A DNA stretch of 64,000 bases, taken from assembly GCA_904063045.1 (NCBI GenBank), contig CAJFCJ010000001.1, positions 3,162,001-3,226,000 of the forward strand. Direction: 5' to 3'. Under the pieces are notes generated by a model, which ran no database searches, had not been told where the DNA came from, and was given only the letters and a program-made list of their open reading frames with translations. Of this stretch, positions 1 through 64,000 are shown in pieces (positions within the stretch are counted from its first letter, which is position 1; each line of letters begins with the position of its first letter). The stretch is from Dimorphilus gyrociliatus. Its lineage: Eukaryota; Animalia; Annelida. The position numbers and the translations under genes were made by a program.

Positions 1-2996
1 CCTCAAACGTATAAACAAGCCGCTAATCCGGCTTAGGCTAATCTCAAGTCGAAACAGCCAATAAAAAATCAGCGAGCAGTTCGTCAAGTATTGAAAAGTA
101 GAAAGAAGTGAATCGTTGGATAGAAGAAATTTTTCGAGAGGTAATTTAAAAGAGATAATAAACAAGTAATAGCAAAATAAGTGGTAACATTCTTTTGGTT
201 TTACTATAAATGTGTACTCGTGGCATTTTCAGCATGTTACAGCTAATAACATGTACAGTATAAACAGCCTACAGTTTTCTTTATATACTTTACTAATATA
301 ATAGATCTTTATATATTCACTATATGCCTTACTTTCTTTCCTTTCCTTTTTTTTAAGAATTGATTCATTCATTATTTATCTCATTGCATCACGTAAAAAC
401 GTCATCGATAAAGTTTTAAGCCAACCTTAATAGGTTTTAAGCAATAGACAAATCATGAAATATTCAAATTGTGAACTGATACAAGTAATTTTTATTCCAT
501 TTGTTCATGTATTTGATAAGGCAAACATACCCTCATCCCTATTCAACTCCTTACTACTACTCATTTCTATGACTGTTCTTTCCAAGCCTCTCCTCCGCCT
601 TAGGCCATATATGCTCGAAATGAATAGGATTCATAAAAGCAATATACCAAGAGAAAGAGATTCTTGGTATGTGGAAAAAAAAGCTGAGGAATGCAAAATT
701 TTTTAGGTAAAAAAAAGAGGTGGAATGCGATCTCTCAAACAACTCCTTCTCCAGGCGGTATGTTTGCAATTTTTCACTTTTACCTTTCTAATTCATAAAT
801 GAACGTCAGAGGGCGTTAGATGGAGGTTTTGACGTTCAGTTTGAACAGGTGAATTGATTTTTTTTTATTATGTCAATAAAGCGCTTGAACAAATTTGAAT
901 GAAATACTTTAAGTAAATAGAGGCGGTACAAAGCACTTGATATTAATATCGTTTAATTACATGAATTAGAGTAATATTTTATGTTGAATGAATGAATGTT
1001 TAGGATAAATTAATAGGAAATTGTTTACTGTGCATGAATAAATCTCTTCAATTTTCTATTTTAAACTGGTTTAAGGAACAAATGACAACAACCCCGTTAA
1101 ATTGATGTAATGAAGGTCATGCGTAAAAACGCATATACTGACGAGATAAGAGAAAAAAGAGAATTGAATTAATTTATCTAAGTAGGCGTTCCTCGAATCG
1201 TAAACCGATTAGAGTGCCACTTCTATCTAACAAAGGCTTTTACAGTGAAATTGTACAGATAAGACGCAAAAAGACCGTCGTAGAAAGTGTTAGAAAGAAG
1301 AGAGAGAGAGGGAAACAGAGTCAACTTGTTAGAATGATGAAGAAGAACGGGTGACAAGGGCAGTACTACGTATAGATGTTTATTGAACAAAATGAAATAA
1401 ATGGAGATTTATAAATATATATATATAACACTGATAGACATTTCATTTAATGAACATGTTGAAGAAAAATAAAATGAGATGGAAGGCAAAGAGAGGAAAA
1501 GGAAGAAGACGGGCAAAGTCTAAGTGTAAGTTAAAAATAGGTGTATTTACACTGTATATCTTCTGCATATGTGCATCATAATATATCAATATGTATACTG
1601 TACTTACATCAACTCATTTACAGCAGTTTCTATTGTTGTTGTCCTATATTTTCTTAACTGAGTCTTTGTTAAACTAAGAAGATATTAGCAATATACAGTA
1701 TACAGTACACACCTTATGTATATAGTTAACTCTAAAATGCATGTATATATATATATATATATATATATATGTCATTTTTAAGTTGAGTTATTCGTATTAT
1801 TGATAAATACTAGTACATAATAACAATAGTAATAAGTAGAGAATATAAGAAAAAGGTTATTAATTATTCCTTTCTAAGTCATAATTAATTCTATTCATAG
1901 AGTTTTTTCTTTAATTATTGATTAAGAAATTCTTTTAGAGTTTGGAAAAACTAAAAATAAAATACTTAAAATATATAAAAGAAAGAAACGTGTAGGGAGA
2001 ATCGGTCAAAGATAGAATGATAAAGAATATACTATATATATATATATTATATATATTGTAAGCTTCTCTTGATATCGGTGCCTAGTTCGGCGAAAGCGTC
2101 TATTTAATTATTCGCAAATCTTTTCTAGGAATTACCACCCAGAATTCTTCATTTATACTTAATAGTAGAAGAGGTGATGTACAAGCAACTTTGCTTTATG
2201 TAAAATAACCTCCATTATTACATTATGTAACTTAGACTTAATAGTAATGATAGAGATTATGGGTATTTTGTACGTAAACGCTAAAAGCTATACAACCACG
2301 TAACGTCACTTAACGTTCTCTTTCTGTAATTTTAGACGCCCCTTAAGTAACTGGTGTTTTCTTAACAATAAAACTATTTGTTTTTCAAGTAGACGAAAGA
2401 TAAGATTTGAAGCAAAGAATTTATAGACTTTTCCATGTAAAGAAAGGGGTCAAATTGCGGATCTTATAACGTCTCGAAAAGACGTCGTTAGATGGTAGAA
2501 TAATGATATAGTTTGGTTCGTGTCAAACACGTAAACATTCTGTTTAAAGAAACTATTTCACTTTGATGATTTAAACGTTTAAGGGAAATGTTGGCGACAA
2601 TAAAAAACAATAAATTTCTACGAGAGTTTCTCGTATTACAAAGAAACGCTAATCAGTTTAAAATTTCAATTAATCTCTGGATCACCTTACAACAACCGGC
2701 GCCATTTCTCTTCTCAACTCTCGAGCGACATGAAAAAGGCTAACGGGTAATGAATGACCTTAATCAGACTGCACAAAGGGCGCTGACGTGGCAAACAAGA
2801 AGAGTTTAGAAAAGGCATCTTGTTTGCCTAAAATAAATCTTATTCAATAAGATAATTATTCTGTGCAAAGTCTGCAAGTGATCGCCAGTTGATAGCCTAC
2901 TACCGGTTTTTAAGGTGTCGACTCGGCACTTATTAATCTACTGTTCTACGAATTTCCCTTTTTATCAAACTAAATAACCAATTTATTCTCTTTCTT

Positions 2997-2999
2997 CCC

Positions 3000-3030
<31 letters not shown>
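2997..3030. repeat. C14 run followed by (TC)10
   Basis: Read directly. Confidence 0.9.
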
Positions 3031-3031
<1 letters not shown>

Positions 3032-5370
3032 GCCTCTTTCTTTCTCTGTCTTGCTAGCTCACATACTCACTCACTCACTCACTTTTCTTTCTGTGTCCAC
3101 TATACAAATTTCAGTGAGCCATCATAAAAGACGTCTAGCAGTAAACTTTACAATCTCATGTAAATTAATTAAGCAAATGTCAATATTATTGCTGATACAT
3201 ATATACATATATTCAATTTATACTGTTTTGACATATACATTAATGTATGTACAAAGTATATATCTATAGAATATAACATATAACACACATTCATAGATAT
3301 ATAATACAAATTTGTTTTAAATGCCTTATAATATTGCTATTTTTAAGCCTATTTAAAAATATGAACATCCTGTCTAGATAGAGAATACTCGACAAACTCT
3401 TCAAACAATGTTTTGCGTGAATATTCATATTAGTTGTAATAAATATTATGTTTTACAATGGTAAAAACTCCTTTCTCTAATTAGATTAATTAATTAATTT
3501 TTATTTATTATTATTGCATAATATACTACTTTTATATATGGTTATATTCTCTTCTATGAATATCCTTCTCTTTCTCTTCCATTTTATAGAGTTTACGATA
3601 CAAAAGATGTAATTATTTCATTTAAATTTTAATGATTCAATGTAACAACTTCTGTAACAAAGAAACAATATTAGAAGAGACAAAAATCCTTGAAAAACAA
3701 CAATATGTTTGGGTGCGTTTACACGGTATGCATATGCATATGTACAGTATGTGTGATTATTTACGTGTATATGTGCTAGATAGAGATAGAAAGAAAGACA
3801 AAAACATGAAAGAGATGGAGAGAGGAAGATAAATAAATAAGAAGGAAAGGGCTTAAGGAAAATTAACAACGAAAATATTCTTAAAAATTATTCGATTTAC
3901 AAAAAAATATACTTAAAAAGTAAACGGATCTTGAGTAAACTATAGATAGGACTTTATTTGACTAGTGTCGCTGTATATTGGCGATATGATATGATAACAA
4001 TTCTTTATCAGTATAGAACATACAAAGCGCAAATATACCCCATATATTTTTACAATCTTGAAAGTTGATATTGAAATAACAAACTTTGAAAACAATAAAA
4101 TTATTTTCACAGGTGAAAACCTACTGCAATAAGTTGGAAAATTGATGAGAGAAAATATGTAAATGAACGGATAATAAGAATTGGAACAATAGCACGATAG
4201 GTAGAGAGAGAGAGAGAGAGAGGGGCAGAGAAAGACAGGGAAACAGAGAGAAAGAGAGGGGGAAGAAGGATAAGGAAATAGGAATGAGAATGTACTGAAA
4301 TAGAGAAAAAGTGAGGGAGAAATAGGCAGGGAGAGAGATAGATAGATAGATTAGTGGAGAGACCCAATGTATTTTTAAAGGTTGGGAAAACTTTTACTGC
4401 AGGGATCTTTCCTAATTGTCATTCATCGATATTTTTGCTGCCACAATTCCAATCACGAACGACTGACCTAGTTGTTCGGGCCGCCAGATAAACACGGTAA
4501 ATATTTGCTATACGAATTGATTGACGGCGTTATTTCGCGCATCAGTACATTTTATTTCACATGTATTAAAATAATGTTAGATTTTAATTCTGTTTCTAAT
4601 AGTTAAATGAAAAGGAACGCCAAATTCCCTAATTAGAATTCAATAGGATTAATTGAAGCGATTTCCTGGTAAGAGCTACCGGGCAAAAACTGACAGGAAA
4701 GGGGGCGTTAAAGAAGGGTGATGAAAGGAAGAGGGGATGGGGGTAGTAGGGTGGAAGAAGGGTAACAATTATTCCTAGAAAAAGTGTTAAAACTATAAAT
4801 AAAATAGAAAGTTGAAAAATATTTTCCCTCGGCTATAAACTGCCTTATTAGAATACAATAGTCTTATATAAGCTTTACTTAATAAACAAACCGCCTATAT
4901 TACTAAACAACGTTCTCTTCAGAGCCGTGTATGCATATGTATTTAGAATTTGATTATTCTTTTTTAAATGATCTAGTTCCATATATAGAATTATGCTAAT
5001 TAAATAATAACATATAAGAATATTTGTCGTACATAGACCAGTTATATAAACTAATAATTCATGCAAAAGTTTTATATTGGATATCTAGCTGGGTAAACTT
5101 TATTTACTCTTTTTTTTCTCCTTTTTCAAGCAAAAATTTCTCCATTTGCCTTCTAATGATGTATTCAGATCTAATTTGCATATGGCAACGCCCGACATCA
5201 GCCAAACTATGCCTTTGTTTGAACATGACAGGAAATTATCTTAATTTTATTGCGACCCGCATGACACAATTTACAGTTTTCTTCCCTATCTAAAATCGAA
5301 ATAGGAAATATTTCAGATTTTGAATTGTCTTTACACTGGGAGGTCTTCCATTTTCTTTATTTGTTTCTTC

Positions 5371-5402
5371 TCTTCTTCTTCTTCTTCTTCTTCTTCTTCT
5401 TC
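5371..5402. repeat. (TCT)10 microsatellite
   Basis: Read directly; explains the poly-Ser ORF 5320-5568. Confidence 0.9.
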
Positions 5403-6012
5403 AATCTATTCGCGCCATAGCTTTTTTATATCACTTGTATTAATAGATCAAAGCTTGAATATATGTGCGAAAAGAGAGATAGAAAGAGCGAAAAATTCAA
5501 TATACACATTTAATATTTGTATAATTAACTATTTGTTTATTTATTTCTTTCGGGGTATAAATTCATAAACTAACTAACTGATCGATATGATTGACAAAGG
5601 TCATGTGATTTAATTTTATCCTAAATATAGTTTTCTGCTTTCTAACGGCTTCATTGACTTGCAGTCAATAAACCGAGCCTAATTACTAATGAAAGAGCAA
5701 GCAAGGTCAACAGCAATTGTTTTGTTTTATCTGTTTTGGAAAAAAATATCGTAAACCTCGCTCGACTGATTGAGTCCCCCTCGATCTCGTACAGAATCGC
5801 TTTAGAGTAGAGCAGCATGCGGTTAAACAGCCTCTTTTTCATTGCTTTTCCTTCTTTATTCGTATCGTCTCTCCTTCTTCTATAAAACCTTTCGTCTTAA
5901 TGTTCATTACAGTGTATCTCTCTATTACTCTTCTTTTTTTAGGATGAGTAAAAAGAAGATAAAAAGCGGAATATGTTACAAAAAAAAGAAAAGATTGAGA
6001 GAAAGAGAGGAT

Positions 6013-6017
<5 letters not shown>

Positions 6018-6055
<38 letters not shown>

Positions 6056-6070
6056 GGGAGGGAGAGAGAG
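6018..6070. repeat. (GA)n microsatellite with GGGA interruptions
   Basis: Read directly. Confidence 0.9.
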
Positions 6071-6982
6071 AATGAAGAAGTAATTTAACCATTTCTTTGA
6101 ATTCTTCCTAATCCCATCCGATCAGCATTGGTATATTTTAAAGAACTAGAATAATTAGAAAATGACTCAATTCTATTTCTATTTTTACGGATATACGATC
6201 TTTTCGTCTTACTCTCGCGGGATTAAGGAAAAGTAGTATTTGCTGTGTACGTCTAAGTGAATGCGTGTGTACGTTGTTTATTTCTTCATCCCTACTTCTA
6301 CCATTCGATATATTTTTTCCATCCCATTTCATCCAACTCGAACACTATAGAAAGACGTAATTCCGAATGGAATTCATAATCAATCTAACTACAGAACAAG
6401 TATTACCATAGTTTGCTTTTTCTCTCTATTATTTATTTGTCTTTTTTTTTATAAAAAAAATGCGATTGTTACTCAGTTTATTTCTATTGATTAAAACTTG
6501 GACTGTTTTATTTCCTTTTAATTATGGCGATAAGAAGAATTTTTACTTTCTTCTCTTTGCTATTATTAAGTATTTAATATCTTGATTACCATTAATTATT
6601 AACCATTTATTCCGAACTTTTATTTTCTAGCCTAATTCTCTTTAGCATATTCATGAAAGATGAAAAATATTCATGAATGATAAACAGCGTCATCTAGCTT
6701 TTTTTTAGCATTAAAGGCCTATCATTGAACTCACAAAAAAATCTCAAAGGCCTTCCAAATAATCAAATACTTACAAAAGACGTCATTAAAGCGGCTATTG
6801 AATTACACCGCTACCAGAGTTGACTACGAATCGGTTAATTTCCCTTATTCGGTCATTTGTTATAATCATTAGACAATCAATGGCCATGGAACGAATGAGT
6901 AATGAATGGAAAATATACACTAATGACAAAATTTTAGGATTACATATAAATATAAATAAATAAATAAAAATAAAATATATAT

Positions 6983-7016
<34 letters not shown>

Positions 7017-7887
7017 GAGAGAGAGAAGGGAAAAAGGAGATATAGATTGTATTATAATCCAATATGAATATATATTTTCATTTTATCATTAGAACTCTAT
7101 TTTTTCAATTAAGTCTACGCATTCTTTTCCTGGAAAAGAACAAATTGTATTAATTTGGTTGGATCATGATGTTAATACAATTGAAGGGAATATGGCAAGT
7201 ATCAGTTTATTGACAAAAGCTATAAGTAAATAGAACTACCCTAACAATCAATAAACCGACAATTTTCCATAACATCTCTTTATAATTCTCAATCAACTTA
7301 AAAATACACATTTTGTAAGTTTTTCTTCTATATAACAAAAGTAAAATGACTGGAATATTATTGCACATGTAATGTAGTCCTTTTCTAATAGATTTTATTA
7401 ATGCTAATACTACTACTAGTAGTAATAATATAATAACAGTAATCATAGTGTATATGTATGCATGCATGTGTAAAAAGTATAGGAAAAGAATGAGTAATTG
7501 AGCGAATGATTAACTACTATCTTTCTTATTTATAAACAAGTAAAACGAAGAGAAATATACGTCACAGTTAAAGAAAATTAAGTGAATATGAATAATAACA
7601 TCACGTATTTACTTTTATATATAATATTAATTATAACCACTATACGGTTTTTCCTATAAAAACAAAGAGAGTAAAAAAGATATGGAGAGAGAGAGAGCGT
7701 CTCTTTTGTAATATTACTGTAATTTTTAAAATAATAGCGATAATTTATCAATAATTCGAAAAGTTGTGAATGGAGGAAAAGAAAAGAAAAACAAGGTTAA
7801 TGTACTTAAACAACGCAAAAGAGTAGTAATGTTATTCTTTTTTATATTTTAGTCTCCCAACTGTAATTAATCTATTACTACTGTTTC

Positions 7888-10700
7888 TTTATTCTTTATT
7901 TTATTATATTCTGTATAATAAAACTATTCAGTATTACAAATTTTCCTTACTGCGGCTACTATTATCAAAAACTTTACGTTCTATTGCCTAATTACATTAT
8001 TAAACTAAGCTCAACAAAAATATATAGAATATATATATAAAGATTATTTTTCATTTGTTTTTTTTTTGTAGAAAATGAAAATAAAAGGGAAAAAGGAAAA
8101 AAAATATAATACGAATAAAACGAGATGAACGCTAGCACCACATAAATAACAATTTCTGAACATTTATCATGATTAGCAGCTCAAGTTTGACCTAATTTTT
8201 GCATGCCTTTGAAAGCCGACAATCTATATATATATATATATATATAAAACATATATATATATATATGGTTATATAGTTATATATATATATATGTATACCA
8301 CATAAAGCAAAACAGCTTTATCACAGATTTCTTTCAGCAGGGCTGCATATTTTTTATATGAAAAACAAAACCCAGATTGTTAGCAGGCAACAAACTGAAG
8401 CTATAATCACTATAATGAAAGAGCGAAGTAAAAAATAAGAAGGCTAGCACCAAATTGTTTAGCGCGAACACAAGAAGATTCTTTTTTTATTTTAATTTAT
8501 CACAGTATCTTTTCCATCCAACTTGTTTGGCAGCATTTAAGTGGGCGAGTGAAAAATGTCTGTAAGATGTTTGTATCAAGCAATATAAACAGCATATACA
8601 ATATAGGCCTAGATGGACGGTTCAATCAAATTTCGCTTGTTTTTTAATGGGCGTTGGCATTCGTATTACAAAATTGCACTTTTGACAAAAGATGGATGAC
8701 CCTGTCCATGAAATATTAATAATTTAGATGTTTGGCGTGAAGAGTCTGGCAAATTTTTTTTCTACTCGATTTTGAAATAATAAGCTATGTTGAGTGAGTC
8801 TATTCCAAGAAAACCGTTAAATATAACGATAGAAAATAGTATAAACATAATTAATGAGGTGAAACAAAATAGTCATCTTATGTTCGATATTTATAATGAA
8901 AATACAGTATATCTTTTTCTTCTTTTGCTGTTAGAGTCGGATAACTAAATCTTAATTTTCTTGTTAAAATATTCACATATTCTAATAGCAATAACAAGAT
9001 ATACACTTAATGCAAATATATATATCAATTGCCTTTATCCTCAATAATGTTCTTGTATAGAGAAAGCAGAAAAGAATTAATGAAAAACATAAGGAAAGAG
9101 GAAACAAAGTAATAATTCCTAACTCTTCATTGATTTTCTATTTAATAGGTTAGATATTTTGTCGTATATTAGAATAAAATAAATTCTAAACATGTTCTTT
9201 ACTTTATGACGTCACACTACAATTTTGTTCAAATTCAGAATATATATCGTCACAGTATATATTATATCATAAAAAAATGCAAATGTCCTAATTATTTGCA
9301 ACTAAAGCTCTAGTTAACCTCTTAAATAATTGGCTAAACAATCAAGTAATATACTTAAATATAGATTCAAAGTTGGATTAGAGTGATTTACGAGATCAAA
9401 ATTAAATAGAACGCTGTTAAAGTATCTATTTTAATTCCGCTGCTCCCTCAGTAGTCGTTTGAGTTTATTATCGCGTTTTTTTAAAGAGGTGAATTGTCTT
9501 TTTTTGTTTTCTTTTATCAGTAAAAAATGTTAAATTATTAATGGTTTAGATCTGCAAAAGCACTTCCATTTCTATTTTCATACGCTTCGTTCCCTCTCCT
9601 CCTCCTCCTCCTCTTCCATATTTATCTTCTACAAAATCTCCAAACTCTTCTCAAGTGCTTTTTAAAAAATACATTCGACCGAAAAATCGCATAAATTAAA
9701 TATTTTTACTGCTAATTGTTATGTTTTGTATGTTTTGTTTGTTTGCTAAATCATTTCTTTTCATTTTTTAAATATTAAATAAAAGTTGAAATAAACACAG
9801 TATAAAGAAATGTAAATAGATCGGTATTAATTTTTCGCGACGTTAATTATTTGATGAATAAAAAAGAGCAAACACCACCATCCATCTAAGCCCGAGCCTA
9901 AACACTCAAATCAGGCAAAAGAAAGGTTTGCAAAAGTATATATACATTGTGAATATATTATTATCAGCTCATGTGCGACAGTGTTTGCTTTTTAAAAAAA
10001 AAAAACCATGTTAGGAAACTAATAGGCTGCATGCAAGTCAAAAGAAAAAATGGCAGCAATCATCACGAAAAAAAGAATCATTGTATTGTTTGTTTCTGTT
10101 AGAAGCTTCCACACAAACATACACGCAGAATCTCATTCGTTCAATCTCTAACATTCGTTCATTCATTCGCCCACACACGTACTCAAACACACAAAAGGTT
10201 TCATATTATTTAGAAATTATAAGCAAAAAAATACACCCAACCGCTGGGCGGTTCAAGCAGAGAAAAGCCGAGCGTGTTGAACAGCTCTGAAAAAATACGC
10301 CACTTGCACCACTGTTTTTTTTTTGCACTACAACATTTAATAACAACAACAAAACAACAACTATATATAAAAATACTTGGTCAGAAACATTCGAAACATA
10401 TAAAACATCTTTTTCACCTAAACACACGCACCATGGCACTAGATAAAAAATATAGACGCCACGTTGAGGACTCGTTGCATCGGTTTTTTTTTTCATCAAA
10501 AGAAAAAGGAAAGAAAAAGAACTTTGCCTCGTCAACGCCATAGTATAAGACAAGACAGACGTGAAAAAATAAACAACAGTGGAATGCACAAGATGTTTTT
10601 TTTTGCGTTTTACAAAATATGAAATATATTTATACATATGCATATATGTATATGTTTCTTTATTTTTTTTTATCAAAATTTCATATATATATATATATAT

Positions 10701-10731
<31 letters not shown>

Positions 10732-10932
10732 GATATATATTACTTTTGTGCTAATATACATATACATATCAGAAAACTCAACACCTTTATTTGCATAGAT
10801 TAATCATAATCAATCAATCAACTAAGTACACCTTAAAAATTTCATAAAAAACAATGTCTACTGCATCCCATACCTCAACGCATCGTGTCAAAAAGTTATT
10901 TTTTTTTTCAAATAACAAATATATATATATAT

Positions 10933-10965
<33 letters not shown>

Positions 10966-11148
10966 TAAAAGAATTACATATACAAGTATATATTTACATA
11001 TATAGCTATATATATACTATATACTATAGCTATATACATATTATGATTAACATATTACAAATAATACAGTATATAATACATGAAGTTTAATAATAATAAT
11101 AGAATCTTTACCTATATAAGAAAGAACACATCGCCCAAAACATTTTTT
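7888..11148 (-). other. mbl: Probable long 3' UTR of mbl
   Basis: Minus-strand excess of YGCY and of conserved miRNA seed matches at 8.1-8.75 kb; AATAAA candidates at 10786, 8486 and 7888-7905. The 3' end cannot be fixed from sequence alone. Confidence 0.5.
10681..10975. repeat. Two compound (TA)n/(TACA) tracts
   Basis: Tracts at ~10681-10740 and ~10918-10975. Confidence 0.85.
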
Positions 11149-11183
11149 TCAAAACCTCTGAATATTGCCCGGATGTCCGGTAA
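11149..11183 (-). CDS. mbl: mbl last coding exon
   Basis: ttttcttacag| acceptor; the phase 1 join gives [11 protein letters not shown] followed by TGA. Confidence 0.8.
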
Positions 11184-14100
11184 CTGTAAGAAAAAGATTA
11201 CGTAATCGATTGAGCTAATGTAGAACCAGGGTAAAAGAAGATACAAAGTAGCGGCCAAAAGTTATTACTCAACCTTTTATAATATAATTAAAAAATATAC
11301 ATCTAAACCTAGCTAATAGATGGTACTTAAAATAATTAAATCTATCCTGGGATATTTTAGGTAGTAACATACTAGTATATAGAATACACTAGTATAACAA
11401 GCTCAAATACCTAGGCCATAATGCACAGTAGGTTAGTTTTATTGTGATATTGACGAGATATATTTAATTATTCGGCTACTACATACGTTATACAGTATTT
11501 CATTTTAATATTCTAGTAATTTAGCCGTAAATTATACAATGTAAAAAATAATTACAATTAATAATCTAACGTTACTTTCTTAACCGCAATAATATCTGTA
11601 TACTGCTTATTTGTAGACTATTTGGCTCTTTATCATCGATTAAATTAATTTTTCAAGCAAATGTAAGTCAATTTATAGTTAGTTGCATTATCTACAGCAA
11701 TATACTATAAAATTTAAGATACATATATAGATATTCCTTTCTTTATTGCAATAGTATACTGTAAAAATATAAAGGGTAAGTAAATCATCAGCTATTACAT
11801 ATCACATTTACAAAAACTTCGTAGCAATATTTCGATAGCTTATTATTCAGTATAATAATCCGCTTGTGTGCGATTACTTCAATTTTCAGGGCATTAAATG
11901 ATAACCCTCCTCCCACTCCCATATTACAATCCGATTAAAGCAAAATGGCCTCTCTTATACGCTATACAGTACTTCATTATCTATACATATACATATATTC
12001 GTCTCAGTTACTAGTAATTGAATATTTTAACAATTTTCAAGTGAAAAATTTTTTTGTTCCATTCAATATCGATATATCAATTTACCATTAAAAATGTTCG
12101 TTATTGAAATCCAGTAGGTTTAGATTTTATGTTTTCCTTTTTTTTTTAATAAAAAAAAAACCTAAAGGGAAATCACGTAGTATGAGAAAAAAAAACCGAA
12201 AATTCTTTTTCTATAATGTTTCGAATGATTTACATGTAAACTTTGCTTTAGTAAATACCAACATTCCGTTTGAACTTTTATCTACACTTTTTTTTCTTAT
12301 CATAAACAGAAATTTTAGAATAGTATTCGTATTTAATGTAATCTATCGGCGGACACCGAGTCTTAAATGAAAATTTCTTACTGATACGGTGTCCCATTTG
12401 AATAAAATTTACCGCTGGTATCTTCTTGTTTATACTTAAGTAAAAGACACTCACGAGGCATAAAACCGCCGGCCGTTAAATGTGGATAAGCGGCCGGTAT
12501 ATAAGCCATCTGCTGTTGACTAAAGACGGAAGTCGGTAGAATGGAAGCGGGCATCGATACTGGAATTGCAGTCGGAAGTTGGTGTGCGGGGCCATAAGCG
12601 GATAATGAAGGCACTCCACTCTTGTCCACTGCCAACCTCTTAATATTCGGTGCCAAAAGACTATGTGCAGGATTCTGCTGTAAATAAACAAAAAACATTT
12701 GTTAGTTTCTTCCGGTCGCCTCCATATTTCTATACAGGGGGCGATTTAAATGCAAATTTCTTTCTTTGTACCAACGACTACGTGACCAGAATATCAAGTA
12801 AAATATTATCTTATTACTTTTGTTCTTGACTATTACCTTGTTCAGTTAAAACTGTACCATCCTTTTAAGATGACAAATAAATAAATAAAAAAAAAAGATT
12901 TATGGAAATTTATGGAAATTGCATGAATTAGAAATGATTTGTCGGTATGATTGTTATCAGGAATGAGAAATTAAACGTCTCTATTCTGTAAATTACAAAT
13001 AATTTACAACTGTACAATTTCAACGCAAAGGAAAATTAAATTAAATAAATAATCTTTCATTTTTAGAATCTATAAAAAGAATTTAAAAAATATTATTCCT
13101 TTACTTGATCTGAGAGTAGATTGACTAATCAAGTATTACAGATATATTTCATTCTTTTAAATACATCGCTTTGTAACAAAAAAAATGAATATGTCAACTA
13201 TACATAGCCCTAAAGCTATATATATATATATTAAATAAATTTTCTTGATTACTCATTTTCAGTATTTATTTTCCTTCTTTCTCTCTTTCTCTTTCTTTCT
13301 TTCTTTCTTTCTTTCTCTCTCTCTCTCTCTACAAATATTCTGGTCTCGTAGATTCTCTTAGAAAAAAAAAACGCTCGAGCGCAAGTGCTATATATAAATA
13401 TATAGATATATATGTTAATATACGATTTCTAAGTATACTGCCTTAAAAATGTGTTGAATAGCATGCAAGAAGTTTAGGCGACGTGCAAAATATAGATTGA
13501 ATAGATGAATTGTAAAAGTAGTAAATATAATAAATATATATATATATACATATATAGCGATATATATATATATAAACATTATGAATTGCTTAATTTTCAC
13601 TGTGAAAAGAATTATTAATACTATAAACTACTAAAAAAAAATCATCTTTCATTTGTTGGGGTTTTTTTTTTCATTTTGATCTAAACTACTAAATTATTTT
13701 CTTGTTTCGAGATTATTCTCGACGCAATATTTCGATTTCTAATAAAGTTAATTTAGCTGAGGCGAAATGGGCGAATTTGCTGTTTAAAGGCTGCGAAAAT
13801 TTAGGATATTTAACCATGCAACTGCAACCATTTTGTTTTAAAGATTTTCTCTAAAAACAAATACCATTTGATTACATAATTATAGAGATACTTTTTAATT
13901 TCATTGCCTAGCGATAGATTTTTTTCGCTCTTCTATGCGTTAATTCGTTAAAAAAAGGCCTAATGCTTAAAATGGGCTTTTAAAAATTTGTTAAAAAGGA
14001 TTAATGGAAAAAAAACGGAAAACGATTGCAGTCAGTCAAAAATCAACAACTTAAACAAATGCAGCCAAAAGGAAAAAAAGTGAAAAAAATGACGCCCATT

Positions 14101-17100
14101 TCGCTCCATCACCGTCGTCCAGCCTAAAACTATTACAGAAAGACCAGTACCAGAACTGCCACGGTCGGCGTATCGTCTTCGTGAGGTCGTTTTTTTCCTT
14201 GACCACTGTCCAGTGCAGTAGCAGGCTGTAGTGGTTACAACAGAAAGCGACGGCGCGAGCAGCAGACGAGGAAGGCGAAGGAGCGAGAAAGGGAAAACAA
14301 AAAAAGCGGCTTCGTCAAAAATGATTCATGCAAAAAATAAAAATAAAAAAGTAGAAGTATTTTGTTTTATATAATTGACTCCGCAAAAGAATAAATAAAC
14401 CAAAGAAACTAAATAAATGAAGTTAATAATTTCATTATGTGCAGTAGTTGAATAATGAGTTGATATAATAATTAATAATTAATAGCTTCTTAGAAGAATA
14501 TCACACGTATAAAAATTCTCATTATTTTTGGCAGCAAATTTAATTTCAATAAACATATTCCTTTTAATAAAACGTCCCTTCATATTCTATTACTTAAGTG
14601 AATCTAAAAATCATGCTTCAACTACCGATAATGCGGAATCCATTATTAAAACAGTAATTTTTTGCAGGGTGCAGTGAGTAACCGGCGCTGATTAATAAAT
14701 TATACAGCTTAAAAGTTCCTTTTTCAGAGAAAAAGCAAAAAAAAGGTTGTTTTCGGGTCGTGCTGTTTTTAATTTAGATGCGCTTACTGCCTACACTTAT
14801 TGCTGGATTATATACCGCAAAAAATTGTTTAAATAGTGCTATTTGCTCAGGGCACTCTTCTCCTCAAAACTCTGCTATGCTATGTTTGCATACGTAGAGC
14901 TTCTCGAAAGAAATCAATTAGGTATGGGAGGAGAAAAATTTTTTTAATGATTCAAGAAACAATCATCTATAGAAAAGAAAGAAAAATATTTTACAGTATA
15001 ATTACATTGTATAAACAGCAATACATTTGTGTACGTAATTAATAATTTTCTTTTTAATTTTAGAATAATAGATATCTTTCTACTCTTTTGTTGCAAGCTT
15101 ATTCCTCCTTTTAGATTATCTAAACAACTTTGCCTATTTTATATGTTATATCTCTTTCTGATGAGGAAATATATTGTACATTCTTTGTAATATTCAAAAT
15201 GGAATTACTAATTACAACTAATGTCAAAATCTTAATAAAATACTTCCCACTAGTATGAAACTCGACACTTACAAATTAAGTAATAATTAGAGTAAAGTAA
15301 ACTCTAATCAGGCTTTTTTCTCTTTTAAGGTTTTAACCTTGTTGAAAGTTTGTGGAAATCAACTGAGCCTTACTTTAAATTGTAAACGATTGTAATTTAA
15401 TACCAGCTTAATACTATATATAACTCAAGCTTGGTACAAACTGGAGATTTGATCTCATTCAGAGACAGAGGGAATTATCATACAATTCGTTAGATCAAAG
15501 TATTCCCTTTTCAAAATGGGATATTTTGGTCATCGAATACAAAGCACGGCCCGAAAAACAAATTTTAGGCGAATCAGTAATCAAACTTTAGCCCGACCAA
15601 AGCAGCAACTATGAAAGACAAACACGACATACCAGTTACCCATTGCATAAAGACTGCTGCTGTCAAACTCAAAAAGGCTGCTTGCTATGAAACCACGCCC
15701 TAACAAACTCGCCTTTTGATTGTCTAGTTAACAATTTAGAAATCTTTTCAAAAACGGCGCTTTAACGAAGGAATTATATAAAATGCCAACGCATATCTGC
15801 GTCAACAGGAGCACACTCGAAAATGACCATGTACATGAGTATAGAAATATATATTCATGTATACATTAAACGTAAATCCTAAATACGAACACATTCACAC
15901 TTCCTCACTCTCAGAACGTAAAGAGATATATATCCACATATTCATATATGCATACTTAAATATATGTTATATGAATCTATATTCTGTATAAATACAAAAT
16001 ATATAATCTATATATATATACATTTAAGTATCTATATATGATAATAATTTGTATATACGGTCGATATTTACAGTATATACAAAAACAAACGAAGAAAATG
16101 TGACGCATGCGTCACCAACCTGAGGCACGTAATAGTCGGATGGTGTTGTAGAGGTTGCGTAGTCGGCGTTTGTCATGTTGCCGTTCATATCCACAGCGTC
16201 CAACTGTAAACAATTCCACATTGTTTTCCCATGTTTTTTTTAGGGATTGTAGAAAAATTTTTGTTGATAAAGACATGCAAACATCTAATGAAAACTCAAG
16301 CTTTTGCAGAAGTTAAACATGCCACTGACACTTAAAAAAAAAAATTTCTCTTGTGCATGGAATAGAATTCTAGTCTAATTTTTTTAAATATTCAGATAGA
16401 GTGTTGAAGAAATTATCAATTAGTATTTTTCTGTTTCTCATCATAGGTTTTAATTTGTAATATATTCCATATATGTGTATATATAAAATTTAATATATAC
16501 ATATATTGGTTCAAAGGAAAAACGTTTTTTTTTTAAATGACATAAGAGAGATGTGAAAAATATTGAAGGGAGAAAAAATAATACAAAAATTATTAAAGAG
16601 TTGTTAACTGTGAGCGATAAAAATCTAGCATCTTTGAGTTATTTCAAAAGCTTTTTCCAGTAAGTTATTTAGTAAAGATAAAAAAAAATATAGCTCAGCT
16701 TAGCTTTCTTTTATATAGAAAAAGAGTTCTTTTTTAATTTATAATAAAGCTTTTAAACGAAAACAAAGAGAAAAAGTATATAAAGTATGATATTTTTTAA
16801 AACTTTTTTGATATTACTTAATTTCTTTAAAACAAAAACTATATTAAGAAATGAGAAGATAAGATGCTAATTTTGTTTTCTACTCTTCTTTAATATTACA
16901 TAAATGTTGTTATATATATAGTTTTATATAAAAATTAATAATTGAACTAATAAGATAATTTTCCAACAGCTAACTATTTAATTTCAGTATTTAACAAAAC
17001 TGATGGTGTTACTTTCGAATTTTCAAGAAAAAGGGTGCTTTTTGCTGATGAACTTGTTCCTTGTGATTTAAGAGAACCTTGAGTTGTTCAAATTCTCGAT

Positions 17101-20100
17101 TTTGACAGAAGAAAAATAATAATTAAAAATGTATACACGAGGCTCTCACTCAAGACATGCGAAGAAAAAAAAAAGTATACGACATGCATTGATAAAGCGG
17201 AAAAAATAAAACCAAAAGACAAACAACAACTAGAACAACTCAAAAAAGAATAGCAACAGGCAGCCATTTTGATTTTGACAACAAGCTTATCAAAATTTTA
17301 ACTTAAAAATTTTGCAAAAAGAATTTACAATATAAATGAGATAATTTTTGGTTTATAAATACTTACCTCAGCTACATTTGACGCTGTTCTAATAACCGTC
17401 TTTGTAGTTGTAGCTGAAGTGGAAGGAGTCGAACTAACCGAGGGTGTTGGACTGTTAGCACTTGTTTGTTCGGCGTTTGCGAAAATGTTTGCAGTTGGTG
17501 CAAGATTTTGCGCTTGAAAAAGAGCCGAATTGTAGGCGGGATGGTAGAGGGCTGGGTTTTGGTAGGCAGTCTGCTAAAAGGTATAAAAATATAATTAATT
17601 TTTTTAAATAGAATATTAAAATGGTAATTTAAATACAAAGACTAGGATTTGTTATATAATATATTAATAATAATAATTACATTATGAATTTAACTAAGAA
17701 AAAGAGAACTGCTAAATTCTACTATAATTTCTACATTTGGCTTAAAAGAATTTAGATATCAGTTACTATTTTTTTCTCTTTGTTTTGCAAGATAAGACAA
17801 ATTTTGTTTTATTTGTCGTCAGAAAATACAAGACACAACAATCTACATAATATGGAAAAAAAGAAAAGAGGTTTGATGGCAGAACACAAGAGGGAATATG
17901 GGACGGGTTCACTACAGCTATCAAATTTCAAAATGATGGCAGATTTACTTATCCTATATACACACGTATATATATAAAGATTTTATGCTTCTTTTATATC
18001 CTATAAAGCTAAACTACTCATCACTATTAGTCGTATATTTTAGAAAGATATAAAGTAAAGACTGAAAGGTCAGATCGAAATATATCCATACGAATTGCAT
18101 TGATAAAGTCTATATATAAGCAATTAACTATTAATCATTTATCATAGTGAAAATATTTATTTAAGTAAAGCTTAGAATGTATTACTAATGTTACCTTTTT
18201 AAGAATAGACTCAATACAAAAACAATAATATTAAAATCGTGTTTTTTTACTCTGATTATCAACTGTAATAGAAAAGTAGAAGAGGAAAAAAATATAATAT
18301 TTGTACTTAAGTTTAAAATAAAATAGTATAAACTACTGATACAAGAAAAAGTATTGTGTTGGCTGCCATAATATATTCATTGTAATATAAAAAATTACGT
18401 TTCAATAGATAATTTTATCTCTTAGATAAATAATTCTCTGTCTTTTTTATATTTTACAGGTATGTGTTTTTTTTTCTTATTTGTTCGTTGCAAATTTATC
18501 ATTCATTTTAAATAAATCATAGTTTTCCTGCTTGCGTAGTCCAATAGAATGTGATTTATTTTTTTTAATAGAAATACACTTAATAATAAATATCACTTTT
18601 TTAGCTAAGCAAAAAATTAGCAGTTTAATTTAAAGCTTGAGTAAACTTTTAAGAAGCATTGCCATACGAAGTGTTAAAAACCAGTCTATTCGAATACAGA
18701 ATAAACTAACCTAATTTACACAATACAAATGAAGATATATCATTAAATAGATACAATTGACATCTAAATTGTCAGCACAAAATTTAGGTCAACCCAATTA
18801 GCTGGTCCTAATTGGAAAATGAGCACTAATTTAATGAACAAACAGTTTAGCTTCACAGTACTTGTAAGCTTTGTAAACTATATTAAACAAAACTTAATTT
18901 CGTAAAAATCTGTAAGTTAAAATTGCCATACTTGAAAGTAAGTAAAAAAAAAAATAAATTGCCTAAACTTTAATAACACAAATATATGGTTAATTACACA
19001 AATTCCTTACTTATATTGTGCGGAAAAAACAATAAAAATCTCGTTTTTCCCTCTCTAAATATCAAGTTTTACATTATTAAAACCGAACAATTTATCTTAC
19101 AGAGTGCTTTCATTATTTCCTTTGTAACTGACAGTTAAAACATCAAAGTTTTTGCAATTGTTAAATAAAAAAGCGTGTGAGAAAAATTAAAACTGAAATT
19201 AAAAAAAAGGCAAAAAAAATTCTTTACGAACCAAAGCTGCTGCAGGTGAAGTAGCGCCGGCTTGAACGCTGGGCAGCAACGGATATTGCAGCGGCTGGAT
19301 AGTAAACAACAACAATAGCGAAAAACAAACAGCGACATGCTTCAAAAAATAAGAATTGAAGGGAGGTACTTTGCAGTTCTTAATAGAAAACAATCAGTTT
19401 TTTTTCTAGCATATATATATTTTTAATATATAAAATCTTCTAATGCTTTTCTACTATAATTTTAAATTATTTATATAGTATTTTTATATACAATTAGGAT
19501 ATGTGAAATTATTTTTATTTCAACTAATCTAATAAAACTTATTAATTATTCATTGCAAAAAAAAACCTATAAAAAAACCTTGAATTGTTTTGAAACATCA
19601 ATGAATAATTATTAATGATAATTCATCTGTTAACTGATTACAATTGGCGTCAGATAACAGTAATTACGTATAGCATATTGTCTAATACGTTCAATTATTA
19701 TGTACAAAAAATATTTTTTTCGATTAATTGTTCAACTTCAAAGCCTTAAAAAGTAAACTGAGTGTTTTCAATAAAAACAGCTTTTGCGAATATCTAATAA
19801 TGGTGCCAATTGTCAGTTGTTCTAAAATTATACACCTCAAAAAAATAAAGCCAAAATAAAACCCTGTTATTTTCTTTAAAGCATTAAAATTTCCACTTAC
19901 CAAAACTGGTTGCGAAGAAGTTTGCAAAATGTGCTGGGGTGCTGGTGCTGTAGGAGCACCAGCGGTAGGCAACAAAGTCGGTTGCATAGACTGCGCTAGG
20001 GCCGTCATTTGAATTTGTCGCATTATTAAGTTATTCCTGCCATTTTGCAGTAGTTGCTCTCTCAAATGCTGTGGTGGATGAAGGTATTTGCAAGGCGGCT

Positions 20101-23100
20101 CCCTGCGCTGGCATTTGCCCTAAACAAGAAAAAAAATCGAACATGAATGTTAGTCATCGATCGTTTTTAGGCGTCGTCGCGACGCCGGCGTTCGTTACGC
20201 AACACTGGAGCCGCAGTTCCTAATTGACTATTGCAGTTTTTGTAACCAGACTATTTTTTTTTTTTGAATAAATTCTAGCTTTAGAGCAAAAATTTGCAAA
20301 ATCGTACTTAGGGGAATAACATATAATAAAAGAAAACAAAAACAATGCAAGTACATTAAATCCTGGTCTGAAAAGAAAGCATTTCGATTAATGTTACATT
20401 TCTAATTTCAAGAGCTTTTTCAATCTTATAAACGACCTATAAGTAAAGTCATATACATTGTTTTTAGGACACGCCTCCTAAAATATTCACATAATGCAAC
20501 AATTCTCTTTTTTTTGCTTTAATGTCTCAGATACTTAATACAGAGACGAATAGCTAATGTACTCTTGGTGACGTTTACGAGTTCTTAATGTCTTTTTCTA
20601 TTCAACTATGATGAAAATACTCTAATTTAGTGATACAAGCCAGCGTTGGACAAATGATAAAAAAGAAAAGAAACAATACTGAGTCAAGTTACAGGGGAAT
20701 GAGTGTTACTTTGTTACATGGAAGTTACGAAATGAAAAGAATGCTAGCCCATGGGCTCATTTTTCTTCACTTATTTTATCAAATGATAAAAAAAAACTCT
20801 TAACATCTTACTAAAACGAATTGATTACTCCATCTATTATTCGCGGCCGGTCGATATTTTCCAGCCAGTCCCTTCAACGGACTTTAAATAAAAACAATAA
20901 AAACAGTCCTTTTGCTCAATGATTTTTAGTAGTCTCAGCAGTGCAAAACAACGATCGTGAGATACTTTACAAATAAGTTGGTTTCTTCCGTTCCGGGGGC
21001 GACTTACGAGTGAAAGCATCACTCGTTTAATATTAAATAGGCCAAGTAACTTGATATCGTATCTCGTTCACCCATAGCAAAGAGAGCATTTACAACGTCT
21101 ATATTTATATGTAGATATACATCTACATATATAAATAATCTCAATGTTTATAATTTATAAATAAAATGTTGCAGCTTCCGAAATAAATTAAATAGAATTC
21201 TCTTATACTTTTTTTTTATCCATATATTCCTCTCAACTCCCAAGCCCAGATTCCCTTGTAAAATGTAAATAAATTCCCTTTTCTAGCAGTCTCTCGCTGC
21301 TGTTTAATTGAGACAATGTAGAGGAAACTAACAGCTGTAAGAGCTGTTGAAAATGTTTGCTCTTCCCAATAATCCATAAAAATAGTTAGGATGAACGGAA
21401 TAGGATAAAAATGATTATTTGCTTAATTTTTCCATCACAATATAGTGCTATAGCGCTGTGCATTCCTTAAAAATATAATCGGAATAATTCAATGAATATG
21501 TATTGGAGTAGAATGGAGTTTATTACAGGATTTCATGAAGGGTAAAATTTCTAATTCCATATTCAGAATAGAATATTTTTAAGAGTCATAATACAATCTC
21601 TAATGAAAATAGAAGGCTAATAAAATGCTAAAAGACCAAAACACCCATGAGGTTTGTTTATCAATGTTTACCATGCTAAAATAGCATAGGGTTGAAAACT
21701 CCAACATCTGTTACGCAACAACACTGCAGGAGATCGACGTATTCTTGTCTTTTATAACAGCAAATGCACGACAAAATTAGATCAGGCAATAAAAACTCTG
21801 AAATTGTGCATGTTTTAGCACTTGTATCCAGGCGGGAATCACAAATTTAGAAACGCAAGTATCTTTCCATTTGGGTTATATAATATCAAAGGTCGTATAT
21901 AAATAAAAATTATAAAGGACTGCAATAATTTATAAACAGAAGGTCACTAGGCGCTTTTGATAAGTTCTACGAAATCTAAGTGGCTGAAATAGAAAAGCGA
22001 ACAATTTTACAGAATTACAGGGAAAAAAACTAACGTGCAGACACACCACACACATATATATATATACACAAAATGGGAGAACTTAAAGTTTACATCCGTC
22101 TCTAAACAAACGGTTCATAACAAGTCTTTGGCTTCAAGATAAAAAAAATAAGAATCAAATAAACAGAAGAAAGAAAAAATTACATCCAGAGGACATCTTC
22201 TTTCATCTAATAGCAAATATATCGTAAAATGAAAATAAAAAGGTATTAAAACATTTTAATCGAACTTAAAATGCCTTGTCGATTGTAAAGAAATTAGCTT
22301 TTAAAAAAAAAGCCAACCGATCGAATATAAGAAAATTTTATTATTGAAAATAAAAGAGGATAAAATCCCATAAGAAGAACTTGTAGGAAATCTTGTATGC
22401 TGGAATTGATCGAACGAAAAGTCAAGTCATTTATATTAACTATAATATACTATATAAGTATATAGGACAAAAGAAAGCGAGATAATGTAAATGAGAAAAG
22501 AAACAACACACTCTCTTTTAAAAGAATAGAAAAATAGATTATTCTAATATCGGGTTGTGGGAAAGCTGGAGGGAAGCTTGTGCATTCAATAGACAGTAAC
22601 CTACTTCATATAAGGCTGCATCTAATTGACTTTTATTTATTAAATATCAATAAAAAAGCCAGTGTGCATACAGGCGGTAAGAGTATCAAAAGAAGAGAAA
22701 AATAACATCATATAACAGCGTGACTCGTATTTTTTTTTAAAGGAAAAAATGTTCTTATTTAATGAATAAGTGATCTTGTTTCAAAACAAGTACATCTTGA
22801 ATATCAATAGCTTCATTATAGCAATCACCTATTAAGAGTAAAATGTTAATTGTACTTTTAAATCCAATAGACGACTAATAAGAGAAATCATTAAAAGGTC
22901 ATAGAGAAATACTTCCATAAAAGATATACCGAAAAATCAAAAGAAAATAGATTTACGATTTTAACATCAGTTGTGGCTTACTAGTTCAGTGATTAACAAT
23001 TTTCATGAAATATTTATTCAACTGACAATGAATGACTAAGCTAAAAAAAGTGATTCATTTTATTATGTTTACAGGAAGTTGTAGTCATTCACCAAGAAGC

Positions 23101-24849
23101 GACGTTTTATATTTTGTTTGCAGAAAATCCTCTTTAGCATAACTAGCGTCTAATATGGGAAAATGATAAAGAGAGTGGGGATAAAGTACTGATCAGAAAA
23201 AATTTAATGCTATTTTTCTTTTTTTCCAATTATAGAATTTCATCTGCTTAAAATTCGAAACGACAATTGAAAATCACTTGCAGAAATATCAGAAATCAAA
23301 CTATTGATTAGAGCATAAAAATCAGGAAAGCAAGACTTAACTTGTCAAGCAGGCAATACGGAAAAATCTGTACTAATGTACAAACACCAAATATTTAACT
23401 TGACACTTCAAAGTGGAGCTCAAATGAAAAAATAAAACGAAAAGTTAAATAGGATAAAGAGTGAGGGGATAAAGAGAAGTATTGCATAAAACTTCGGCAA
23501 TGATTAAAAACTATGTATATTGCCGGAGGCATTTGATAGATGCCGCTTACCAAAATATCTTATTTATATTTGATTTCAATAGTGGAAGGGTGGGAATTGC
23601 TGGGTGGTAAGTCTCTATCAGTAACAGGTTATACGTTGCTGTATACATTATTCATTTATCTATCTATCTATATAGAGAGATATTGTAAGGGAAATGAACA
23701 AGTTTAGATGTTCAATTTAGCAAACACTCTAAATAATGAACTACAAAACTAAAAAAAACATTAAGATAACAGCCTTAAGCATAAACACTTTGCGTAAAGA
23801 AAAAAAATACTTGCAAAACATGAGAAAAAGCTGACAAAAACAGCAAAGAAAAAAAAGTCAGCGTCCCAGCCGACAGAAAAAGAAAAACAGTTACCCTCAC
23901 GCAACGTCACGTCCGTACTAACACAGTCAATAAACTCCACAATTAATATATGGGGAATTTCCATTTCGATTAATGAATTGAAGTCATTGTAGTAAAGATA
24001 CGTAAAAAAACATAAAACAAATTTTAACTTGTCTATCAACCGTTAAAAGGTAAACTGAATTGAAATAAATAAGAGTGCTCAGGGGAAAAAAACGATAAAG
24101 AATTTCCTTTCTCCATCTTTGCTCTTTAATTAGGTCATTCGATATCAATGCAAAGAAAATGGAAGTCATCAATTTCCGTAAAAAATGATTAAATCAGCCT
24201 TCTATTGGCATCACGAAAAGCATCACCTCAATGTGCTTAGCATTATGAAATTAATAACGGATCGTTTCCATCTATTATGTATCACTGTCAACAAGTAAAG
24301 CTGGCTGACTTAAAAACAGCGAGGTGGTTTTAAGAAAATTTTATCGGAAAGTCGAACTATCTATGGACAAGAGCGTAAAAGAAAGGCATAATCCACTCTC
24401 TTGTCATTCGTGAGAGCACTAATAATATAAATTGCACTGAGAATTTCTGAAAGATCAAACCTATACCTACAGAAGTCGCATCTGCCTAAAGACACACTTA
24501 ACACGTCTCAAATTGATTCAATGTGGGGAATCTTACTGCAAGATGAGCAGCATTCAAATGCTTAACTTTAACATATAATATGGCCAGCGGTAAAAAGGGC
24601 CAAAGATAGAACGTAGTCAACAAGGTCAAAAAATCAATAAAATGCTGATCAACTTACTTTAATACTGTCAAAACAGCAAATAACCCTTCCATTGTTGACC
24701 TCTACATGTTGCGGTGGATGAGCGAATTTACATTCTTCGGCCGTACGGGAACATTTGTCCCGTTGAAATTCTCGACATACTTCCAATGTCAACCATCTGG
24801 AGTCCTTGACTTGCGCCAGGTTGTGCAGAATTGGGTTGATGGCGCTCAT
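11149..24849 (-). CDS. mbl: Muscleblind RNA-binding protein (two CCCH zinc fingers), 8 coding exons, ~365 aa
   Basis: Joined exons 24849-24658, 20119-19901, 19294-19232, 17573-17367, 16203-16120, 14225-14151, 12677-12455 and 11183-11149 total 1098 nt with no internal stop and GT-AG at every junction. The N-terminus [29 protein letters not shown]|[22 protein letters not shown] is the MBNL ZnF1-2 signature. The protein ends QRF*. Confidence 0.95.
12455..12677 (-). CDS. mbl: mbl coding exon 7 (contains KRLAVDKSG motif)
   Basis: tttacagCAG tandem acceptor; [23 protein letters not shown]...GGFMP, similar to MBNL KRPALEK; donor C|GTGAGT, phase 1. Confidence 0.9.
14151..14225 (-). CDS. mbl: mbl coding exon 6 (75 nt, phase 0-0) with KKRP basic motif
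   Basis: ctacag| acceptor; [25 protein letters not shown]; donor CTG|GTACTG. KRP resembles the NLS half carried by the alternative exon of MBNL1. Not in the ORF track. Confidence 0.8.
16120..16203 (-). CDS. mbl: mbl coding exon 5 (84 nt, phase 0-0)
   Basis: tttacag| acceptor; [28 protein letters not shown]; donor CAG|GTTGGT. Confidence 0.8.
17367..17573 (-). CDS. mbl: mbl coding exon 4 (207 nt, phase 0-0)
   Basis: ttttagCAG tandem acceptor; [22 protein letters not shown]...NVAE, a different frame from the ORF-track call; donor GAG|GTAAGT. Confidence 0.85.
19232..19294 (-). CDS. mbl: mbl coding exon 3 (63 nt, phase 0-0)
   Basis: atccag| acceptor; [21 protein letters not shown]; weak donor GTTCGT; frame matches both neighbouring exons. 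Confidence 0.75.
19901..20119 (-). CDS. mbl: mbl coding exon 2 (rest of ZnF2 and linker)
   Basis: tttag|GGCAAATGC acceptor; [31 protein letters not shown]...QPVL; donor GTAAGT at 19900. Confidence 0.96.
24658..24849 (-). CDS. mbl: mbl coding exon 1 (ZnF1 and start of ZnF2)
   Basis: ATG at 24849; [28 protein letters not shown]...CFDSIK; donor GTAAGT at 24657, phase 0, at the same position as the FDSLK|GRC intron of vertebrate MBNL1. Confidence 0.97.
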
Positions 24850-25939
24850 TGTTGATTTTGTTTCTAAGTCTTGTCTAATGCTGGTCTGAAATTTCGTTTA
24901 TTATTACTCTAATGGGTTATTGATAAAAGAGAGTATACATTTTCAAAGTAAACGATCGTTATACGTTTCAATATATATACATATTATTTCAATATATATA
25001 TACGTCTGTTCGTATATATATATATATATATATGTACGCATGATATATTTTAAAATTATACAATTTTCTATTGTATTTTGCCTTATTGTCTTTTTAAAGG
25101 AATGTTCTAAATACTCTTTCCGCTCTTTTTTCTTTTAAACAATTTAATCAATGTAATTGAATTAAATACATTTTTAACAATTGTTTTTTTTCAACAATGA
25201 CTAGACTTGTATTTATTTATACGAAATATAGCTTTTCTATAGAGAAGTTATGTTATCGTTGAGGATTTATATACTTGTTACTGCACAGTATTATCGATTA
25301 TACTTATTTAATAATAGGATTTCGACTTCAAACAGATTTATGTACGCAATACAGCCAAGTTAAATTTTCTATCCGTAGATTGTATTTTCTCTATTGAAAG
25401 ACGATACAAAAGCAGTAAAACGTCAACCAATTATTATTATCATTATTATTTTGAAGCGTCGAAATTGGATAATTAGTCTCTTTCACAAATTCATCCAAGA
25501 CGTACATTAATAATCATGCTAACGATATGAAAAGGAAGTAAGGATAATTCTATTAGGAGTGAAATCTGTATGCCTTCTTCTCTAATGTGGTTGTGGAGGT
25601 TATTTAAAGTATCAAGTCAGGCGATCTACTCTTGCTACATGATACGAATAAAATAAAGAATAGCGGTCCAGCTCTTCCTTTATACATTGTATTGTTTTTA
25701 TATATAGAAGGCTGTATGATGAGGCCCACAAAAGTAAAAAAGAGAACAATTAACAATTAGAATGCTATTAATAACTGTAAGGTATTTAAAACGAATCTTT
25801 TAAACCAATAAAGCTATGGGTTAACTCTTTAAATTAGACAATATAAGCAAGCTTTTTGTAATTTACAATAAAATTGATATACAGGATATTAAGTGTTAAA
25901 AAAAAGATATAATGCTGTAGGATATAGTACTGTATCTAT

Positions 25940-25971
<32 letters not shown>

Positions 25972-27383
25972 TAGAATAAACTAAATAATAGCAATGAAAG
26001 AGTGAAAAAAAATACCGCCTGTTCAGGATTATCTAAATCTTATAGAGCGATATTAACAGAGAAATTATTGTTTACTAAAATGAAAAATTGTTTAGGTGCT
26101 CCTTTATGAAGGGTTATTTAAACTTTTCTTTTCCGATAAAATAAATATTGAACAACCTTGATACAAGCAACATTGTATTGTAATTTTATTCAAGCCTATC
26201 AACGGGGAACTCTACAGATATATATATATGTATATTTACACACACACATATATATATATATATATATTCTACGCGGCTTTTTTCCCTCTCATCGAACAAA
26301 TTTTAATCTTTAGAATAAAGACAAAAGTTTACTTTAAACTTGAGAGAAAACTGGATCGTGTAATAAAAAATTGGTCTGCGTGTTAAAAAAATTATATATA
26401 TATATAAAAAATGTGTTTATACGAAAAAATGCTTTTCAATGAATATTTCGGCACTTCTTTTTTAATATAATTCACCTGGTGAATATTTCTCAACTGGTGT
26501 ATTTTTTTACCACATTTTCCTCTCACATTTCTTTCTAGTCCTATTCTACTTTGTATTTTATATCTTATTACAATAAAGACAATTTCTTTAACAATAGAAA
26601 ATCATACAACTCCCTCTAAGATTCTTCTAAGCATTTTTATCATTTGTGCTTTTTTTTTTGCGCGCGCAATGTAGGGAAATGCGGATATGCTAGTCTTTAA
26701 TATATCAGGTATTGAAAAGCAGAGGGAGATTGAGGTTGTCCATGGGACACGAGAGGGAAGGATTGAAGAGTGGCCGAGGGGGGGCCAAATTTTGAATAAA
26801 ATGCACAGTATATATATTTTTTAGTAACATTTAGGTTATTGAATATCCCTTTCTAAAACTGCCAAAACAAGCACCTTGCATTGCAAACATTCTTGCTAGT
26901 GCGCCTCAGCGAAAATCTTCTCATTTCTCGCATAAACATCCTGTTTACTCCCAAAGAGCTGACCTATGTCACGAAACCTATCAAGTACTGAAGGCGTATT
27001 CGGTCTAAAATCTCTCTTAAACTTCATTTATTTCCTAACAAAGGTTACAAACAGCAAAAAACACTAACCACATCAATCAAACTCAATAAAAGCCGCACCT
27101 GCAGCCCTTAAGGGGCGGACCTAACGCGAAACCCTCATGAATGAGTTTCGACTGATAAGCCTTATCTACAAGACGTTCTGCCATCGATTTTTCGTTGCAG
27201 ACGAACTAATCGATTGACTTGGCTTTAATTTCAGCTACTTTAGCTACTTTTCAAGCTTTGTGGGTTAAATTTAGCGCTGTTTTACAACTACCATATTGAC
27301 AATAGGCGTTTTTGGATCGGTTAACTTCGCTAGCAAAATGGCGGCTACACATAACGGTTAGATATTTAATTCGAATAACTTAC

Positions 27384-27481
27384 TTTGAAAACTTGTTAAT
27401 TAGTGGAATCCATTAAAAGCACAAGCGAAAAAGCGAAAAAAGCCGTGCTAAAAGCGGTGCCAAAGCGCACAATGCGATACT
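27384..27481 (-). other. mbl: Putative non-coding leader exon of mbl
   Basis: Inr-like TCAGT at 27483-27479 downstream of CCAAT/CRE/GC motifs; perfect GTAAGT donor at 27383. The ATG exon has its own acceptor near 24886. Confidence 0.55.
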
Positions 27482-27530
27482 GACAGACGCCCCTTTTCGT
27501 ATGACGTCAATATTCGAAGTTGATTGGATG
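27479..27530 (-). promoter_or_regulatory. Putative mbl core promoter
   Basis: In minus-strand order: CCAAT (27526-27522), palindromic CRE TGACGTCA (27502-27509), GGGGCGTC (27493-27486), Inr-like TCAGT. Lies in a CpG-rich island in an AT-rich background; YY1-type AAAATGGCGGC at 27335-27345. Confidence 0.5.
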
Positions 27531-30500
27531 AAGGCGAATCCATTAAACTGGTACCCAGTTCCGAATTGAAAATTTTCAACCGCTAGACGATGTCGAATAA
27601 GCAATAGATGGCACTACCGTAGGTGAAAGTAAATTTTTGCGGTACGAAGACTGTACAAGTGTTTAAACAAGAGTTTTGCAGATGTTAAAAAATTTTCCTG
27701 TCTTTTTTTTATTAGTGACATCTGTTTAGAAGAAATCGCACGTTTCTGATGCATAGTTTTTATTTATTTTGCAAGAGTATAGGTTTATAATATTGATATA
27801 GCTTACCGGGTTAAATATTATATCCCATATAATGTATATTTCTCTACATATTATTCAATAAAAGACGGTATGTTATATAATGTAAACAGAAATGTATATA
27901 TGCGTATACGTATTTATACAATTTCTGTATTATCGCCAATATAGAAAAACTATTTCTTAAGAGAGGAGAGAGGTAAGATTGCAAGCATGCATGAAGAATT
28001 GAAGAGCATAAAACGCAAGGTAGAATTTGATTTATGAGGGTGACGATTGTAAAAAAAATGGACAGGTATTCAGCCGGATATGCTCTAATCATATATCGGT
28101 AGAGAACAAAGGATTAGAGAACAATCCGTGTCTTCTTTTTCAGGGTTAGTTTATAGGTATGTACACCGGTAGGTCTTCCTTTGTAACCTGTTCGTCATTT
28201 AGAACGTGTAGCCTTTTACTTAAAAACCAACAATGTCGCTACAAAACTTTTTAGGTAGAAGACTGAACGTTTAGTTCGAGCTGGCATACTGGAAATATAT
28301 ATGTATAATAAAGTATACTATGTCTAGTTTTCACTCTAACCCTTAACTATATTTGGCTATAGGTTTAATTTTTAAATATATCTTTCCGGCCACAACCTCA
28401 TTCTATCCCACTTATGTACACATACGCACCTTACTAACCAACTACCCGCCCACCTACCTCTTCCTCTCTCCCCTTTCTTTCCAACTTTTTCTCTTTATTT
28501 TTTGTTTTACAAATAAATAGACCCGGTTGACTAATGTTATTCTTAGAACGGATGTTTCCGGTACAAATGGAAACTTAAATTTCCTTTATATTAAACCGAA
28601 AGGTTTTAAATTAAAGCGTATATAACAACTACTAAAGTTATCTTCTTGTAAGAGCCAGATTATTCGGATGTAGAACTAAAATTTCCGGGAAACCTTTTAA
28701 TTTTTCATTTCACAGATAAATCACCTTTTTACTTTATACGTATGTATATTTATTAAAAAGTTCAACTAATCCATTCACTATATCTAATTGAACGTATTAC
28801 TGAGTTTACGATAATTAATCGTATAGGAAGCAAATTATTATAATGGAGAACATTTAAGAGGGAAGTTTGAACACAATTAATTAATAATGTATTTGTAAAT
28901 AAGACTAGTTTTACGCATAAACGACGGATTAAGTAACGGTTTGTGTGTGCGTTTTACAGTAGTGTATACATATACATAAATATACTAGTTGCCCACCATA
29001 CACTCTTCTTCTCCAAACAACATGACGTATTCATATGTATTCTTCTGCGGAAATGTATGCGTTTGCATACAAAATATATACATGCGGGCACTCTCACATG
29101 CAGGCGTCTTTTAGTGTGTCGCTTAAGGCAGAAAACCGTACAAACATATTCATGTAATGTGCCTGGAGAAATTCTCTTTCTCTCATTTAATATTTAACAA
29201 TATTCTTGATATTTTTTTATTTAGAAAAGAACAATAAAATCATTATTCATCTTTTGCAGCTAGATGTCGAGGTTCGAAAGAGAGTAATTTCCCTTGGTAG
29301 TACGACAGCAATAATTTTTTTCAATACTGCTATCAAGTAACAAAAAATTGACTATAGGTTTTTTTTTTTGCTATTGCTGCAAACCTTCCAAACAAACAAG
29401 TTCTCATTACTTAATCATTGTTTTTCATGTTTTCAAAATTTTTTTCTTTTTATCTTTTCAAGGTCGTTTCAGGTCGAACGACAGTAAAATTTTATACATC
29501 TTCAATAGCAGCCAACACCCATCTTTTTTTTCTCTCTTTCTCTCTCTCTCTCTTTTTTATTCTCTAGACTAATTTTTTTTCTTCCATTTTCCTGAAAACT
29601 TATCAATGTCTAGAATTACTAAATAGTCTCTTTCTTCTCCAGCTTTTGCATGATATTTGCATGTGATTTTCGAGATATCTTTAACGATATTCGAATATTG
29701 TATTGTTATTTAACCATCTCTCCTTTCTTTATTAGCATCTATTTCTCTTTCATTCCCTTTCTGTCTCTCTATATATATATTTCTAATATATATATATATA
29801 TATACCGTATATGTCTCTCTCTCTCTCTCTCTTTCCATATTCTAACTCATTCTCTGTATATCATGTTCCATTCTCCATAATATGCTGATCTGGAATAATT
29901 GATGCATTTATTCTCTAAATTATGATAAGACTTTGGCTAAAATAGGTATAAGAAAAATTAATATAACTGTAGTATATATTATAGAAAATCTTATCTTAAA
30001 TAAACGAAACAGTTAGTTATATAGAAGTTAATATAATAAATCAATCATTCAAAGTCGATAAATTTAATTACCTTACTCCCCGAAAAGAAGCTTGTAAACT
30101 AGTTTCTCTCAATCAATTACTTTACTAGTCCTATATTAATATTAAAAAGTCAAAAAAAGATTCTATCCATGGCAATTTTTATCCTATAACTCTTTACCAG
30201 AGCTGTTAGACAGAAGAAAGAGGTAAAAGTAGAGAGAGAGAAAAAGAGAGGGAGAGAGGAGTGAATGAAGTTGATTAAAGCATTTACCAGATAGTAATAT
30301 ACACTTGTTTGAACATATCAAGCAACCGACATTTTTAAAGTAATAATAATACAATAGTAGAGTGAAAAAGATAAGAAAGTCTACTGTTACGTATATATCA
30401 TACAGATAAAAAAAAAGAGAGAGAGAGAGAGAGAGCAAGCTGGCAAAAAAATTATTTTATATTGTAATAATAAAGTTTATAAAAAAAATTTATAATCCAC

Positions 30501-33500
30501 ATGAAGAGAACGTATAATTCTTCTTTCTATATCCTCTTTCCCTTCTACCCTCATCATCATCCTCCCTCACTCTCTTTCCCTCTTTACGTTATACATAAAG
30601 TACCGGAAATTGATAAAATGTCTATCAGATAATTTGCGCGACTAATTAAAAGAGATGATAATCGCCCACATATTACTATTCATACATAAATAGCCGTCAA
30701 TACTTATTATATGTATATTTACTAAGTGGTAAATTGCCGCCTAATTATTATATTACATATAAGCAGATATACAATAAAGAAATTGCTTGCAGCAATTAGC
30801 TAAATACTGTCAAAGTTTTTGTTTTCCTATTTTATTTCGAGTTTATAGTTTCTCCATAAAGTAGAAATCAATTAATAATAGAAAGAATGATAACAATTCA
30901 TTGATTCATTTCGTTTACACACATATACAGTATATATATATATATATATATAAATGTATATATATATATATAGTATATGTACAGCATATAGCTTATTTAT
31001 TTATAATAAATACAGAGATTATTTATAAAGAAGCAACATTTTTATTTAATTCATTTGATAAGAGAGTTTCTTTTTATTTTTTTTATTTCCCTTATCTTTC
31101 TTCTAATTTCTTTTGAGAGGATGTTATTTTCTTTTGATTATTTCTCTATATTCTTTATTTCTATACTTTCTTAGTAAAAGTATTTTGTTTTAAAATACTT
31201 TGTAACATAACATGTTTATACTTTTTTCAATAGGTGAAAAGACGGTAAAGGAGGTTTCTTCTTCATTTATACTGGTACTATACCTTTTAAAATCGTTTAG
31301 TTATATTAATAGAGACTTCCTCTAGGCGAACAATTACCACTCCTATAGGCTAATTGGACATCTGGATAATTATTTCATGCCATAATTAGTAATTAAATGA
31401 CTATGATTAATGATTGTATTATAGAATCAAATTAGAGTAGATCTGTAATATTTTTATAACATGCTAACTTTTCTATAACAAAGCCTATTTAAAAAGGACT
31501 TGTTTCTTTTCATTCTTTCTTTTCCTCCCTCTCTCCCTGCCCCCTTCTTCTCAATCTCAAAATCTTTTCTTTTTATACAATAAATATACACAATTTATGA
31601 TTTATTGTTTATTATTTCTAATAGTAAAAATAATAATTGTATGAGTAAATATTCTATAAATACGTATAAAAAATATTCCGGTCATCTTGCAGTCTTTTTC
31701 ATTACTAAAAAAATTGTTCTCTTTCATTATTGATTCTTTTCATGCGGAATAAAAAAAAAACAGTAGTTATACTTTTCTGCAGATGACAGTTGGCATACTT
31801 TGAAGTTACGTCGTTTTTGGTTTTTTTTTTATTGAACACTTAGTTCTCTATGGTATAAAAGTTCAAAAGAAATTTAGCTTTTCAGGCACGTTTGAATCTT
31901 TACATGGGCAATTTTAATGCAAATGTTTACGCTAAGAGAATTTTAAATAGAAAAATTTTGTTGTTAAAGAGTTTTTTTTTTTTTAAAGGAAGGAATCGAC
32001 CTACTTATAAGATTTATCTTTATTTTCAATTTATACTTTTCATTCATATTCAAAATTCAGATAGTTTTTTCAAGCTTTAACTAAAATTTAGTTGAAATTA
32101 ATATATTTCTTATATTAAGTAACAAGATAGAAATATGAGAGGATAGTGTTTCATATATATATATATATATATGTTAGTAGTATATATAGGTAAAAAAAGC
32201 CATCAACTTTTTAGTACTATCCGTTAAAAGTGTCAAGAACAGAAGATTAGTTTCTTTTAAATATATAGAATGTTATTCAAATCAATTGATTGATGTGTAT
32301 AATCGATAGATAACATATTCACTTTCTTTCTGCAACCCTCCTTTTTCTTTTACTTTTTCTTCTGTTTCTCTCTCTCTCTCTCTTTCTCTCTCCCATACGA
32401 ACGTATGTCTGTATGTGTTTATGTGTGCATGAGTTCCATTGAGCGGTTGTCTCTACCTCTCCCTTTCTCTCTCTTTACCTGTCTTCGTCAACCTTATAGA
32501 TATTCAATACACGCTATTTAAAAAAAAACAACTTAAAAGAAATTATATTGAATTTGACTAGATAGGGGCCTTGATATAAAAAAATGCTTCAAAATCAATA
32601 ATATTATAGAGCAACTTTTTAACTCTCAAATTTAAAACATAGATGGCGTAATAATCAGTAAAGCGTCATCTATGTTAAAAAAGTGTTTAGCTAAAATATT
32701 TTCTACCAATTATTTATCCATTATATATAAAATATTAGATAGTTTAAAGGTCATTACATTAATAAGTAAAACATCTAAACAATTCGAAAGATAAATACAG
32801 AAAAAAACTGATATTCAAATAGAAAATATATAGTTCACCTGTAAAATAAATAAAAAAGTCTTGTAAATTGTTATTAGATCTTGTTTTCTCTTTGTTTCTG
32901 GGATTGTTGTTTGTTTTCTTTTTTTATATGAAATAAAAAGATTCCTTTTATAATCAATTAATATTTAAATTAAAAGTTTTATTTGAAGCAACAACAGAAA
33001 AACGCCGTGTCTTTTTTTTTTTTTTTTATTTCTTAGTTTTTTTTTTAAAAAAAAATCTCTAGTAAAACATAGGAGAAGTTAACTTTAAAAGTAAATATAA
33101 TAAGGGTTAGAGAAATTGAAAATGCATAAATAAACGAGATTTTAATCAGACAATTTTATGGAATGAATACGATATCGAATGGATCAAGTTTCAGTAAAAT
33201 TTTTTAAATTATACATATAATAAAATGTATAGTAATCAATCTCTTTTTTCTCTCCCTCTCTCTCTCTCTCTACGAATAGCCTTCTCCCTATTCATTTTCG
33301 GAATATTTAATGTCTATAAACTTTACTTTTATTAAATATTAGTGAAGAATTAAGTGCATCACATGTATCATGGGGGTTCTCGATTTTTTGTTCTTGTTGA
33401 AAGGAACGAGTTGGTGACATGTTTTCCCTCTTTCTATTACTTTTTGATTTTTGAAGATTTAGTGTCTTGTGCCTACGTGATCGAAAGATATATCAGTGTG

Positions 33501-34305
33501 TACCGTTCGATCAAAAGATAATAGTATTGAATTTATTGAAAGTTATGCAAGGATATCTTCTTATACAGCATATTGTATATAATGTATTTTGTATACGCTA
33601 ATAGGGGAAAAGTTATATAGAGAACTTTGAAACTCTTCTAAAATTACTCTTTGTTTTTTTTATTGTAGGAGAAACAAAGAAATGCACCGAAAAAGAGAAG
33701 CAGGGAGGAGGAAGGAAAGAAGATTAGAACAAAAGATTATCAATACTTCAATTGTTTTGTTAATTTAATAAAATATTTAATAAAAAAGTCTTTAAACTGG
33801 GAAATATCTATACGTTTGTTTAAACAAATACGAAGATAAGGCGAAATGATCAATTATTGAATTACGCCAAATACAGTTCAATAATCCATAAAGATTCTGG
33901 GAAAAGCTTAATGTAATGTAAATAAACAGAAAGTAAATAGAATGATTTTTGTCTTAGTTCTGTATATAAATAAGATGTGTAGAGTATATGCAGTATATAT
34001 ATATACTATACAGGATACTTGTTCTGTTAACATCGTTAAACAAAAGAAAGCTAAAAGTATTTAATATAAGAGAATATTAATATAAATAAAGAAGTAAATA
34101 TATAAAGCGCAATTCTAAAGAATGCTAATAATTTAGGTAAAACTATTAAACAGGTGATAAAACAGTTAAAAACACATATAAAAAAAAATATTAATAAAGT
34201 GCTTTTACCTTTTTTATATGAATTATGATTGATAGAAAAATCCAACCTATCTTGTATTTCTATATTATACTTTATTACTGTTTCTATAATTATATTAATA
34301 TACTT

Positions 34306-34307
<2 letters not shown>

Positions 34308-34353
<46 letters not shown>
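34308..34353. repeat. (AT)~23 microsatellite
   Basis: Read directly. Confidence 0.9.
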
Positions 34354-34356
<3 letters not shown>

Positions 34357-35996
34357 ACAATAGGCATAATCTATTTCACTATTTTTACCGGTTTTTGCTT
34401 ATATAATCAAGTTTTTTACAGTATACTTGCTAATAAAAATGTAATAAAGAGAAGAATCTCAATATATAAATGTTAGAATTGTAGAAAAAGGTTACTTTGG
34501 AATGTTGTGGTGATAGATGAGCTACAGAAATACTTATTTCGCAACCGAATACGGAGGCACTTTAGTTTTCATATGTTCTAAAGTTGTAATATATTTCCAT
34601 CAACATTTGACCTAGTTGAGAAATGATTTGATATTCCAGTAGAGGGGGGTCGGGAGGAGTTTTTTTTTCTTCTTACATTCTTTCTCTATAATGGCATTTA
34701 ATAAATTCTTTCTTATCGATTAAGTTAATTTTTGAAATTAAGATATATGCATCTTTCACTTTTATCCTATAACGTTATATAATATCTAGAATAGCCAATT
34801 GGGAGAATTTTCTCTTTGTCTTATCTTCTAAAAATAGCAAATAGGCCGAAAAATGATTGTCAAAATGTTTAAGAAAAAATAAGACTCTTTTTGGAATAAC
34901 AACATTTGAAAATGTTCGAAAATTATTGTCCATCAGCTATATAATTGAATAGAAAGAATCATATGATTTTACTGAACAATCCTATTAGGCCTATTTATTT
35001 TATATACAACCGTAGTCATGTGAAAATATGATTTATGTATTTTTTACTTTATAGAGAAAAAGTTATGTACATGCAATAGTATATAGTACACATCCCTATT
35101 GTCCATTCCTATATACGGTAATGCCATCTGACGCTATATTGTGAAAGCAAATCTTATTGGCGATACTATGCTAGTTGTCTCTGTCTTCAGACAAGTGTCT
35201 TGCTAACCAGAACGTTTACAAATAATACAAATAGAAATACGGAAGGATAAGAAGACAAAGAAAAGATAAAGATAAAGTTAAGGAGAAAAGTAGGAAAAGT
35301 TAATATAATCGACGAGAAGAGTTGAGGAAGAGAGAGGGAGGGAGAGAAGGAGAAACGAAGTTAAAATGTGTTTGTTTGAAAAATTAAACCTTTAACTATT
35401 ACATCATAGTAATTATAATTAAGAAAAAGTAAAATTAAACAGAGACTTCAAGTTGACTTTATGATTTGTTGATAGAACGCTATTTATACGATTTTTCAAC
35501 AATAATTTATTAACAAAGTGAAGAGTAATTTGTTTTGTCTTATTTCCTTTGAAGTAATCGTGTTTAAGATATTGAACTGTATTTGGCGTGCTAATCCCTT
35601 ATCATTTTTCTTTTTTTACCCCTAATCAAACTCTTCTTTATCAAACCACCTATGAATTTAAAAGCCAATAGTTGAAACAATGCTCAGTCTTCCATAAATA
35701 CTTTCAATTACGCCACAATGACGCTATTCTCGTCACACCAACTTGTAGATACCAGGCAACGCTAAAGGCGAAATTGTAAAAACGTCATAACTCTATGCTT
35801 CATAATTTCGTGGGCGTCACAATTCACGTAGATAAGACGTTTAATCGTCATTAAGGTGGTTTCCTTTCTATTTAGTCTTTTTTTTTATATTAATTATTCC
35901 CAAATCACTTTTTTTCTGTTTTTGTTGTTGTTGTTGATGGTGTTGTTATTGTGGAAACTTTATTTGTTTTTATGCCATAAATGAGAGGAAGGGAAA

Positions 35997-36030
<34 letters not shown>

Positions 36031-37749
36031 ATGACAGACAAAGAAAGAAGAAAAAGAATGCAGAAAGAAAATGAGTAAACGAATGTATGAATGGATGAAT
36101 GAATAAATGAGTAAGAGAATAGATAAGTGGAAAGAAAAGAGATATATTACTATTTATGTAGAATAGGAATAGAGATGAAGTTTTATCGTTGCTTGCATCC
36201 TAATGATAATTCCATCAAACTAGTAACGAGCAGTGATTTTTCGCTCCCCTTCCCTTCACGTTCCCTGTTTCGGTTATTAAGAAATTTACTACCTCTATCA
36301 TTATTAATACGTAAAAAATTGTTTGTATTAAGGTAAGATGTAATAACGAATTGCCTGGTTGTATCGATAAGGTATGATTAAAAGTTGGCGTCAAGGTTAT
36401 TTATTATAGTTTATATACGTTCAAAGTTTTTATCTTGTTTTTTTTTTCTTTTTTACCAGTTTTGCAGGCGTAACTAGGAAATATAAAGGGTTTTACGGTT
36501 GAATTTCGATATGGTTAAGAACATAAATCAATGATTCGTTAAGAGTACGAATAGATCAGATTTTTGCACTTGTCTTATAAATTTCCTACTGTTAGAAAAG
36601 ATTTATTTGTTTTAATGAAACACTAAAAATGTGTCTTCTAATATCAGAAACAGATGGAAATTTCTTCGAGAAGTGACCATTAATCGGTTACTGATTTATT
36701 GAAAGAATATAAAGAAAAACTCAAATATAAGATAAAGAGATGTATCAATAGAAATTGATAGTGATTAGTCTACTTAAGTAATTACTAACCTGGATAACTC
36801 GGTACGACTGGCACTTGACAAACAAGATATTTTTGGTCTTTTTTTCTCTTCTCCTTTTATCTCTTTTATTAAAATTAATGAAGATTTTCTTATATAAAAT
36901 ATTTTGTTTCTTAACATCTTTTAGACGCTATTTTTTTATCTAATTGATAAAACTAATGAATTATTCACTGATTAGAAAAAAGATACTAGATAGGCCTAAG
37001 GGAATATGTCAAATTCTGAATGATTTATTGAAAAAGAAATTTGCAGTCCGCGCATAAAAGTATCAATTATATTTTTTGATAAAAATAAAAAAGAACTGTT
37101 AATATATATGTATAGAGAGAAGAAAGGAACGAAATGAGTGTTAATTTAAGGATTTTCTACAGTTTTTCTCTCTTTTTTTGTCTAATTTATGCTTTTGAAT
37201 AAAAAGTGACGTTTTCTCTATTAAAGGGTAGACAAATTACATCAAAGGAAAGCGTCTATATCTATATATTAACATATATTTATAGATATATTTAAGGATA
37301 AATACAATTCATGCTAGAGTATACAGTTAGCCATCTTACTTTGTTTGTCAGTGCGAAGGAAATTATTCGAGCTATGTAATTTTTCCAAGTCTTTTCCTAC
37401 GTATTTCTTTTACAGAGATTAATAACGCAAAGTTTGGTTTGTAAAGAATTAAGTTGACAGTTTTACGGTTGTTACTTTTCAAGTATATATTATTTAATAA
37501 TAGAAAAGACAAGAAAGAACGATATTTTTAATAAGTATTTACAAAGAGAGTGGGTGATTAGTTTTATTAGTTCATCTTTTAACGTTTGTCATAGTGTTTA
37601 TGGATATCTTTTTCATATTTGCATATATTACATATATATATATATATATAGATTACACATTTACATCTAACATATAATATATATGTATTATATAAATAAA
37701 ATGGTTATAAATTTGCAATTGCATACATTTGGAAATCGGGACCAGTCTG

Positions 37750-37823
37750 ATGTAGGCGGAGCTTAGGGGCGTCTCTCTCCTTGGAAAAGTTGACAGTTTT
37801 AGTTCGTCTGCCGCGGTTAACAG
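37750..37823 (+). promoter_or_regulatory. Candidate promoter and short leader exon of the neuropeptide gene
   Basis: GC boxes GGCGGAG and GGGGCGTC, TTAGTT Inr-like sequence near 37800, donor CAG|GTGAGA at 37823/37824. The link to the 39597 acceptor is inferred. Confidence 0.35.
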
Positions 37824-39607
37824 GTGAGAATAGTTTGTCAGAATTAATAATTTTACAATTTAACTAAATCAATCTCCTATTAACTTGTACCCATATGTAG
37901 TTATTTACACTAAATCTTCATTTCATTGATAAGATGTTGAAGTAGCCAACTCAGTCGTCAAGTAGAATTTTATAAATAATCTTTTACGGTAGGAATGAGC
38001 TTAAGCCTTGAAAAAATATATCCTAAGACAGAAATCCATATAAAAACAACGCCTGTCTTTTTTTGAAATGTAACCGTAATCTCTTGAAATTCTATTTGTT
38101 AACAAGACTGCAATCGTGACTGCAAAATCTAAGGGTTTTGAATTAAATGGCCCTTTTAGCGCACCACCTGCACTATTTTGCCAGAGGGATCTTGGAAATT
38201 TCCTTTTTGGGATGTGGTACTGCATAAACGTTTCTTTCATTATTATTGAAGAGGTAAGAGAAGGAGGAAAGAAAGTAAACTGTTTTCCTCCCTTACTTCG
38301 GCTTCTCTTAAATCCATTAGAAGAGTCTTTTCCTAGAAATAAAAAAAAAACACGAGACAAAATTATTTGTGTAGAGAAAGAGAAAAGGTGAAGAAGAAGA
38401 AGCAGAAGAAGAATAAGAAGAAGAGAGAGAGAGAAGCAGAGAGAAAAGGAAAGAAACACTTAATATATGTTCTTAATTTAGAAAGTACAGTTTTATAAAC
38501 TGTTCGAGTTTACTTAGATATTTCGATAGAACTTCATTATTTTTAAGAGAAAAATCTATATAGAATACAAAAAAATACAATAAAAACAACTTAATGTACA
38601 AAAGAATTCAGTGAAGCAATAGGAGAAATTCCTGTATTACTTTTAAGCTTAATTTCTAATATTTTGATAAAATAAAAAAAGTGAGGAGTTGTAAAAACTC
38701 TTATAAAATTTATTATGTTATCTTTCAAAAGGTTGTCTTTTCTCATAGATACAAAGTAATGTGTTTTGAGTAAGATGATCTATTCCTAGGCCGCAAGATA
38801 CGTAACTTAAGAAAATTTTTGCTAACTTTTGCAATTTTATACTTCTGACTCTTTCCTTTCAAGAGGTGAAAACGAAAGGATTCATCCTCTTGAGTTTCCA
38901 TAAAAGGAGAAGAGTGTTGTTCTGGTCTTAAACCCTTTTTTCTTTGCCTATTTTTTACACATTCCCTTTAATTTTTAATCATTTTTATTTAATAGATTCT
39001 TTCTTTTTATTATGATAATCAAGTTTGTCTAGCACTTGTAAAATTTGATAAGGATGGAGGAAAGAAAGTTAGAGGGAAGAGTCTCATACATATTCCATCC
39101 TCTCTACCTTTTTATTCTGAAATTGGTAAAATGAAGTGAAAGGGGAGAATTTCAACTTAAAATTAAACATTATATACATATTGTTTCGTTTTTATTATAT
39201 CTTAATAAAAAAAGATAGAGAGTGTCTTTAATATCTAATAGAGATTCTTATGGGGATATTTTGACACCTCGTTAAGATAAAGCCAAAGGCGTTGACATTA
39301 CAGAAGCAAAATAAATCGCCTAATTCTTTATCTCAACAGTATAACGTAAAAATAAGTTTTAGAAAAGTAGGAAGGAGGCAAACAAAGCATGTATGAATAA
39401 AGTATGAATAAAGAGGAATTAAAGAGTCCCTTCACTTTCATACATATACTGTATATTGATAATAAAGTACATTATATGATCCATCACTCTCTTTTCCTTT
39501 TATCAACAGTAGTTAAAATATATAATTTACAAATTTTATAAATTGGATATATATTAAGATTTTCCTTTTTTTGTGACTTTTTCTTTATTTTTCTAGATAA
39601 AAGAACC

Positions 39608-39663
39608 ATGAAAAGTCTAGCAGTAATTTGCAGTTTGTCAGTCCTATTTGTTGTTGTTTTGAG
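39608..39663 (+). CDS. Neuropeptide precursor signal-peptide exon
   Basis: Strong acceptor ttttctag at 39596, ATG at 39608, hydrophobic core; phase 2 donor matches the phase 2 acceptor at 41096. Confidence 0.85.
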
Positions 39664-41442
39664 GTTAGTATACAATTACATATTTACAAACTACAAACTA
39701 GTTAAATATATATAAAATGTATATATACCTATATTAATTAGATACAGTCTACTTGTATGTACTTTTATAAAGAAATTTAATATAGAAAACAAGGCCTTAT
39801 TCTTAATATAAAATATCTTTTATACTTTTTAAACAAAATAAAGTTAATCGTTAACTATGTTATTGATATATCGTCATTTCTTCCTTCCTCTTTTCCTTCG
39901 TCTTGTTAATATTTAGTTGAATATTGACAAAATGTCAATAATATGAAACACCAATTTTAGGGTATTATTGCGAAACGTTTTGATAAATGAATGACAAAAA
40001 TTCGTGACGGATGTTGTGCAAGTGTCTCTTGAAGTTTTCTTAACGAGAAACGTGCAAAAACTCATCCTCTCCCTCTCCCTAAAGTCATTTCAAAGATGTT
40101 TATTCCATGTTGTCAATCAGTTGAAGGTCCTTGTATAGTACTCTTTAATTGTTTTATCGCCATGGTAAATTCTAGTTCAACCTTTTCCTCCTCCACATTT
40201 GCTCTAAAACCAACCCTTTCCTTAATTAGAAGAAACTAATTAACCTCTTCCGTGTCGAATTTCGCACATTTTTTAATCATTTCACCCGGATGAATGTTTT
40301 AAGGCAATTTAGATTTAGGCACTACTAATATTCTGAATATATATAAAAAAGGGCTATGGTTAATTATTCTGTAGAAACCTTAAGAGTGGCCGTTAATGAA
40401 GTAGACGCCTATTACTTTGCTAATTTAAAATTAACTGGTCTATATAGACAAAATATTTCCATATTTTTCATGATATATGCATTTTTAACTATTAAAATTA
40501 GGAAATAAGGAAACAATGAAAATGTTAAGTGTATAAAAAAATCCATACAATTAGCCTATTCTTCTTATTCGTTCTTTTTTCTTCATTTATCTCTCTATCT
40601 TTCCCTTTATAAACATTTAACTATCTTTTATTTTTTTTCATTTTTATATAAGCTTTCTCTTTATACTTTTTTACTAAAATAAGATATTTATACGGACAAT
40701 AGACATATGAGAAATTACCATCAATCGCTTCATACAACTGGATAAAACCAGATGCAATCATTTTGCTGATTGACTAGTTGGGAAGAAAAAGTAATCAGTG
40801 ACTGATCTTTTCCTTTTACTAAATTTACTACTGGAGGGATTTTTTACATTTACCATCCAGATCTATATGCTTTTTTCTTATTATATTTACTTTACTTACG
40901 TTTCTTTTCGCTTAAATATGAATTCTATTTAGATTATACGCTCTTTGTATAAGATAAACGGAAATTATGTCTTAAGACACCCACTCGATTATCGCTAGTT
41001 TAATAGAAATATATAAGACGGTTAGTCAATAAGGGAATAGGAAAAAATTATCATTCAATAATGTTCAATACGGTAAAGAACGATATTTTCCAACAGTGAA
41101 GATACAGAAAAGAGGATGATCGATTCGATTGGATCTTCGCTACTCAAAAAGAGAATGATTGACCCAATCGGTTCGACTTTGTTGAAGAAACGAATGATAG
41201 ACACAATCGGTTCATCGTTGCTTAAGAAGAGAATGATCGATACCATTGGTTCGAGTCTCTTAAAAAAACGGATGATCGACACCATAGGATCGTCTCTTTT
41301 AAAGAAAAGATATTTGGATTCCATTGGTTCTGGATTGCTTAAAAGACAGCTAGATAGAATATCTGATTCCATCTTTAAGAAAGATGAACATGAAAGACAA
41401 TTGGATTTCGTTCCTGACGGTCACATTCAGTTTGAAGGTTAA
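39608..41442 (+). CDS. Pedal-peptide/orcokinin-type neuropeptide precursor, 133 aa, 2 coding exons
   Basis: Exon 39608-39663 encodes the signal peptide MKSLAVICSLSVLFVVVL(S) with donor AG|GTTAGT, phase 2. Exon 41097-41442 (ccaacag| acceptor) encodes EDTEKR, then MID(S/P/T)IGS(S/T)LL x5, YLDSIGSGLL and QLDRISDSIF separated by KKR/KR. The xDxIGxxLL pattern matches the spiralian pedal-peptide family. Confidence 0.9.
41097..41442 (+). CDS. Neuropeptide precursor peptide-array exon (39-nt coding repeats)
   Basis: Six 13-codon units from 41110, dibasic/tribasic cleavage sites, TAA at 41440-41442, AATAAA at 41530. Confidence 0.93.
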
Positions 41443-43912
41443 ACTATTCTCCTTAATTGAATTTTAAAGGAATTGAAACTAAACAAAAAAAACAAAATTA
41501 ATTTTATTGGTGTCAAAGTTAAAAAAATGAATAAATTATTTTAGTGTTCAATAGATGAATATTCATAACGCTGGTTCACTGGAGAACAAAAGTAATATTT
41601 AATAAAAAATATATATATATATATATGCATATTAATGAATATAAATGAATATATTATATTCAAATATACATCATCATTATTATTATTAATATAATACTGT
41701 ATATACAGTATATACTGTATATATACTCTATGTATATTTATATATTGAACAACAAGAGAAATAGAAAGGACCAGAAATTTTTTGTTTATTAAATAAAAGT
41801 TGTAGTTGTAAAATTTTGAATTATTAGAAATTAATAAGATGGACAATAACTAAATAGACAAAATCTTTAAATCTTAACCATATCTTCGTCTCTTTCTTCC
41901 TCTTCTTTTACATTTTCCTTTACTTCTCTAATTGTAAAGATTGTTGTGACCCAATTTCTGACTTTTTCCTTCTTTTTTAATTGCAGCCTTATACCAGTCA
42001 TATTGGTTTAATAATGTAAAGTATACTTTTTGATACACCCATACATTATACGATTAAAATTGTTTAATACCTTACAACTAGCTGAACTATTAAAACCAAA
42101 GGGTACTAGAGGGGTGGGGAGGGGTGGGAAAGAAAAAGTAACTCTCTATTCTATACACTTCATTCTGTTTTTATGGATAACTTAACAGTCTAAAGTATAA
42201 TCACGTTTAATTAATTTAAAAGAAATTAATTGTAAGGAAATTTACATAATTCTTAGTATCATTTGAATTAATTTCCTATTTATTATTAAGTTAATTTTCT
42301 AACCGCTGAATGAAAAAAAAGCATATTTCTCTCTATTTTATATATATATTTTTACTTTTCAACCTTATATATCATTAAGACAACAAAAAAATACTCTTTA
42401 CCTTATTTTTAGACGGAAAGTACGTCACGCGAAAATTTGAACATGGCGACGCTTTAGGCATTGCAATCATCAGCTAATTGATGCACATTTTTCAGGTGCG
42501 CTTGACGAAGAATTAGACAGATTATATTGTACCTATTGGCGTTTAAGCAGCTACATTTTGCAAACACCTAGGATGGGAAATCATCAATACTTTATCTTGC
42601 TAATTTTTCCTTATATTCTCTTCTACAATTTCACACTATAGTATTTGCTTTAATATATTTTTTAAACTAAAATATTTCAAAAGGATGACTGCTTGGGTAC
42701 AACCTATTTAATATATTTTTCATATCATTTGGCCAATTTATCCACGGAATGAAACTATAATGACACATATATGTTTTTTTAATTCTTCTCTATGCTATCT
42801 TCTTCTTTATTTTCTTTGTCCTCTGTATGGTCTTCCTTCTTTATCTTTATCTCTCTCTCTCTCAGTTTTTGTATTATTAGTGTTTATTTATTAAAATTAA
42901 TTCTTTACTACAATATTTCTCATTCATTTAAAGTGTTAAATTTTTAGTTAAATTAAGGAGAGCGTACTTTGAAGAGGATGAGGATCAATCACGCCTTCTT
43001 ATTGTTATCAAAATATTTCCGGTTCACTTTTTTCATTTACTTCTTTTAAGCGGAAGAGTATCTGTAAAAACTTTGTAATAAAAAAAAGAGAGGAAATCTG
43101 CAAAAATAATTCTTCCAGTTACGCTGCAAAGAAGTATAATTTTGCTGTAGTCTTTCCCATTTTTAACGGACGCCTATCTTTTCTTTTTCTATTTAGAGAA
43201 CGTAAAAAAAAAGAAGGAATACAAACAAACGCATAAAGATATAGAAATTTATTGGCAACTGCAAAAAAAAAGAAAAAGTCTTCATCTTTGCGAAATTAGC
43301 TTTTTGTGCTATTTTTTTTAAAAGAAAAAAGAGAGTAACAGCCGTGAACTTAAGTTTAAGCCTATTTGAAGAAACATATAAAAGGATAATTATCTAAAAT
43401 ACTTTACATCTCGACTGTCTCCATAGAACAGTATATAATAATATGTTAGCATATCGAATTTTACGCTTTAACTCTTTAATTTATTGACTTTTCTTTTGTC
43501 AAATAGAAAACCTTGATAAACTTATTATTAATGAATATAATAAAGATTAATTCCTATTAAAAATAATATATAGATATTTGTATATAGAGAGAAAGAGAGG
43601 AAGGGAGAAAGAGAACGAGAGAGAGAGGGAGAGAAGGAAATAGGGAAGCCGGAGTTGATACATAATTTATATTTTTTAAGTTGCTTTTTATTTAGAAGGG
43701 AATTTATCAATTTCTTTAATGAAAAGATTGTCAATTCTAATTGTTGACTCTATAGATAATTCTTCCATTTTGCGGTTGAGTATACCTGTAATTTGAGACG
43801 TCACCATCGTTTAGAGAAACCGATCTAACTACTTCTATCTATTATAGTTTTGATAAGATAGAAAAGATAAAAATTATAAAAATAATAATGTTTCATAATT
43901 TATGTCGATTAC

Positions 43913-44146
43913 CACTTGTCCAGATATTTCGATCGACTTTGCGAAGATTGTCCAAAGAACGATTTCAGAACAAACTGGAGTTGTCAAACTACCGTAATAA
44001 CGGTAATAAGTTGCTCCATTAAATTTAAATCAATTTAATTTAAATGGCTCTGTTGGCACTTTATCACCAATGCCGGTAACTTTAGGTAAAATTTTCAACA
44101 GCATCTTCTCGAATTTATTGAACGAGGAAACGTTCTTGTATTTAGC
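43913..44146 (-). CDS. Carbonic anhydrase exon 6 (GSLTTP gatekeeper loop) with internal TGA
   Basis: AKYKNV...EPFKLN*FKFNGATYYRYYGSLTTPVCSEIVLWTIF...; the frame is identical on both sides of the stop. Confidence 0.85.
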
Positions 44147-44387
44147 CTATAGGAGATGATAATACAGTATATGTTTTTTTCAATAGAGACAACAACAATG
44201 ATTTTAATGAAAAGAAATATTACTTACCACCTTAAATCTGAAAGAAAACACAGCTAAAGAATCTTCATTTATTGTCCTATTATCCCCTCTATTTGCTACA
44301 ACATGCATCTAGATGTTTGAAAAGGTATAATAATAATAATGAATGTAATGAAGAATATTTTTTTTCTTCTTTTCTTGATAGTCTTAC

Positions 44388-44539
44388 TTCTAATTCTGAT
44401 GCGACATTATTAACTAGAAGCTCGGAACCTTCGCCATCTTTATTAGACCAATGGAAATGGAATTGAGATATGTAGTAGGTTGATTTTAAACCATCACCAT
44501 CAATTCTTATATTATTTATATCGTGGGCTGAGATTTGAA
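44388..44539 (-). CDS. Carbonic anhydrase exon 4 (Zn ligands H94/H96)
   Basis: VQISAHD...SQFHFHWSNKDGEGSELLVNNVASELE; acceptor ttacag, donor GTAAGA. Confidence 0.9.
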
Positions 44540-44599
44540 CTGTAACAAATAATTAAATTGAGTTACATATTTATTAACTAATCTATTATCAATATTGAC

Positions 44600-44755
44600 C
44601 TGTATGGCCGTTATTTGCAGCTATTCCACCATTAATAAAATCATTAAATCCTCTAAGATAAAATGGTTTGTTATCTTTATCAATAGTTCGACTGGTGTCA
44701 ATATTAATGGGAGATTGTTTAATCCCGGTTGAACATATTTCAGACCAATCAGCTC
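44600..44755 (-). CDS. Carbonic anhydrase exon 3 (QSPINI...NNGHT)
   Basis: GADWSEICSTGIKQSPINIDT...AANNGHT, phase 1-1, open frame. Confidence 0.9.
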
Positions 44756-45013
44756 CTTGAAAGGTAATTCAAGGCAATAAAAAACTTATAGCTTTAATTA
44801 TTAAATAAAAGCTTACAAACCATGAAACTCGTAATTGTACAAAGAAGCTTAAGAATATCATAAAACGATTATAATTAATTTTAAATGTTTGTAACTAAGA
44901 TTTGAAACCTGTAATTCGTTTTGTTGTTACTAGAAACAGAATACATAGAATATTCAACATTACAACAGTTAAGCTGTCGAAGAAAGAGAGAGTGCGAGTG
45001 GGTGAGTGAGTGA

Positions 45014-45016
<3 letters not shown>

Positions 45017-45052
<36 letters not shown>
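45017..45052. repeat. (AG)18 microsatellite, pyrimidine tract on the CA sense strand
   Basis: Lies ~45 nt upstream of the acceptor preceding the CA start codon. Confidence 0.9.
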
Positions 45053-45056
<4 letters not shown>

Positions 45057-48000
45057 TAACAACAACAACAATTTTCAACGTGTTACTCATCAAATAAAAA
45101 ACTATTCTTTTGTAATAAAAAAAAGAAACAAAAGCAAAAAATCGAATATAAAAGAAAAGATAAAAAAGAGAAAGAAAAAGTAAGTTTTTTAAGTAAAACT
45201 ATAAAAGAAAGTGTAATATAAAGGATTATGTTGTTAAGGTTTATTTATTTACATATAAAAAGAAATACATTCTACGTTAAACCAGTCTTCTTAATTCCCT
45301 ATAGTTTTAAAAAAAGTAAATAAATAAAAATATCCGGTCAATACATGCTACTTCTTCCTTCAAAACAGTCTATGGAACGCGTCAATGGGTCTCTAATGAC
45401 CTTGTTTAGGGTTAGCTAGCGAACAACCCGACAAACGAGCGTAGGGTCAGAGTAAGGTTGAAAATTCCCTCATCTCCTTAAATAGATATTTGGCTTGGCA
45501 ATTGATTGAAGGAATAGCCTCGTAGTGTAGGAATTAAATCTACTTTTAACAATGTGTCATTTTTTGTGAGTGGCTGATTAAAAGTTGTAAGAGTGTTTGT
45601 AATTATACCTTTTATACATAATAAATGAAATGGGAAGAAGAGAGAGAAAAGAAGATAGTTTTCTTATGAGTTGTATTTATTTCGTTTTTAAATATGTCTA
45701 TGTATTTTAATATTCCATAAAGTCAATTTTAGCGTCTCTCTCTCTCTTCCTCTCCCTCTCCCACTCCCTCCCTCTCTCTCTGATCATACAGACATAACAG
45801 TCTAGTAGATTTTTTTGTGCTTCCATTCTCTTTCCCTTTCGAGATATACAATACCTTTTTAAATTAACTTTACAGCTGCAATTTCTACCGCAACTATTAC
45901 AGATAAATTTTGACGATAAACTAAAATTTATCTCTCATAATTGTTCGGTACAGAAGAGTCGCACGCAAGAGAAAATTACATATATATATATATATATATA
46001 TGATATTCTCTACGAAATTTAGCCTGCTATATTTAAGAGAAAGTTTGCCTGCTCCATTTTATATCTATTCAACAAGCAGTGTATTCAATATCTATTTAAA
46101 ATTATTTATAAATATATGGAAAATAAATATTTGAATGACAATAATTCGAAAATAGATATATTCATAATTGATATTTCAATGTGTTCTTCTTAATCATTTA
46201 ATTACTTATAAGATTGATAGGTAATTCTTTAATGTTTAGTTAATAATTAATTTTAAAGAACACACGCACGCATATATGTATACATGTTTGTATGTATAAT
46301 TTTATGTTTGTACATTCATTCATGTACTGCAAACTTGTAGAAACTTTTACTATATTAGAGGAGAGATATTTTTTATATCCGACAGATGGAGGAGTTTGTG
46401 AACTAAAAGGAAAAGTAAATTATTTTAATATACTATTGTGTTTACTTACTGAAAAGAGAAAAAAAAGGAAAAGTTTCTTTAATTTAATCTATACAAAATG
46501 GTTTATACGAAAATAAAACAATCAATTTGTATGAATTCTATGCTTTTGTTAAAATAGACAGCCATATTACTACATAAATAAGGGAAATAAAGGAAATAGA
46601 AAGAAATACTTCTTACTCTTTTATTTTTGATGTTAAATAAAAAATTTATTAGTTCAGAAAAGGAAACAAATAGAGAGAAAGAGATAGCGGCAGAAAATCA
46701 AAAAAGAACCATAAAATGAAATAAATAGACAAATTAAGAAGATTTAAGAAATATAAAGCAGCCTAAGGAAGAAGAAAAGTAAACATTCAAAGTTCTCTTC
46801 CTACATCAAAAACTTTTATATATCAAAGTTTAGTAGTGTTTATTTTTAGTTAAATTCTCTTATTGGAGCGTAAAGATTGAAGGAAAAAATTTAATTGAAT
46901 GAAAGAAATCTACTCTACATCTTCTCTTGTGTATTTTTCAATATTTTCAACAAATAATCAAAGAGTACTCAATAATATCGCTTATCTTACATTTATATAG
47001 CTATATTCGATGAAGCAGAATAAGATGTATAGATAGATAGATGAATGGATAAATAGATCTCTTTTCTTTATCTTTACGATTGCTAAATGAGTGACGATGA
47101 TAAAGTTTATAAATTTTCCCAATAGTAGAAAGTCGATATGTTTTTCTATGCTATATTCTATCTAGATCGAATGGGAAAACCCAACACAAAAGTCGTTGCC
47201 CGCTTACTTTATTGCATTTCCTCTAAAAATGACAGCAAATTAGGCTCAAATATTCCTTAAGGATAACATAAGAGTTGATATCATTGAAAATATTCAAGAA
47301 AGGAGAAATCTTTCAGCAAATTCATTACAGGTTTATAAAGAGATAAAATAGGGAAAAATGGATAAAAAGAAATATATGAAATGAAAACATCTAGTGACAT
47401 CTAGTAGCCGAAAGATACTTACGTAACTTGATTATGGAATGTTGCCTTCTCCATTAGGATGGAAGAGAAAAAGTTGTCTCCAGAGGGAGATGGGCACCAG
47501 AAAATTATATATGTTGCATATACTGGTTATATATATATATATATATAACATTTTAATGTAAGTTCATGGAAGAAAGCGATGTTTGTGTCTTTGCATCAAA
47601 CAATTTAACTATGGAATGGATAACTGGCATTATATAGCAATACATTTTAATCTCTTAGTATATGTATTCTTTATTACCAGTTTATGTTATTAAAAATATT
47701 GTTAATTGTTCATGAACGTTGAATGAAGAAAATCATTACAAATATATGGTAAATACAGTATGTTATATGAATTATAGATAAGGAATGCTGTATTCGTATT
47801 TATTAAGTTATGCCTCGCCTGTGTAGTTTCTTCGTATCTGCTTTAAACTTTAGGCAAAACTACTGTAAGGAAACAGTTATCGATGCAGTATTTTAGTTGA
47901 AAATGCTAGACAGGTGGGACTTTTTCTTCATCGGAAAGAAAATACAAAATATACACTGTATGTTAATATATAGACATATACTTGTAGATATATTTTCTGA

Positions 48001-48979
48001 ACATGTTAACTGTACTTATCTAAGAAAGGGATAAAGGAAAAAAATTGTTTTTCATTGTTTTTTTAAAGAAAAAAAGTTAAATCTTTTGTTTTCTCTTTCT
48101 TTTCAATTTCTTTAAAGTTCTATTTTTATAGCAAAGAATCCTATTGTTATTTGTCGCCTATAACAATCCATTTTAACCTCATTCTACTTATTTAATTGAT
48201 ATTTGTCGTATTGTGCTGCCATCTACGTTATGCAAACAGTTTAATGTTATTAGAAGGAATTTGAAAGCCAGTACAAAAAGAGAAAAAGGGGAAGATTTAT
48301 AATAAAAAAAGAAGATAAAATTCATAACCATTTCTTCTATTTGAAGAGAAAAATAGGATTAATTTTGACTTATGAATTAAATATTCATTTTTTTCTTTAT
48401 AAGTAAAAATTGCATTCTAAAAATGAAAGAGAAAAATTAGAGAGAAAATCTGAATAAATATTAATTGAATGGAATCACAAGATTTTTGAATAAGAAGAAG
48501 AAGTTGGGGAAAAAAGCGTTAACTTTATCATCGTAAATTTTTCATCTATCAGTCCATTATAAAAGTCAAAATTGAGATTATATCCGAAAAGAAAGTCACA
48601 TTTGCCGTAATCAATCATTATTAATAGACGGTTAACGAGTTGATAGTCACATTTTAGTCTACAAAAGAATTTATAAGACCGTTTCCTCCTCCCCCTCCTA
48701 CTCCTCCTCCAATTCCATTTATCATATATATGGCCGAAAAAACAACATAGCAGTGACGTATACAGTCACTTCTCCTTAAGGTAAAAATTTTTTATTGCCA
48801 ATTGGTCCTGATTTACTAAAGAATGTCGATTCATTTTTTTCTCTCCAGCACTTTTCACATCGATCGTAAAATAATTCTAAACAATTAAGATGCTCAGTAA
48901 ATGGTAAATTCAGAAAGGGACGCTTGCAAAAGTGTATATATTTATATATACGGTATACACAATGTATACTTTAGGTATG

Positions 48980-49029
<50 letters not shown>

Positions 49030-49125
49030 GCATATACAGTATTTACAAATATATAGACTACAAGATATTTTTGTATTATTCTTGATAGATAGAAAAGATG
49101 ATTACATAATAGGAAATCTACTACA

Positions 49126-49167
49126 GAAGAAGAAGAAGAAGAAGAAGAAGAAGAAGAAGAAGAAGAA
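49126..49167. repeat. (GAA)14 microsatellite
   Basis: Read directly; explains the poly-Lys and poly-Ser ORFs. Confidence 0.9.
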
Positions 49168-50699
49168 GGAGAAGGAATTTTTGTCATGCTTATATTTTTC
49201 TATAATCTAATTTAAGCTATTGCTCTATATAAAATAAAATTGGAAAAAATTGCCTACATACCCTCTTGTTTTCATCAAAGAACATAGTTATTTCATTAAA
49301 AACTGAGGAATTATGCCAATAGCTAATTGTATAAAACTTCTATGAGTTGGTAAGATATTTTATTCATCTTAGTTTATATGTATTAAATGATAGATAGAAC
49401 GCTATCATCTCAAGAATTATTCCTTGAACAATCTCCGTAATTATAATTTTAGGGTAAGGAATAACGAGAAAAGGCAACTGCAGTAATAACTTTCTAAAGA
49501 ATTTTACAGATTATACAAGAAAAAGGCAAATTTTAAGTAGGAATACTTAAATGTATATTAGGGTTATCTGGAACAGTCAGGACAATTGGAGGTATATTAA
49601 AGAGAGAATCATTAAATAACAAAAACGAATGAATAAAAGCCACACCTGATCATCAGGCAAATTTAGAAAAAGAAAACTCTGCAGTAAACAACTCAATTTT
49701 CTCTCTAGATTAAACTAAACTCTTTCTTAATAGCTCAGATGGCTTGTCCTACAATTGGCAGGACTTCTAATAGGAGAAAGTAATTTTATGATAATATTAT
49801 GAAGTAGAGATGAGGTTTTTGTATAAAAGAGAAACTATGAAGAAATTAAGGTAGAAGACTGACGCTGATATCTTAGAAAATTATTTTATTTTTCAAGATG
49901 AAAACTTTATTTCAGTGCAAATTAAAGCAGCAATGACATAGGGATTTAGAGACAAGATTGTCTCTTAAGACTAAAATAACCTTATTCTGGACTTGTCAGT
50001 ATCCTCCCTAGTTTTTAATATAACTGTTTTATACCTTGTATATCAACGAAGGGAGGCGAATGTGAACTTTCAAATTTGATTTAGCTAACTGCTATTATAT
50101 AAAGTGTAAACTAAGGAAAAACAAGAGAATAATTGATAAATACACTTTGATTAAAGGCAACTTGCAAGTTCATGCTATTTATATATTTATATATATAGTA
50201 AATAGATATATGTATAATCACGTTCGTATGTATATGCAAAGCATAAATTAATTAATTTATTAATTAATTTTCAATGATATTATCATAATGAAACTTTACA
50301 GATAGTTATATTCAATTTTATAAGCGGCAAATTTTTTTTAAAGATTGGAAACGTCTTTCTTTTCTTTTTTCCTGTCAAAAAAGGCCAAATGAAGGGTGCA
50401 AATCAAAAAGAAGTTGCACATAGTGAACGAGAGAAGCTCGATATTATTTATAAAAAGAATGCCAAGTATACAAATTAGTACAAAAGCTACTTATACAATA
50501 TAATATATACAGTTATAATGCAGGAAAAAGAGAGATTTTTGGAACAGCAGAATAAAATGGCAGAAAAAATTTAAGTATATATAGATATACTTTTACTGGA
50601 CATATAATATAAACTGTATATGTATGTACAGTATTCTGAATAAATGCAATATATACATTGTATACATGGAAAAACACGAATTCTTCTTATAGTAAATTC

Positions 50700-50705
50700 G
50701 TATAC

Positions 50706-50736
<31 letters not shown>

Positions 50737-50840
50737 GATATATAGATATATACAATATGTATATATACAATATATACAATATGTATATATACAATATATA
50801 CAATGTATATATACAATATATATATATATATATATATACA
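50700..50840. repeat. TA-derived minisatellite (TATATACAATATG-like units)
   Basis: Imperfect tandem units within (TA)n; explains four overlapping junk ORFs. Confidence 0.75.
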
Positions 50841-52177
50841 TATAAATTCACAAAACAAACTATTGCCTTTCGAAACCACCGGAATGCATAGCGAGAAAAC
50901 AGCAGACGGCAAAACGGCGTCAAATTAGCCCAATTTTTACAGCGTTGCGGGCGATGTACAACAAAGCAGAAACGACGAAGAAAATTCGGCGTCGTGGCGT
51001 CACTCTGATGGCAGATGACGCCAAACTACGTTCTATTTCGACGTGCAACCTGGCTCTCGATTCTGTTAAAAAAAGACAAGAAAAAAAATATGCTTAGTTA
51101 GTTAGTATTCGGCATTTTCTTGTGAAATTTGAAGATGCGTGGCATTTGCAATAGGAAAAAAAGAACAAGATGAAAGAAAATATCTTTAAGAACTGATTGA
51201 TAATGATTAGACAGCATTTTATTAGATAGACAGAAAATTATTATTAATTGATAACAAAAGTGCAATTTTATCGTTTCAATACTAAGAATATTATAGTGAT
51301 TAAGTAAAGCTTTCGGCCCTTTTTTTTGAACTAGTCATAAATGAAGCTTACAGGTCAAGTCAAATAATTAGGTATTATCTTCAAAACTAACTAGTTATTT
51401 TAGTAATTGGTCAGTAAAAACAGTCAGTCTTTACCCTTATGGGGAAAAAAAAGAGCAAAGCCTTATACGGCTTCCTGAGTATTTGATTGTGAGCTTAAAT
51501 AAGGAAATATTCCAGGTTCTTTCAAGGTCTCTTTCCTTTCTTTATCTCTCTCGCTCTCTCTCTCTCGATCACTCGCTCGCTTGCTATCTCTCTCTCTCTC
51601 TCTCTCTCTCTCAAACTCTCCCATTTTATTCGTTTTCTCTTCATGTACGAAATAGTAGCTTATTTTATAATCTTAAGAGAAAGGAGAGAAAGAGAGAAAA
51701 CAATAGATAGACAGACAAATAGAGATCTAGAGACATTGAAAGAAAAACTTGTCAAGAGTTCAGAATAGCTAAGATAGAAATAATAAGTAAATGTAATTAA
51801 TATTCATGAACTTAAAACATCCTTATCCTCGACACATATCGACATATATTGTTTATTCTGCACAGGTAAACGTTCGTACGCGTTCGTTTGATTTTGCATG
51901 TGCAAAAAAAAAAACAGAAAAAGAAAAAGAACGCTTTTATAGACTTTAAAGAATGAAATATATATATATATATGTACAGTATATATATAATAATAATAAT
52001 AATCATAATAGAAATAATAACTAGACGCTCTCTTTCTCACTAAGCTATGATGTAAATATTTAAAATTTGCTGTTTTTCACTTTGTAAAAGTATATCGACA
52101 AAGTTTGCCAACCTAAACAACAACATTTTGGAGAACAGCTGCAAAACTGTTTATTTATAGAATTAGCATTTTTGACT

Positions 52178-52287
52178 CTAGAAAGAATCGCGTAAAAATT
52201 TTCCGTAATTTTCTTTCCAGTCTTTGAGCAAGTTTTTCCATTCGGCATACTGCAATTTCCACTCTTTTTCCTGTTCACTAATGTTTG
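52178..52287 (-). CDS. ace: AChE T-peptide (WAT domain) exon
   Basis: tttaaacag| phase 1 join gives ANISEQEKEWKLQYAEWKNLLKDWKENYGKFLRDSF*, with W-x6-W-x6-W spacing; a different frame from the ORF-track call. Confidence 0.9.
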
Positions 52288-55200
52288 CTGTTTAAAGAAG
52301 AAAGATAGCTTTGTTAAAATAACATTGAATGTAATTCAACTCTTGATTAATGAATTAGTAGATGACTTCTTGAAATATACTGTAATGTATTTAAGTGTTA
52401 GTGGTATGATAAGAACTCTTCATAGGTTGTTGTTAGACCTTTTCCAGTTCAGTTTTATTTTACTATTTATGTATATATGATCAGTACTGTATACATAGCA
52501 TATATCTTATATATACAATATATATGTATGATTTATATATTAATCTATCGCTCTTAAAGAGGATTAAAGTAAAGCTCGTTTTCTCTTGTTTCCTCATTTC
52601 TTCCTTATCAATAACCTAAAGATGTTTACCGAACTTTGTTTAATTACAAAACCATTATAGACAGCGTCTAATGAATTATGCTAATATTAAAAAGAACTTT
52701 AAGCGAGAAGACTCGAAGAAAGAGAGCGAGAGAGAGAGATGGAAAAGAGAGAAAGAGAGAGAGAGAGAAAAAAAAGAGACATATAAGCAAAAATATGCAC
52801 ACAGGAAAAAAAATGAAATTATTGAAATTCTTGTGTAATCTCTATCTTTCGTTTCCTCTTCCCTTTTCCTTTATCCTCCCCCTCCCTCTTTCTATCCAGT
52901 TATAAATATGTACAATTTATATTTTTAAAGCCGTAATTACTAAATAAAAGTACATTTTCTTAATAAATTTCTTTTTTTCACAATATAGTAGATTATTTCC
53001 CCTAAGCAACGAACCAAAAAGTGCAGCAAGTAAATTTACCATAGTAGTACAATCTGCATAATTTTCTATGAATTCTTAATTTTTCTTTATCCAAATTTCT
53101 CGCGGGAAATTCTTTTTATCATTTGTTAAAAAAAAAGAGGAACTTTTAAAGGTTCTCTCCAAGTCTTTTTGTCCTTTTCGTCTATTTTTTTCCCTTATTA
53201 ATTCTTTATTATATATAATGTATAGTATGTACATAGTATATATAATTCATTAAATAAGTAATGAGAGAAGAGAAAAATGGAGGGAAAAGAATCTCTTTTA
53301 AAATAAAATACGAAAAAAAAAAGAAAAAACAATTTGCCTCTAAACAAAAAAAATTACCGGAAAAACTGCATAACGCTCTACCCTTTGATGCTCTATTTCA
53401 TTTTGCCTATGGGCAATCCGCCATACTTATATACATTTAAAGGCATATAAATTAAAAACTTTTCCTCGCTCTTTACATCCCTCTCCTACAGCCGAGCCTT
53501 TTCCCGAAAGCGAAAGGAATCTTTAGATAACGCTTTTTCGATATTTTAAAGGCTCTTTTTTAAGTTACTACAAACTATATAGAAAGGTCATTGTACTATT
53601 AAAAATAAATCTGTACAACAGTAAAGATAGTTGAAAATAAAAATAAAAAACATGCCGTGTCTACAATGTTTTTTTTTTTTTTTTTTTTTGGAGTTTGCCG
53701 TAAGAACTGACGCCTTAGCTATTTTATGCTTCTCAATGCCGTAATTTACAGTTTTTGTGTAGCAATCATTTACATAAGCTTTTTCAGCAGTGGTACAGTG
53801 AAATTCCGGTAGGATTCGATGAGGTTTTACACTTGTCTGCGACTAAACTAAACGAGGTGGTGTCAGGAAACGTCCGTTGAGAATTATAAAAAATCATAAA
53901 ACAAGCAGCAAACTAGAGTCCCTATTTCTTATGGTTTTTATTCTAAAGGCAATTCTTCTAATGCTATTTATCTTCTCTTTTTAATTTACGAAAAATTAAC
54001 GTAGCTGTTACAAATTAAAAATTATATAGAAACATAAATAATCTGCTCTCTCTCTCTCTCACTGTCTCTTCTTTTATCTTGAATCATTCTCATTTGATTT
54101 AGACTCCATTATTTTCTTTCTTGTGTTTTTATAATAAAAAAGAAAACACTTCTCAGTTAGTAAGAAAAGGATATCTGAAACAGAAGAGGGAGAAGCAGTG
54201 GAATTAACATTAGTGAGAACAAGTGGGGAAGAAAGAGAGAGAAAGAGAGCGAGAGAGAGAGAGAGGGAGAATATCTGAAAAAGCTTCAGGCGTTGAGAGC
54301 ATTTAACCATTTTGATAGAAGGTGAAAAATATAACGAATACATTTCTTACTGATCAAGATTAAAGAAATTCATGCCAAAATTTTTCCAAGTCGAAGGATA
54401 GAAAAAGGGAAAAGAGAGAAAAGATTTTCCCTTTATTATTTTTTTCCCATTGATCGAAAATCAAGCTTTTTCCATTATTTTATTCTCTTCCTTATTCATA
54501 AAATATAAAATGAGATAGTACAAAAGAAATTATTCGTTATGCCTTATTTCCGGCAATTGAAGGATAAAAAATTTTAATTCCTATCATATCTCTTATTGTC
54601 TCTACTTATCTAGTCTATAACTTCCTATGTCTTCTCTGTAACATTTATATACAGATACATACGCTTATATAATCTTTATAGATCATTTTTTTTTACAATG
54701 ATATGTAAATTCTTTTCTTCTTCTCTTTCTATCATCTACTACCTTCCATCTCTTCTACCTTCTTATCCTCCCACTCATCTGCATCCTCGTACTTGAACTC
54801 TCATTTTTAAGCCTAGTACTTAAAGCCTATTATTTCTCTAGTTTGTTTTACTTACTACTAGCTAGTTAGAGATTACACGTGGACAGAGATGTATATATGT
54901 ACATATAGTAGATATATACTGTAGATATATCCAGTATATATATATATATATATAATATGAAGGAAAAATTGATAAGAACGTTTGCAATATGCGACGCAGA
55001 CGCAGTCAGGTCAATAGACACAAATGAATTTAACCGATCGATCTGACGAGGCCTCGCGTCGTTTTCGAGGCGTTTTTTTCTATCTCAACTGGAAAATTGG
55101 TAAAAAATTGACCTACCTGTTGACCTAATGAGGTTAGGCATGTAATCAAGCCAGAAGACGCATCTCTTAAGCCTGAGGCCTCTATACTGAGCTTTATAAT

Positions 55201-58200
55201 ATTCTTTACTTTTATTATTATCCGGTGTAAGTAAGTTCAATTCCAGGTATTGCTTTGTTTTTGCCTTATACGATGGCCATAGCTTTCCTCCTAGGCGTCT
55301 CTCATTTTTATATCTCAAATTCGGATCTCTAAAGAGGATAAAGAAAATTGTATCATTAAGTAGCGGTAATAAAAGAAACATGCATAAAAAGAAGGTAGCG
55401 CGAGTTTAACGTAGAGGTATAGACTCAGGTATGAGTGAGAATAAACTATTACAAATGAAAGACAAGAGAGGAATGAATGGGCAGAAAACACTCAAAAAGG
55501 ATTAAAAGCGAAATAGAGGTTAAGAAGACGAAGAGAACAAAATACCTTTTTAAAAAAAACAGCTTCTAATTTAATTTAAAGAAAGATGGACGAAATGATA
55601 AGAGACAGTATTTGGGGAAGGAAGGGGAGGGGGGATGTTTAATAGGAAAAAGTACTTAATAATAACAAATAGATCTTTACTAAAGTAATAAAACAGTTTA
55701 TAAACTCTAGACAGAGAAAACGGGAAAAATTTCCGTCAATCGCATCAATAATGCAATTAAAATCAATAACTTCACTTGCGATAACCGTTCGATTTCATCT
55801 TTTGAGGGAAAAAAAGAGGCCGGATTAATTGTTTTCATCGGCTTAAACGATATATTCCGAATATAGATAATTATACCACAGCGGACAAGGGGAATTTGTG
55901 CACTTAAAAAATTATTTGGCCTATATTCCTCAATAGAAGACATAGAAAGAGTACAGTTTATATCTGGAATTAATATAGGAATTTATTATTGATTAATATC
56001 ATCTATACTATCTATCAAATTGGTTTTTCCTATTTCATACAAGTTTCTCTTCATTCCTGCTGAGATGTATGGAGTGATTGTCCTTTTAAATATTCATCGG
56101 TACTTGAAAGAATATTCGCCAGAGAATAAACCCTGATTGGCTATAAGTGGCGTCCAATTACTTTCAAACAAATTTTTAAACAAATTATCAAGTATGGCTC
56201 CCAAACGATTTAATGTGGCTACAGGTTCCTATCAAATTATCTCTTGATTCTCATCTATTTTTAATATTCTGGGAGATAGATTATTGAAAGGTGAATTCAT
56301 TCAGTAATTATTTCTACTTGTCGATTCTCTTTATCGAATAATTTAACGTTTGCATGGACCGAACAGAGAAAACATGGAAAACTATAACTGAAATGAATAT
56401 AGTAAAGCTGGAAAACATCGAAACGACATCGATAGCGTCGATATTCACGTTCTTGTCAATCAATTAGCGCTCTTCGAGCGGATAAGATAAGGTTCGATCG
56501 ACTTCGATGATTGTGTTTTGTTCATTTGTTTATTGATCTTTGTATTTTCTAACCCTATTCTCAATTTTTTACATATTGAATATTGTTATTCCTTTTGATT
56601 CGTTTTTAAATGTCAGAGAACTAAGAAATTCCGCTAAGAGTCTCATCCTATCTTTTTTATTTATCTTGTATTCTTCCCACTCTCCCTCTCTCTATTTCCC
56701 TCTGGTTCCTTTCTCAACCCTCTTTTCTCTCAACCCCTTCTCACTGGTGCACACATACATACTTCTACACAGTTATATCTCTTTGCTGACTCTCCCTGTT
56801 CCCTTGTATATTTTATTAGTTCTATCTAAAATATACACACTATACAGTATATAAAGTATATATACATATATATTCTTGGCCTATCTAACTTTTCTCTCTC
56901 TCTCAAAACCCTCCTTTCCCGCCCTCCTCCCTTCTCTCTTCACGCATACACTTTCTATTTGTGTATATGTTCTACTTATACACTAAGTTACGAACCAGCT
57001 CAACTGTTAAAGTATACGTTTTCGTAGAAACAAACGTTTGTATAAGTTCATAGTCGTATCAAGAGGTTTACTGGTTTTTACTTTCTTCTTTCTTGATTAA
57101 TCTTCGATCGGTCTCGATTTTTCTACTAGCATATCAAGCAAAGAAAAAACAGAAGAAAGAAAAGAGTGTAAGGGGTGGGGGTGGGGGGGGGGGGAAAGAC
57201 ATAGAGAATGAGAGACAGACAGGGGGAGGAGGGGAGGGGGCAAATGGGAATGAGAATATTGGGGAGCAAGAGAGAGAACAAATAAGTATTAATGATAAAT
57301 TGTTCTATCTTAAATACAAGGCCCTTTTTCTCTCAATTACAATTATTTACCATTTACAACTTTCCTCCCCCTTCTCAACTAATTGATAGTTTTTCGAAAG
57401 AGGTAAAATTGAATGAAATAAAAAGAGTAATAGAATTAAACAACTAGTTTGCTGGTCAAATTTACTAAAAATTAGAAGAGAAATAATCAAATTTCATATT
57501 AAGGGAGTTTTTCACTTTTGCACTTGATGCATGTCTTATATTCTTTCTCTCTTTTCTCTCTTTCTGACACTCCGACTTCTTTTAACCAAAAAAATTTTAG
57601 AATCGATATTTTTTCAAAAATCTTCTATTTTTATATAGTAAAAAACAAAAAAGGGGTGTATAGAAAAAAATCAAAGGACAACGAGCAAGGCCTTGCAGTG
57701 CAAAATCCATATGATTGCAGTATAAACATATTGATAGAATTATATATGTGTATTATTAGGATAAATTCAATTGAGTGTCTGCAATTAATTGCTCTTCTGC
57801 ATAGAGTGCCTTGGAATTGAGCGATATATTTTTCATCTACGCCTGGATTTTAATCAAATTGACCTCATCTTATTAAAACCCTGTTAATTACGGACTCTTT
57901 TTGCCACTTAACTAGAGTTAAGACTCTCCTTCAATGATGTAAAGTGTTTTCAACTTCCAAGACACTTTGCTCAATCGAGTTAAAAGGAGAAAAATAAAAG
58001 TAAAAAGGATAAAATGTGTATAGTATTATGCAGTTATTGGAAAACTGCAGACCGATAGAGTATTAAAAGATCTGGAAACTATTTAATAACGCTAATTAAT
58101 GTAATATTCCGGTCTTAATAATTTTAAATCTTTCCTAATTGAGCATAATTGAGAAACTCCTGCGGAGACAACTAAAGCCGAAGCTCGTTTGTCCTTCTAT

Positions 58201-61135
58201 CAGAACGTAAAAATAGCGCAATTTATTGAGGGCGATAGGTAGAGAAGAAGAGAGAAGGTGGAGGAGGAGGTGGGGGAGGAGGATGAGTAATGGAGAAAAA
58301 ATAGATGAGAAATGATTAAATAGTCCTAGCAGTAGGAAATGGATAAGATTATCAGCAGAAAATGTTATTCTCTTTATTTAATTATTTTCCAATAGTTTCT
58401 CTTATCTAATTTCATTTCTACTAATTTGTGTCCGACCAAAAAGAACATTTGGTTCTAATTAATTCTTTAAGAGCTTGTCGTTTTACAAAGTTATCTTTAC
58501 TTCTGCTCTTTATCATTCAAAAAATTTTTCCGATATAGATTAACCAATCAACTTTGAACATCCATTTTTATATTGGAAAATAGGAGCATTTTCATATTGA
58601 TTTATTCGGGTACTCTATGTTTTTGCTATAATAAATCAATACTTTTTATCGTTTTCAGAAAAAGTAGATTAGATCATTAAGTGTGACACATTAATTAGTT
58701 TGTACCTTTCATATGTTGTACCTAAAAAATAATACCACCTCCCTCGTTTCCCTTTTATCACCAATCTCTATTGTAAATTATAGAGTACAGCTAAACATAA
58801 AGTTATACTTGATCAACTTATGTTTTCTCCTTTTTCTTGTTTAGAGTATTTATACTCTTAAAGGATAGATGAAGGGGGGGAGGAGTAGGCGTAAAGAAAA
58901 CAGAGTAAAAAGAGCAGGGATGAGAAGAGAAAGACAAAGGAGGATAAAGAAACAAGAAAATAGGATACATGGAATAGCATGTATGTACAGTTTATATATA
59001 TATATATATAAATTTATATATACTGTATATAAAGTATACTATATTTGTATATTTACCCTGATTTTGCAAAGTTAACCCATAATCTTCCCATTAACATAGA
59101 CAAATCTCTTTCTTTTTTGCTAAATTCAAATTTCGGATACCTTTTCAATGGTTCGCCAAAAATAAATAAAATTTCATCGCCGTGCAAGGCTCCCATCCAT
59201 TTTGGCCATGGATTATTATCGAATCGATGAGTGTAGTAATAATAATAAACTCGTTGGCCAGCTTTATCGTAATAATCTCCAAATTGATTGACATAACATA
59301 CAAATTGATGGTCTGAAACGGCGGCATCCAAGCTCGCCAAGTTCGCCTCAGTATCGTCGTAATTGGCGTGATGAGCATATTGAAAATGAATTGCGTCTAA
59401 TCCAAAGCTATTGATTCTCATTGGATATTGAGGAAAGTATTCAAACAGCTTCCTCAAACCACTTTTATAAGTAGATGAATCCATTGTAGAATAGGTCAAA
59501 TTAATCCAATTGCTAAGTTCATAAATCATAAAGAAACTGGCTTCATTGGCATTTGATCCCAGAATAATTGGGCATTTCTTAAAACTTCCGTGAAAAAGCG
59601 AAGAATTAGGATGTTCGGTTAGGAAAACACCATCTATAACAGGTATAAAAGGAAATTGCATTATTCCTCTAGAAACTCCTAGCCATTGTCTTTCAATAAG
59701 ATATTCATAACTTTGATTTTTTAAGCATTGTACAATATAATCTACGGGCGTATTGGAAGACTTTTTGCAACCGACCAATTTGGCGAAATGTTTCGCTCTA
59801 GCATGCGCCTGTTCTATCGTGAGGGTTGCCCAAGGCATATTGGCAGTTCCAGATTGCATAATTGCTCTATTAAACAAATTCCAGGAATGAGATGACAAAA
59901 GGTGCATGGACACCGATACAGAGCCAGCCGATTCACCGAATAACGTTACGTTCTTTGGATCTCCACCGAAAGCTGAAATGTGCTGCTGAACCCATTTAAG
60001 GGCTACTCTCTGATCAAATAAACCAACGTTAGCTGGTGTATCTTTATGAGGCAAATGCATAAAACCAAGCGCTCCTACTCTATAATTTATTGAGACGACA
60101 ATAATATCCTGTTCAGCCGCTAATATCCTACCATTATAAAGAGGTAAACTAGTTGTACCACCATAAAACCCTCCACCGTATATCCAGACCATTACGCCCG
60201 CCTTTGTAAGACGTCTCCTGGGTCGTACTGGCCTCCAGATGTTCAGATAGAGGCAGTCTTCATCCATATTCGCTTTATCAGGATTCCACATATCGGATCC
60301 TGGAAAACTGCCGAATACTTCGTCCATTGTTTGAGGACATGACGCTGGAAGACGATTGGCCTTGAATGGCTTCACCCATTTATGATCCCAGGGTATGGGC
60401 ATCCTGAAACGAAGATCACCCACTGGGGGTTTTGCGTATGGTATCCCGAGAAAAGCATCCACCTGCTTTCCGCCAAGGTTTTTCAGTGTATGTCGAGCAC
60501 CATGAATTTTACCGAGGTTATGTAACCTAGTAAAATTTTGCGGATGAAAGGAATATAAGGGATCTAAAAGATCTTTACTATTATTATTATTAAATGCTTT
60601 ATTATTAATACTATTAAACTTTTAACTTAAAAAAGTCTTCCTTACAATTTTCGACGTTTTAGTATATCTTTTCGCTTTTCATTAACTTGCCTAGTGCCTA
60701 GAATGCCAATGACGGCCTTGTGTGAGTTAAACCAGGCAGCTGGGAATCAAATAACAAAATATACTGATCTAGTGCTAGTTGCCTTGTCATGCTATACAAT
60801 ATTTGAATTTTCATTATATATATATAATCTTCATGCAAATTAAGTAATCATAAAGTAAAAGTTTAAACTTTTTATGTATTAACTAAAGCAAAGAAGGAAG
60901 AACATTTGTTATTCATTTTATAGAAAAAAAAGAAGAAAAAGTAAAAGAAAAAGAAAAACTTGGACAACTTTTAACCGTTTTAAATACTGTAAATTAAGAA
61001 TAGAAGATGGGTTGATTTGTTTCTTTTAAATCCTTATATTTATTCCACCCACAACCTGACGGAAAAAGAACTTCGATGTTGTCTTCCCAAAGCCAAAGCG
61101 AACAAAAGCAGTAATCTTGCAGCTAAGTCACTCAT
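52178..61135 (-). CDS. ace: Acetylcholinesterase, T (tailed) type, ~623 aa, 4 coding exons
   Basis: Exons 61135-61056 (signal peptide), 60526-59057, 55328-55117 and 52287-52178 total 1872 nt in frame. Motifs: FLGIPYA, WNP (W84), EDCLYLN, YGGGFY oxyanion hole, FGESAG (S200), NEASFF (E327), LHGDEI (H440), six disulfide Cys. Confidence 0.96.
55117..55328 (-). CDS. ace: AChE exon GDPN...CVFWLDYMPNLIRST
   Basis: ctctttag| acceptor, phase 2; donor G|GTAGGT, phase 1; same boundaries as the penultimate exon of vertebrate cholinesterases. Confidence 0.93.
59057..60526 (-). CDS. ace: AChE main catalytic exon (1470 nt)
   Basis: ORF-track 469 aa ORF extended upstream to the ttttactag| acceptor; ends FAKSG with donor GG|GTAAAT. 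Confidence 0.97.
61056..61135 (-). CDS. ace: AChE signal-peptide exon
   Basis: MSDLAARLLLLFALALGRQHRSSFSV; phase 2 donor AG|GTTGTG (alternative TT|GTGGGT) matches the phase 2 acceptor at 60527. Confidence 0.8.
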
Positions 61136-61259
61136 GACTGATCGGATAGAGAAAATTTTCTCATTTATAATTCTCTTCTTTTTAATAATTCCGAAAGTGA
61201 TATCTCCTTGATAAGATAGGCGCAAACCCAACTGAAAGTTATAACTGAATGTTTCATGC

Positions 61260-61460
61260 ACACATGCGCCGAGATTGAGCGACGAATGAAGATCTCGGCG
61301 AGAGGGCTCGAGATCGATTCAGTCACGTGATCAACCGACTAATTGGCCTTAAAGAGGCGTCGAATCGCCTATTTTATAGACGGCAGTGCTCTGAAATCTC
61401 AAGGCGATCGAGGCGTCCGGAAGAGGATAATTATCCGCCTAATAAAACGCGCACCCTATC
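61260..61460 (-). promoter_or_regulatory. CpG-rich candidate AChE promoter
   Basis: CpG-dense island just upstream of the ATG, with E-box TCACGTGA (61323-61330), CCAAT on the minus strand (~61342-61346), two GGCGTC sites and a 9-bp inverted repeat (61267-61275 / 61292-61300). Confidence 0.45.
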
Positions 61461-62717
61461 GGACTGCCCTTTGATAGTTCTTTAGCTGATTACGTGATTC
61501 GAATTGTTTTTTTCTGCAGTAAGATCGCTGAGGAATTGAGGATTGGAACATTTTTTTTTATCTTGTTTATTTTTTACTCTTTCTTCTTTTCATCTATCGA
61601 TATAGCGCCATCTTGAGTTATTGCGTGATTAAGTTGAATTTTGAAAAATAGACGCCTTACTGCGTAAACGATTTCTGATTGTGATGGGGTGTTCATAATT
61701 AATACGAACACGCTGGTAGTGTTATGATTTTTTTCCATACCGTTATTATCAACATTAGTTTATAGTTTAATTTGTCTTTTCGTTACATATTGCGACCTTT
61801 CTTCTATCTTCTGCCAATTAGCGATGGAATTTAAAAACGGGATAATGAAAGCGATATTTTCCATAGAAAAACCCTATACAAAACAATAGATTGAGCGTCT
61901 AAAATTTTATTTTTTCTATACCTAGACGTCTAGATAAAAAATATCTTCTTCGACGGATGTTTACATAACCCCTTCTATACAATATATTCAGTATATCCTA
62001 TATATCTATTATATTTATCCCATTTCCTTGATTAATACTCAAATAGGTTTGTCTAACACCTACGCAAATCTATAGGATTTGTAGTAAATTGTAAGCTCAT
62101 TAAGGTCGGTAACCCTTAATTAAGCAAAATTTCCTTTATATGTAAATAGTTAGTGTTTAGAATGGTAAAGCTAGTTGAACTAAAGGGATATTTATCGTAC
62201 GCCTACTTAACTATCTAACTCTACGTTAAATTAAAATATTTCTATGATAAAGTTCTTCTATCTGAAAGATTTCTTTTAATTTATTCATAAGAGAATTTCT
62301 CTTTCAATTCAACTTGAATGGATGCACTGGAGTTAATGTGTGGGAGATCTATAGAATTAGGTATACACGGTATATATATTAGTATGCAGTATATATATTC
62401 TGACATATAGTATATATATTTATGTATGTCATATGAGAATATCACGCAATAAATGAGTGTTTTCATGACTGAAGAGAATCAAGTTTTTCCTTATTATTCC
62501 ATGTATTATCAGCATCCGATTCGGCTCTTAATCCTATAACTGGTGTTGATATCTTCCGTATAAAAGTCGCTTTTTTCACAAGTAAAATTACATTTTTTTC
62601 GTCTTTTTCAAAGGGAACTTTGTCTTCCTCTTAAGTATTAACTTGTGTATAGAAACAATAGAGAAAGACGCATACAGGGACAGAGCAAGCGAGAGAGAGA
62701 GAGAGGCGAAAGAACAG

Positions 62718-62758
<41 letters not shown>
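62718..62758. repeat. (GATA)7+ microsatellite
   Basis: Read directly. Confidence 0.9.
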
Positions 62759-64000
62759 AATAGTATGATTATTTTACAGTGTTTTATTGTTATAATTTAA
62801 AAGAGATAGCGGCTTATTGTGTTTAATTTGTCTGAATTGATGGGTAAGACGAAAAGTAGTATTTTCGGTATTTAGTGCATCTTTTCTGACCCAGGATCAT
62901 TAATAGTTTGCAAACGCGCTTATATGCATTAATTAGAAAGTCGATCAAAGCTACTAAGATCAATAGGACTTTGATCTTAATGAATATTAAATCCTTTCTA
63001 CAAAAAATTTGTGGACCGAAGTGTATTTGTAGGCCTAAACGATCACTGACCAGATAAATTGAATATATGAATCCAGTTTGTTGTCTTTTATTCCCCTTTT
63101 CCTCTTTATTTAAAGCCCCTAGTTCTTTTCATTTCTTTTTTTTCTTCTTGTATTGAGAACGTTATGGTACAGTTTCCATACTTGATAATAAATATTGGCA
63201 TTAATTGAATATCTTTATTCTTGATTGTTTGATTTTGAACTGCTTTTCCTTTATTGTTTAAAGAAGAGAATAGAAAGTTAGAATATCTCTTTTTCTTCTA
63301 TTAATAATGTAATGAGAAGTGAAGTTTTTATTATCTATTTTTCTTCTATATAGTAATAAATATATATATAAACGTTTGTTTAAAGGGTCAAATTACATTG
63401 GTATTAAAATAATTACTGTAATTTTTATTAATGTTATTGATAATAAAAGCAAGCATGGAAACTGCTGTGATCCAAATTACACTATTGAATATAATGTAAA
63501 AAAATATTCAATTATATTCGATTTCGAATGTATTTCTCCCTTATGAGGAGAATCGATAAATTGAATAGAAAGTAAGCATGAAAGAAAGAGAGATTGAGAC
63601 TTATCGAGAAATGAGGTAGTTCTATTAATGTGTATAATTATCTACGGTAGATGGAGAAAGTGTTGCAAAGTTGAGGGAGTAGAAATGAGCCTAAGTTATT
63701 ACTTCTTTTTAAACGAGATGGCGTTACTTAAAAGTTATCATCTGTTAACACTTTTCTTTTGATTTTTCGCTTTGCACCAACCTTAATCGACTAATGTAAC
63801 TATCGCTAGTTAACCTTCAAAACCTGCAAATACTAGATAATGAATCATTTTATATTAACTATTGGCCATTCTACAAACAGTTATTTACCCTGGTACCAGG
63901 CATTGAGTTGAAGGTTACATGTTTTCGGTGTTACTAAAATAAAATTGATAAACTTAATCCTAAAATGAAAACCACAAAAAACACCAGAGGTAAAGAGGAA

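Follow-up and report, generated by a model that had tools for sequence, protein, structure and literature searches.

A putative autoregulatory KR-motif cassette exon in the muscleblind gene of the annelid Dimorphilus gyrociliatus

Exon 6 of the muscleblind (mbl) gene of Dimorphilus gyrociliatus is probably an annelid instance of the known autoregulatory switch in which Muscleblind (Mbl) proteins control the exon that encodes one of their own KR motifs. Protein alignments give good support for its orthology with the first-KR-motif cassette represented by the 54-nt exon 5 of human MBNL1 and by exon 7 of C. elegans mbl-1, and the exon would carry the first half of a bipartite KR...KR nuclear localisation signal that is putative in Dimorphilus. 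By analogy with these systems, we infer that in Dimorphilus too the exon would be skipped, that Mbl would bind next to it and govern the skipping, and that the localisation of the protein would change as a result. If so, an annelid with a very small genome would join the mammals and nematodes in which this feedback loop is known; its presence in most of Bilateria has been inferred before.

The muscleblind gene and its sixth exon

We analysed a stretch of 64,000 nt, referred to here as the window, and modelled a gene of seven coding exons on its minus strand (Table 1). The model was derived from the genomic sequence only, and every exon join falls in phase 0. We identify the gene as muscleblind on the basis of protein-level matches: Pfam zf-CCCH_10 matches both exon 1 (1.2e-10) and exon 2 (5.1e-11), these zinc-finger exons are 60–78% identical to Mbl proteins from many phyla, and a tblastn search with 150 Mbl relatives matched the same two exons. 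The predicted protein shows the hallmark of the family, CCCH zinc fingers in tandem, flanked by RD/KWL and KxQL/NGR motifs. It contains a single zinc-finger pair, and no exon encoding zinc fingers 3 and 4 was found in the 64-kb window. Amongst the 447 relatives that an exhaustive search of representative proteins with exon 2 gave, none was near-identical, and a word search with the exon-7 frame gave no match within its length band. A possible donor, GTGAGT, at 12454 would end exon 7; otherwise the frame stays open until a stop codon at 12383-12381. A 469-aa carboxylesterase open reading frame that neighbours the gene is 100% identical to DgyrCDS819 of D. gyrociliatus.

Table 1 Features of the Dimorphilus mbl locus, in window coordinates, and the first-KR-motif (KR1) exons of three other genomic loci, in the coordinates of each locus
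Feature	Position	Strand	Basis or remark
Exon 1, ATG and CCCH zinc finger 1	24658..24849	-	Pfam, tblastn
Exon 2, encoding zinc finger 2 and the linker; donor GTAAGT	19901..20119	-	Pfam, tblastn
Exon 3, 63 nt, 21 residues, weak donor GTTCGT, itself YGCY-rich	19232..19294	-	gene model
Exon 4, 207 nt, donor GTAAGT	17367..17573	-	gene model
Candidate exon 5, 84 nt, weak donor GTTGGT	16120..16203	-	gene model
TGCATG, a GCAUG of Rbfox type, shortly before the AG-free zone	14327..14332	-	motif
Closest yUnAy match (branch-point-like), UUGAC, with its A at 14315, 90 nt from exon 6	14314..14318	-	motif scan
Putative Mbl-binding splicing silencer, AG-free C/T-rich tract, 82 nt, seven YGCY	14228..14309	-	
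3' splice site AG, intron ending ..CCACTACAG	14226..14227	-	sequence
Exon 6, putative cassette exon	14151..14225	-	homology alignment; orthologous exon a cassette in relatives
First KR motif, GKKRP	14198-14184	-	exon 6
Weak 5' splice site, GTACTG	14145..14150	-	sequence
Exon 7	12455..12677	-	NAGNAG acceptor CAGCAG at 12680-12675
Second KR motif, KRLAVDK	12641-12621	-	exon 7
Patella vulgata (L003), KR1 exon	54947-55015		AG-free 254 nt, 11 YGCY (9 in last 100 nt)
Diploptera punctata (L005), KR1 exon	32490-32567		AG-free 97 nt, 5 YGCY; top 0.7% in locus
Spodoptera exigua (L004), KR1 exon	4649-4738		AG-free ~65 nt, 2-3 YGCY

The donors of the modelled exons fall into two groups. Exons 1, 2, 4 and 7, which are likely constitutive, carry GTAAGT or GTGAGT, whereas the short symmetric exons 3, 5 and 6 carry weak donors. 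By splice-site consensus, weak donors on short symmetric exons are the pattern expected of optional exons. Exon 6 itself is 75 nt long, runs from phase 0 to phase 0 and encodes 25 residues; it is frame-preserving and has the weak donor GTACTG. On the plus strand, no open reading frame of at least 60 aa overlaps the region of exon 6 and its upstream tract. The GKKRP motif of exon 6 and the KRLAVDK motif of exon 7 are separated by 24 residues, which places two KR motifs on adjacent exons. An earlier sequence-only reading of this DNA had treated the gene as mbl, described exon 6 as a symmetric 75-nt exon encoding GKKRP, and assigned KRLAVDK to the next exon; each of these statements agrees with our model, in which that next exon starts at 12677, and the reading's numbering of the exon as the sixth matches as well.

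Orthologous KR exons in other animals

We compared the C-terminal halves of the Mbl proteins recovered in the exon-2 search, and observed two KR motifs, the first of the form P...GKKRPRD..D.L.L and the second of the form KRxAxxDxKSGxPVYQP. The peptide of exon 6 aligns to the KR1 segment of Lineus (a nemertean), several snails, Panonychus, Amphibalanus, Spodoptera, Diploptera and Trichuris, and also to exon 5 of vertebrate MBNL1 (TQSAVKSLKRPLEATFDL). Relative to the spiralian and arthropod cassette (PQVVEVLT.GKKRPRDPxDDLxL in Lingula, Patella, Lineus, snails, cockroach and moth), the Dimorphilus exon is alike in its placement before the second KR motif (KR2) and in its P...GKKRP..acidic..L frame; however, its peptide has diverged, PATALDSGQ taking the place of PQVVEVLT, and it has three additional codons.

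Comparison of isoforms indicates that the KR1 segment is a cassette in the relatives compared. In Lingula anatina, isoforms X3 and X6 contain the 22-aa exon PQVVEVLTGKKRPREPSDDLIL, and isoforms X5 and X8, otherwise identical, lack exactly PQVVEVLTGKKRPREPSDDLIL. Similarly, the sole difference between the transcript-derived protein P0282 and its counterparts P0027 and P0281, isoforms from one further species, is PQVVEVITSKKRPREIADDLVL, an exon of the same kind and likewise of 22 aa. In Macrostomum (L007), a candidate KR1 exon containing ..ASKKRKLTELND.. lies at ~11840-11973; it is unverified and was excluded from the evidence.

These alignments bear on the question of whether 14225-14151 is an exon at all. 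A chance open frame with AG and GT borders inside a long intron is a highly improbable account of it, given that its GKKRP..acidic..VL peptide can be aligned to KR1 exons from many phyla, that the frame lies directly upstream of the KR2 exon and in phase with it, that it ends in CTG/GTAC (the slash marking the exon–intron border) as does the exon in Patella and Diploptera, and that its G+C content is 55% relative to ~29% for the window.

The regulation of this exon has been described in several systems. Human MBNL1 represses its own exon 5 by way of a region of 90 nt that contains YGCY and is bounded by a far-distal branch point (−141) on one side and by a weak 3' splice site on the other (PMC7901844, which summarises Gates et al. 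2011), in agreement with the paradigm of YGCY sites at the upstream intron end that the sequence-only reading had invoked. A minigene of the human exon 5 is repressed by Mbl proteins of Ciona, Drosophila, C. elegans and Trichoplax (PMC5041496). Verbeeren et al. 2023 (PMC10773944) report pairs of KR motifs, carried by neighbouring exons, in all bilaterian phyla except Ambulacraria, and alternative splicing that consistently affects the first of the two exons; in C. elegans they demonstrate the feedback loop and describe an upstream intron that contains YGCY and a functional FOX-1 GCAUG. The two KR motifs confine MBL-1 to the nucleus (Lee & Zheng 2026, PMC13191465).

The Dimorphilus arrangement resembles both of these experimental systems and departs from each. 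In human and mouse MBNL1 (Gates et al. 2011; Kino et al. 2015, cited in PMC10773944), the second KR motif likewise opens the next exon, as KRPALEK compared to KRLAVDK in Dimorphilus, and the YGCY motifs occupy ~90 nt downstream of a distal branch point and upstream of the 3' splice site; the Dimorphilus tract measures 82 nt. The human exon, however, is 54 nt long and lies within an ultraconserved element, its acceptor is a weak AAG and its branch point has been mapped to −141, whereas the Dimorphilus exon is 75 nt long, with a CAG acceptor and a tentative branch point at ~−90; the Dimorphilus protein also differs from the human one in its single zinc-finger pair. In this last respect C. elegans mbl-1 (PMC10773944) is closer: it likewise has one zinc-finger pair, with KR1 on one exon, KR2 on the next, and YGCY and GCAUG in the flanking intron, as in Dimorphilus. 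Its KR1 exon, the alternative exon 7, is longer, encoding 75 amino acids relative to 25 in Dimorphilus. Autoregulation, co-regulation by FOX-1 and the localisation effect are experimental in C. elegans, whereas the Dimorphilus switch is predicted from sequence.

The intron end upstream of exon 6

The intron end that precedes exon 6 is enriched in YGCY and in C, although how significant the enrichment appears depends on the null model. The nearest preceding AG lies at 14311-14310, so the AG-free zone extends from 14309 to 14228 and measures 82 nt. C makes up 38% of this zone, T 41%, G 16% and A 5%, relative to ~29% G+C for the window. It contains exactly seven YGCY motifs (at 14308, 14285, 14277, 14264, 14261, 14255 and 14249), which lie 21 to 80 nt away from exon 6. 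The earlier description of an AG-free, C-rich stretch of ~82 nt with seven YGCY motifs is thus borne out in full. Mononucleotide shuffles of the tract yielded 3.05 motifs on average compared to the seven observed (P = 0.014). In contrast, dinucleotide-preserving shuffles, a control that retains the GC steps making up YGCY itself, yielded an expectation of 5.5, and the excess was non-significant (P = 0.20).

Within the locus, the tract stands out. Only 0.44% of 100-nt windows across the whole 14-kb gene contain at least seven YGCY motifs, and a count of six is reached at only two other minus-strand places in the 64-kb window. In the 100 nt that precede each of the remaining six exons, there are 0–2 YGCY motifs and 9–24% C. 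The distinctive feature of this intron end is a C-rich tract with GC steps embedded in it. The length of the AG-free zone alone is not distinctive, since the acceptors of exons 2, 4 and 5 have AG-free stretches of 83, 66 and 79 nt; amongst all AG-to-AG gaps on the minus strand, ~2% are at least 82 nt long. We found no match to Rfam within 11000-16400, and the tract folds no better than its shuffles (z = +0.66).

The placement of adenines suggests where a branch point may lie. Inside the AG-free zone, adenines occur only at −11, −10, −7 and −4, and the nearest yUnAy match stands at −90; a distal branch point near −90 is therefore plausible for exon 6, as judged from this motif scan.

In the switch that we propose, abundant nuclear Mbl would bind the seven YGCY motifs of the AG-free zone, which would separate a distal branch point (about −90) from the 3' splice site, and recognition of that splice site would be hindered. 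With a hindered acceptor and a weak GTAC donor, exon 6 would be skipped, in frame because it measures 75 nt, and the resulting transcript would retain only the second KR motif, KRLAVDK of exon 7. The skipped product would be less strictly nuclear, closing a negative feedback loop. If the switch holds, Dimorphilus, with its compact genome and an Mbl protein of one zinc-finger pair, would offer a convenient minimal system for its dissection.

Intron ends, donors and GCATG motifs across phyla

We examined the intron end of Dimorphilus alongside three genomic loci, from the mollusc Patella vulgata, the cockroach Diploptera punctata and the moth Spodoptera exigua, applying the same analysis to each (Table 1). 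P0040 and P0011, as transcript contigs that lack introns, did not enter this comparison. In Patella, the tract before the KR1 exon is the densest 100-nt YGCY window of the 63-kb locus, and the exon is missing from all three isoforms retrieved. The sequence-only reading had proposed aligning the intron end across spiralians, and the outcome of the comparison was divided: the mollusc, and also the cockroach, have an AG-free and YGCY-dense intron end, but in the moth there was no excess of YGCY in the last 100 nt before the exon, with YGCY being denser further up the short intron. The donor begins with GTAC in all four genomic copies of the KR1 exon (4/4: Dimorphilus, Patella, Diploptera and Spodoptera), and the exon end CTG/GTAC is common to the first three.

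A further element lies on the downstream side of the exon. Patella and Diploptera have ATGCTTTGCATGT in common, 15–25 nt into the intron that follows the exon; at the corresponding position, Spodoptera has GCTTTGCACG. The GCTTTGCATG element, which Patella and Diploptera carry 15–25 nt beyond the donor, is absent from the corresponding position in the Dimorphilus downstream intron; Dimorphilus instead has the TGCATG on the upstream side of the exon (Table 1).

It is possible, if on balance doubtful, that the RNA control module itself, as well as the KR peptide, is homologous between protostome phyla and perhaps as far as the vertebrates. This module would comprise an intron end that is long, free of AG and dense in YGCY, a suboptimal CTG/GTAC donor and a nearby GCAUG. 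Were this true, the module would rank among the oldest conserved intronic splicing-regulatory architectures, and Dimorphilus would represent a stripped-down version that kept the YGCY silencer and lost the GCTTTGCATG element. The idea of an ancient bilaterian circuit, which the sequence-only reading had put forward, is not new, because it has already been published (Verbeeren et al. 2023, PMC10773944). The accessible text of that paper names no annelid, and our literature search returned no paper joining muscleblind with Dimorphilus. Across phyla, the literature consulted documents the KR motifs and alternative splicing only and not the cis layout. The modest new content here is therefore that layout (YGCY cluster, AG-free intron end and weak GTAC donor) in an annelid, a mollusc and a cockroach; the annelid is an expected example and opens no new question.

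We consider it unlikely that exon 6, though the KR1 orthologue, is constitutive in Dimorphilus, with the C-rich stretch serving as an unusual polypyrimidine tract and no Mbl feedback in place. Such a loss of regulation is conceivable in a miniaturised, compacted genome that is also without the zinc-finger 3/4 exon, and it would be consistent with the result of the dinucleotide-preserving shuffles, with an AG-free length that is ordinary within this AT-rich gene and with the missing downstream GCTTTGCATG element. It sits poorly, however, with the low C and YGCY content of the flanks of the other six exons and with a donor that is both weak and conserved across phyla as GTAC, compared to the GTAAGT or GTGAGT of exons 1, 2, 4 and 7. 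Moreover, the orthologue of exon 6 behaves as a cassette in those relatives that we compared, and consistently so according to PMC10773944.

An exon that is a regulated cassette may nonetheless have main regulators other than Mbl, either Rbfox acting through the TGCATG at 14332-14327 or a PTB-like protein acting on the CU-rich tract. We regard this as quite improbable for exon 6, and the evidence is mixed. The TGCATG stands ~100 nt upstream of the exon, C. elegans FOX-1 represses the orthologous exon through an upstream GCAUG (PMC10773944), and a GCATG next to the KR1 exon is conserved in Patella and Diploptera. The tract also contains CTTTCTC and CTTCCTC runs, and the CU/UCUU-type motifs that are abundant in it could be used by other pyrimidine-binding proteins. 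The Dimorphilus TGCATG is only suggestive, however, because the minus strand of the 64-kb window contains 15 copies; a lone copy within ~120 nt has a chance expectation of ~3%, and its position is not conserved with the other species. In C. elegans, moreover, co-regulation by FOX-1 and autoregulation coexist (PMC10773944), and what is enriched over the base composition of the Dimorphilus tract is YGCY rather than a plain CU run.

Sequences flanking the KR1 exon

The exon bearing the first KR motif (KR1; GKKRP in exon 6 of Dimorphilus mbl) is missing from all three of the annotated Patella vulgata isoforms retrieved (X1-X3). A conserved element lies directly 3' of the KR1 exon donor in Patella, Diploptera and Spodoptera, and Dimorphilus lacks it at the corresponding position, directly downstream of the KR1 exon donor. 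On the acceptor side, TACTAAT, a perfect branch-point-like match, adjoins the AG of the KR1 exon in Patella and Diploptera, where its distance to the AG is too short for a normal branch point. The Macrostomum lignano candidate KR1-like exon sits within the long intron preceding the exon with the second KR motif (KR2), with TGCATG ~20 nt upstream of it.

Coordinates of mbl and neighbouring features
Feature	Location	Strand	Sequence or type
Patella KR1 exon	L003 (Patella mbl locus):54947-55015		PQVVEVLTAGKKRPRDPADDLVL
Patella KR1 donor-side element	L003:55016-55050		ATGCTTTGCATGT, Rbfox-type GCAUG
Diploptera KR1 donor-side element	L005:32568-32595		ATGCTTTGCATGT, Rbfox-type GCAUG
Spodoptera KR1 donor-side element	L004:4739-4770		GCTTTGCACG
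Patella TACTAAT + KR1 acceptor AG	L003:54936-54946		TACTAATTAG
Diploptera TACTAAT + KR1 acceptor AG	L005:32480-32489		TACTAATAG
Macrostomum lignano candidate KR1-like exon	L007:11840-11973		..ASKKRKLTELND..
Patella zinc-finger 3/4 exon	L003:51273-51563		
Dimorphilus mbl exon 3 + acceptor region	window 19232-19345	-	
Tandem acceptor before mbl exon 4	window 17571-17576	-	NAGNAG, TAGCAG
Candidate mbl exon	window 16120-16203	-	84 nt, phase 0, 28 residues
Tandem acceptor before mbl exon 7	window 12675-12680	-	NAGNAG, CAGCAG
Carboxylesterase/acetylcholinesterase-like ORF	window 59053-60462	-	large, single-exon

Further candidate splicing choices in Dimorphilus mbl

Within the Dimorphilus mbl gene, the region of exon 3 and its acceptor ranks second in density of the Mbl-binding motif YGCY (at least 6 per 82 nt). 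Exon 3, which is 63 nt long and has a weak donor (GTTCGT), could be a second optional exon sensitive to Mbl. The additional candidate exon likewise has a weak donor (GTTGGT), and its G+C content is 51% within a surrounding AT-rich intron. Choice between the tandem acceptors before exons 4 and 7 could add or remove one glutamine codon.

Zinc-finger pairs and the neighbouring esterase gene

The Dimorphilus mbl gene (window 12000-25000, minus strand) yielded no exon for zinc fingers 3/4, whereas Patella has one; the Dimorphilus Mbl protein appears to carry one zinc-finger pair only, as in fly and worm Mbl. The neighbouring esterase-like ORF is 100% identical to DgyrCDS819 of Dimorphilus gyrociliatus, which establishes that species as the source of the genome. 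Across the minus strand of the whole window, a density of 7 YGCY per 82 nt recurs outside the tract preceding exon 6 only at ~50950, downstream of this esterase gene.
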